Part shown: piece by piece, positions 1-31,044 of the stretch | Numbering within the stretch: position 1 is the first letter of the stretch | Layout: every line of letters starts with the position of its first letter | Assembly: GCA_012267605.1 (NCBI GenBank) | Contig: JAAXGF010000054.1 | Span: 1-31,044 of the forward strand | DNA length: 31,044 nucleotides | Direction of reading: 5' to 3' | Source: Alphaproteobacteria bacterium | GTDB lineage: Bacteria > Pseudomonadota > Alphaproteobacteria > JAAXGF01 | Program-made: the position numbers and the translations under genes | Notes under the pieces: model-generated | Databases searched by the model: none | Seen by the model: only the letters and a program-made list of their open reading frames with translations | Told to the model about the DNA's origin: nothing

Positions 1-1187
1 GTGACCTTGGGCACCGTCGCCTCGGCGAAGGCAAAAAGCAATTTCGCTCCGTGGGTGATGATCGCGCCGTGTTCTTGGGCGACGCCCGGCAGGAACCCAG
101 GCACGTCGACGAAAGTCAGCAACGGAATGTTGAAACAGTCGCAGAAGCGGACAAACCGCGCAGCCTTGCGTGACGCGTCGATGTCTAGGCAGCCCGCCAA
201 CACGGTGGGTTGATTGGCGATCACGCCGACGGTCGACCCCGCGATGCGGGCGAGGCCAGTGAGGATATTGCGAGCAAATCCCGGCTTGACCTCGAAAAAA
301 TCACCCTCATCCACGACCTTCTCGATCAACTCCACCATGTCGTATGGCTTTTGCGGATCGTTTGGTACCAAGGAATCGAGCGAGGGCTCACATCTGTCCA
401 GCGTATCGTCGGTCGGACGGGTGGGCGGAGGTTCACGGTTCGAAGCCGGAAGGAAATCGAAAAACCGCCGTGCCTCAGCGAGCAAGGTGACATCATTTTC
501 GCAGCCCAAATCCGCGACCCCTGACTTTGTTGTATGGATCGTGGCGCCGCCAAGTTCCTCGTGGGTCACCGTCTCGTGGGTCACGGTTTTGACCACATCG
601 GGTCCGGTGACAAACATGTACGAAGTTCCCTGGGACATGAACACAAAATCGGTAATGGCCGGTGAATATACGGCGCCTCCGGCGCAGGGACCGGTGATCA
701 AGGAAATTTGCGGTACAACCCCCGAAGCCAACACGTTGCGTTGAAACACCTCGGCATACCCAGCGAGCGCCGCGACACCTTCTTGTATCCGCGCGCCACC
801 GGAATCGTTTAAACCGATAACCGGTGCGCCAACCTTCATTGCCCGATCCATTATGTTGCAAATCTTGGCCGCATGGGCTTCGCCGAGACTCCCGCCGATG
901 ACGGTAAAATCTTGGCTGAATACGAACACCAGACGGCCATTGATCGTGCCGTGGCCAGTAACGACGCCGTCCCCCGGGACAATCTGCTCGGCCATGCCGA
1001 AGTCTCGGCAGCGGTGAGTAACGAACATGCCCACCTCTTCGAAGGAATCCGGATCGAGAAGAAGTTCGAGGCGTTCGCGCGCGGTAAGCTTTCCCTTCGC
1101 GTGTTGGGCGTTTATGCGGCGTTCGCCACCGCCAAGTCGGGCTGCCTGGCGCTTTTCCTCCAGTTCCCTAATGACTTCGCGAGTCAT
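1..1187 (-). CDS. pccB: Acyl-CoA (propionyl-CoA) carboxylase carboxyltransferase beta subunit, 3' end outside window
   Basis: Not in the ORF track because it runs off the window. Manual translation from ATG at 1187 gives [56 protein letters not shown]..., still in frame at base 1 (...EATVPKVT), typical of PCC beta. Confidence 0.92.
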
Positions 1188-1259
1188 GGCCGGTTCCGCC
1201 CCTCTTTGCTCCCCCTTGAGCAGATACCACCGCTGGCGGGTCCATGCCAGCGAGAATCG

Positions 1260-1991
1260 TTACTCATTCAATTTGTCATTTGAGTTCGTGCTTCGGCACA
1301 ACGTTAGGACCCGGGAGGCCGCCAGAACACACTGCCTCGAATCACGACGGCGCGCCTCTGCCTCCGAATCCCGACCCCAGTTCTCCGCCTGAAAGTCCTC
1401 GTCAAGTTGACACAGGGACCACAATGTATCGGCATCAATTCGCTTCTCCGCTAGAGCTAACGCGAGCACCAGGGAACCGCTTTCCGACGTCAAACGATGC
1501 AGCGCAGCAAGAGGAAAATCCTCGAATGTTGACACCACCTGGTGGAGGCGCGCAAGTGACGCGGCGGGTTGAGAGATCGGGAGAATTTGGGAGCGGGCGT
1601 GTAGCGACACGCCGTAGCGTTCCGACAGCCACAACAGAAGCGGTGACCACTGGGTTTCCTGTCGAGCCTTTAGTTTGGCTGGATGAGCGGCACGATGGCA
1701 CAATAGGTCTGACGCGGCGTAATCGGCCACCAATTTCACAACGTGAGCCCGTTCAACGGCGACTAGATCGATGGCCGAATTGGCGATTCTAGTCAGGGGC
1801 ATCGATGGGAAGGATATCGTCTTATCTTGGGCTTGCCACTCATCGGCGACCTCTTCGGCCAACGTCTTGATCGGCATAACGGCAGGGCGTTTGCCTGGCG
1901 TTTTTGCTGGAGTCCCATCGAGGGTCAGGGCATACCCACACATTGCCTTCGCAACCCCCGCCTGGCGGTAAAATCGCTTAATGGTCGTCAT
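1260..1991 (-). CDS. ATP12-family F1-ATPase assembly chaperone
   Basis: MTTIKRFY...LDG...TPGKRP, PSMPLTRIANSAID, SDLLCHRA, QLDEDFQAENWGRDSEA. Start placed at 1991 (overlaps the HAD stop) rather than 2129. Confidence 0.9.
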   Translation of the reverse strand: MTTIKRFYRQAGVAKAMCGYALTLDGTPAKTPGKRPAVMPIKTLAEEVADEWQAQDKTISFPSMPLTRIANSAIDLVAVERAHVVKLVADYAASDLLCHRAAHPAKLKARQETQWSPLLLWLSERYGVSLHARSQILPISQPAASLARLHQVVSTFEDFPLAALHRLTSESGSLVLALALAEKRIDADTLWSLCQLDEDFQAENWGRDSEAEARRRDSRQCVLAASRVLTLCRSTNSNDKLNE

Positions 1992-2676
1992 TCCCAGAAG
2001 GGGGGACCAACGCGCGTACCGCTGGAGGAAGATCGGCGGCGGACTCGGCAAGGGCATGGGCGCCGGCCCGGCGCAAGGCGTCCAGGCGATGGTAACCCCA
2101 GGTGACGCCGATCGCCGATGTACCTGCATTGCGCGCCATATTCATGTCGAAAGTGGTATCGCCAATCAATGCGGTCGTCTCTGGCGTCGCGCAGGTTTCT
2201 GCCATGGCCTGCCGCAACATCGTGGGATGTGGCTTGCTAGGGGCCGTATCGGTGGTCTGTAGCGTCGCGAAACGGTCCAATAGGTGCAAGCGCGTCAGCG
2301 TGGCCCGCAATCCATTGGTGCTTTTCCCGGTAGCGATACCAAGCGTGTATTCCTCGGCTGACAGGGTGTCGAGTACTTCGACCACGCCGGGATAAGTTAC
2401 CTCCTCGTGGTCACCGCGTGAACGAAGCTCGGCGAACGCCGATTTATACGCCGCGCGAATGGCCACCCGTCGCTCCGTTGGGCATTGGGGTGCGAGGATG
2501 GCGATAGCCTCGTCCAAAGACAAGCCGACTACGCCGCGCACTCGCGCCGCGTCTGGAGCCGGCCAATCATTCGCGTGAAATGCCGCCACCATTGACTCGA
2601 CGATGGTGTGTTGGCTGTCCACCAACGTGCCATCGCAATCGAACACGATTAGCCCGCGCATGCCATCACCACGCAA
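1978..2676 (-). CDS. HAD-IA family hydrolase (phosphoglycolate phosphatase-like)
   Basis: Motif I FDCDGTLVDS, IATGKS, SKPHP, IGDTTFD. Start could be 2661 (MRGLIV). Confidence 0.9.
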   Translation of the reverse strand: MRGDGMRGLIVFDCDGTLVDSQHTIVESMVAAFHANDWPAPDAARVRGVVGLSLDEAIAILAPQCPTERRVAIRAAYKSAFAELRSRGDHEEVTYPGVVEVLDTLSAEEYTLGIATGKSTNGLRATLTRLHLLDRFATLQTTDTAPSKPHPTMLRQAMAETCATPETTALIGDTTFDMNMARNAGTSAIGVTWGYHRLDALRRAGAHALAESAADLPPAVRALVPPSGNDDH

Positions 2677-2682
2677 GTACCG

Positions 2683-3654
2683 TCACTGAAAACTGACATC
2701 GCCCGATTCGGCCGTTCCCGGATCGAATCCGAAATGATGCCATGAAACACGCAACTCGTCAGGTAGGGGGGCACGCAAGACTAAATCTTTTCCGCTCGCC
2801 AGTCCCGTCATGGCGATTTCGCGGGCATGAAGGTGGAGACGGTGGGCGACGCCAGGAAGAAACGCGGCGGCGCGTCCATATTTACCGTCACCGAGGATGG
2901 GCGTACCCAATGCAGCGCAGTGAACACGTAGTTGGTGGGTACGACCAGTCGACGGCATGAGCGCGAGCCACGCAGACGTGTGGCCGGCGCTGTCCACCAC
3001 GGAGTATTCTGTCAACGCGTTCTTACCTGCATGGGTTGCAGGGACCATGCGCTCACTACCCGCACTCCCCCGTTTCGCAAGGGGAATGCTAATACGTCCT
3101 TGGTTACCTGACGGTCGACCAACAACCAGTGCCCAGTAAATTTTGCGCACCTTGCGAGTTCGAAATGCCTGGCCCAATACACGCGCCACGGCTGCCGTGC
3201 GCGCCAACACAAGAACCCCGCTGGTGTCCCGATCCAGTCTGTGAACCAAACGTGGACGCTCCACCGCGTCAAATCGCAATGCGTCGAGCATAGCGTCGAT
3301 ATGCCGGTGTGTCTTGCTGCCGCCCTGAACCGCTAAGCCCGCGGGCTTGTCGATAACGATAATGTCCTGATCTTGGTGGAGAATGCGAGATCGAATGAAC
3401 GCACGGTCACTGGGCGTGACGGATGGTGCCGGGGGTGTGGTGACGTCCAGGTCGATCGGGGGAACGCGAACGCGCTGGCCTGCGGAGAGTCGTTGTCCTG
3501 CCTTCGCGCGGTCGCCGTCAACTCGTATTTTCCCGGTCCGCAAGAGCTTTTCCAAATGTCCGTGGCCGACGCCTGGAAAATTTCGGCGAAACCAACGATC
3601 CAGGCGCACACCAGTATCGTTGTCCTTGACCTCGCGCAACTCAACGCGCCCCAT
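2683..3654 (-). CDS. RluA-family 23S rRNA pseudouridine synthase with S4 domain (RluC-like)
   Basis: RLDRWF (S4 domain), IDKPAGLAVQGG, catalytic HRLDRDTSG, GRTHQLRVH, ILGDGKYG. Start moved to ATG 3654 (MGRVEL), just after the rarA stop. Confidence 0.93.
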   Translation of the reverse strand: MGRVELREVKDNDTGVRLDRWFRRNFPGVGHGHLEKLLRTGKIRVDGDRAKAGQRLSAGQRVRVPPIDLDVTTPPAPSVTPSDRAFIRSRILHQDQDIIVIDKPAGLAVQGGSKTHRHIDAMLDALRFDAVERPRLVHRLDRDTSGVLVLARTAAVARVLGQAFRTRKVRKIYWALVVGRPSGNQGRISIPLAKRGSAGSERMVPATHAGKNALTEYSVVDSAGHTSAWLALMPSTGRTHQLRVHCAALGTPILGDGKYGRAAAFLPGVAHRLHLHAREIAMTGLASGKDLVLRAPLPDELRVSWHHFGFDPGTAESGDVSFQ

Positions 3655-3661
3655 CGGCAGG

Positions 3662-4960
3662 TTATCGCTCGCTGTCGTTCGATCGGCTGCGCAAGCGCTG
3701 CCAGTAGGACAAGCGCTTGGCGACCTCGCGCTCGAAGCCGCGTTCCGCCGGTGTGTAGTAACTCTTACGGGCGATGCGGTCGGGAAAGTAGTTCTGACCA
3801 GAGAAACCCTCGGATGTGTCGTGGTCATATTGGTAGTCGGCTCCGTATCCTAACTCTTTCATTAGGCCAGTCGGCGCATTCAATATGTGTTTGGGTGGCA
3901 TCAGTGAACCCATGGTGCGGGCGTCGCGTTGGGCCGCGCCATATGCTCGGTAAACCGCGTTGGACTTGGGCGCAACCGCTAGGTAGACGACGCATTGTGC
4001 CAAGGCCAATTCGCCTTCGGGAGAGCCGAGAAAATGGTAAGCATCGCGGCTGGCGATCGCGTGCACGAGTGCTTGTGGATCAGCCAGTCCGATATCCTCG
4101 GTCGCGAAACGCACTAGCCTGCGGGCCACATAGAGAGGGTCTTCGCCAGCCGCCAGCATGCGTGCCAGCCAATAGAGAGCGGCATCCGGGTCGGATCCGC
4201 GCAACGACTTATGCAAGGCACTAATGAGATTGAAATGACTCTCTTGAGCTTTGTCGTATAAGGGTACGCGTCGTTGCAAACGTTCGGCGAGAGCGGCGGC
4301 ATCGAGCTTCACGTCTGGTGGTTGGAGAAATAGATCCTCGGCAAGGTTTAGCACGTAACGCCCGTCGCCATCAGCCATCTCACGCAAAGCGCGTCGACCA
4401 TCCTGGGTCAACGGTAGGGCTTCGTTCAATGTTGATTCAGCGCGGGTGAGGAGTTGCTCGAGCGCTTGGTCGTCCAAGCGCCGCAGTACGAAAACTTGGC
4501 AGCGGGACAAAAGCGCGCCGTTTAGCTCGAACGACGGGTTTTCAGTGGTCGCGCCAACGAGAATGACCGTGCCGTCCTCAACAAACGGAAGAAATCCGTC
4601 TTGCTGGGCCCGGTTGAAGCGGTGAATCTCATCGACGAACAACAGCGTGCCTTGCCCCAATTCGCGCCGTTCGCGGGCTCGGTCGAATACCTTGCGCAAA
4701 TCAGCGACACCCGAAAAAACCGCTGACAGCGGCTCGAAGATCAACGCCGATTCGGTCGCAAGAAGCCGGGCAATCGTGGTTTTGCCGCATCCCGGTGGAC
4801 CCCACAGTACCATGGAAGCGAGGCGACCGCCGTCGCGCTCAGGGCTAAGCGGTCCGTCGTCGCGCAACAGATGATCCTGTCCGACTACGGCGTCGAGATT
4901 GTCAGGTCGCAGTCGATCCGCAAGTGGGCGTGGTGCTTGGTCTTCGAAGAGTGTGGCCAT
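3662..4960 (-). CDS. rarA: Replication-associated recombination protein A (AAA+ ATPase, MgsA/RarA)
   Basis: PLADRLRP, Walker [10 protein letters not shown], Walker [31 protein letters not shown]. Confidence 0.96.
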
Positions 4961-4980
4961 GGCGGTCGCGCCCGGCGCGC

Positions 4981-5400
4981 CTATTCCTCGGTTTCGTCTT
5001 CCTTAGTCTGGATCGGGCCGGAGTCTATCCCCTTGGCGTCTATATCCCGGTCGACGAATTCGATAACCGCGATTGGCGCCGAATCACCGTAGCGATATCC
5101 GTTGCGGAGCACCCGGGTATAGCCACCCTTTCGTTCCGCGTAGCGTGGCCCCAAAGTGACGAAGAGTTTGTCGGCCATTTTTCCATCGCGAAGAATGGAT
5201 ATGGCGCGACGTCGGGCATGTAGACTCCCGCGTTTTCCTAAGGTCACCAGCTTTTCAACGACTGGGCGCAGCGCCTTCGCCTTCGGCAATGTGGTGGTTA
5301 TTTGTTCGTGCTTGATGAGCGCGCATGCCATGTTCGCGAACAAGGCCTTGCGGTGCGCCGATGTTCGGTTGAGTTTCTTTCCGGCAAGCCCGTGGCGCAT
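4981..5400 (-). CDS. rplQ: 50S ribosomal protein L17
   Basis: MRHG...[31 protein letters not shown]; follows rpoA. Confidence 0.98.
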
Positions 5401-5444
5401 AATTTATTCTCCCGATTCCGCCGGTTTCCTTAGTGCCGTATGGC

Positions 5445-6461
5445 TTAATACGGTTCTTCGAGGCGCTTGGCTAGTTCCTCAACATTTTCGGGCGGCCAAC
5501 TGGTGATTTCCATGCCCAAATGCAAGCCCATTTGGGACAAGACCTCCTTGATTTCGTTGAGCGACTTGCGGCCAAAATTGGGTGTTCGCAACATCTCGGC
5601 TTCGCTCTTCTGCACCAAATCGCCGATATAGACGATGTTGTCGTTTTTGAGGCAATTTGCCGAGCGCACGGAAAGTTCCAACTCGTCGACCTTGCGTAAC
5701 AAATTCGGATTGAACGCAGGCTCCGGACCACCTTCGTCGCGCTGGACTGCCTGTGGTTCTTCGAAATTTATGAACAGCTGGAGTTGATCTTGCAGAATAC
5801 GCGCCGCCAATCCGACCGCGTCCTCTGGACGAACCACTCCGTTCGTTTCGACTTGCATGGACAGCTTGTCATAGTCGGTCACCTGACCGACACGGGTATT
5901 TTCCACCTTGTAAGCTACTTTTCGTACGGGACTGTATATAGCGTCCACTGGTATGAGCCCAATGGGCGAGTCCTCTGGTCGGTTCTGTGTCGCAGGAACA
6001 TAACCCTTCCCTGTTTCGACAGTGAATTCCATGTTCAACTTCGTCCCCGAATCAAGCGTACATAGCATGTGATCGGAATCCATGATTTCGATATCATGGC
6101 CCGTCTCGATCATGCCGGCCGTGACCTCGCCTGGTCCAACGGATTTTAAGGACATCTTTTTGGGACCTTCGCCGTGCATACGCAAAGCCATCGACTTGAT
6201 GTTGAGAACAATGTCCGTCACATCCTCGCGAACACCGGGAATCGACGAAAACTCGTGCAATACACCGTCGATATGTACCGACGTTACGGCCGCACCCTGT
6301 AGAGATGACAGCAGGATGCGGCGCAGCGCATTGCCCAGAGTGATGCCGAACCCACGTTCGAGAGGTTCAGCCACGACGACGGCCTGGCGCGCGGGATTGA
6401 TTCCGGGCGCAATCTCCAGGCGCGACGGTTTGATCAGTTCCTTCCAGTTTTTTTGGAGCAC
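5445..6461 (-). CDS. rpoA: DNA-directed RNA polymerase subunit alpha (GTG start)
   Basis: [58 protein letters not shown]. Confidence 0.99.
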
Positions 6462-6556
6462 GGATGCGACCCCTTAATCATTAATCGTGACGCGGACGTA
6501 TTTCCGCAGCGAAATTCGGTGGCGATACCCGGGATGCCTCCCAGGTGATGTACGCC

Positions 6557-6949
6557 CTATACCCGGCGCCGTTTCGGCGACCGGCAACCATTGTGAGGAA
6601 TGGGCGTGACGTCGCGGATGGCGGTAATGGTAAAACCTACGGCCTGGAGCGCCCGCAACGCGGATTCTCGCCCCGATCCGGGTCCCTTAACCTCGATCTC
6701 CAACGTCCGCATACCATGCTCTTGGGCCTTGCGGCCCGCATCCTCGGCCGCCATTTGGGCGGCGTATGGGGTTGATTTTCGTGACCCCTTGAATCCTTGC
6801 CCGCCCGCTGACGACCAGGCGATTGTATTTCCTTGAGCGTCGGTAATAGTAATGATGGTGTTGTTGAAGGTAGCGTTCACATGGGCGACTCCGGAGGTAA
6901 TATTTTTTCTCTCGCGCCGCTTAACCCGGACTGTCGCTTCTCTAGCCAT
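6557..6949 (-). CDS. rpsK: 30S ribosomal protein S11
   Basis: [40 protein letters not shown]. Confidence 0.99.
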
Positions 6950-6958
6950 ATTTTCCCC

Positions 6959-7327
6959 CTACTTTTTCTTACCGGCAATCGGTCGTGCGGGACCCTTGCG
7001 AGTGCGCGCATTGGTGTGCGTGCGTTGCCCTCTGACCGGAAGGCCGCGGCGATGGCGCAATCCACGATAGCAGCCAAGATCCATTAACCGCTTGATGTTC
7101 ATAGCGATTTCGCGACGCAGATCACCTTCGACCGAATAATCTTGGTCAATGATTTCGCGTATTCGAATTACCTCCGAATCTGTCAGTTCGTTTACGCGCC
7201 GCTCGGTCGGAATACCCACGCTTTGGCATATTTGACGCGACTTGCTGCGCCCAATACCAAATATGTACGTCAAAGCGATCTCAACCCGTTTGCTGGTGGG
7301 TATGTTGACACCGGCGATGCGCGCCAC
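6959..7327 (-). CDS. rpsM: 30S ribosomal protein S13
   Basis: [37 protein letters not shown]. Confidence 0.99.
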
Positions 7328-7441
7328 GGGCAGATCCCCTCAAATTTCAAAAAATTGAAACTCGTGATCCGGGAGGACGATTCGAGACAACATAAAACGA
7401 CGGCCCCTGAAACAGTGGCCGCACAGACCGAATGCCGACGG

Positions 7442-7469
7442 ATTATAGAAATCGCCTATAGTCTGTCAA
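7442..7469 (-). promoter_or_regulatory. sigma70 promoter of the alpha operon (rpsM)
   Basis: Minus strand reads TTGACA (7469-7464), 16-nt spacer, TATAAT (7447-7442); perfect hexamers about 115 nt upstream of rpsM. Confidence 0.85.
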
Positions 7470-7555
7470 TGCTCTCGATGGCCTCTTGATTGGGATTTTT
7501 CGGTTCCGGCACTGCGGATGGCTGCAATTTCCAAATTTGCCACAGGTGTACTCGC

Positions 7556-7585
7556 TTGACAGCGGGCGCTTTCGGAATCTACCAT
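7556..7585 (+). promoter_or_regulatory. Candidate sigma70 promoter for the wHTH/RfaH-like operon
   Basis: TTGACA (7556-7561), 18-nt spacer, TACCAT (7580-7585), in the divergent intergenic region. The spacer is one base longer than optimal. Confidence 0.55.
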
Positions 7586-7593
7586 GCGCTTAA

Positions 7594-7642
7594 GTTCACG
7601 ATATGAACATGTTCGGAATTTGAACAAGTTCAATATGTGAAC
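7594..7642. repeat. Three tandem 17-bp-period palindromes GTTC-N7-GAAC (candidate operator array)
   Basis: GTTCACGATATGAAC (7594-7608), GTTCGGAATTTGAAC (7611-7625), GTTCAATATGTGAAC (7628-7642). Confidence 0.8.
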
Positions 7643-7749
7643 GATTTTCGTATCATCGTGTTGAATAGGCGGATGGGCAATACACAGTATTTTTTCCTCT
7701 CAACCGGACGTTCACTACAACTTCTATCGGCGAATGATCGGAGTCATCG

Positions 7750-8361
7750 ATGTCAGTGAGTAAGGCGGACGATGCCGCCGCCCAAATTACCTTGAATGTG
7801 CTCACTGCAGTTGAGGGCAACAGCCGGGTTTCGCAACGGGCGCTTGCTCGCCGGTTGGGTATCGCTCTCGGGCTGGTCAACGCCTATCTGAAGCGTTGCG
7901 TGAAGAAAGGCTACATCAAGGTTAAGCAAATCCCGCCCAATCGGTACGGTTATTATTTGACGCCAAAGGGATTCTCGGAAAAAAGCAGGCTTACCGTAAA
8001 ATACTTGTCGGTCTCGTTTGGATTCTTTCGTCAGGCGCGTCAGCAATGTCACGAGCAGCTTCACCATGCTTGGGCAAACGGTTGGCGACGCGTGTGCTTG
8101 GTCGGTGCGGGGGACTTGGCGGACATCGCCGCTTTGTGTGCCCGCGACGCGGCGCCGGATTTGACTATTGTACATTGCCCAGAACCGGATTCTGCGCCCG
8201 TATGTCCAGGTTCCGTCGACGCTGTCATGATCGTCGACGTGGTTGCGCCACAAGCGGCCTATGATGCCATCGCCGTATCGTATCCAAGTGAGCAAATTCT
8301 GGCGCCAGCAATGCTCAACATTTCCCGCGCAGCGCCCGTGGCCAAGAAGAGGGGCACATGA
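7750..8361 (+). CDS. MarR-type winged-helix transcriptional regulator (EPS-locus-associated type) with C-terminal Rossmann-like domain
   Basis: SQRALARRLGIALGLVNAYLKRCVKKGYIKV, YYLTPKGFSEKSRLT; C-terminal VCLVGAGDLA. Confidence 0.85.
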   Translation: MSVSKADDAAAQITLNVLTAVEGNSRVSQRALARRLGIALGLVNAYLKRCVKKGYIKVKQIPPNRYGYYLTPKGFSEKSRLTVKYLSVSFGFFRQARQQCHEQLHHAWANGWRRVCLVGAGDLADIAALCARDAAPDLTIVHCPEPDSAPVCPGSVDAVMIVDVVAPQAAYDAIAVSYPSEQILAPAMLNISRAAPVAKKRGT

Positions 8362-8861
8362 GGCGCTGGTACGTGGTGCACACCCACGCTGGGGCGGAGC
8401 GTAAGGCATTAAGCCACCTTCGAAGGCAACAATTTACTGCCTATCTTCCCCAGTATTTGAAACAGCGGCGCCACGCGCGCCGCGTCGAGCGGGTAGCTGC
8501 GCCGTTGTTCCCGAGGTATTTATTTGTTGCAATGGATTTGGAACGAAGCCGTTGGCGCGCTGTCCAGTCGACCCGCGGCGTGAAAAACGTGGTTTGCGGT
8601 GGCGAGCGCCCAGTCGCTCTTCCATCCGGATTCGTCGAACACATTCGTAATTGCGAGGATCCTGGTGGATTCGTTCTGCTCAGCGCGGTGACTCCCTTGC
8701 ACGAGGGTCAACCGGTGCGCATCATGCATGGTGCGTTCGCCGACCTCGTGGGCTTGTTGGAAAGTTCGCGTGACGACGAAAGGGTTGTCGTACTGCTCGA
8801 ACTACTCGGCAGGGAAGTACGCTTGCGCCTTCCGAGAGCGGCAATATCCGTCGCCGCGTAG
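8358..8861 (+). CDS. rfaH: NusG-paralog transcription antiterminator (RfaH-like)
   Basis: NGN domain WYVVHT...PLFPRYLFV...WRAVQSTRGV plus KOW GQPVRIMHGAFADLVG. ATGA overlap with the wHTH gene; precedes glycosyltransferases. Orthology to enterobacterial RfaH is not proven. Confidence 0.85.
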   Translation: MRRWYVVHTHAGAERKALSHLRRQQFTAYLPQYLKQRRHARRVERVAAPLFPRYLFVAMDLERSRWRAVQSTRGVKNVVCGGERPVALPSGFVEHIRNCEDPGGFVLLSAVTPLHEGQPVRIMHGAFADLVGLLESSRDDERVVVLLELLGREVRLRLPRAAISVAA

Positions 8862-8908
8862 GCAAGGTCGGGGCCGTGGAATAGGTTTCGGACCGATGGC
8901 ACCCGGAC

Positions 8909-8920
8909 TGCGGTAGCCTG
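8909..8920 (+). promoter_or_regulatory. ops-like pause/RfaH-recruitment element
   Basis: TGCGGTAGCCTG versus consensus GGCGGTAGnnTG (one mismatch; core GCGGTAGC intact), 21 nt upstream of the first glycosyltransferase. Confidence 0.65.
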
Positions 8921-8941
8921 CGCAAAACGGGATAGAACAAA

Positions 8942-10069
8942 ATGAAAATCGTCTTTCTCGCTCGTTCTCTCGGCCTGGGAGGCGCCGAAAGTCAGCTGGT
9001 GACGTTGGCTGCCGGACTGAAACGGCGCGGGCACAAGGTTTCGGTGTTCATTTTCTATAACGAAAACGCATTTGCGGCAGAGCTTGCGCAAGTGGGCGTA
9101 TCGGTTCGTTCACTGGCCAAAAAGGGTCGTTGGGACGTGTTCCCCTTCTTGCGGCGGCTCTTGCGCGGGTTGCGCCGTGAACGACCGGATATTATTCACG
9201 GCTATCTTCCTGTGCCCAACATTTTGATCGGTATGATGAAGCCGTTCCTGAAGGGTGTGAAGTCAGTATTCGGTGTCCGCGCGTCCAATCTTGAGCTCAA
9301 GAAGTACGATTGGTTGACCCGCCTTTCCTACCGTTTTGAGGCCGATTTCGCGCAGTGGTGTGATTCGATCGTGGCTAATTCGGAAACCGGCCGCGCACGT
9401 GCGGAAAAACTCGGTTTTCCGGTGGAGCGAATGGTCGTCATACCCAATGGCATCGATACGGACAGATTCCGTCCTGATTCGGATGCGCGAGCGCGGATTC
9501 GCGCCGAAATTGGGGTGGGAGATGGCACACCAGTTGTGGGACTCGTCGCCCGTCTCGATCCGATGAAGGACCATCCAAATTTTCTGCATGCGGCGGCGGA
9601 ATTTTGTAAACGCGTTCCAAACGTAAAATTTGTTTGTGTTGGCGATGGTTTCCCCGCCTATCGGGAATATTTAGAAAAACTTTCTATTCGGCTTGGTTTG
9701 GTAAAACCAATTGTGTGGATGGGAAGGCGCGAAGACGTCGCCGCTATCTTCAACGGATTTGATGTCGCAACTCTGTCGTCGTTGAGCGAGGGATTTCCTA
9801 ATTGCTTAGCTGAAGCTATGGCCTGCGGCGTGCCCTGCGTCACCACAGATGTTGGCGACGCGGCGCGAATTGTTGGCGATACCGGGATCATTGTGCCGCC
9901 CCGGCAGTCCGTCGTGCTGGCCAAAGGCTGGTTCGATATGTTGCGCCGAATACGCGACGAAGGGTCAGGATTGCGAGAGGCTGTGCGTCGTCGCATAGTT
10001 ACGGAATTTAGTCGGGGATCGCTGGTTGTTCGTACTGAACGGCATCTTCGCGAGCTAATTGCAGGTTAG
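8942..10069 (+). CDS. GT4 family glycosyltransferase
   Basis: N-terminal GLGGAE, VIPNGID, VARLDPMKDH, SSLSEGFPNCLAEAMACGVPCVTTDVG (EX7E). Confidence 0.93.
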   Translation: MKIVFLARSLGLGGAESQLVTLAAGLKRRGHKVSVFIFYNENAFAAELAQVGVSVRSLAKKGRWDVFPFLRRLLRGLRRERPDIIHGYLPVPNILIGMMKPFLKGVKSVFGVRASNLELKKYDWLTRLSYRFEADFAQWCDSIVANSETGRARAEKLGFPVERMVVIPNGIDTDRFRPDSDARARIRAEIGVGDGTPVVGLVARLDPMKDHPNFLHAAAEFCKRVPNVKFVCVGDGFPAYREYLEKLSIRLGLVKPIVWMGRREDVAAIFNGFDVATLSSLSEGFPNCLAEAMACGVPCVTTDVGDAARIVGDTGIIVPPRQSVVLAKGWFDMLRRIRDEGSGLREAVRRRIVTEFSRGSLVVRTERHLRELIAG

Positions 10070-10109
10070 ATCCGTCAATGGACGTTCGGGTCAAGCGTTA
10101 AGGCCAATC

Positions 10110-12047
10110 ATGTGTGGTATCGCCGGATTTGTCGATCGTACCGCTACGTGGAACGCGGAAGAAGGCGCCAGCCTGGCCCGAGGCATGGCGTCGACCCTGA
10201 TTTCGCGCGGGCCCGACGACGACGGGGTTTGGGTCGATACGTCTTCTGGAGTCGCGTTGGGGCAGCGGCGGCTAGCGATTGTCGATCTTTCGCCGGCTGG
10301 GCATCAGCCGATGGTTTCCGGAAACGGGCGCTATGTCATCACATACAATGGTGAAGTCTATAACTTCGACCAAATTCGCGACGAACTTACCCGGTTCGGC
10401 GCAACGTTCCGTGGCCATTCCGACACTGAAGTTGTCCTTGAGGCATGTGCGGCGTGGGGCATCGCCGATGCCGTGGCTCGGCTCATCGGTATGTTCGCCT
10501 TCGCACTCTGGGACCGGCAATTACGCACCCTGACACTATGCCGTGACCGTATCGGCATCAAACCGCTTTATTGGGGATGCCTAGGTGAACTGTTTCTGTT
10601 TGGCTCGGAACTCAAATCGTTGCGTGCGCATCCTGGCTGGGTACCCGAAATTGATCGGGACGCTTTGGCAAGTTTCTTCCGATACAACTATTTACCCAGT
10701 CCCCATACGATTTACAGAGGGGTGCGAAAACTTGAGCCTGGGTGTGTTTTGATTCTGAGTGAGGGCGGCGAGCCGACCATCCGTACTTACTGGCAGCTTG
10801 AATCAACGGCCCTCGCCGCACGCCGTAAACATGCCGCCGCCGACGACCCGGTGGAGGCTCTCGACAATCTGCTCCGCGATGCGGTCAAACGTCGAATGAG
10901 GGCGGATGTACCATTGGGTGCGTTTCTGTCTGGCGGTATCGACTCGTCGACTGTCGTGGCACTCATGCAGGCACAATGCGATCGGCCGGTGCGCAGCTTT
11001 ACCATAGGGTTTCAAGAGGAGGATCACGACGAGGCCGTGTATGCGAAGGCAGTGGCCAATCATTTGGGAACTGATCATACGGAACTCTACGTCGAGCCGT
11101 CCCACGCGCGCGATCTGATCCCGAGAATGGCGGATTACTACGACGAGCCATTCGCCGACGCTTCCCAACTGCCGACGATGCTTTTATGTGAACTGACCCG
11201 GCGACACGTTACCGTCGCACTGTCGGGAGACGGCGGCGACGAAGTTTTTGGCGGCTACACCCGATATTTTTGGGCTGATGGCGTTTGGCGTCATACCCGA
11301 TGGTTGCCTCCGGGTTTGCGCCGCGCGCTGACCCGTATGCTGCGAATTATACCTCCCGAGGGGTGGGATCGTTTGTTCGCCCTCGCGCCAAGTTCGATCC
11401 GGCCGGTCCGTGCGGGCGCTAAAATGCAAAAACTCGCCAATCTCGTCGCGCTCGACTCGAGCAGCGGGTTCTATCGCCAACTATTGACCACATGGGAAGC
11501 CCCTGAGTCCCTGGTGCTGGGTGCCCGCGAACCACAGGGGCCTCCATGGGATGAATCGTTTGGTTGCGAGTTCGCCAATTTCACAGACCGCATGCGTATG
11601 ATTGATATGTTGACTTATTTGCCAGAGAACATTTTGACAAAGGTTGACCGAGCCAGTATGGCGTTCAGCCTCGAGGCGCGGGTTCCGCTTCTCGATCACC
11701 GTGTCATCGCATTCGCTTGGGGGCTTGAGCCAAATCTGTTGTATCAGCGTCGCCGGCCGAAATGGCTGTTGCGTCAAGTATTGGACCGATACCTTCCGAG
11801 CCGACTCGTCGATCGTCCAAAAATGGGTTTCGGTGTTCCCATCGCGGCGTGGCTTCGTGGTCCATTGCGTGACTGGGCAGATGCGTTGTTGTCTGAGCGG
11901 CGGCTGGCGGAAGGTGGATTCTTGGATGCTGGTTTAGTTCGTGCTCGGTGGCGTGAACAGGTCTCGGGACGGCGCGACTGGCAATTCCAATTGTGGAGCG
12001 TACTGATGTTCGAGTCATGGCGGGACCGATGGTTTGCATCTGGCTGA
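10110..12047 (+). CDS. asnB: Asparagine synthase (glutamine-hydrolysing)-like amidotransferase, glycan-associated
   Basis: Ntn start MCGIAG at 10110, RGPD, RRLAIVDLS, RDRIGIKPLY, PP-loop SGGIDSS, LSGDGGDE, KVDRASMA, RPKMGF. Confidence 0.93.
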   Translation: MCGIAGFVDRTATWNAEEGASLARGMASTLISRGPDDDGVWVDTSSGVALGQRRLAIVDLSPAGHQPMVSGNGRYVITYNGEVYNFDQIRDELTRFGATFRGHSDTEVVLEACAAWGIADAVARLIGMFAFALWDRQLRTLTLCRDRIGIKPLYWGCLGELFLFGSELKSLRAHPGWVPEIDRDALASFFRYNYLPSPHTIYRGVRKLEPGCVLILSEGGEPTIRTYWQLESTALAARRKHAAADDPVEALDNLLRDAVKRRMRADVPLGAFLSGGIDSSTVVALMQAQCDRPVRSFTIGFQEEDHDEAVYAKAVANHLGTDHTELYVEPSHARDLIPRMADYYDEPFADASQLPTMLLCELTRRHVTVALSGDGGDEVFGGYTRYFWADGVWRHTRWLPPGLRRALTRMLRIIPPEGWDRLFALAPSSIRPVRAGAKMQKLANLVALDSSSGFYRQLLTTWEAPESLVLGAREPQGPPWDESFGCEFANFTDRMRMIDMLTYLPENILTKVDRASMAFSLEARVPLLDHRVIAFAWGLEPNLLYQRRRPKWLLRQVLDRYLPSRLVDRPKMGFGVPIAAWLRGPLRDWADALLSERRLAEGGFLDAGLVRARWREQVSGRRDWQFQLWSVLMFESWRDRWFASG

Positions 12048-12120
12048 CCGATCGCCGTGGCGCACGCGCCGCGCCGATGTCGCCTACCGCCGCTCGGTCG
12101 ATCACGTTCCGCGCGTTTCA

Positions 12121-13278
12121 ATGAAGCTATGTTATCTTTCGAATTCGACGCTGATTTCGGACAGCGCCAACGCCGTGCACGTGATGAAGATGTGTCAGGC
12201 TTTTGCCGAAAACGGTCACGATGTTACGCTTCATGCACTTGAAGGTGAGGGCGACGTTGATGAAGTCTTCGACTACTACGGCGTGACCACAGCGTTTCCC
12301 ATCCATCGCCACAATATGGGTAGCGATGGTGCGACGAATGCGCTGTGGAGAATGCGCGCATTACTACCATTTCTCCGGGTTGGCGGCTTGCCGACAGTTG
12401 TCTTTGCACGCCGACAGCTCGCACCCATAATATCCCGCACTCCCAGCGATCTGATCTACGCTCGCAGCCTCTATTGGCTGTACGGCGTTCGCGCCACAAT
12501 TCCGTTTATTTATGAATCCCATCAGCCACCTCTTAACGCTCTCGACCGATATTTTGAGCGCGCGATATTCAACCGCCCAGGGTTTCGAGGTCTGACCGTC
12601 ATTTCCCAGAAACTGAAGCAAATCTACGTCGCGCAGTATCCCGGGCTCGCAGATCGAATTCGTGTCGCCCACGACGCAGCCGACGATCCTGGGGATGCCC
12701 CCGACGCGGAGGGAACGATTCACTCCGACGCCGGCAAGATTCGTGTCGGCTACGTCGGCCACCTTTACAAGGGAAGGGGTATCGACCTGATGCTCCGGCT
12801 GGCCAAATCATTTCCTGCGACTGAGTTTCATTTTGTCGGCGGCCGTACAATCGATGTTGAAAGATTTCGAGCAAAAAACGTTCCGCCCAACACGGTGATT
12901 CATGGACACGTACCCCATGGTGAACTCAAGCGCCTATTTCCGCTTTTTGACGTCGTGCTTGCGCCTTATGAGAAGTCGGTGGCCGTGGCGGGCGACGCCG
13001 GCGAAACGGCAGCGTTCATGTCGCCGTTGAAAATCTTTGAATACATGTCCTGGTCCAAGGCAATTTTGTGCTCGGACTTGCCTGTGCTTCGGGAAGTACT
13101 CACCGATGACGTCAACGCGATCCTTATTCCGCCGGATAATTTTGGGGCTTGGCATGATGCGTTGGCGCACCTGATTCGCGAACCGGAAACACGGCTAGAT
13201 CTGGGTCGGGCCGCGCGTCGGGATTTCGTCGCGCAACATACCTGGCGGCGGCGAGCGCAGTTCGTTCTCGAGCTCTGA
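12121..13278 (+). CDS. GT4 family glycosyltransferase
   Basis: MKLCYLS...SANAVHVMKMCQAF, GYVGHLYKGRG, SPLKIFEYM...SDLPVLRE. Start moved to 12121. Confidence 0.9.
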   Translation: MKLCYLSNSTLISDSANAVHVMKMCQAFAENGHDVTLHALEGEGDVDEVFDYYGVTTAFPIHRHNMGSDGATNALWRMRALLPFLRVGGLPTVVFARRQLAPIISRTPSDLIYARSLYWLYGVRATIPFIYESHQPPLNALDRYFERAIFNRPGFRGLTVISQKLKQIYVAQYPGLADRIRVAHDAADDPGDAPDAEGTIHSDAGKIRVGYVGHLYKGRGIDLMLRLAKSFPATEFHFVGGRTIDVERFRAKNVPPNTVIHGHVPHGELKRLFPLFDVVLAPYEKSVAVAGDAGETAAFMSPLKIFEYMSWSKAILCSDLPVLREVLTDDVNAILIPPDNFGAWHDALAHLIREPETRLDLGRAARRDFVAQHTWRRRAQFVLEL

Positions 13279-13281
13279 CAA

Positions 13282-14232
13282 ATGTATCCACACCCTCCAA
13301 GTTACGCCAATGGCGAGCGGGTGTCCGAAGTAGGTCTGGTTTTGGTTTACCATGGGGTGTTTCGAGATGTGCCGGCTGAGCTCGCCGGTGCAGTACACAA
13401 TGTTACACCGCGGAGTTTGGGGCGTCAGCTTGACTGGCTGAACAGCCATTTCAAAATAGTACCGCTCGACGCGATGTTCGACGGTTGCTCTCCACGCGGT
13501 AAGGTGGCGATTACGTTCGACGATGGCTACAAGTCGGTATTCACCGAAGCCGCGCCGCTGCTCTTTCGACGAGGAATTCCGTTTACCGTCTTCATTAATG
13601 GGGGAATCCTCAAGAAGGGAATTTTTTGGCGCGACAAGATACGCTGGTTGATTAACAGCCAACGTGTCGAATCGTTTCTTAGCTTTCGTGCGCAGCTGTG
13701 GCCCGGCGAGCCTGAAATTTCGGGGGCAAATTTTTATCGTGGATCCAAGACTCCAGAAGTCAATTCGCGGATCCTGGACGGACAAATCGATGATTACATT
13801 GGTGCCCAAGGTCTTGGCGCCGAGGTCAAGAAGTTGTCGCGCTTTGTCGCAGGTGAAGAGGACCTTATTGATCATCCTCTCGTTACGTACGGTAACCACA
13901 CGCTCAATCACTATGTGCTTTCCTCGTTGCCTGTGGTGGAACAGGCGACCGAAATTGCTGGGAACGACGACGTCTTGCAACATCTCGGTTTGCCATGCTC
14001 GGCGATCTTTGCGATCCCTTTCGGCGATGCCAGGGATACGCCTCGCGGCTTGGCAACATACCTCAGGTCTCAGGGCTACAACGGCATGCTGTTCAGCCGC
14101 AATCGCTTCAATGTCGGCGATCAACTGCCGTTTGCCTGTGAGCGTTTCATGCCCTCCGACGGTTGGACGGACTTTCACCGAAACATGCTGCGTATCCACT
14201 GGAAATGCCGGCGCTCGCCGACGTCGGACTAG
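13282..14232 (+). CDS. Polysaccharide deacetylase (CE4/NodB family)
   Basis: LVYH, ITFDDGY, GNHTLNH (HxxxH), AIPFG. Confidence 0.88.
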   Translation: MYPHPPSYANGERVSEVGLVLVYHGVFRDVPAELAGAVHNVTPRSLGRQLDWLNSHFKIVPLDAMFDGCSPRGKVAITFDDGYKSVFTEAAPLLFRRGIPFTVFINGGILKKGIFWRDKIRWLINSQRVESFLSFRAQLWPGEPEISGANFYRGSKTPEVNSRILDGQIDDYIGAQGLGAEVKKLSRFVAGEEDLIDHPLVTYGNHTLNHYVLSSLPVVEQATEIAGNDDVLQHLGLPCSAIFAIPFGDARDTPRGLATYLRSQGYNGMLFSRNRFNVGDQLPFACERFMPSDGWTDFHRNMLRIHWKCRRSPTSD

Positions 14233-14345
14233 AAATTCTGGCGGATTGGTAAACCAGGAATTCCCGCATCCAGAGAAGGGTAACTGATTGTTTCGTTTAG
14301 TACCCGGTGATAAATTTACACCTCCTTCGGTACCCAGGTTCTCGT

Positions 14346-14711
14346 ATGATTAAATTGTCTCGTCCCCTCAAGCTGCTTGTTTTTTTGTTCATGCTGATCG
14401 GTGGTCTATTGGACGCGGTCGGATTTGCTCAGGCGCAATCGCCGGAATGTGTGGTACGCGAGGGCGACGGTAGTGTCGTTGTGCTGGTTTGCCCGCCGAG
14501 CCTCGATGCTGAGGCATGGCAAGTTGCCGGTCAACGGGCGTGCGATGGTAAAACGCTTTGCAATGCATGGGTTTGGGTAGATCCCGTCAAGGCCCCCGAA
14601 AAGGCGCCGAAGCGAAATGAGGATCTGACCCACGTTCAGGTCGCTGACGCGGTCGCGGTGTGGATCAACGATTCGCAATACCTGATGCTTATGCGGGCGG
14701 TAAAAAAATAG
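14346..14711 (+). CDS. Small secreted hypothetical protein with four Cys
   Basis: Signal peptide (LKLLVFLFMLIGGLL...FAQA) followed by a mature domain of about 90 aa with 4 Cys and several Trp. Start could be 14307. Confidence 0.65.
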   Translation: MIKLSRPLKLLVFLFMLIGGLLDAVGFAQAQSPECVVREGDGSVVVLVCPPSLDAEAWQVAGQRACDGKTLCNAWVWVDPVKAPEKAPKRNEDLTHVQVADAVAVWINDSQYLMLMRAVKK

Positions 14712-14754
14712 CGTGTCTCCCCGGTCGGTCTACCGCCACGGCAAATTTCGATAA

Positions 14755-15225
14755 CTATTTCGCTTTCCACTCGCCAGCCATCCGACCAGCCTCGGTAAGC
14801 TGCTCAGGGGTCATGCTTGCGGCCAACAGGTCGCGTTGAATGCCGGCGAATGCTGAGCCTTGTCCAGCGGCCAAGCTGTACCACATGTGGGCTCTGATAT
14901 AGTCCTGGGCGGCGCCGTCGCCGTTTCGGTACAATAGCGCCAGATTTTGTTGGGCATCAGGATGGCCTTGCTCGGTCGATCGCAGGTACCACTTCGCCGC
15001 TTCCGCCGATTCCTTCGTCACCCCCTGGCCATTCTGATACATGACTCCAAGGTAGAATTGGGCCCTGGCGTCGCCTTGCTCGGCAAGCGCCCCGAACTCA
15101 CGAAGGGCAGTTTCGTGGTCACGGTTACGGAAAGCTTTGTAGGCTCCCTCGAAATCGGCTCTGAGCGGTGTAGCGAAAGTGAAGATCAACATAATCACCA
15201 CGATCATTCGCAGTCGTATATGCAT
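14755..15225 (-). CDS. Sel1-repeat (SLR) secreted protein
   Basis: Signal peptide, then AEQGDARAQFYLGVMYQNGQGV, EQGHPDAQQNLALLYRNGDGA, AHMWYSLAA. Confidence 0.9.
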   Translation of the reverse strand: MHIRLRMIVVIMLIFTFATPLRADFEGAYKAFRNRDHETALREFGALAEQGDARAQFYLGVMYQNGQGVTKESAEAAKWYLRSTEQGHPDAQQNLALLYRNGDGAAQDYIRAHMWYSLAAGQGSAFAGIQRDLLAASMTPEQLTEAGRMAGEWKAK

Positions 15226-15369
15226 AGCGTTTCCGATCTCGTTCAGCCAATGCCCAATCTTGCTCGTAGTTTAGTTCAGCGTTACGGATTTAACGATCGT
15301 TGTCCAATTCTAGAGCCACGTAGTGCGACAATTCTTTGACCTACCCAATCGCTTGCAAATGGTATCAGG

Positions 15370-15391
15370 CACGTTAGATGTACCTAACGTG
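15370..15391. promoter_or_regulatory. Perfect 8-bp inverted repeat upstream of lptF (candidate operator)
   Basis: CACGTTAG-ATGTAC-CTAACGTG, 44 nt before the lptF ATG, in the divergent Sel1/lptF gap. Confidence 0.4.
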
Positions 15392-15435
15392 GCCGCCCCT
15401 GTGGCGGCTGGAGTTCTTGTATCAGGCTGTTATCA

Positions 15436-16617
15436 ATGCGGATCATAGACCGGTACATCATAAAATCGATCCTTGTTTATGGGTTCACCATGACATGTAT
15501 CGCAGTGTTCGCGCTTCTCCTGGAACGGTTGTTGCGACTGCTCAACCTGGCTGCGAATCCCGATAAAGTAATGATTTACGTATCCCAAATGCTGGTAACC
15601 CTGATCCCACATTATTTAGCGATTGCCCTGCCTGCGGCGTTTTTTTTGGCTGTACTATTGACCTATGGCCGGCTGCAAAGGAACAACGAAATTGCCGTGC
15701 TGACCGGGTCGGGTATTGGCCTTCAACGTCTGATGGCACCAGTGGTCGTATTCGGAATCGTGCTTATGATTATCGCTGCGTATGTCGCCAGTTATTTACA
15801 GCCCCTAGGGCGCTACGCTTACCGGGCGCTCGTCCACACCGTCGAACATGCTTCGTTGAGTGCTGCACTTCGCGAAGGCACTTTTGTTCACGCTGGGGGA
15901 CTAACGTTCTTCGCGGATCGCTTCGCGGTCGACAGCGGATTGTTATCGCACGTGTTCGTTCACGAAATTTCCGGCGATATCTCCTTCGCGACGACAGCGG
16001 CAAAGGGTGTTTTGTTTGGTGCCTCTGATGAATCGGGATCAACCCTTTTACTGGGCGATGGTCTGCGGGTGGGAGTGGCTGCTGACGGTGGCGTTACCGA
16101 TCACGTTCAATTCACCAAATTCAGATGGTCCATCGAACCCGATGGCCAAACTACGTTTCGTTCTCGAGGCAAAGACGAACGGGAACTTACCGTACCAGAA
16201 CTCTGGCACGCGATTGTCGATCCACCGGGCGTGGTTACTTCCGATCGGGTCAGAGCCGAATTTCATTCACGCCTGGCTCGATCCTTGGCGATCGTAATTT
16301 TGCCACTGCTCGCGATCCCGTTGGCAATGTACGGGGGCCGCGGCCGTCAATCTCCGGGCGTTATTAGTGGCGTGATCATTCTCGTTGTATTCGAGGAGGC
16401 ATTGCGATTTGGCGAATCACTCACCGCCTTCGGTGAAGTGTCGCCATGGTTTGGCATATGGCTACCGGTCGGCGTGTTGGCGGTGCTCGGGGCCTATTTA
16501 TCCTTTGAAACTGTTTTTACCGTGCGCAATCAACCGTTCGATCGCGGCTGGTGGGAATTGGGCCGATTTATTTCCGGTATCGGTAAATCTGTTAAGGCGA
16601 TGCGTGGTACGTCATGA
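15436..16617 (+). CDS. LptF/LptG-family permease (LptF-like paralog)
   Basis: IIDRYI, 3 TM + periplasmic jellyroll region + 3 TM, RLQRNNEIAVL.SGI, LREGTF, AEFHSRLA, PLA. Confidence 0.88.
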   Translation: MRIIDRYIIKSILVYGFTMTCIAVFALLLERLLRLLNLAANPDKVMIYVSQMLVTLIPHYLAIALPAAFFLAVLLTYGRLQRNNEIAVLTGSGIGLQRLMAPVVVFGIVLMIIAAYVASYLQPLGRYAYRALVHTVEHASLSAALREGTFVHAGGLTFFADRFAVDSGLLSHVFVHEISGDISFATTAAKGVLFGASDESGSTLLLGDGLRVGVAADGGVTDHVQFTKFRWSIEPDGQTTFRSRGKDERELTVPELWHAIVDPPGVVTSDRVRAEFHSRLARSLAIVILPLLAIPLAMYGGRGRQSPGVISGVIILVVFEEALRFGESLTAFGEVSPWFGIWLPVGVLAVLGAYLSFETVFTVRNQPFDRGWWELGRFISGIGKSVKAMRGTS

Positions 16618-17702
16618 TCGGCGTAATTGGTCGGTACATTACGGGACTATTCATGGCGAGGTTCTGGGGGCTTCTCTTCGGCCTTACGATATTGGTCATA
16701 ATTTTGGATTTGCTTTCCCACGGCGACGAAATCCTGGCGATTAGCGACTCACTGTTTTCGGATTCCTTTCGGTACATTGGTTTGAGAACTCCAGAGATAG
16801 CGTCGCGACTCTTTCCCTTCGCTGTACTACTGGCAACATTGACGACTCTCATTGGATTGGTGCGAACCAGCGAAATGGCTGCGCTGTTGGCCGCTGGTGT
16901 ATCCCAGATCCGATTGATGTCCGCCTTCGTTCCGAGTGCGCTGTTGATTGCCTTGCTGCAGCTTTGTGTCGAGGATCAGCTTCTCCCGCTGACATCAGGT
17001 GAATTGCGTGCGTGGGGCGTCGGCGACTATGGCCTTGGCACGGACCAGGACGAACAAGGACAAACGTGGTTGAGAGAGGGGAGGGACGTTGTCCGGATCG
17101 GTCTTCGCGATGATAGCGGACGGTATCAAGGTATCACCATATTTCGCCGTGACGATAAGGGAAACTTGATCGAGAGGATAGACGCCCGTTCGGCGGTGCT
17201 GTTGGGCGAGAATTGGCATCTGGAAGACATCAAATGGTGGCAGTTCGAAACGCGTGAACTGACAACTGTTGAACGCATGGAATGGCAAACTGAGCTTCGT
17301 CCGCAAACCTTGGCACTGCTCTCCACTCATCCCCGCGAATTGTCATTTCGTTCGCTTCGGCGAATGGTTGATACGTCCGGGTTCGGGAGTCGGCCACGCT
17401 ATATGTATGATGTCTGGTTGCAAAAACGGATTTCGCGCCCAGCCGCTACGGTGCTCATGATTCTCATGGCGATCCCGCTCGTTCAATTTTTCCAAAATCG
17501 TATGAGCGGCGGTTGGTTGCCCGCTTCGGGGGTCGCCCTCGGATTTTTCTATTGGATTTTTGATGGCTTACTTTTGACCATCGGCGAGGCGGGGCTAATG
17601 CCCCCTCCTCTTGCTGCCTGGACCCCCATATTTGTGTTCACGGCCCTGGCCCTGTATTTATCGATACGGTGGGATGCGAGTCGCGCCACCCAGAAGAAAT
17701 GA
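16614..17702 (+). CDS. LptF/LptG-family permease (LptG-like paralog)
   Basis: IGRYI, LVRTSEMAALLAAGVS, same 3+3 TM topology, AAWTP C-terminal motif; ATGA overlap with the previous gene. Confidence 0.88.
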   Translation: MIGVIGRYITGLFMARFWGLLFGLTILVIILDLLSHGDEILAISDSLFSDSFRYIGLRTPEIASRLFPFAVLLATLTTLIGLVRTSEMAALLAAGVSQIRLMSAFVPSALLIALLQLCVEDQLLPLTSGELRAWGVGDYGLGTDQDEQGQTWLREGRDVVRIGLRDDSGRYQGITIFRRDDKGNLIERIDARSAVLLGENWHLEDIKWWQFETRELTTVERMEWQTELRPQTLALLSTHPRELSFRSLRRMVDTSGFGSRPRYMYDVWLQKRISRPAATVLMILMAIPLVQFFQNRMSGGWLPASGVALGFFYWIFDGLLLTIGEAGLMPPPLAAWTPIFVFTALALYLSIRWDASRATQKK

Positions 17703-18655
17703 AGATCGGGCTCGTTAGCAATACTCTTAGCAAACGTAATAGGTCCGGAATTCCGCGTAGGATGAGGAAGCTCCTTTCCCACCCCCATGTCATTCACAAG
17801 CAGATTGCGGGGGTTAGTGAACTGGGAACGGCGCTCGAGGAGTTCGCTTCAGAAGCAGTGGATGTCGTTGCCATCAACGGTGGGGACGGTACGATCTCCG
17901 CGACTTTAACGACAATGTTCGAAAGTTCAATTTTTCGTCGGCCACCGGCACTCGCTGTGTTGCCTGGGGGTATGACGAATATGATTGCCGGCGATGTTGG
18001 CATCGCCCGGACGATTGGACGGGCTGCGACGCGGCTTGCCAATTTGGCTGGTGAAAACACTTGCAATATTCCATGCACGGCGCGGGCAGTGATCCGCGTC
18101 GAGAATGGTGCACCGGATAAACCAGTCTACGGTATGTTCTTCGGTACTGCCGCGATTGTCCGCGCTATCGATCTATGCCGGCGCGCATTCGAAGAAAAAG
18201 GAATGCGATCCTCACCAGCGGTGGCGCTAACGCTGGCCTATGTATTGGGGCGCCGGTTCTTTAGGGGACGCGGCGACGACGACGTATTCCATGGCGACGA
18301 GATGGAAATTCAATTTGATGGTCAGGATCGAGATGATGGTGCGCAGCTCGTCGCGCTAGTTACAACATTGGACCGATTGGTTCTTGGTTCACGACCTTTC
18401 TGGGGTCTCGAAAACGGTAGTTTGCGATTTACTCGGATAGGCTATCCGCCCCATCGACTGATCTGGTTCGCCCGCCGCGTACTTTTCGGTGGGCCCTTGC
18501 GCGATCTCCCCGAACGACACTATCGCAGTCGCAATACGGATAGTCTGACGCTGAACATGGTATGTCCTTTCACCCTTGACGGCGAAATTTTCCAGCCAGG
18601 CGAAGGGAAGCCCGTAGTCATTAGTACTGCAGGAACGGTTCGGTTCGTGAAATGA
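17699..18655 (+). CDS. Diacylglycerol/sphingosine kinase-family lipid kinase (candidate ceramide kinase)
   Basis: NGGDGT, LPGGMTNMIA, LDGE. Start at 17699 overlaps the lptG stop (ATGA). Confidence 0.85.
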   Translation: MKIGLVSNTLSKRNRSGIPRRMRKLLSHPHVIHKQIAGVSELGTALEEFASEAVDVVAINGGDGTISATLTTMFESSIFRRPPALAVLPGGMTNMIAGDVGIARTIGRAATRLANLAGENTCNIPCTARAVIRVENGAPDKPVYGMFFGTAAIVRAIDLCRRAFEEKGMRSSPAVALTLAYVLGRRFFRGRGDDDVFHGDEMEIQFDGQDRDDGAQLVALVTTLDRLVLGSRPFWGLENGSLRFTRIGYPPHRLIWFARRVLFGGPLRDLPERHYRSRNTDSLTLNMVCPFTLDGEIFQPGEGKPVVISTAGTVRFVK

Positions 18656-19611
18656 CGAGCCGGGAGGGCGAATTGAGATTGGGCCAACTTGTACGCAAGG
18701 AGCTACGGCAACATGTCTCGCCCGAGGCGAGGGCGGTTTCAGCGGCGCTAAAAAGCCGTCACAATCCGCTTGGTATCTTGTTCTACGGATCGTGCTTTCG
18801 CGACGGTGGCGCCGGAGGCGTGATGGATTTTTGCGTCCTGACCGATTCCTATCGAGGTTTCTACAGTCGTTTCCTCCCGGCGCTATTCAACACACTGTTA
18901 CCTCCCAATGTTTTTTACTTTGAAGTACCCTACGAAGGGGGAATAATTCGCGCGAAATACGCGGTTGTGTCGTTACACGACCTAGCACGGTTTACCTCTC
19001 CAGATTGCTTCGAGGCGTATTTTTGGGGACGCCTTTCTCAACCATGTGCGCTTGTCTATGCGCGCGACCGGAAAGTCCGGAATGCGGTGGCACAAGCTGT
19101 AGCTAGCGCCGCCCAAAAAATGGTTCGAGAATCTCTGCCGTTAATGGCTTCCCGTTTCACCGCCCGCGAATTGTGGTCGCGTGCGCTTCACGAAAGCTAT
19201 CGTACGGAAATGCGCGCCGAGGCTCTCGACCGGTCTCTTGAACTCTACACCGCTGCCGCCGAACGCTATGATGACGTAGCGGAGGCAATTATTTCGGGTA
19301 GCCATCTCGGCCAACTTGTCCGACCTCGCGGCACAGCTACTTATTTTGTCCGGAATTCATCCTTGGCGCAAAGATGTGTGGCGGGGACGCGTTGGCATTT
19401 CAGGCGAATTGTTGGCAGAATTTTCCACGTACTGCGGCTCACTAAGGCGGCACATACATTCCACGGTGGACTGGAATATATTCTGTGGAAAATTGAGCGT
19501 CACACGGGCAAAAGCCTGCGTTCCAATTCATGGCAGAGACGCCACCCGATTTTAGCGGCCCCATTACTAATCTGGAAACTAAAGTATTGGAAACGAAATA
19601 GGCGCGCTTAA
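18652..19611 (+). CDS. Tam41/Mmp37-like nucleotidyltransferase (candidate lipid-phosphate cytidylyltransferase)
   Basis: FYGS...MDF nucleotidyltransferase motif; PNVFY, KYAVVS and YFWGRLSQP resemble the Tam41 motifs KYGVIS and YLAGRLQKP. Recognised by eye. Confidence 0.65.
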   Translation: MTSREGELRLGQLVRKELRQHVSPEARAVSAALKSRHNPLGILFYGSCFRDGGAGGVMDFCVLTDSYRGFYSRFLPALFNTLLPPNVFYFEVPYEGGIIRAKYAVVSLHDLARFTSPDCFEAYFWGRLSQPCALVYARDRKVRNAVAQAVASAAQKMVRESLPLMASRFTARELWSRALHESYRTEMRAEALDRSLELYTAAAERYDDVAEAIISGSHLGQLVRPRGTATYFVRNSSLAQRCVAGTRWHFRRIVGRIFHVLRLTKAAHTFHGGLEYILWKIERHTGKSLRSNSWQRRHPILAAPLLIWKLKYWKRNRRA

Positions 19612-19662
19612 AGGTCTGTGTTAGACCACTGTGTGATTACGTACCGGCTGCGCCTACTTAAA

Positions 19663-20898
19663 TTAATCGCCAACGTGACTCGCGGTCCGGGGGTTTGAGC
19701 CGCGCGCGTTGTATTCCCGGATGCTCTCGGCCACGTATTCAAAAGCACCGCATATTGTCTCGATCTGGTCCTGGCTGTGGGCAGCCGAAACACTGCAGCG
19801 TAATAACGAGGATGTATCAGGCGTGCCTGGCGGAATCGCGAGGTTCACATAAACTCCAGCATCCAAGATTCGGTTCCAAGCGAGGACCGCTTCCTCCCGC
19901 TGGGGTAGCATCACCGCAATCACAGGGCTCGGAGCGGCCGCTAAAGTCAAATCAATCGCCGCCAACCGATCGTAAAATGCGTGCACGTTTCGCCATAAGC
20001 TATCGCGTAATTCGGGCTCCCTGCGAATCCGGCGCAACGCCGTCAACACAGACGCGACAACCGATGGCGACAAAGATGCAGTAAACATGTAGGGACGGCT
20101 GGCAAGTCTCAGATAATCAAACTTGGGATGATTGGAGGCGCAAAAACCACCCATCGAACCCAGACTCTTGCTAAACGTTCCGACGATGAAATCAACGTCC
20201 GCCGATACGCCGGCTTGCTCGACAACACCTTGGCCTGACTGGCCGTAGATGCCAACCGAATGGGCTTCGTCCACATACAGATATGCGTTGTGCTTACGCT
20301 TTACCTCGGCGAATTCAGCGAGCGGAGCAATATCGCCCAACATGCTGTACAGTCCTTCGACAATAATAAGCTTGTTGGAGTCCGACCTCTTCAATCGCTG
20401 CAGCCGTTTATCAAGATCGGCTGGTGAGTTGTGCCGGAAACGAATTACCGTCGCGCCACTCATTCGGCATCCGTCATAGATGCATGCGTGGCAGTGGGCG
20501 TCCATCAGAATGTAGTCGCCAGGGCCCGCGAGCGCAGAGATCATTCCAAGATTGGCCTGGTATCCTGTCGGAAATACGAGCGTGCTCTTGCATCCGAAGA
20601 ACGAAGCCAGTTCCGTTTCAAGCTCGCGGTGATTGGCGTAAGTTCCATTCGCAATTCGCGAACCCGTCGTTCCCGTGCCTTGCCGCGCCAACGCGTTCTG
20701 AGCGGCGCTGATCGACTCAGGATCAAATGTCAGTCCCAGATAATTATTGGATCCCGCGAGAATGACTTTCTTCCCGCGGATAATCGCCTCCGTCGCCGAA
20801 CGAACCTCGTCCATGCACACACCAAACGGATCACGGCCCATGGCGGCGATCTGTTCATGTTGGGCGGGAAGAGGGGCGATTTTGTCAAAGAGATCCAT
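19663..20898 (-). CDS. spt: Serine palmitoyltransferase (alpha-oxoamine synthase family, PLP)
   Basis: GSNNYLGL, GTTGSRIANGT, TGYQANLG, DEAH, GTFSKSLG (PLP lysine). Adjacent to ACP, SDR and acyl-AMP ligase with no biotin genes, which favours SPT over BioF. Start moved to 20898 (MDLFDK). Confidence 0.85.
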   Translation of the reverse strand: MDLFDKIAPLPAQHEQIAAMGRDPFGVCMDEVRSATEAIIRGKKVILAGSNNYLGLTFDPESISAAQNALARQGTGTTGSRIANGTYANHRELETELASFFGCKSTLVFPTGYQANLGMISALAGPGDYILMDAHCHACIYDGCRMSGATVIRFRHNSPADLDKRLQRLKRSDSNKLIIVEGLYSMLGDIAPLAEFAEVKRKHNAYLYVDEAHSVGIYGQSGQGVVEQAGVSADVDFIVGTFSKSLGSMGGFCASNHPKFDYLRLASRPYMFTASLSPSVVASVLTALRRIRREPELRDSLWRNVHAFYDRLAAIDLTLAAAPSPVIAVMLPQREEAVLAWNRILDAGVYVNLAIPPGTPDTSSLLRCSVSAAHSQDQIETICGAFEYVAESIREYNARGSNPRTASHVGD

Positions 20899-20902
20899 GC
20901 TT

Positions 20903-21154
20903 TTACGCTCCCCGGGCTTGCTTATGAATCGTCTGGACCAAGTCCCCAATCGTGCGGATGTCGGACAACATGTTCATCGGAATGGAGATACGGTAATCGT
21001 CCTCCACTTCCATGATCAAATCAAGTACTGCCACGGAATCAATTTCCAGATCTCCGGCGATATCTGTATCCCTCGACAAAGTAACGTTCCTAACGTTAAA
21101 CGGCTCAAGCAATGTGCACGTCTTGTGAAATACCAAATCGTCCTCGTCGCGCAT
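20903..21154 (-). CDS. Dedicated acyl carrier protein
   Basis: 83 aa, acidic, DLEIDSVAVLDLIMEVED with phosphopantetheine Ser (DSV); 4 nt before spt. Confidence 0.9.
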   Translation of the reverse strand: MRDEDDLVFHKTCTLLEPFNVRNVTLSRDTDIAGDLEIDSVAVLDLIMEVEDDYRISIPMNMLSDIRTIGDLVQTIHKQARGA

Positions 21155-21292
21155 TCTATACGGTCGTCACTCTATAGGATCGTTACATTCCTTATTACAA
21201 CAATTCCGATGTCGCGGAGCTTTCACTTCCCTCTAATCCGCAACCAACCGCCGACCCTGTAAGACACTAAACGTCTTGGCCTGATATTAGCT

Positions 21293-22249
21293 TCAAAGCA
21301 AGTTGTTTTCTAAGTACCAGTTGATTGAGCGCTCAAAACCCCCGTAGATAGACACATTAGGACGCCAATTGGTACAACGCGTCAAGTCATTTTCGCGGCA
21401 CACCCAATCTTTATAAAAAATTTCGCGAACTTTCCCCCTTGTGATCGTCGGCGTAGACCTCGTAATACCACAAATCGCTTGATTGGCAAGTGCTACCACA
21501 CTCATGACGACACGGGGCACTGGTACACACGTTACATGGCGGCCAAATACACGGCCACCGGCATTTGCGATGTCCAACCAACTGTATCCGGCCTCACATT
21601 CGTCGCGAATCTCGAAGGTTTTCCCATCACTGGCCGACGACAAAATCAGGGAGATCACGGCTTCACAAAGATCCGATACAAAGATTAGCGATAAACGGTT
21701 GCCGCGCCGGCTAGGAACCGGGAGCAAGCCGCCGCGAAGCAGTTTAAACAGCTTTAATGTGGCGGTGTCACGCGGGCCGTATACGGCCGGCGGTCGGACG
21801 ATCGTCCAACGCAAGTTACCGCTATGTTCCGCTAGCGCCAGCTCGGCACCGCGTTTACTTTCGGCATATGCCGAGATCTCGGGACTTCGGGCTGCCACCG
21901 ATGACATTAGGATGAATCGGGGTGGCAGGGACCGGGCCACGCAAATCTGCGCCAGATGCGCAGTTCCCGCGCGATTTCCACGATCGAATTCCTTCGAAGT
22001 GGTGGCGTGAATATTGCCCGCACAGTGAACGACAGTGTCCGCACCGTCGACGAGACGGGTGAGACTAGCCCTATGTTCGAGCGAACCTATTACTACGTCG
22101 ACTCCCTGGGCTATTAGATCCGCGTCGTTTCGGCGGCACAGGGCGCAAACGTCAGCACCAGCGGAAATCAAGTGTTCCACTAAGTGTCGGCCAATAAAAC
22201 CCTTAGCACCGGTAACCGCGACGCGTCCACCCGCCAAATCAGATTTCAT
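21293..22249 (-). CDS. NAD-dependent epimerase/dehydratase-type SDR (candidate ceramide reductase, CerR-like)
   Basis: TGAKGFIG, HCAG, SSVAA, YAESK (YxxxK), RPPAVYGP; lies between the acyl ligase and acp. Confidence 0.82.
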   Translation of the reverse strand: MKSDLAGGRVAVTGAKGFIGRHLVEHLISAGADVCALCRRNDADLIAQGVDVVIGSLEHRASLTRLVDGADTVVHCAGNIHATTSKEFDRGNRAGTAHLAQICVARSLPPRFILMSSVAARSPEISAYAESKRGAELALAEHSGNLRWTIVRPPAVYGPRDTATLKLFKLLRGGLLPVPSRRGNRLSLIFVSDLCEAVISLILSSASDGKTFEIRDECEAGYSWLDIANAGGRVFGRHVTCVPVPRVVMSVVALANQAICGITRSTPTITRGKVREIFYKDWVCRENDLTRCTNWRPNVSIYGGFERSINWYLENNLL

Positions 22250-22341
22250 GAAGGTGGCTCTTTGGGCTTACCAAACAATTCCTTCGGTCACGAAGCCGTG
22301 CTGATTGTCCCGATTTTCGGTATGTTCAATCGCAAACCGGC

Positions 22342-24075
22342 CTAGGTCGCCGGCGTTGAATAGACGCCTGACAGGAATTGTGCCTTGGCCGCGGACCGGC
22401 TAATTTTTCCCGAAGAGGTCACGGGTATGCTCCGGGGCTTGGTGAGCACAACTGTGCAATCGACGCCGGCCATTTTGCGAACCACTGAACCGACGTCATC
22501 CTGTAGCTTCGCCCGAGCCTCGTCCGTACTGGCTCGGCACTGGACGATGGTCACGATTCTTTCCGCGCCATCCGCGCCGTCAACGGAAAATGCGGCCACG
22601 TCGCCGCTTCGCATACCCGGCAAGCGTTCCACCGCCCACTCGATATCTTGCGGCCAAATATTGCGGCCATTGCAGATAATGAGGTCCTTGCTGCGGCCAG
22701 TAATAACCAGTGAACCATCTATTGTGTACCCCAGGTCTCCCGTCTCCAACCACCCGTCGTCCGACAATACCCGGGAGGTGGCTTCCGAATCCTGAAAATA
22801 CCCGGCCATCACGCTCGGTCCTCGCACCATGACCCTGCCGACTCGCCTGTCCGCTAGTTCGCTCCCCGTAGAGTCGACAATGCGCAATTCATGATTGGGC
22901 AGGGGCTTACCACACAATACAAATGATCTGGTATGTTCGCTGGATGCTTCAGGAGCTGCCGGTAAGGCTTTCTTGGTCCGCGCGAACTCGTTCAAGTCGA
23001 CACGGTCAATCGAAATTCCCTCGTCCAACGGCGCGAAACTGACGGCAAGCGTCGACTCTGCCAATCCATAGCTCGGCAAGAACGCCGATCGGCGAAATTC
23101 CATCGCGCCGAATCTTTCGGCAAATCGATCCGCGGCGTTCGCCCGCACCATATCACCGCCAATTCCGGCGACACGCCATGACGATAGATCGAACTCCGCC
23201 GGCGCACCATTATTGACCGCGCGTCGGACGCAAAGCTCGTATCCGAAAGAAGGACTAAATGCCAAGGTGCCGCGATATTTGGAAATCATTTCGAGCCAAG
23301 CGAGCGGCCGGCGGGCAAAATCACTAGCGGTAATGTAATCGGTCGATAGTTGGGCCAAAAGGGGCGCAATACAAAACCCGACCAAGCCCATGTCATGAAA
23401 CAATGGAAGCCATGACGTACAGCGATCACCCTCGGTAACCTGTAGGCCATGCGAAATGATGGCGTGAGCATTTTTTGTTACCGCCTCTTGCGACACGGCA
23501 ACTCCTTTGGGCGCGCTCGTACTTCCGGAGGAGTACTGGATATAACATGAGTCGCCACGGCCAGCCGGTCGCAGATGGTCAAATTCGGGCAGGGCGTAGA
23601 TTGCTGCTGGTGTTCCGGTGAATAGCGGCTCGGAACCCGACATGGCTTCAAGAAGAACCTCTTGGAGTTCTTCAGGTGCCACTGCCACCGATGGTTCCGC
23701 CGATTGAATCATCGCGCGCACATGGCGGACGTATGCCTCTCGCCCGCCCAGGTTCATCGGCAGGGGCATCGGAACGGGGATTAGGCTGGCGTACTGGCAA
23801 GCAAAAAAAAGTATGTGAAAATCGACTGACGTATCGATCAACAAAATCATGCGATCACCGCGAGGCAGGCCCAGCGACAAGAGCTTTCCAGCCACGGATA
23901 TCGCCCGTTCGCGCAGTGTGGCGTACGGCAAACTCGCGAGTAGCTCGCCCCTCACAGAAAAGTAATTGAACCCGGTTTCGCCCTTCGCCGCGTACTCAAG
24001 GCCGTCGACCAATGTGTCGAACGGGCCGGGAGATAATGCCAGTGAAGCACTGATCGCAGGTGTTGGACATTGCAT
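22342..24075 (-). CDS. Fatty acyl-AMP ligase / acyl-ACP synthetase
   Basis: YIQYSSGSTSAPKGV, SWLPLFHDMGL, SYGLAESTLAV, WLETGDLG, GRSKDLII, TSSGKISR. Start moved to 24075 (MQCPT). Confidence 0.9.
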   Translation of the reverse strand: MQCPTPAISASLALSPGPFDTLVDGLEYAAKGETGFNYFSVRGELLASLPYATLRERAISVAGKLLSLGLPRGDRMILLIDTSVDFHILFFACQYASLIPVPMPLPMNLGGREAYVRHVRAMIQSAEPSVAVAPEELQEVLLEAMSGSEPLFTGTPAAIYALPEFDHLRPAGRGDSCYIQYSSGSTSAPKGVAVSQEAVTKNAHAIISHGLQVTEGDRCTSWLPLFHDMGLVGFCIAPLLAQLSTDYITASDFARRPLAWLEMISKYRGTLAFSPSFGYELCVRRAVNNGAPAEFDLSSWRVAGIGGDMVRANAADRFAERFGAMEFRRSAFLPSYGLAESTLAVSFAPLDEGISIDRVDLNEFARTKKALPAAPEASSEHTRSFVLCGKPLPNHELRIVDSTGSELADRRVGRVMVRGPSVMAGYFQDSEATSRVLSDDGWLETGDLGYTIDGSLVITGRSKDLIICNGRNIWPQDIEWAVERLPGMRSGDVAAFSVDGADGAERIVTIVQCRASTDEARAKLQDDVGSVVRKMAGVDCTVVLTKPRSIPVTSSGKISRSAAKAQFLSGVYSTPAT

Positions 24076-24464
24076 AGGAATTACCGCCAACCCGCGTGAT
24101 GGTCTCTTACAGTTTTTGTGCCCATGCGAGCCACAACCAACGGACGACAACCCTCGTGCCAAAATTGAACCATTTCACAACACGTCACATACGGTAAATG
24201 ATCCACCCATGAAACGCAAGTTCGCGGCACGACACCTTTTGATCTCCAGGCTTCCTAGATTTGCTCATGGTTAATGCCTTTGAATCGGCGTTCGAAAAGG
24301 TACACCGGAAAAATCCGAGTCGTCCAAACAACGATCAATGACAGGGCAATTCCAAACATGGCCGTAGCAAGATTCCAATCCGACAAATGGTGGATAGGAC
24401 GCTACTATATCTCTCTCAACGGAAAACATCGCCGTGATTGGATATCAGAAACAAACCCATCCGA

Positions 24465-26192
24465 TCATCGAACAGATGTGCGTGCCGCGCGGTCGGTAAC
24501 CGGCCATGCATGTCCGTTGTCCAGGGCGTAGAGACGATCAGCGACACCAACCCAGGCCTTGGTATGAGTTACTGCTAAAATTGTTAGTGAGTTCGACAAA
24601 GCACGCACATTGTGCACAACGGACATCTCGGTTTCCGGGTCGAGGGCGCTCGTGACCTCATCGAGGATCAATAGACGTGGCTGATGAACCAAGGCGCGTG
24701 CCAGCGCGATACGCTGTCGCTGCCCACCCGACACTTTTAGTCCGCGTTCGCCAACCTGCCCATGGATTCCATCTTTCATGGCCTCGACAAACGGCCACGC
24801 TCCCGCCAACTCAAGCGCTCGCTTGACTTCACTGATGGCGATTGATTCATCACCGAGCCTGACGTTTGCGAGAACTGTGTCGTGAAATAGGATGACCTCC
24901 TGGGGCACGTACCCGACCATGCGGCGCCAAGCGTTCATGTCGATATGATCGAACGGGATGCCGTCGATGAGAATATGTCCGGAGTCGGGCCGATACAAAC
25001 CAAGCAAAATGTCGCTTAACGTGCTCTTGCCGCCGCCCGATTCCCCGGTGATGACGGTGAGTTTTCCTGCCGGTATTTCAAGCGAAAGGTTTTCCAGTAC
25101 TTTGTTCGAGCCAAACGAAAGAGCGACGTTTTCAATAACGCAGCCCTCGTTCAAAGTCGGTGTCAAACCGCTTTTGACAGGTTCCGCCTCCTGAATGGAT
25201 TGCTCGATCAGCCGATGGATCGACCAATACGCACTCTCGACAATCATCGCTTTTTGATAATATTGCTGAATTTTCCCAATGGTCGAGACGGTGCTGTGCA
25301 GTAAAAGGCCCATGATGAGCAACTCGGAGATCGGCAACGCCCATTCGCTCACCGCGAGATAGAATCCTATACCGAGACACAACACCAACAGTGGCTCGCG
25401 CAGATTGCGCAAGACATGGGCGCTGATCACCTGTTTGCGAAGCGCTCGGCGAAGGGATTCGATTTTGCCGCCCATAATGGCGGCGAAATGGCCTTGTCGC
25501 GCCATCGCTTTCAACACCTTGATGCCGACTAGGGCGTCGCTCAGATCGGCGATCAGTTCACTCGTACGTTTGGTTTGGCGGCGCCCCGCTCGCTTTGCCA
25601 CGTGAACTAGCCAGTTCAGTACTATGGTGATGACGCAACCGATAAGAACCGCGGCCACTGCCAGTCTCCAGGAAACCAGGAAAGCGACGATGACGTAGAC
25701 GATGCACTGGATAAAGCTGGCGACAGTGAACGCAGCCAACAGGTAGGCATGTCCGGCGCGGCTGGCTTCGATACTCACGGCATTCGCGATGGTACCAACG
25801 GGCAGGCGGGTGAAGTACTCCCATTTTGCCGCGAGTAGCGTATCGATCAATCTGGAACGGAGCCTTGTGGCAACCTCGGCCACCGTGTAGCCGACGTGTT
25901 TCATCGCTAATATTAGAAGCCCGGATTTGATGAAGATGCCGGTGACCACAATCGTTACCAGGCTGCCGAGATCGGGTGTCAGTCCAAGATCGCTCAGAAA
26001 ATCGAGGATGTAGCGGTTGAGCGAAGATGTATCACCCGCTGCGCTGGCATCACTCGCGCTGGCCAACTCGACCAATGGCAACAACGTGGCCAAGCCCACA
26101 CCCTCGGCAAGACCGGCGATTAACAGGCAGACCAGTACAGTCCACCGACTGGTTCCCTTTGAACCGAAAAAAATGCCGAGTACGCCAAACAT
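24465..26192 (-). CDS. ABC exporter, fused TMD-NBD (MsbA-like)
   Basis: Multi-TM N-terminal half; Walker A GESGGGKS, Q-loop YVPQE, signature VSGGQRQRIALARAL, Walker B ILDEVTSALD, H-loop VTH. Confidence 0.92.
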   Translation of the reverse strand: MFGVLGIFFGSKGTSRWTVLVCLLIAGLAEGVGLATLLPLVELASASDASAAGDTSSLNRYILDFLSDLGLTPDLGSLVTIVVTGIFIKSGLLILAMKHVGYTVAEVATRLRSRLIDTLLAAKWEYFTRLPVGTIANAVSIEASRAGHAYLLAAFTVASFIQCIVYVIVAFLVSWRLAVAAVLIGCVITIVLNWLVHVAKRAGRRQTKRTSELIADLSDALVGIKVLKAMARQGHFAAIMGGKIESLRRALRKQVISAHVLRNLREPLLVLCLGIGFYLAVSEWALPISELLIMGLLLHSTVSTIGKIQQYYQKAMIVESAYWSIHRLIEQSIQEAEPVKSGLTPTLNEGCVIENVALSFGSNKVLENLSLEIPAGKLTVITGESGGGKSTLSDILLGLYRPDSGHILIDGIPFDHIDMNAWRRMVGYVPQEVILFHDTVLANVRLGDESIAISEVKRALELAGAWPFVEAMKDGIHGQVGERGLKVSGGQRQRIALARALVHQPRLLILDEVTSALDPETEMSVVHNVRALSNSLTILAVTHTKAWVGVADRLYALDNGHAWPVTDRAARTSVR

Positions 26193-26239
26193 CTTAAGTT
26201 GCGATCACGAAGGCCACGGGCATTGGCCGTCAGGGTTCC

Positions 26240-26722
26240 TCATTGGGTGGCCACTTCGCGATCGGGCCACAGTTCTCGCAAATGGGAAATTAACGCTGAT
26301 CTGTGCGCGTCGTCCATCTCGGTTGACGCGCCAAGCTGCGGTGTCGCCGGCCAACCGGGATCGGCAAAGGATAGGCCGCGAAACGATCGTGAATCGCTGT
26401 ACCGCGGGACGACGTGAAAATGCACGTGCGGATCAACCATCATAAGCATCAAATAATTTAGTTTGTCGTATGCGAAAGCATCGGCAAGAGCTGATTCGAT
26501 ATGTCCGGTCACAAGGTTCAACTCGTTGAACGCTTCTTGGCCGATAGCCGAAAACTTCGTAGCTGATTTCCGGCACGCCAAAATGAGCGCACCTAGGGTG
26601 ATCTGCTGTGGTCGCAATAACACTGTCCATGAAGAGTAATCGGCAATGCATGTCGCCGGGTAGCCGAATTTTCGTATCGTATCGTTAGAGGCTTCGGCGT
26701 GAGTCGTTGGTGATTTGCCCAT
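26240..26722 (-). CDS. HIT-family nucleotide hydrolase
   Basis: WTVLLRPQQITLG, NYLMLMMVDPHVHFHVVPRY (HxHxH). Start moved to 26722. Confidence 0.88.
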   Translation of the reverse strand: MGKSPTTHAEASNDTIRKFGYPATCIADYSSWTVLLRPQQITLGALILACRKSATKFSAIGQEAFNELNLVTGHIESALADAFAYDKLNYLMLMMVDPHVHFHVVPRYSDSRSFRGLSFADPGWPATPQLGASTEMDDAHRSALISHLRELWPDREVATQ

Positions 26723-26983
26723 ATCAATCGCTACCTGACCATAGGAGTTGCGTACCGACCTTACTGCGATGAATGTGGCGAACTTTAGACCAATCCTACT
26801 TGTTGAGAAAACGAAATACATGAACCTCCGTCAGCGCAATGGTCCTTGCCTGTCAAGAAAGATCGTTTATGAACGCGGTCGTCCGGATGTTATGGTGGGG
26901 ACATACCAGCCAAGTCGAATGTGATAGTCCGGGCCGCCGTCGCGACACTGCCAGATGCCCTACGGAGGAAATTCTTGCCGACA

Positions 26984-28162
26984 ATGGTTGAACCTGACGA
27001 AAACTTAGCGCCGAGTATGCCAGGGCCACGTTTACTCATTCTGGGTCATTGCGACGTTTCGATATGGGGAATGACAATCGAGGAACGTCATATGCGTGCA
27101 TTTCGTCGGGCAACTATGCATCAAACTGAATCGACGGGTGGTGGTACCGTAATCATCCGAGCTGACTATATTTTGGGCGAGGACCTTGTTCGCCGATTAA
27201 CCGAATCCGAAGGTGTGATTCTGGCGATTCCAGGCACTGATCCAGCAAGTATGATTGCCGTCGCGGCACATGCTGGTTCCCAGAAAGTGGCGGATGTGCG
27301 CGCCATCGTGGCCCATGAGGTTGACTGCGAGAGCGACCAGATTCCAGACGGAATCAGGATTTTGAACCCGAGTGAATTGGGGTCGGAGTACAATCGGCCA
27401 TTGCGTAAACGAGTGGCGCCCTTGGTCTTGTCGGCGAACGATACGCCGATCGAAAATATCGAGCGCGTGACCTTCGATGCGGTCTACAAGGGCGCTACGG
27501 ATTTCGTCACAAAATGGGTGTGGCCAGTACCGGCTCGCTGGGTGACTCGATGGGCCGCCGCACGCAAGATAACGCCGAATACGGTCACGACTTTCAGCCT
27601 TGGATTGGTGGTTCTGGCCGCGCTCCTTTTTGCGCAAGGAAATTTCCTTGTCGGCATCGCTGTTGCCTGGGCGATGACATTTTTGGATACGGTTGACGGA
27701 AAGCTTGCGCGGGTGACCCTTACCTCGTCGCGTTGGGGAAACATCTACGACCACGGAATTGATCTCATCCACCCGCCGTTTTGGTGGTGGGCCTGGTGGT
27801 ATGGACTTAAGGAAAGTTCAGTTCAAGGGATGACGCCGGAATTGGAATGGGCCCTCGGGATCATCATCATCGGGTACGTCGTGGGCCGGCTCATGGAAGG
27901 CGTATTCAAGCTCTTCTTCGGCATCGAAACTCATATATGGCGGCCCGTGGACTCCTATTTCAGAACCATCACGGCTCGCCGTAATCCTAACTTGGCTATC
28001 CTTATGGTTGCTACGCTTGCGGGGCGGCCTGACCTCGGCTTTTTGGCCGTCGCCGGATGGACCATTTTTTCTCTAATCTTTCATGCGGCGCGAATATTCG
28101 CGGCGGCTTGGGTGCGCGCGTCGGGCGGTGAAATTCGTTCGTGGATGAACGAGCCCAGCTAG
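26984..28162 (+). CDS. CDP-alcohol phosphatidyltransferase with N-terminal extra domain
   Basis: ITPNTVT, signature DTVDGKLAR...WGNIYDHGID, TARRN. Start uncertain (26921 or 26984). Confidence 0.88.
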   Translation: MVEPDENLAPSMPGPRLLILGHCDVSIWGMTIEERHMRAFRRATMHQTESTGGGTVIIRADYILGEDLVRRLTESEGVILAIPGTDPASMIAVAAHAGSQKVADVRAIVAHEVDCESDQIPDGIRILNPSELGSEYNRPLRKRVAPLVLSANDTPIENIERVTFDAVYKGATDFVTKWVWPVPARWVTRWAAARKITPNTVTTFSLGLVVLAALLFAQGNFLVGIAVAWAMTFLDTVDGKLARVTLTSSRWGNIYDHGIDLIHPPFWWWAWWYGLKESSVQGMTPELEWALGIIIIGYVVGRLMEGVFKLFFGIETHIWRPVDSYFRTITARRNPNLAILMVATLAGRPDLGFLAVAGWTIFSLIFHAARIFAAAWVRASGGEIRSWMNEPS

Positions 28163-28202
28163 ACTGGGCATTCAGACGCACGCACCCAAATTCCCAACCA
28201 GC

Positions 28203-29345
28203 CTAGAAAGCGTATTGCCAGCCGAGCGTGATGATTACTTCGCGGGTCATTTGCGGACCGTTCAGGTTCTCGTACATCGGCGCGCCGATCTCGAGAGCAA
28301 GACGTTGACCGCGAATCGCTCCACTCTGGCCCATGAAGTTGAGCCCACCGTGGATGAATACGCGCTCGCCGCCGTAATTATCGGGGTCGGCAGTTTGTAT
28401 TGGAGCACGAATTTGGTCATCCTCACCGTCGATGCGGCCTTCGGTCTCGAAGGCCAAGCGAAGCGATGAGCTCATCCACGGAAACCACGAGTATTGACCC
28501 CACGCCGTTACTCTATGGATGTCGCCGAAGTTGTAGCCCTCGTCGTTGTCCTCGGTGCGAATCTCGCTCGTCCATTGGGCGCCCCAGGTCCAGTCTTCGT
28601 ATTTTCCGTTGTAGGTTAGGCCTGGATGCAGGTCGAAACTTCCTGAGCCGCTTTGCATGGCGTAGGGCACGCGAAGCGTTGGCGCCGTATTGTGGGGGGC
28701 GAGGACGCGCGCCTCATTTTCGATGTCAGCCGTCGGCAGCCCCACCACAGCGTTGAAGTGAATTTTGTGTGTGCCATCGTTATACAGCTTGATCAGACCG
28801 CCGATCTTGGTATTGGCAAAACCTTTCGTCACGGTCGTAAATGTTCCTAGTCGGTTGGTGCCGGCCCCACCCTGGAACGTAATGTGGTCCATCTCTTTTC
28901 GCACGTACATTCCCATGGCCATTAGGGTCAGCCAATTAGTCGGTGCGTACATGGCGCCGAACATGTGCATTTCCATGTTCATGTCTGTTGGAACAACCCG
29001 GAAGGTCGCTGGCGGAGCATTTGGGTTGGCCACATTTGCCGCGATGAAATCTGGTGAAACCTCTTCGCGTCCTATTTGGTTCCTGCCCATGTCCATGAAC
29101 ATGTAACGGTAAGACAGCATAAGCTCGCCTTCACCGTGCATGTGGTCACCCATCACGCCGATTGGCGCATGGCCAGCCGCGTTGAGTTTGCCGAGTCCGC
29201 CTCGAGTGAATTTAACGCCGAAATAGCGCGGCACATCACTATCGTCGCCGCCATGATCTCCGTCGGCATAAACCATCGTGGGCAACGAAATAGTTACCGC
29301 GGCGCAAACAGCAAGGATTGCGAACCAAGTTCTAGAAGTCTTCAT
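28203..29345 (-). CDS. Outer-membrane beta-barrel 'transporter'-type protein with His/Met-rich N-terminal region (candidate copper/metal uptake)
   Basis: Signal peptide ending VYA, HAPIGVMGDHMHGEGE, YRYMFMDM, MNMEMHMFGAMY, C-terminal LGWQYAF beta-signal; strong SD GAGGAGG at 29360-29354. Confidence 0.72.
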   Translation of the reverse strand: MKTSRTWFAILAVCAAVTISLPTMVYADGDHGGDDSDVPRYFGVKFTRGGLGKLNAAGHAPIGVMGDHMHGEGELMLSYRYMFMDMGRNQIGREEVSPDFIAANVANPNAPPATFRVVPTDMNMEMHMFGAMYAPTNWLTLMAMGMYVRKEMDHITFQGGAGTNRLGTFTTVTKGFANTKIGGLIKLYNDGTHKIHFNAVVGLPTADIENEARVLAPHNTAPTLRVPYAMQSGSGSFDLHPGLTYNGKYEDWTWGAQWTSEIRTEDNDEGYNFGDIHRVTAWGQYSWFPWMSSSLRLAFETEGRIDGEDDQIRAPIQTADPDNYGGERVFIHGGLNFMGQSGAIRGQRLALEIGAPMYENLNGPQMTREVIITLGWQYAF

Positions 29346-29659
29346 AATTTCATCCTCCTCGCAGCGATCCGCCCCGCTGTGAAAAGAGTTGCGGATCGAG
29401 CTAGATCGAAACCAAAATATCCGTTTGAGCGATGAGACACGGGCGTCCCCGCCCGCTTAGGTCGGGTAGGCGAAAACTGAGCAGAATCTTTCCCGCATCG
29501 CGATGACCGTGGTCATTCACGTCGATCTCAGAACTATTATTTGAAAGTTCTGGAAACGTTTGAACCTAACGACCCCGGGCGTCCCCAATTCCCCAAACGA
29601 CCCCCGCGGTCAGCTATGCCGCACACAGCAACACAACCTGAGCCAACAGGGGCGTAAGA

Positions 29660-30076
29660 TTAATTTGTTAAGTTTCGGGGCGGTGCTCTGGCTCGAAAGG
29701 GGCGGTGCTCGGTCTGCGAAAATCCGCCTTCATAAAGCTCCATGTACGCCGCCAACTCGACCAAGATGGGAATCTTGAACAGGACGACGTTTGCCGGAAT
29801 GATCTTTCCGACCGGGTGGAGGGAGAAGCAGATCGGGCAGTGAGGGCACGACCAGTCTTCCGAGTCCGGTACCTCGGAGCCGATGCGCAGCGGTACGAAT
29901 TCGATACCGTGGGATGAGCATATCGGAACCAGGATTTCTTGACCCATGCCAGCCGCGGGAGCAGCGCGTGCCGGCTGGAAAACCAAGGGAACGACAAACT
30001 GCGTGAGCAGCGCAGCGATCGCTAGCCAAGTGGCGGCGGGCCGTACCCTCTTTCTATGCGGTCGAAAGCCAAACAC
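29660..30076 (-). CDS. DUF2946-family (CruR-like) leader protein with TM segment, CxxC and C-terminal RAPP
   Basis: GTG 30076 start assumed. AATWLAIAALLTQFVVPLVF (TM), PICSSHG, CPHCPIC, ending FRARAPPRNLTN*. Confidence 0.8.
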   Translation of the reverse strand: MFGFRPHRKRVRPAATWLAIAALLTQFVVPLVFQPARAAPAAGMGQEILVPICSSHGIEFVPLRIGSEVPDSEDWSCPHCPICFSLHPVGKIIPANVVLFKIPILVELAAYMELYEGGFSQTEHRPFRARAPPRNLTN

Positions 30077-30276
30077 CTTCGATTTGGTGCCTCCGTTTCG
30101 GCGGAATGACCGATTCACTCCAGCGTAGGGGCGCGTTTGTATCACAGGAGCACCAGGACGCAAAATGGATCTGATTGGTCGTGCCAACCTCCGCCATTCG
30201 ACCCGCGTCATCATGGCCCACCAATTTCTTTCCCTAAGATGTCGGGGGCTCTGGGCTTACTCGATCAAATTGATAA

Positions 30277-30933
30277 TCATGGTAAATGCGGACAAGGTTT
30301 GTTTTCGAATGACTCGGAAAAACAGTCCTTTAAGGCCGCGTCAACCTCGTCCATCGAAACCTGGATGCCGAGTTCGTGTAAGGAGGTAACTCCGTGATCG
30401 CGGATGCCGCAGGGGATTATCCCCCCATAGGCCGATAGGTCCGGGTTCACGTTCAGCGAGGCACCGTGGTAACTCACCCAATGGCGCAGGCGCACGCCGA
30501 TTGCCCCAATTTTGTCCTCACGTCCGTCGCGGCGTACGACCCACACGCCAACTCGACCTGCACGGAATTCCGCTGAGACGCCGAAGCGAGCCAAGGTGCG
30601 AATTAGCCAGTCCTGGAGACGGTCAACATGTCGGCGTACGTCGCGGCCTCGATGCGATAGGTCGAGGAGGACGTATGCCACGCGTTGGCCGGGGCCGTGA
30701 TAGGTGTAGGCGCCGCCCCGTCCAGTCGGCACAACAGGGATATTCCCGGAGGCCACAAGATCTTCTGGTTGCGCACTCGTACCCGCAGTATAGATGGGCG
30801 GATGTTCCAGCAACCAGACAAGTTCACGCGTTGTGCCGGCACGAATGCCGGCAACGCGGGATTCCATGGTTCGCACAGCCTCATCATACGCCACAGAGTG
30901 TTTGTCGATTTTCCATTCAACACCGTTCGTCAT
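30277..30933 (-). CDS. lipB: Lipoyl(octanoyl) transferase
   Basis: [52 protein letters not shown]. Confidence 0.97.
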
Positions 30934-31004
30934 AAATCTGACGCTAACACACGCGCTTGCGGAAGGAAGGTAGATTTGCTATCCCGAATACGACTGATTC
31001 CCTC

Positions 31005-31044
31005 GCGGTCGTGGCGGAAATGGTAGACGCGCAGCGTTGAGGTC
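31005..31044 (+). tRNA. tRNA-Leu (GAG), 5' part only (truncated by window end)
   Basis: GCGGTCG-TG-GCGGAAATGGTAGACGC-GCAGCG-TTGAGGT-C: acceptor strand, D-arm with TGG, anticodon loop TT-GAG-GT; divergent from lipB. Confidence 0.9.

Follow-up and report, generated by a model that had tools for sequence, protein, structure and literature searches.

The closest described system is the gene cluster CC_1152-CC_1168 of Caulobacter crescentus (CCNA_01210-01226), which is dedicated to the synthesis and transport of ceramide and ceramide-(di)phosphoglycerate (Olea-Ozuna 2024, PMC11324152; Zik 2022, PMC9393093; Stankeviciute 2022). The genetics of CC_1152-1161 (PMC11324152) and the activity of the CpgB kinase (PMC10331486) have been published, and the permeases LptF2 and LptG2 are the sphingolipid transporters of Caulobacter, acting with LptB; LptC2 is reported to be restricted to Caulobacter (bioRxiv 10.64898/2026.04.12.717747). 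The cluster is conserved across alpha-, beta- and gammaproteobacteria (PMC11324152), and spt operons are known in some Rhodospirillales (PMC10411912). A first-pass annotation of the DNA analyzed here had suggested that the presence of such a pathway in this lineage might not be known, a suggestion that overrates the novelty, given that the cluster itself, its spread, the Rhodospirillales spt operons and the role of LptF2/G2 are already in the literature.

The window (the whole stretch of DNA analyzed, 31,044 nucleotides) belongs to a MAG (411 contigs, 94% complete, 1.65% estimated contamination) whose RpoA agrees with the initial description of the organism as Rhodospirillales-like. The ORF list combined with Pfam and NCBIfam searches places 11 genes within positions 15436-28162, with the domains and strands given below, and these genes match, part for part, the Caulobacter genes for the synthesis and outer-membrane export of anionic ceramide lipids. 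Frames and motifs are intact in all window genes. Across the genome, 13 of the 17 genes CC_1152-CC_1168 have homologs by domain and position; the bacterial ceramide synthase (bCerS) is the one protein with a direct best-hit link to Caulobacter (in Swiss-Prot), and the other genes are tied to their counterparts by domain family, motifs and conserved position. Very probably, this locus is the organism's version of the Caulobacter phosphosphingolipid system, maintained alongside LPS, in line with the anionic outer-membrane sphingolipids proposed in the first-pass annotation. It is a new instance of the published pathway and not a new pathway, and the phosphosphingolipid product of this organism is a prediction from sequence.

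The HIT, ABC exporter, fatty acyl-AMP ligase, SDR, ACP and spt genes form a single run on the minus strand, from which the gene for the CDP-alcohol phosphotransferase, located next to the HIT gene, diverges. The components that the first-pass annotation listed for this part, namely spt, acp, SDR and acyl-AMP ligase genes in one minus-strand run together with an ABC exporter, a HIT protein and a CDP-alcohol transferase, were all found with the described domains and orientation. Within this run, the four genes for the ceramide backbone are consecutive (24162-19663) and follow the order CC_1165-CC_1162. The aasR-like gene (22342..24075, minus strand; the ORF extends to 24162 and the likely start is near 24075) encodes a fatty acyl-AMP ligase/acyl-ACP synthetase that scores 761 bits with the NCBIfam model NF006624 (cut-off 600). 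The cerR-like gene (21293..22249, minus strand), in the position of CC_1164, encodes an NAD(P)-dependent reductase of the SDR/epimerase family (Epimerase, 79.2 bits; NAD_binding_10, 65.7 bits). Between the SDR gene and spt, as is the case for CC_1163 in Caulobacter, lies an acpR-like gene for a dedicated acyl carrier protein (20903..21154, minus strand; PP-binding, 36.1 bits) with the serine motif LEIDSV. The spt gene itself occupies 19663..20898 on the minus strand (the ORF extends to 20949, and the likely ATG at 20898 is 4 nt past the acp stop).

The plus-strand set consists of two genes of LptF/LptG-family permeases, lptF2 (15436..16617; PF03739, 215.8 bits) and lptG2 (16614..17702; PF03739, 231.6 bits), followed by a cpgB-like lipid (ceramide) kinase (17699..18655) and a cpgC/CC_1161-like nucleotidyltransferase of the Tam41 fold (18652..19611). 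Each of the three junctions is a 4-nt overlap (16614/16617, 17699/17702, 18652/18655), which indicates that the four genes are translationally coupled, in agreement with the original reading of this arrangement; the kinase ORF opens with GTG at 17669 but the likely start is the ATG at 17699, which overlaps the lptG2 stop. The kinase (DAGK_cat, 43.9 bits in Pfam) contains the GGDG motif (NGGDGT) and lacks CxxxCxxC, as described for CpgB-type kinases, which are defined by GGDG without the eukaryotic CxxxCxxC (PMC10331486). The Tam41-like protein scores 23.1 bits with Tam41_Mmp37, just below the cut-off of 24. Its AlphaFold model (pLDDT 87.7) has as top PDB matches the Tam41 structures 6ig4, 6ig2 and 7ecd (E 1e-8 to 2e-7, Foldseek probability 1.00, TM 0.5-0.64) and exclusively mitochondrial Tam41 among the top Swiss-Prot matches. 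This protein shares the fold and the N-terminal YGS...D nucleotidyltransferase motif region with the mitochondrial and Firmicutes Tam41 CDP-diacylglycerol synthases, with no more than 11-17% identity to them in sequence. Judging from the gene neighborhood, its substrate is probably ceramide-1-phosphate rather than phosphatidate.

Two further head-group genes are located at the other end of the locus. The CC_1157-like HIT-family protein (26240..26722, minus strand; the ORF extends to 26821 and the likely start is 26722) scores 23.8 bits with the HIT profile and has an intact HVHFHVV triad. The cpgA/CC_1159-like CDP-alcohol phosphotransferase (26984..28162, plus strand; the ORF opens at 26921) carries a cytoplasmic N-terminal domain followed by a PF01066 domain (41.8 bits, residues 217-283) with the complete D(x)2DG(x)2AR(x)8G(x)3D(x)3D motif; the ESM Atlas record of this protein begins at residue 22. 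In terms of the genes described in PMC11324152, the kinase is the counterpart of CC_1160, the Tam41-like protein of CC_1161, the HIT protein of CC_1157 and the CDP-alcohol transferase of CC_1159.

The permease pair of the window is a second copy: there are four PF03739 matches genome-wide, two in the window (contig C352) and two in a separate housekeeping LptF/G pair on contig C78. LptF2 scores 219 bits with TIGR04407 (LptF), slightly under the cut-off of 230. Among the cluster-linked LptF/G proteins of other genomes, 60 of 84 have their best match in the window pair and not in the C78 pair. None of the genes lptB, lptA, lptD and lptE is found in the locus, and no LptC2 homolog was detected in the genome, which encodes elsewhere an MsbA-like gene (C104), a single LptC and LpxC. 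The remaining candidate for export is an ABC half-transporter (24465..26192, minus strand; ABC_membrane and ABC_tran, i.e., TMD and NBD), a possible sphingolipid flippase or exporter. Its identification as MsbA was rejected: the protein scores 229 bits with TIGR02203 (cut-off 602), and five other loci of the genome outscore it, the best of them on C104 (572 bits). It is predicted to work in the manner of an MsbA-type half-transporter without being MsbA.

The Tam41-like gene is present in at least 588 species genomes, and gene neighborhoods were compared for the best 80 of at least 588 loci from other species retrieved with this protein, a set that does not include Caulobacter. Within 10 kb in these 80 loci, there are genes for the kinase (57), LptFG (49), bCerS (39), FAAL (36), CofC (32), SDR (28), CDP-OH (28) and Spt (25), and the kinase adjoins the Tam41-like gene in 57. 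Given that the same families recur in this way, their co-location is far beyond chance. Reverse best hits of the neighborhood proteins land on the same genes of this genome; e.g., the HIT gene is found in 10 of the 80 loci, and all 10 proteins best match the window HIT gene. The ABC exporter is found in 13 of the 80, in the Desulfobacterota loci immediately after spt, and 12 of 14 cluster-linked ABC proteins have the window gene as the best match within the genome. Dongia soli and numerous alphaproteobacterial MAGs share the gene order of the window. One close relative (L098) has it as well, with 79% identity to the window at the Tam41-like protein, and its gene calls favor shorter starts (Spt, 411 aa; FAAL, 576; HIT, 160; kinase, 318; ABC, 557; CDP-OH, 395).

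The initial descriptions of the locus as near-complete and rearranged are both apt. The window lacks genes for bCerS and for CC_1153-like and CC_1152-like proteins, which are encoded elsewhere in the genome, on contigs C110 and C2; in another relative (L003), the entire set stands in one uninterrupted stretch with the locus, bCerS module, HAD-IB gene and NTP-transferase gene included. The bCerS, a tandem-GNAT N-acyltransferase (L083:3848-4999, minus strand, on C110; structure model pLDDT 89), has as its top Swiss-Prot structural match the Caulobacter "Bacterial ceramide synthase" A0A0H3C8X0 (E 7e-53, TM 0.94, 45% identity). Its neighbors are a CofC/MobA-like (CC_1153-type) transferase (3009-3902; PF12804 and weak TIGR03552), an FA_hydroxylase-family gene and a DUF2141 gene. 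The CC_1152-like NTP_transferase (C2, 1889-2653) matches PF12804, PF00483 and PF01128, the three families listed for CC_1152 (PMC11324152), and is accompanied by a HAD-IB phosphatase gene.

One rival reading concerns the PLP enzyme, assigned here as serine palmitoyltransferase with predicted catalytic activity. The alpha-oxoamine synthase family is broad and includes BioF, Kbl, cysteate acyltransferase and CqsA-like enzymes; were the protein one of these, the product of the locus would be a non-sphingoid aminolipid or sulfonolipid. This can be regarded as exceedingly improbable. The protein passes the NCBIfam SPT equivalog NF047599 with 624.3 bits (cut-off 500) and stays well under the cut-offs, given in parentheses, of the models for BioF, 341 (426), Kbl, 311 (460), ALAS, 244 (339), and the CqsA type, 200 (428). 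In the PDB, the SPT structures score 444-458 bits (the best are from Sphingomonas, among them the S. wittichii SPT, 2x8u, with 458), twice as high as Kbl (218) and BioF (190), and the cysteate acyltransferase 28eh scores 170. Thus, the grouping with SPTs and not with BioF/Kbl supports the original naming of the gene. The conserved elements are GTFSKS with the PLP lysine, the histidine of DAHCHA, VDEAH and the arginine of LLRCS, which presumably provide the PLP-binding lysine and the catalytic His, Asp and Arg. The residue equivalent to Arg378 of S. paucimobilis SPT is Ile in this protein, which might speak for a different enzyme, but Ile, Leu or Phe is found at this position in all 25 cluster-linked Spt homologs examined. 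Furthermore, the genome encodes a bCerS ortholog, and a second alpha-oxoamine synthase paralog, on contig C121, could serve the metabolism of biotin, glycine or heme. It is also very unlikely that C110 and C2 are binning contaminants, such that the genome would be left with an incomplete pathway, yielding only a long-chain base, or an orphan remnant. The MAG is fragmented, with the estimated contamination quoted above, and C110 and C2 measure just 7.0 and 3.7 kb, respectively, but their GC content (0.552 and 0.547) is close to the genome mean of 0.561, their tetranucleotide correlations (0.96 and 0.91) compare well with the genome median of 0.94 (5th percentile, 0.82), and their genes have their closest homologs in those alphaproteobacterial MAGs that also supply the best matches to the window genes, whose frames and motifs are all intact.

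A more substantial alternative, allowed for in the first-pass annotation but still an unlikely one, retains the backbone pathway but replaces phosphoglycerate with another head group, so that NDP-ceramide and the CDP-alcohol transferase would yield ceramide-phosphoinositol, ceramide-phosphoglycerol or the derivative of some other alcohol. The whole-protein structure of the CDP-alcohol transferase resembles bifunctional proteins that combine NTP-transferase and CDP-OH domains (IPCT/DIPPS-like, TM 0.77), and the nearest named NCBIfam models for the CDP-OH domain are those of PIP synthase and archaetidylinositol-phosphate synthase, far below their cut-offs (47.8 vs 170 bits). In addition, there is no CC_1158-type metallophosphoesterase in the genome (the best match, on C86, has 28% identity and 57 bits), with the HAD-IB phosphatase linked to the locus instead, and the head-group chemistry is putative even in Caulobacter. 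However, CC_1158 is dispensable for CPG2 in Caulobacter and missing from most published orthologous clusters (PMC11324152), genes for head-group precursors, such as one for inositol-phosphate synthase, are absent from the locus, and the subset of 13 genes is the one on which CPG/CPG2 was predicted for Nitrosomonas, Azotobacter and P. luteola (PMC11324152). The presence of the full set of CC_1152, CC_1153, CC_1159, CC_1160 and CC_1161 homologs, i.e., of all genes genetically required for CPG/CPG2 in Caulobacter, argues for a product of the ceramide-phosphoglycerate type.

Under the preferred assignment to the ceramide-phosphoglycerate pathway, homology and synteny suggest that the AasR-like ligase charges the dedicated ACP with a fatty acid, Spt would form 3-ketosphinganine by condensing serine with the acyl-ACP, bCerS would N-acylate this intermediate, and the CerR-like SDR would reduce the 3-keto group; the FA_hydroxylase-family enzyme encoded beside bCerS probably hydroxylates the lipid. 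The CpgB-like kinase is then predicted to produce ceramide-1-phosphate, which the Tam41-fold enzyme would activate or extend, possibly to NDP-ceramide as proposed for CC_1161. The CDP-alcohol transferase, the HIT protein and the CofC-like and CC_1152-like proteins could build an anionic head group of the ceramide-(di)phosphoglycerate type, and the HAD-IB phosphatase may replace the missing CC_1158 phosphoesterase. The embedded ABC half-transporter might flip the lipid across the inner membrane, and LptF2/G2, with the housekeeping LptB as the power source, would extract it and pass it to the shared Lpt bridge, which leads to the outer membrane.

Compared to CC_1152-CC_1168, the locus has the aasR-cerR-acpR-spt operon in identical order, the CpgB-type kinase gene adjoining the CC_1161-type gene, the lptF2-lptG2 pair, neighboring CC_1157-type and CC_1159-type genes, a bCerS with 45% identity (TM 0.94), CC_1153-type and CC_1152-type genes in the genome, and LPS genes alongside. 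In contrast to Caulobacter, it is divided among three or more genomic sites (the window, C110 and C2), and no homologs of CC_1158, CC_1166, CC_1167 (Glyphos_transf) or LptC2 were found in this genome. The ABC half-transporter gene occupies the position upstream of aasR that belongs to the Wzx-like CC_1166 in Caulobacter; FA_hydroxylase-family and DUF2141 genes flank bCerS; a HAD-IB phosphatase gene accompanies the CC_1152-like gene; and Spt passes the NCBIfam 'BetaP' model but not 'AlphaP' (491 vs the cut-off of 670). The embedded non-MsbA ABC exporter, the HAD-IB phosphatase and the split are local variants. Compared to the LptB2FG LPS extractor and the Caulobacter LptF2/G2-LptB sphingolipid transporter (Uchendu, Isom, Klein 2026, bioRxiv 10.64898/2026.04.12.717747), the similarity is that two LptF/G-family permeases are encoded within the sphingolipid locus, which is devoid of lptB, lptA, lptD and lptE, and that a housekeeping permease pair is located elsewhere; the differences are that no LptC2 was detected and that the permease genes are translationally coupled to their kinase and Tam41-like neighbors. 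The same 13 of the 17 genes, without CC_1168, CC_1167, CC_1166 and CC_1158, are found in Nitrosomonas, Azotobacter and Pseudomonas luteola (PMC11324152), and in N. eutropha they are likewise split, over three genomic regions. The lineage here is an uncultured Rhodospirillales-like alphaproteobacterium, and, the comparison with these bacteria covering the 13-gene subset, the embedded ABC exporter is a feature of the locus described here.

According to an ORF map combined with Pfam and NCBIfam scans, every member of the gene list in the first-pass annotation, which took this region for a near-complete locus for the synthesis and export of anionic sphingolipids, is present. On the plus strand, two LptF/LptG-family permeases (15436–16617 and 16614–17702) are followed by a DAGK_cat kinase (ORF 17669–18655, first methionine at 17699) and a gene with a weak match to Tam41_Mmp37 (18652–19611; 23.1 bits, cut-off 24). 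With the kinase starting at 17699, all three junctions overlap by 4 nt, which is consistent with translational coupling. Convergent with these genes is a minus-strand run encoding serine palmitoyltransferase (Spt; ORF 19663–20949, shorter start at 20898), an acyl carrier protein (20903–21154), an SDR/epimerase-family reductase (21293–22249), a fatty acyl-AMP ligase (ORF 22342–24162, shorter start at about 24075), an ABC half-transporter upstream of the ligase on the same strand (24465–26192), and a HIT protein (ORF 26240–26821, shorter start at 26722). The CDP-alcohol phosphotransferase gene (plus strand, ORF 26921–28162, shorter start at 26984) diverges from the HIT gene. The shorter starts for Spt, the ligase, the HIT protein and the CDP-alcohol transferase are backed by N-terminal translations, the gene calls of a close relative (locus L098) and an Atlas record. 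A promoter and terminator scan of 15000–28500 yielded counts not above the shuffled expectation, so that operon boundaries are drawn from gene spacing only.

The PLP-dependent enzyme belongs to the serine palmitoyltransferase group rather than with BioF/Kbl, the grouping that would have spoken against the pathway. On NF047599, the NCBIfam equivalog model for serine palmitoyltransferase, it reaches 624 bits (cut-off 500), and it stays well under the cut-offs of the models for BioF, Kbl, ALAS and the CqsA type; the closest solved structures are the enzymes from S. wittichii and S. paucimobilis (458 and 444 bits, compared with 218 for Kbl and 190 for BioF), and conservation extends to the PLP lysine and to the His/Asp/Arg motifs. 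At residue ~372 of the 428-aa ORF, the protein (19663–20898) has Ile where the S. paucimobilis enzyme has Arg378, and the equivalent position is Ile, Leu or Phe in all 25 cluster-linked Spt homologues examined. Despite the alphaproteobacterial host, the protein passes the 'BetaP' NCBIfam model of this enzyme and not the 'AlphaP' model.

The remaining enzymes retain the expected signatures. The fatty acyl-AMP ligase passes NF006624 (761 bits, cut-off 600), no residue of the D(x)2DG(x)2AR(x)8G(x)3D(x)3D motif is missing from the CDP-alcohol transferase, and the HVHFHVV triad of the HIT protein is intact. In the kinase, a GGDG motif is present and the eukaryotic CxxxCxxC is not, as has been noted for the Caulobacter ceramide kinase CpgB (PMC10331486). 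A model of the Tam41-like protein, built from a 17-sequence alignment (pLDDT 87.7), identifies the Tam41 CDP-DAG synthases 6ig4, 6ig2 and 7ecd as the top PDB matches (E 1e-8 to 2e-7, probability 1.00), and its twelve best Swiss-Prot matches are all mitochondrial Tam41. The N-terminal domain of the CDP-alcohol transferase (about 200 aa, 26984–27560, cytoplasmic) has no Pfam match; in the predicted structure, residues 36–403 resemble a bifunctional nucleotidyltransferase and CDP-alcohol transferase (IPCT/DIPPS-like, TM 0.77), which suggests that the N-terminal region is a degenerate nucleotidyltransferase-like domain. NCBIfam has no model for the bacterial ceramide synthase (bCerS), the Tam41-like or HIT proteins, or the FA_hydroxylase and DUF2141 families discussed below, and the names that ESM Atlas gives to the kinase and CDP-alcohol transferase are generic.

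The window is contig C352, and further pathway genes are located on other contigs of the same genome (3.2 Mb in 411 contigs, 94% complete). The ORFs of 80 related loci were clustered, and the conserved neighbour families were then searched against the whole genome. A 7-kb contig (C110) carries, in one minus-strand run, genes for a DUF2141 protein, an FA_hydroxylase-family protein, a 383-aa GNAT-like protein and a MobA/CofC-like nucleotidyltransferase. The model of the GNAT-like protein (3848–4999 of the C110 locus, pLDDT 89) has as its top Swiss-Prot structural match A0A0H3C8X0, 'Bacterial ceramide synthase' of Caulobacter vibrioides NA1000 (E 7e-53, TM 0.94, 45% identity), and its PDB matches are tandem-GNAT acyltransferases. 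The second-best Swiss-Prot match is YghO of E. coli K-12 (42% identity, TM 0.93), which is thus a close homologue of bCerS; E. coli is not known as a sphingolipid maker. The FA_hydroxylase-family (286 aa) and DUF2141 (163 aa) genes lie directly upstream of bCerS (5085–6480 of the same locus, minus strand). Of the 80 related loci, 12 and 8, respectively, have these genes, as a pair or singly, next to bCerS or lptF2; the two genes are candidates for sphingolipid hydroxylation and an unassigned periplasmic step.

On another contig (C2, 1163–2653 of the locus), a HAD-IB phosphatase gene is immediately upstream of an NTP_transferase gene whose product matches PF00483, PF12804 and PF01128, three Pfam families listed for CC_1152 of Caulobacter (PMC11324152). 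In GC content and tetranucleotide usage, both contigs fit the rest of the genome. Searches of the genome detected no convincing match to a CC_1158-type metallophosphoesterase, no Glyphos_transf protein of the CC_1167 type and no second LptC. The HAD-IB phosphatase could be a substitute for the absent CC_1158 phosphoesterase. In a Rhodospirillales MAG (L003, 16429–17538), genes for a HAD-IB protein and a CC_1152-like nucleotidyltransferase directly follow the CDP-alcohol transferase gene.

Several genes adjacent to the locus were considered and rejected. The gene at 28203–29345 (minus strand, 380 aa), a candidate for the missing bCerS, gives no GNAT signal and matches Phenol_MetA_deg, an outer-membrane barrel, only faintly. 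The close relative has a 381-aa gene without a Pfam match at the same position downstream; a homologue is absent from all 80 more distant loci, so this gene is probably outside the sphingolipid system. The upstream GT4-AsnB-GT4-CE4 glycan cassette (8942–14232), a Sel1 gene and a 134-aa ORF do not accompany the cluster in the 80 loci. The cassette is also absent upstream in the close relative, where radical-SAM/SPASM, FGE-sulfatase and Tricorn-like peptidase genes occupy its position.

The Tam41-like family is present in at least 588 species-representative genomes; the carriers listed include Alpha- and Gammaproteobacteria, Desulfobacterota, Nitrospirota, Myxococcota, Calditrichota, Binatia, Verrucomicrobiota and Marinimicrobia. 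The distribution is patchy: matches were detected in 6 of the 12 other genomes of the same GTDB family (37–45% identity) and in one of 18 other families of the class that were sampled. Within 10 kb of the Tam41-like gene, the best 80 of at least 588 loci encode the kinase (57), LptF/G (49), bCerS (39), the fatty acyl-AMP ligase (36), a metallophosphoesterase (36), CofC-like (32), SDR (28), CDP-alcohol transferase (28), Spt (25), ACP (20), NTP_transferase (17), ABC (13), FA_hydroxylase (12), HIT (10) and DUF2141 (8) proteins. The arrangement in which lptF2-lptG2-kinase-Tam41 faces spt-acp-SDR-ligase recurs in numerous MAGs of alphaproteobacteria; cultured carriers of the architecture include Dongia soli (L062) and Aquibaculum arenosum (L057). 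In L003, the CofC-like and FA hydroxylase genes, the eleven genes of the window, and the HAD-IB and NTP_transferase genes are contiguous in that order, which indicates that the locus studied here is a fragmented version of this arrangement; reverse searches with the neighbour families lead back to these genes in the window and on C110 and C2. The kinase/Tam41-like/LptF2G2/bCerS module also occurs in MAGs labelled Nitrospirota, Calditrichota, Marinimicrobia, Binatia, Verrucomicrobiota and Myxococcota.

The ABC half-transporter is not MsbA: it scores 229 bits with the MsbA model, compared with 572 bits for a gene on contig C104. Cluster-linked orthologues are found in 13 of the 80 loci, directly after spt and co-operonic with it in Desulfobacterota (L028, L032, L040), upstream of the ligase gene in alphaproteobacteria, and locus-linked in several alpha- and gammaproteobacterial lineages. 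When the cluster-linked ABC proteins were searched back against the genome, 12 of 14 best matched the window protein rather than the housekeeping MsbA. In Caulobacter, the corresponding position is held by the Wzx-like CC_1166, and the literature on that organism still lists the inner-membrane flippase for ceramide or phosphoceramide as experimentally unidentified; the ABC half-transporter is therefore a reasonable candidate for a sphingolipid flippase. A broader reading, to which we would give slightly less than even weight, is that it is a dedicated ceramide/phosphoceramide flippase that replaced CC_1166 non-orthologously and, together with a HAD-IB phosphatase in place of CC_1158, defines a distinct phosphosphingolipid variant.

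The genome also encodes a second LptF/G pair (C78), the better MsbA candidate on C104, a single LptC adjoining an ABC ATPase gene, and LpxC, which indicates that the organism makes LPS too, like Caulobacter. Its RpoA is 80–84% identical to those of the Rhodospirillales Magnetospirillum, Telmatospirillum, Azospirillum and Skermanella, with only metagenomic relatives closer, in agreement with the earlier description of the organism as Rhodospirillales-like. With this locus, an uncultured Rhodospirillales-like lineage joins the bacteria predicted to have anionic sphingolipids alongside LPS in their outer membrane; such lipids influence how sensitive Caulobacter is to polymyxin and how well it resists detergents and tolerates the loss of lipid A. 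The ABC exporter, FA_hydroxylase-family, DUF2141 and HAD-IB genes accompany the locus in certain lineages and provide concrete candidates for the flipping, hydroxylation and dephosphorylation steps.

The 17-gene Caulobacter region CC_1152–CC_1168 (Olea-Ozuna et al. 2024, PMC11324152) comprises aasR, cerR, acpR and spt (CC_1165–1162), Tam41-like CC_1161, CpgB (CC_1160), CDP-alcohol transferase CC_1159, phosphoesterase CC_1158, HIT protein CC_1157, LptF2/G2 (CC_1156/1155), bCerS (CC_1154), CofC-like CC_1153 and nucleotidyltransferase CC_1152, along with Wzx-like CC_1166, CC_1167 and LptC2. By domain and position, homologues of 13 of these 17 genes are present here, the exceptions being CC_1158, 1166, 1167 and 1168; the direct protein link to Caulobacter is bCerS only, via Swiss-Prot structures, the best 80 of at least 588 loci including no Caulobacter. 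Counterparts in other genera show 25–55% identity to the Caulobacter proteins. Whereas acyl hydroxylation in Caulobacter is ascribed to a DesA-family enzyme encoded elsewhere (PMC11324152), here an FA_hydroxylase-family gene and DUF2141 accompany bCerS. The same study describes an alpha- to deltaproteobacterial range for CC_1161 homologues; the kinase/Tam41-like/LptF2G2 module found in our comparative data has a wider range, well past Proteobacteria. A 2026 preprint (bioRxiv 10.64898/2026.04.12.717747) shows that LptF2 and LptG2 of Caulobacter associate in a complex, work with the housekeeping LptB and become indispensable when the cell produces sphingolipids, their deletion being tolerated only in an spt-null background. 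It also states that numerous sphingolipid loci contain lptF2/G2, whereas lptC2 is confined to Caulobacter. A 2023 paper (PMC10411912) described spt operons in 'some Rhodospirillales'; the Black Sea sphingolipid paper PMC11334938 mentions neither Rhodospirillales nor CpgB. At the level that genomics allows, the pathway interpretation of the first-pass annotation is supported, and the predicted product is probably an anionic ceramide resembling ceramide-phosphoglycerate and ceramide-diphosphoglycerate. The pathway is not new: the system falls within a type already described, with modest variation specific to the lineage, and exactly the same 13-gene subset is reported for N. eutropha, A. vinelandii and P. 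luteola, all three predicted to synthesize both of these lipids (PMC11324152).

Follow-up and report, generated by a model that had tools for sequence, protein, structure and literature searches.

The question raised by this locus is how an alphaproteobacterium converts ceramide-1-phosphate (C1P) to ceramide phosphoglycerate (CPG), the only reaction in the anionic sphingolipid pathway still to be solved; a paper of May 2026 described its mechanism as unidentified (PMC13228409). In the stretch of DNA analysed here (the window, 31,044 nucleotides), the original prediction had proposed that a kinase makes C1P, that an adjacent Tam41-like protein converts it to CDP-ceramide, and that a CDP-alcohol transferase encoded at 26984-28162 then transfers the head group. 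The Tam41-type fold, the coupling to a kinase gene within a sphingolipid locus, and C1P formation as the first step held up in the analysis, but head-group transfer by the protein of 26984-28162 did not.

Gene order and the probable ceramide kinase

The two genes lie at the end of a forward-strand operon that begins with an lptF2-like permease gene (15436-16617; Pfam LptF_LptG, 1.2e-63), which by position corresponds to CC_1156 of Caulobacter (PMC11324152) and is kept 5' of the kinase gene in all related loci compared. The lptG2-like permease gene (16614-17702, forward strand; LptF_LptG, 1.8e-68) overlaps both lptF2 and the kinase gene. The kinase reading frame (17669/17699-18655, forward strand) has an ATG at 17699 that overlaps the lptG2 stop codon as ATGA, and the ATG of the Tam41-like gene (18652-19611, forward strand, 319 residues) overlaps the kinase stop codon in the same way, so that the kinase gene is coupled to lptG2 on its 5' side and to the Tam41-like gene on its 3' side, the latter as had been predicted. 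Both reading frames are real genes rather than chance open frames, because full-length homologues of each product, at 40-95% identity, number in the hundreds. A promoter and terminator scan of 14700-20000 gave counts not above those of shuffled sequence, with promoters slightly higher, and yielded nothing usable.

Facing this operon are sphingolipid genes on the reverse strand. The serine palmitoyltransferase gene spt (19663-20949; NCBIfam NF047599, 624 bits against a cut-off of 500) is convergent with the Tam41-like gene, and is adjoined, here and in related loci, by an acpR-like acyl carrier protein gene (20903-21154; NCBIfam ACP models, best 2.6e-12). Beyond these are two further genes of conserved position, one for a cerR-like NAD-dependent reductase (21293-22249; Pfam Epimerase, 4e-22), which corresponds by position to CC_1164, and one for an aasR-like fatty acyl-AMP/ACP ligase (22342-24162; NCBIfam NF006624, 761 bits, above cut-off). 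An MsbA-like ABC exporter (24465-26192, reverse strand; Pfam ABC_membrane and ABC_tran, and MsbA-type NCBIfam models), a candidate lipid flippase, sits where Caulobacter has the Wzx-like CC_1166, and its gene was not found in the Geminicoccaceae loci compared. The first gene of the spt operon (26240-26821, reverse strand) encodes a HIT-family protein (Pfam HIT, 6.9e-05) with an intact histidine triad, HVHFHVV, for which no counterpart has been described in Caulobacter.

The order lptF2-lptG2-kinase-Tam41-like facing spt-acp-cerR-aasR recurs in the related loci (L001-L016), including those of Geminicoccaceae MAGs, and matches the order of the Caulobacter sphingolipid locus, CC_1155-CC_1165 (PMC11324152); a contig search returned six Geminicoccaceae or alphaproteobacterial MAG loci only. 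In Caulobacter the cpgB-cpgC pair follows cpgA, whereas in the window the pair lies within the lptF2-lptG2 operon and the cpgA-like gene is found 7 kb off, beyond the spt operon.

The kinase (318 residues) contains a DAGK_cat domain (43.9 bits, 2.1e-11, above the Pfam cut-off) and has 993 homologues. In each of the 15 related loci covering the upstream flank, its gene immediately precedes that for the Tam41-like protein, and in most it is next to spt. Dhakephalkar et al. (2023) proved CpgB (CC_1160/CCNA_01218) of Caulobacter to be a bacterial ceramide kinase, characterized by a DAGK domain, a GGDG motif and the lack of the CxxxCxxC motif of eukaryotic CERK (PMC10331486). The window kinase has the GGDG motif (within NGGDGT) and lacks CxxxCxxC, its sole cysteine pair, CNIPC, having no third cysteine. 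It further shares with CpgB a DAGK_cat/YegS-type fold, a length of about 318 residues and the absence of any Pfam membrane domain, and in both cases the gene immediately precedes cpgC. By analogy with the Caulobacter counterpart, we infer that it is a CpgB-type ceramide kinase; conversion of ceramide to C1P as the first step is in agreement with the biochemistry of CpgB (PMC10331486).

CpgC (CC_1161/CCNA_01219) is needed for conversion of C1P to CPG (PMC9393093, PMC11324152). It resembles the window protein in being of Tam41/Mmp37 type and of about 320 residues, and in being encoded immediately 3' of the ceramide kinase gene, next to spt-acp-cerR-aasR, in a locus with lptF2 and lptG2. To judge by synteny, by domain content and by what has been published on CC_1160 and CC_1161, the window pair is very probably cpgB/cpgC of the pathway to anionic sphingolipids. 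The CpgC proteins of Caulobacter and Hyphomonas are themselves only 30% identical. One database protein of 662 residues (P0482) fuses such a kinase to a CpgC-type domain.

The predicted Tam41-type nucleotidyltransferase

The motifs on which the Tam41 assignment had been based (FYGS, MDF, KYAVVS and WGRLSQP) are all present in the translation of 18652-19611. The score for Tam41_Mmp37 (PF09139) is 23.1 bits (5.5e-05; 22.6 bits in the genome scan), just below the gathering cut-off of 24 bits; the family is matched at E<=0.01 by 13 of 32 close homologues, with a best value of 5.6e-09, and no other family recurs. PF09139 had no match at E<=0.01 in the Caulobacter control genome. Olea-Ozuna et al. 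(2024, S1 Text) report the Tam41/Mmp37 domain IPR015222 in CC_1161 and its homologues (PMC11324152), and PF09139 and the Tam41 fold, the corresponding features, are what was found in the window protein, with PF09139 as its sole family match. The CpgC-type family is spread over Pseudomonadota. A profile of the family detected Tam41 (PDB 6ig2) with an E value of 0.002, aligning KYAV with KYGV, (G/A)R-x2-Q-P with GRFQKP, and SYRTE-x-R with SYLGDIR.

The AlphaFold (AF2) model of the protein has a pLDDT of 90.1, and its top five Foldseek matches are all Tam41 (E 1.6e-08 to 9.8e-07, probability 1.00). [quoted passage not shown] The next fold, ANT(4'), has Z 10.5 and matches in the NTase domain only. 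As modeled, the protein has a true Tam41-type two-domain fold, and the predicted relationship to Mmp37/Tam41 is borne out by structure where the family score falls marginally short.

Lys102, Tyr103, Arg127, Asp59, Gly46 and Ser47 are invariant in 32 homologues. The CTP site of human TAMM41 comprises Lys109/Tyr110, Arg133 and Lys136, and also Thr199 and Asn208 (PMC8935507); Lys102/Tyr103 and Arg127 of the window protein align to Lys109/Tyr110 and Arg133. The position of Lys136 is occupied by an invariant glutamine, Gln130, in the CpgC-type family, and because of this substitution the handling of nucleotide or of substrate may differ from that of Tam41. Asp59, Lys102, Tyr103, Arg127 and Gln130 are candidate catalytic residues in a high-confidence Tam41-type model.

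Tam41 (TAMM41 in humans; 6ig2, 6ig4, 7ecd) is the CDP-diacylglycerol synthase of mitochondria and Firmicutes, and shares with the window protein the YGS...D-F, KY(G/A)V, GR and SY...R motifs and a basic C-terminal helical region. The window protein is however only 13-15% identical to it, scores below the Pfam gathering cut-off, and has glutamine for one CTP-site lysine. Moreover, its context is sphingolipid rather than glycerolipid, and the host genome keeps an ordinary CdsA (170.8 bits), so that the supply of CDP-diacylglycerol needs no Tam41-like enzyme. C1P, and not phosphatidate as for Tam41, would be the expected lipid substrate.

From C1P to ceramide phosphoglycerate

A pathway can be proposed from these observations, and as a whole it appears rather more probable than not. 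The kinase would phosphorylate ceramide to C1P, as shown for the Caulobacter enzyme. The Tam41-fold protein, docked on the inner membrane through basic, aromatic C-terminal helices (a role suggested by the fold and by conserved residues), would bind CTP or another NTP through the pocket residues that it shares with Tam41, the Lys-Tyr pair and Arg, and move NMP onto the phosphate of C1P, giving NDP-ceramide ("CDP-ceramide") and pyrophosphate, much as Tam41 forms CDP-diacylglycerol from phosphatidate. The hydroxyl of glycerate or phosphoglycerate would then displace CMP to give CPG, and the anionic lipid would be exported by LptF2G2, the transporter specific to sphingolipids. Judged from the modeled fold and the conserved pocket, the chances that the Tam41-like enzyme makes NDP-ceramide are about even; the narrower proposal, that CpgC-type enzymes are CTP:C1P cytidylyltransferases and CDP-ceramide a never-observed intermediate, is held a little more tentatively. 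The idea is reasonable and plausible, but it is not new: an NDP-activated ceramide was proposed by Olea-Ozuna et al. (2024) in their Conclusions and S1 Text (PMC11324152). The term "CDP-ceramide" itself was not found in the literature searched.

The principal alternative is the model of Zik et al., in which CpgC is itself the head-group transferase and attaches glycerate or phosphoglycerate to C1P in a single reaction, the donor perhaps being an activated one, with no free NDP-ceramide. Genetics has yielded no second enzyme for the conversion of C1P to CPG, most of the CpgC-bearing genomes sampled have no dedicated CDP-alcohol transferase, and cofitness links CC_1161 mutants to the gluconeogenic enzymes through which phosphoglycerate or PEP is supplied, all of which are consistent with a single step. 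The fold, however, is that of an NMP-transferring enzyme, with the Lys-Tyr and Arg of the Tam41 CTP pocket conserved. No NTase-fold enzyme is known to make a phosphodiester with a carboxy-sugar acid unless a nucleotide takes part, which also counts against this model. Deletion of cpgC leaves ceramide phosphate, which accumulates, while CPG and CPG2 are absent (PMC9393093), as one-step transfer would have it; direct attachment was nevertheless judged energetically unfavourable by Olea-Ozuna et al. (PMC11324152), and on this evidence the one-step model is considered unlikely.

Less likely still is that the Tam41-fold protein nucleotidylates some other acceptor, which could be phosphoglycerate (a second activity like that of CpgD) or a hydroxyl group on ceramide or on CPG, or that its nucleotide is not CTP. 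After Tam41, the structures nearest to the model are those of O-nucleotidyltransferases, ANT(4') among them, and the invariant glutamine at the human Lys136 position is a hint that the triphosphate or the substrate is bound differently. Against these points, the superposition on Tam41 extends beyond the NTase core to both domains, CpgC is placed directly after C1P by genetics, and CDP-glycerate is known to be made in this pathway by CpgD, a protein of different fold (PMC12275187). [quoted passage not shown] In Caulobacter the kinase phosphorylates ceramide, and the head group of the sphingolipid is all that cpgC mutants lose (PMC10331486, PMC9393093).

The CDP-alcohol transferase and the distribution of the pathway

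The transferase gene at 26984-28162 (forward strand) is real (PF01066, 1.8e-10), and encodes a two-domain CDP-alcohol phosphotransferase with the complete motif D-x2-D-G-x2-A-R-x8-G-x3-D-x3-D (LDTVDGKLARVTLTSSRWGNIYDHGIDL), invariant in 30 homologues; the start at 26984 is favoured over an upstream GTG at 26921 because the homologues have about 395 residues. The AF2 model (pLDDT 85.5) is closest in fold to IPCT-DIPPS (4mnd) and AF2299 (4o6m), with TM-scores of 0.58-0.73, and PIPS was also matched. As in AF2299, six transmembrane helices are predicted, and the CDP-OH motif is accompanied by an N-terminal cytosolic domain that resembles cytidylyltransferases; in the consensus this domain is without the usual G-x-G-x-R nucleotide-binding signature and is for that reason probably non-catalytic. 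In relatives the gene immediately precedes those for the kinase and CpgC, which is also the place of cpgA (CC_1159/CCNA_01217), and the protein looks like CpgA. In Caulobacter, CpgA is dispensable for CPG and is needed only to convert CPG to CPG2, probably with soluble CDP-glycerate (PMC9393093, PMC12275187). The predicted head-group transfer by this protein is not supported, given the CPG still made in Caulobacter cpgA mutants and the presence of the gene in a minority of the CpgC-bearing genomes sampled. Most likely it would add a second phosphoglycerate from soluble CDP-glycerate, a later and optional step.

Distribution was examined in a sample of 301 genomes of one class. Spt is encoded in 30 of the 31 genomes with the Tam41-like gene as against 41 of the 301 overall, the two genes often being adjacent. 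A CpgA-type transferase was found in 13 of the 31 CpgC-bearing genomes and not in the other 18, for example not in G003, a 98% complete genome of the same family. The distribution is nested, in that the genomes with Spt contain, with one exception, those with CpgC, which in turn contain all those with a CpgA-type transferase; this fits the published order of steps and speaks against the CpgA-type transferase as an obligatory partner of CpgC. No consumer of NDP-ceramide was identified, the sole dedicated CDP-alcohol transferase of the locus being dispensable for CPG in Caulobacter.

Counterparts of CpgD, CC_1153 and bCerS were also sought in the MAG (94% complete, 411 contigs), and a CpgD orthologue was not identified there. 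The search for CpgD gave 14 NTP_transf_3-like reading frames, among which one candidate was set aside as MurU-like and another as having no PDB relative; PF01983 and PF13444 were uninformative, as neither matches in the Caulobacter control genome. A pairing of an NTase with a CDP-OH transferase on another contig (C407) belongs to a hopanoid-type cluster, outside the sphingolipid pathway.

In summary, the window holds nothing conceptually new, but presents the known module in a lineage of Alphaproteobacteria that is distant and uncultured, and offers a clean, compact lptF2-lptG2-cpgB-cpgC operon with defined candidate residues for mutagenesis. The products of the pathway, the anionic outer-membrane sphingolipids CPG and CPG2, allow Caulobacter to survive without lipid A, are its target for colistin and polymyxin, and provoke virulence in the Galleria model. 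If CpgC-type enzymes do form CDP-ceramide, the consumer would be a yet unrecognised protein or a housekeeping CDP-alcohol transferase rather than one of CpgA type, since most CpgC-bearing genomes lack the latter, and bacteria would possess, for sphingolipids, an equivalent of the branch that makes phospholipids by way of CDP-diacylglycerol.

The coupled kinase and Tam41-like genes

The original prediction of a translationally coupled DAGK-family kinase and Tam41-motif protein was borne out by two open reading frames, a DAGK-type kinase gene at 17699-18655 (+; Pfam DAGK_cat, 43.9 bits) and a Tam41-like gene at 18652-19611 (+; Pfam Tam41_Mmp37, 23.1 bits). ATGA forms the overlap of an lptG-like stop with the kinase start ATG, and also that of the kinase stop with the start ATG of the Tam41-like gene; because of these overlaps, the lptF-like, lptG-like, kinase and Tam41-like genes were read as one tightly coupled operon. 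All four motifs quoted for the Tam41-like protein (FYGS, MDF, KYAVVS and WGRLSQP) are present, and both proteins have many full-length homologues with 40-95% identity. The kinase directly precedes the Tam41-like gene in 15/15 related loci that cover that flank.

The window kinase shares its GGDG motif, and the absence of a CxxxCxxC motif, with CpgB, a biochemically proven ceramide kinase (PMC10331486). Deletion of cpgC was reported to leave ceramide phosphate in place with loss of ceramide phosphoglycerate (CPG) and of CPG2, which carries a second phosphoglycerate (PMC9393093); papers of 2025 and 2026 still term the CpgC mechanism unidentified. An exhaustive profile search yielded 1,688 representative CpgC-type clusters, one of which, P0482 (662 aa), fuses a CpgB-type kinase domain (residues 16-332; full-length identity with the window kinase, 27%) with a CpgC-type domain at residues 353-660. 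P0482 may be a genuine fusion protein or the product of a frameshift at the ATGA overlap typical of such pairs and, since the latter could give the same call, its sequence offers a weak Rosetta-stone hint of a kinase/CpgC link. A CpgC-type match in genome G158 likewise lies inside a 675-aa open frame.

Tam41 resemblance of the cpgC-like protein

The Tam41_Mmp37 score of the Tam41-like protein falls just below the Pfam cut-off of 24 bits, and its formal membership of the Pfam family is borderline. A profile of alignment A1, comprising 32 of its homologues, retrieved an S. pombe Tam41 structure from the PDB (E 0.002), placing KYAV over KYGV, (G/A)R-x2-Q-P over GRFQKP, and SYRTE-x-R over SYLGDIR. 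With an AlphaFold2 model made from A1 (mean pLDDT 90.1, pTM 0.89), the best five Foldseek matches in the PDB were all Tam41 (6ig4, 6ig2 and 7ecd; E 1.6e-08 to 9.8e-07), followed by aminoglycoside nucleotidyltransferases at E ~5e-03. VIA-align superposed the model on the Firmicutes Tam41-CTP-Mg complex with Z 20.0 (rmsd 2.9 A, 229 residues) and on S. pombe Tam41 with Z 17.4, spanning both the nucleotidyltransferase (NTase) and the winged-helix domain; the runner-up fold, at Z 10.5, aligned over the NTase core only. From a published residue list (PMC8935507) and the A1 profile alignment, invariant K102/Y103 and R127 are the counterparts of CTP-site residues K109/Y110 and R133 of human TAMM41, and an invariant glutamine occupies the TAMM41 K136 position. 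Tam41 retains only one of three NTase acidic residues (PMC11646218), and in the CpgC type, too, D59 is the sole invariant Asp of the corresponding stretch. Taken together, the profile, Foldseek and VIA-align results make the predicted Tam41-type fold a sound assignment, and the fold match sought by profile and structure search was thus found. Among ESM Atlas clusters, the nearest are all bacterial.

The surrounding sphingolipid locus

Facing the pair on the minus strand are genes for serine palmitoyltransferase (spt, 19663-20949; NCBIfam 624 bits, over cut-off), acyl carrier protein (20903-21154; NCBIfam), and an SDR-type reductase (21293-22249), a fatty acyl-AMP ligase (22342-24162) and an MsbA/HepA-like ABC half-transporter (24465-26192), these three by Pfam and NCBIfam. 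The exporter gene lies between aasR and a gene for a 193-aa HIT-family protein (26240-26821; Pfam), the first of the operon HIT-ABC-aasR-cerR-acp-spt; a CDP-alcohol phosphotransferase gene follows at 26984-28162 (+; Pfam, CDP-OH motif). Since nucleotide-phosphate conjugates are the substrates of HIT enzymes, this protein, whose histidine triad HVHFHVV is intact, might conceivably help to process a CDP-linked intermediate. The Geminicoccaceae loci yielded no such gene.

By gene order and published description, the locus matches that of Caulobacter crescentus (CC_1155/1156, lptG2/lptF2; CC_1160, cpgB; CC_1161, cpgC; CC_1162, spt; CC_1163, acpR; CC_1164, cerR; CC_1165, aasR; PMC11324152), except for the exporter and HIT genes. 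In Caulobacter the kinase-cpgC pair follows cpgA, whereas in the window it is joined to lptF2-lptG2; a Wzx-type flippase, CC_1166 (IPR002797), and TagF-like CC_1167 take the places of the exporter and HIT protein, respectively. The exporter may represent another way of flipping the sphingolipid. No CpgD orthologue was identified in the source MAG (3.2 Mb, 411 contigs, 94% complete). Six Geminicoccaceae/alphaproteobacterial MAG loci, and further relatives, share the layout of lptF2-lptG2-kinase-Tam41-like facing spt-acp-cerR-aasR. One Geminicoccaceae locus, L003, has a calcineurin-like phosphoesterase (Metallophos) gene directly 5' of lptF2 (5412-6728, +), matching Caulobacter CC_1158; the window has none at that place.

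Upstream of the sphingolipid genes, window positions 7750-14232 (+) encode an HTH_24/MarR-type winged-helix regulator, a NusG-like paralogue, two GT4 glycosyltransferases flanking an asparagine synthase, and a polysaccharide deacetylase. These genes probably form a module for a surface polysaccharide or a glycolipid, controlled by a specialised antiterminator of the NusG/RfaH-like kind. A hopanoid-type cluster in genome G000 (contig C407, 3190-11908, -) encodes a radical-SAM/DUF3463 (HpnH-like) protein, IspH, LPG_synthase_TM, an HpnA-like epimerase, a small CDP-alcohol transferase, an NTP_transf_3 nucleotidyltransferase and an MMPL transporter; the presence of a nucleotidyltransferase together with a CDP-alcohol transferase suggests that a hopanoid-associated lipid receives a CDP-activated head group.

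The CDP-alcohol transferase and the proposed pathway

One sample of 301 evenly drawn genomes of the same class served three queries: the CpgC-type A1 profile matched 31 genomes (E<=1e-10), the Spt model NF047603 41 (E<=1e-100), and A2, a profile of the two-domain CDP-alcohol transferase, 13 (E<=1e-30). Spt is present in 30/31 CpgC-type genomes, often as the neighbouring gene, and all 13 transferase genomes fall within the CpgC-type set; the three sets are thus nested, save for one CpgC-type genome without an Spt match, the counts being descriptive since the genomes are related and hence not independent. This nesting fits the published order from ceramide to CPG (CpgB/CpgC) to CPG2 (CpgA). The A2 profile found no transferase in G003, a 98% complete genome of the same family. 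The counts speak against the 26984-28162 transferase as an obligatory consumer of CDP-ceramide, only 13/31 CpgC-type genomes having the enzyme. Overall, the original interpretation is supported in part, its Tam41 fold having stood (Z 17.4-20.0).

In the transferase model (pLDDT 85.5), a cytidylyltransferase-like N-terminal domain precedes a CDP-OH transferase domain of six helices; the folds closest to this model are those of IPCT-DIPPS and AF2299 from A. fulgidus (TM-score 0.55-0.73). PIP synthases also score well, but their crystal constructs are fusions with the AF2299 domain, so that the fold does not discriminate between donors. The modeled architecture is compatible with CpgA's use of soluble CDP-glycerate, made by CpgD (PMC12275187). 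Five genomes carry one or two additional transferase paralogues of greater divergence (G046:C13, G048:C11, G123:C63, G224:C19 and G255:C12; E 1e-54 to 1e-67), ~5-17 kb from cpgA-cpgB-cpgC except for the G123 copy on another contig; these are candidates for the first head-group step.

A literature search gave no match to the exact term "CDP-ceramide". Olea-Ozuna et al. (PMC11324152) had recognised a Tam41/Mmp37 domain (IPR015222) in CC_1161 and put forward an NDP-activated ceramide; the putative CDP-ceramide of the original interpretation is reasonable and, in substance, already in print. The best-supported reading has three steps: kinase action, nucleotidyl transfer by the Tam41-fold protein, and replacement of CMP. 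Three alternatives remain beside it: that CpgC attaches the head group in one step, that the Tam41-fold protein nucleotidylates another acceptor, and that the pair is an ordinary DAG kinase and CDP-DAG synthase module. The last is unlikely, as the genomic context is against it and an ordinary CdsA is encoded in the genome, so that CDP-diacylglycerol supply does not need a Tam41-like enzyme. In the three-step reading, the kinase would make ceramide-1-phosphate, as shown for Caulobacter only; the Tam41-fold protein would be tethered to the membrane through its basic C-terminal helices and would put CMP or another NMP onto this lipid; and the CMP would be replaced by glycerate or phosphoglycerate. 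A CpgA-like enzyme would later add the second phosphoglycerate, and LptF2G2 would export the lipid (bioRxiv 10.64898/2026.04.12.717747).

Follow-up and report, generated by a model that had tools for sequence, protein, structure and literature searches.

Most of what is known about how copper crosses the outer membrane concerns TonB-dependent receptors, for example OprC and BfrG. In Bordetella pertussis, CruR (Bp2923) is the leader of cruR-bfrG-bp2921 (Roy et al. 2022, PMC9426467). No CruR protein is detectable, its action depends solely on its translation as an upstream open reading frame (uORF), and a mutant in its 'semi-conserved' cysteine (C51S) kept regulation. Arrest of CruR at its RAPP motif, with Pro-Pro in the P and A sites, was shown in vitro, and RAPP is depleted from proteomes (PMC12992588). 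The published spacing between CxxC and RAPP is 45 ± 2 in more than 2000 family members, and over 95% of members carry an N-terminal export signal (a signal peptide or an N-in TM segment). CutF of Rhodobacter capsulatus is the leader of cutFOG (Ozturk et al. 2023, PMC9973294; bioRxiv 10.1101/2025.02.05.636593). In cutFOG, a stem-loop masks the Shine-Dalgarno (SD) sequence of cutO, the system is copper-induced, and the signal peptide is needed.

We analysed a window of 31,044 nucleotides, meaning the whole stretch of DNA to which all coordinates refer. The host is an uncultured bacterium with a draft genome of 411 contigs and a G+C content of 56%. A preliminary description of the window had placed a CruR-like leader upstream of, and co-oriented with, a Met/His barrel gene. 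The minus-strand read and the ORF listing showed that the positions it gave for the leader features are exact to the base. The features of the locus are as follows.

30113..30119, minus strand: 5' boundary of the leader RNA contigs from four metatranscriptomes, a candidate transcript start
30090..30094, minus strand: GGAGG SD of the leader, 13 nt before GTG, unchanged in the window and in L047 and L048
29660..30076, minus strand: leader ORF (uORF; DUF2946 / CruR-CutF family by Pfam PF11162), 138 aa, GTG start
29963..30076, minus strand: putative export signal, residues 1-38, with a basic n-region, a hydrophobic core and an A-R-A site
29906..29920, minus strand: CSSHG, residues 53-57, with C53 invariant in the aligned family set
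29828..29848, minus strand: CPHCPIC, residues 77-83; CPIC (C80, C83) is the family's invariant CPxC and C77 is extra
29678..29689, minus strand: RAPP motif, residues R130-P133, from the codon reading
29633..29736, minus strand: C>G bubble (rut-like) over RAPP and the stop, with C-G = +0.21 in the 78-nt window 29723-29646
29346..29659, minus strand: intergenic region, 314 nt, with conserved blocks and 77% identity to the orthologue
29354..29360, minus strand: GAGGAGG SD of the barrel gene, invariant and predicted to be partly paired
28203..29345, minus strand: barrel gene, 380 aa, with a predicted COG4313/FapF-like fold (AF2 and Foldseek) and an invariant Met/His cluster

The open frame containing the leader runs over 29660..30214 on the minus strand, and lipB lies upstream of it (30210-30944). 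ATG 30214, which would give 184 aa, was rejected as the start. The orthologue L047 does not keep the extension, and this codon is upstream of the RNA 5' boundary, as the contigs from four runs begin at 30113-30119. The 87%-identical orthologue keeps GTG 30076 and the GGAGG 13 nt upstream of it. Because of this conservation and the contig boundary, GTG 30076 was taken as the start. The claimed TM or signal segment was found at residues 5-38, where a basic stretch precedes a hydrophobic core of 20 residues and an A-R-A site, and it passes the hydropathy filter. The hydrophobic segment can be aligned across all 34 aligned sequences, and by its appearance the N-terminus is a signal peptide or a TM segment. 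The RAPP codons are those described before: AGA 29689-29687, GCA 29686-29684, CCG 29683-29681 and CCC 29680-29678. The tail past RAPP is R-N-L-T-N, followed by TAA 29662-29660, which places RAPP five codons before the stop. There are three residues after RAPP in most relatives in the alignment of 34 sequences.

The preliminary description had proposed a check for a Pfam DUF2946 match, and PF11162 matched at 34.5 bits (cut-off 23.7; E = 3.8e-8). The match covers profile positions 2-117 of 117 and residues 63-179 of the 184-aa frame, and it was the same in a whole-genome scan. The NCBIfam profiles gave no match for either the leader or the barrel. A word-based search found 3 leader homologues and an exhaustive search 34, all but one at ≤46% identity. 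The alignment holds 34 sequences, that of the window and 33 relatives. C53, C80, C83, P132 and P133 are invariant, and R130 is nearly so; C80-P-I-C83 lines up with the invariant CPxC of the 33 relatives. The linker from C83 to R130 has 46 residues in the leader and 45 in CruR. Between CPIC and RAPP, the orthologue differs by nine amino-acid changes with no indel. The full-length DUF2946 match, the invariant residues, the spacing and this indel-free linker speak for the family identity of the leader. A DUF2946 match, a TM segment and a RAPP at the C-terminus occur together in only three frames of the entire 3.2-Mb genome. The rarity of such frames, together with the DUF2946 match and the invariant Cys and Pro residues, argues that the leader is not a chance occurrence.

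Thus the claim of a CruR-like leader stood in all its defining sequence-level features: the Pfam match, the export signal, CxxC, the C-terminal RAPP, the spacing, the leading place on the same strand ahead of a putatively metal-related gene, the long intergenic region and the C>G bubble. By its sequence, the leader is a true member of the known CruR/CutF copper-sensing leader family. On its own it is ordinary, as it is another member of a family with thousands of members. An extra cysteine giving CxxCxxC, as had been claimed, is present. Since the family's invariant pair is CPIC, the extra residue is C77, upstream of the family CPxC. Besides the window's own sequence, three of the 34 in the alignment have it: P0122 (the orthologue), P0131 and P0150.

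The export signal, the invariant cysteines and the constant adjacency to the barrel could also be expected of a stable product, namely an exported small copper-binding protein that serves as the periplasmic partner or plug of the barrel and has no role as a regulatory leader. We consider this very improbable. The mature leader is poorly conserved outside the three cysteines and RAPP (mean column identity 25%), and the tail after RAPP is free to vary (RNLTN in the window, FTLTI in the orthologue). In addition, RAPP is strongly avoided in ordinary proteins, CruR is undetectable as a protein and works only as a translated uORF, and the leader family also precedes unrelated proteins.

Our main reading, to which we give a probability of roughly 0.55, is that the ORF encodes a regulatory leader peptide of the CruR type (DUF2946) that controls the barrel, in a scheme that combines a metal-set arrest, Rho attenuation and copper uptake. 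Arrest, the sensed metal and the direction of control would follow the CruR precedent. The ribosome on the leader would arrest at the point where the P-site tRNA carries R-A-P and the A site holds the second Pro codon (29680-29678). This placement, in which CCG 29683-29681 occupies the P site and CCC the A site, was taken from the CruR toeprint (PMC12992588). At arrest, CPIC would be approximately 50 residues from the peptidyl-transferase centre, and so just clear of the exit tunnel. A metal on CPIC, most likely copper, would alter the duration of the arrest. The arrested ribosome would shield the C>G tract at the stop from Rho, RNA polymerase would pass the 314-nt intergenic region, and the barrel would be made. 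With plentiful copper, the arrest would be relieved and the ribosome would terminate, allowing Rho to load and transcription to stop short of the barrel gene. On this reading, the barrel would take up copper as a TonB-independent channel and would be produced at copper scarcity. Counting against the CruR model, DUF2946 also takes in CutF, which has the opposite sign, and leaderless barrel homologues exist.

The intergenic region folds more stably than shuffled sequences (z = -2.5). A second C>G bubble at 29846-29769 is the maximum of the locus (+0.218), a value reached by only 0.6% of 78-nt windows in 31 kb on both strands. In L047 and in both paralogous leaders, the strongest C>G bubble also straddles the uORF stop. 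The bubble is weak evidence because it derives partly from the motif's own CCN/GCN/CGN codons and similar skews occur in most leader loci. A G-rich tract just past the bubble is predicted to pair with it and could hide a rut site. A search of 29250-30300 against Rfam gave only a sub-threshold hammerhead match on the wrong strand. The intergenic region holds one candidate intrinsic terminator, at 29496-29481, which was rejected because it is not conserved in L047. Four double changes were seen in 92 predicted intergenic pairs, with two distinct sequences available (that of the window and that of L047, which is identical to L048 here). These changes are too few to support any intergenic fold.

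A CutF-like mechanism would work with the opposite sign. Metal on the exported CPIC would prolong the arrest, freeing the barrel's ribosome-binding site or acting by anti-termination. The barrel would be switched on at high copper, for export or detoxification like PcoB/CopB-type proteins. This seems unlikely to us. CutF is also a DUF2946 protein that needs its signal peptide, and the leader has a clear export signal. The barrel SD is predicted to be partly paired, with P(unpaired) of 0.46 for the window and 0.20 for L047. In an alternative fold, GAGGAGG pairs with the pyrimidine run at 29381-29388, and the inner helix of this fold survives two double changes between the window and L047. SD unmasking was modelled by forbidding pairing in a 32-nt stall footprint. 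In the model, masking the stall site opens the SD in several barrel loci with short intergenic regions (L006, L007, L008, L009, L033 and L045), but it does not open it in the window and the orthologue, where P(unpaired) went from the above values to 0.39 and 0.22, respectively, and CutF-type unmasking was rejected. Over 26 loci, the mean rise was 0.045 (Wilcoxon p 0.14; 0.049 against control masks), driven by the short-intergenic loci. The stall is approximately 320 nt from the SD, and according to the CutF authors a stem-loop can be melted in this way only across a short intergenic region. Moreover, the leader has CxxC and RAPP with the CruR spacing and not the CxxxC of CutF, no efflux pump or oxidase gene adjoins the barrel in any locus examined, and the paralogous leaders of the genome head uptake-type genes. 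A rho gene is present (contig C4). The 314-nt intergenic region, the C>G bubble over the stop, the lack of SD unmasking in the model and the presence of rho favour CruR-like Rho attenuation, as does the lack of a conserved intrinsic terminator.

The leader is transcribed in situ. It was covered by its own RNA contig in all four metatranscriptomes. These contigs begin at 30119 (X10, X19 and X20) or 30113 (X17), positions that cannot prove a start, as the contigs cannot show transcript ends or levels. Their other ends are at 29678, 29678, 29674 and 29700. In the four runs, there were no RNA contigs on lipB or on the convergent gene, and none across 29614-29673. The region 29337-29613 was covered in two runs by RNA contigs that do not join the leader contig. 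These separate contigs are as compatible with rare read-through as with a start within the intergenic region.

A real DUF2946 leader could precede a barrel gene that is mainly transcribed from its own intergenic promoter, with the leader controlling little or nothing. There is a sigma-70-like match, TTCAAA-17-AATAAT, at 29564-29536. It is overlapped by a conserved inverted repeat, CCAGAAC-N12-GTTCTG (29553-29528), that could be an operator. The intergenic and barrel RNA contigs are apart from the leader contig in all four runs, with 29614-29673 empty, and barrels with no leader exist. However, one promoter-like match was found where 1.6 are expected in shuffled sequence, and the hexamers are degraded in L047 (TTCAGG, AATCTT), which retains the repeat arms. 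In X10, the contig extends to 29613, approximately 85 nt upstream of a start from the sigma-70-like match. Leader and barrel stay adjacent in different phyla and contexts, and such conservation would be difficult to account for if the two had no functional link. We regard transcription mainly from an own promoter as improbable.

The co-oriented gene claimed to lie downstream of the leader was found at 28203..29345, 314 nt away, and it is the last gene ahead of a convergent gene. It was described as a non-TonB barrel, and the 380-aa protein has no Plug or TonB_dep_Rec Pfam match. Its match to PF13557 (Phenol_MetA_deg) scores 17.1 bits, below the cut-off of 22; some barrel homologues carry PF13557 as a precomputed match. 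The AF2 model has a pLDDT of 84 and a pTM of 0.80. Using Foldseek, we identified 4RL8 as the top match of the model (E 3.5e-13, TM by target 0.75). FapF came next, and the TM by target of these matches was 0.70-0.75. The matched chains are of about 250-300 residues. A sequence search of the PDB returned nothing at E up to 10. The invariant residues include H59, M65, H68, H70, M76, M84, M86, M122, M126, M128 and M132. Met-rich clusters with His are typical of Cu(I) ligand chemistry (CusF, CopB, CopA Met motifs), and from this we infer that the barrel handles copper. A literature search for a link of PF13557 or COG4313 to copper found nothing relevant.

The host genome has two further RAPP/DUF2946 leaders, one before PCuAC and one before a TonB receptor. 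Genes for PCuAC and TonB receptors also follow the nearest non-orthologous relatives of the leader. For L051, the closest paralogue-like leader, the next gene was considered as a barrel and rejected, with no significant BLASTP match (best E 0.84); it is the TonB receptor of contig C159. What the paralogues and relatives head, together with the Met/His cluster and the channel fold of the barrel, favours a role in uptake. The barrel, the PCuAC chaperone and the TonB receptor may form one regulon through the paralogous leaders.

The claimed link between the leader and the Met/His barrel is supported by a pairing that is conserved across phyla. A leader-like ORF was directly upstream in 25 of 42 barrel-homologue loci from several phyla, and in none of 937 control frames. 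A first filter was too strict on the TM segment (9/42), and the count of 25 is based on a Kyte-Doolittle criterion. Among the proteobacterial leaders of barrel loci, L005 and L006 are above the DUF2946 cut-off, and L008, L009 and L011 are below it. The two-gene module recurs in unrelated genomic contexts. Barrel homologues with no leader include all nine cyanobacterial loci and G060, which is of the same class. Among 61 genomes of relatives, the barrel is patchy (10/61), the best class-level match being the leaderless G060, and no further orthologous intergenic regions were gained.

The ligand sets of the leaders before this barrel family differ greatly: the present one has CPHCPIC, others have CCGDC or PCDHC, and L055 has a His-rich stretch. 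These could be taken to mean that Ag(I), Ni, Co or Zn is sensed instead, with the extra cysteine (CxxCxxC) changing the ligand set. Published analyses conclude that not all CutF-like leaders are copper-specific, and His-only leaders precede HupE/UreJ. Against this, the invariant Met-rich cluster of the barrel with its His residues is typical of Cu(I), the family CPxC pair is unchanged, a paralogous leader in the genome heads the copper chaperone PCuAC, and only four of the 34 aligned sequences have the extra cysteine. Sensing of a metal other than copper thus appears distinctly improbable.

The barrel had also been put forward as a new target of such leaders. It is new relative to BfrG and to the text of the published papers, but the pair is already in published source data as 'alpha-amylase'. 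The source data of Fujiwara et al. 2025 (PMC12992588) contain 31 RAPP uORFs before 'alpha-amylase' genes against eight AAPP controls, a 15-fold excess (adjusted p 7e-13), and 28 of the 31 have a signal peptide. The class is a row of a table and goes unnamed in the main text, as far as the part of the paper considered here extends. In the examples given there, the downstream genes measure 1143 and 1125 nt and the intergenic gaps 288 and 310 nt, which fits the present pair; their leaders have a C-Q-H / HH / C-P-F ligand set, in contrast to CPHCPIC here. Judging from name and size, we infer that these genes belong to the barrel family, members of which are labelled 'alpha-amylase' or 'transporter' in the sources. 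We found no mention of PF13557 or Phenol_MetA_deg in the CruR and CutF papers and the part of their supplements that the search covered. The switch is thus a known one, seen here in a new instance, and its target is under-described but not really new.

A wider proposal, which we put forward tentatively and as possible at best, is that leader and barrel are a self-contained, horizontally mobile module of two genes (Pseudomonadota, Verrucomicrobiota, Bacteroidota and other phyla). It would encode an undescribed TonB-independent, Met-lined copper-uptake channel, and most leader transcripts would end at the arrested ribosome. The last point is suggested by two of the four runs, in which the RNA contigs end exactly at 29678, in the A-site codon. 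If so, attenuation or A-site mRNA cleavage at a metal-sensing arrest would be visible in environmental RNA. If the main reading is true, a small, energy-independent, Met/His-lined barrel would be a second, passive route of copper uptake that marine and host-associated bacteria use widely. The wrong gene names 'alpha-amylase' and 'transporter' probably hide a considerable class of RAPP leaders, and the locus would serve as a test of CruR-type Rho attenuation with a much longer intergenic region.

Compared with known systems, the locus is similar to CruR in its DUF2946 domain, export signal, upstream cysteine and CxxC, RAPP near the C-terminus and 45-46 spacing. C53 of CSSHG corresponds to the semi-conserved cysteine of CruR. 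Both loci also have a C>G bubble that begins in the 3' part of the uORF and extends past its stop, and an outer-membrane target (here predicted). The target of CruR is a TonB-dependent transporter, whereas here it is a 380-aa barrel without a plug or TonB box, and a PepSY_TM gene is absent. Leader and target are 314 nt apart here and 162 in CruR, and five residues follow RAPP here and three in CruR. The present leader also has the extra cysteine (CxxCxxC), and its genome has a moderate G+C content of 56%.

With CutF, the leader shares the DUF2946-like superfamily, a Sec signal, a Cys motif, a C-terminal Pro-Pro stall motif and a presumed action in cis on the next gene. CutF has CxxxC and a short intergenic stem-loop; the present leader has CxxC-RAPP, with the stall site approximately 320 nt from the SD, and the modelling of its locus showed no SD opening. 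ApdA, ApdP, ApcA and SecM (RAGP) also carry the C-terminal R-A-P-P core in a small exported protein upstream of a regulated gene, and Pro-tRNA is likewise expected in the A site at arrest. These peptides monitor Sec/YidC and are without metal ligands, and the sequence relation is limited to the four-residue core.

The canonical target of CruR-type leaders, the TonB-dependent transporters, have a plug and a 22-strand barrel in about 700 aa, and here there is neither. The best structural matches of the barrel are Pput2725 (the COG4313 channel of Pseudomonas putida F1, PDB 4RL8) and FapF, with which it has the PF13557 neighbourhood in common but only 10-13% sequence identity. These channels are tied to hydrophobic substrates or amyloid secretion, and the part of the published description considered here mentions no Met/His cluster or metal link for them.

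A single open frame spans 30214 to 29660 on the minus strand in the ORF listing. The leader is read here from the GTG at 30076, with a product of 138 aa, because the frame of the orthologous locus from another metagenome (L047/L048, 87% identical) begins at the corresponding GTG, because neither this GTG nor the GGAGG 13 nt before it differs between the two loci, and because the RNA contigs of four metatranscriptomes begin at 30113–30119, downstream of the ATG at 30214. The ATG, which is not conserved in the orthologue and lies upstream of the RNA 5′ boundary, was rejected as the start. The orthologous locus has the same neighbours as the window: lipB, leader, barrel and a convergent CDP-alcohol phosphatidyltransferase gene. 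The signal or TM segment, CSSHG, CPHCPIC and the RAPP five codons before the stop, which the preliminary description had read from the sequence, are each present and in place.

Parts of the leader (minus strand)
Residues 5–38: basic stretch, 20-residue hydrophobic core and A-R-A
Residues 53–57: CSSHG
Residues 77–83: CPHCPIC
Between C83 and R130: linker of 46 residues
Residues 130–133 (codons 29689–29678): RAPP
After RAPP: five residues, then TAA (stop at 29662–29660)

The 90 nt at 29948–30037 (−), which code for leader residues 14–43 (the signal-peptide core), show no change against the orthologue, synonymous changes included. Synonymous differences affect 19% of the codons for identical residues in the leader, compared with 29% for the barrel gene and 35% for lipB. 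The unchanged stretch and the low synonymous change may reflect a constraint at the RNA level. A 30-nt block directly upstream of the RNA 5′ boundary (30115–30144, minus strand) is almost invariant between the window and the orthologue, which the rest of the lipB–leader spacer is not. The block has no resemblance to a sigma-70 promoter.

The leader matches Pfam DUF2946 (PF11162) over profile positions 2–117 of 117, with 34.5 bits against a cut-off of 23.7, so the family check proposed in the preliminary description was positive over nearly the full profile. HMMER, run exhaustively against 1.8 billion representatives, returned 34 proteins at E ≤ 0.001; apart from the orthologue, these are 29–46% identical to the leader. 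When the leader was aligned with 33 of them, C53, C80, C83, P132 and P133 were invariant and R130 nearly so. The family motif CPxC corresponds to CPIC here, which leaves C77, on its upstream side, as the extra cysteine; the orthologue and two further homologues (P0131 and P0150) also have it. An effect of this cysteine on metal selectivity, as suggested in the preliminary description, is conjectural. Nine of the 19 amino-acid changes between the leader and its orthologue fall in the linker between CPIC and RAPP, the length of which is unchanged, and the tail after RAPP reads RNLTN in one and FTLTI in the other. Such variation at fixed length is the pattern that would be expected of a spacer and an arrest motif, not of a folded domain. 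The DUF2946 match, the conserved cysteines, RAPP and the pairing with the barrel give sequence-level and contextual support to the proposed likeness to CruR, the Bordetella pertussis leader. In one 692-aa homologue (P0135), six separate stretches match leader residues 54–82, from just after C53 to CPxC, which suggests a repeat protein built from the metal-binding module of the leader.

The barrel gene (28203–29345, minus strand) is co-oriented with the leader, begins 314 nt downstream of it and encodes 380 aa with a signal peptide. It is single-copy in its genome. Its sole Pfam match is a sub-threshold one to PF13557 (Phenol_MetA_deg); neither NCBIfam nor a PDB sequence search gave a match. 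It belongs to a large family, with 3957 proteins at E ≤ 0.001. The few named homologues carry "transporter" or "alpha-amylase" (P0002, P0013 and P0071), names under which the family is hidden wherever leaders are grouped by the annotation of the gene that follows. Across 37 sequences, down to 38% identity, H59, M65, H68, H70, M76, M84, M86, M122, M126, M128, M132, M144, M152 and M230 are invariant, a set that reads as ligand chemistry typical of Cu(I). The AlphaFold2 model (pLDDT 84, pTM 0.80) is nearest to the COG4313 channel Pput2725 (4RL8; E 3.5e-13, TM by target 0.75) and also resembles FapF. The likeness of the model to these proteins therefore indicates a small channel-type outer-membrane barrel rather than a TonB-dependent transporter, and the non-TonB barrel that had been proposed downstream of the leader is borne out by the model. 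We infer copper conduction from the channel fold and the invariant Met and His residues. Of the two genes, the barrel holds the greater interest, as a candidate TonB-independent copper channel.

The pairing was assessed in 42 loci encoding barrel homologues in species-representative genomes. To count as a leader, a same-strand ORF had to be 70–260 aa long, end no more than 450 nt before the start of the tblastn match (some 50–60 codons inside the barrel gene), contain both a hydrophobic segment and a Cys/His pair motif, and carry Pro-Pro among its last 15 residues. Such ORFs were found at 25 of the 42 loci and in none of 937 other frames of the same loci; one further ORF (locus L005) fails the Cys/His filter yet scores 46 bits on DUF2946. 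According to record titles, the carriers include Pseudomonadota, Verrucomicrobiota, Bacteroidota (Cyclobacteriaceae, Leeuwenhoekiella), Thermodesulfobacteriota, a Longimicrobiales MAG and a MAG labelled Spirochaetales. Of six proteobacterial leaders scanned, five match DUF2946, and two of these exceed the cut-off. No Pfam match was obtained for the four scanned from other phyla (Verrucomicrobiales, Thermodesulfobacteriota, Leeuwenhoekiella); they keep the same anatomy and end in ...HPPR, ...PPPR or ...SPP.... At a gammaproteobacterial locus with an unrelated neighbourhood, a His-rich leader ending in ...PRAPPTYS lies 82 nt before the barrel. The barrel is patchy among relatives, being present in 10 of 61 genomes (its own and 60 relatives). 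Given this patchiness and the conserved adjacency in varied contexts, the pair behaves like a two-gene unit, complete in itself, that is gained and lost. No leader lies upstream of the best class-level barrel match (locus L061 of genome G060), where the upstream neighbour is a divergent gene, or at any of the nine cyanobacterial loci (L013, L017, L021, L022, L027, L029, L030, L032 and L046). Close barrel homologues are thus found without a leader, and the barrel is therefore used without leader control as well.

The assembly (3.2 Mb, 411 contigs, 94% complete) contains exactly three frames with a C-terminal RAPP, a TM segment and a DUF2946 match: the leader of the window and two paralogues in tandem on contig C159 (locus L002).

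Paralogous leaders on contig C159
L002:1423–1860: leader before a PCuAC-type chaperone gene
L002:2680–3084: leader before a TonB-dependent receptor gene

The order there is uvrB, leader (...RAPPWAINVPG), PCuAC, leader (...RAPPILL) and TonB-dependent receptor. The two are the nearest non-orthologous relatives of the window leader (33–38% identity). Elsewhere in the genome, a 326-aa open frame contains a weak DUF2946 match (C70:16365–16532, 19 bits) to part of the profile (positions 23–86). The genome has a rho gene, and the window stretch occurs in coral-reef, sponge and marine metagenome runs.

Assembled contigs from four metatranscriptome runs of one study were placed on the window. One contig per run covers the leader (29678–30119 twice, 29674–30113 and 29700–30119). 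Since lipB and the convergent gene have no contigs in these runs, the leader contigs represent RNA and not carried-over DNA. Contigs in two runs cover the intergenic region (29337–29613 and 29343–29540), and the barrel is covered in pieces; none of the four runs has a contig on 29614–29673. Per-contig depths are higher for the leader (34, 9.6, 7.5 and 7.1) than for anything downstream (2.5–13.5, and ≤7 for all contigs >120 nt), but contig depths and ends are unreliable as measures, and we report positions alone. The leader contigs end at or beside the second Pro codon of RAPP (29680–29678), the expected A-site codon of an arrested ribosome; these ends could come from attenuation, A-site cleavage or a mere assembly break. 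Attenuation at the leader 3′ end would give this overall pattern; a second transcript start, or assembly breaks where the strains vary, would fit it equally well.

Two models have been studied by experiment within the family. In the CruR model, copper relieves the arrest, and Rho termination follows in the 162-nt intergenic region (Roy et al. 2022, PMC9426467). A 78-nt scan for rut-like sequence, as in that study, revealed a C>G bubble over RAPP and the stop (29736–29633, minus strand; C−G = +0.21). The locus maximum, +0.218, is in a second bubble at 29846–29769; of the 78-nt windows across the whole 31 kb, only 0.6% reach this value. At the orthologous locus and in both C159 paralogues, the strongest bubble straddles the uORF stop. 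Neither a conserved intrinsic terminator nor an Rfam family was found between leader and barrel. On balance, Rho attenuation of the CruR type is the best-fitting model for control of the barrel, with a probability of roughly 0.55. In the CutF model from Rhodobacter capsulatus, copper instead prolongs the arrest, and a nearby stem-loop masking the next SD melts (PMC9973294). RNA running from approximately 150 nt before the stall site to position +30 relative to the barrel start was folded twice, once freely and once with a 32-nt footprint about the P-site codon barred from pairing. On masking, the SD became more accessible in L006, L007, L008, L009, L033 and L045, most of which have short intergenic regions, but not in front of the barrel in either the window (from 0.46 to 0.39) or L047 (from 0.20 to 0.22), and a CutF-like sign of control is improbable here. 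Less probable still is a barrel promoter largely independent of the leader; the region's only sigma-70-like hexamer pair is TTCAAA-17-AATAAT. It is overlapped by an inverted repeat (CCAGAAC-N12-GTTCTG in 29528–29564, minus strand), with arms kept in the orthologue and a variable spacer, which could be an RNA hairpin or an operator.

Window and orthologue are 77% identical over the intergenic region, which contains conserved blocks. Its fold is more stable than those of shuffled sequences (z = −2.5); two sequences are too few to back one particular fold. A G-quadruplex-like motif of four G-runs (G5-N6-G4-N4-G4-N6-G4 at 29573–29605, minus strand) directly follows the C-rich tract. The orthologue has GAGG in place of an intact third run, and in the MFE fold this G-rich tract pairs with the C-rich leader end.

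The downstream classes in the main texts of the CruR, CutF and Fujiwara et al. 2025 (PMC12992588) papers are TonB receptors, PepSY_TM, ScoC, PCuAC, YcnI, CopC, MbnPH, AhpC, RND components, CusF, HupE/UreJ, NosZ/NosR, DsbA and thioredoxins; a COG4313-type barrel is not among them. The source data of Fujiwara et al. hold an "alpha-amylase" class with 31 RAPP uORFs against 8 AAPP controls (15-fold, adjusted p 6.8e-13), of which 28 of the 31 have a signal peptide. In two examples, the downstream genes measure 1143 and 1125 nt and the gaps 288 and 310 nt. Because sources name barrel family members "alpha-amylase", this class is very probably the leader–barrel pair, found statistically and unnamed in the main text searched. 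The claim of a new target thus holds in so far as the barrel differs from the TonB receptor class, and fails in that the pair was very probably already in those source data. The barrel target is under-described rather than new, and very probably stands in published data under a wrong name.
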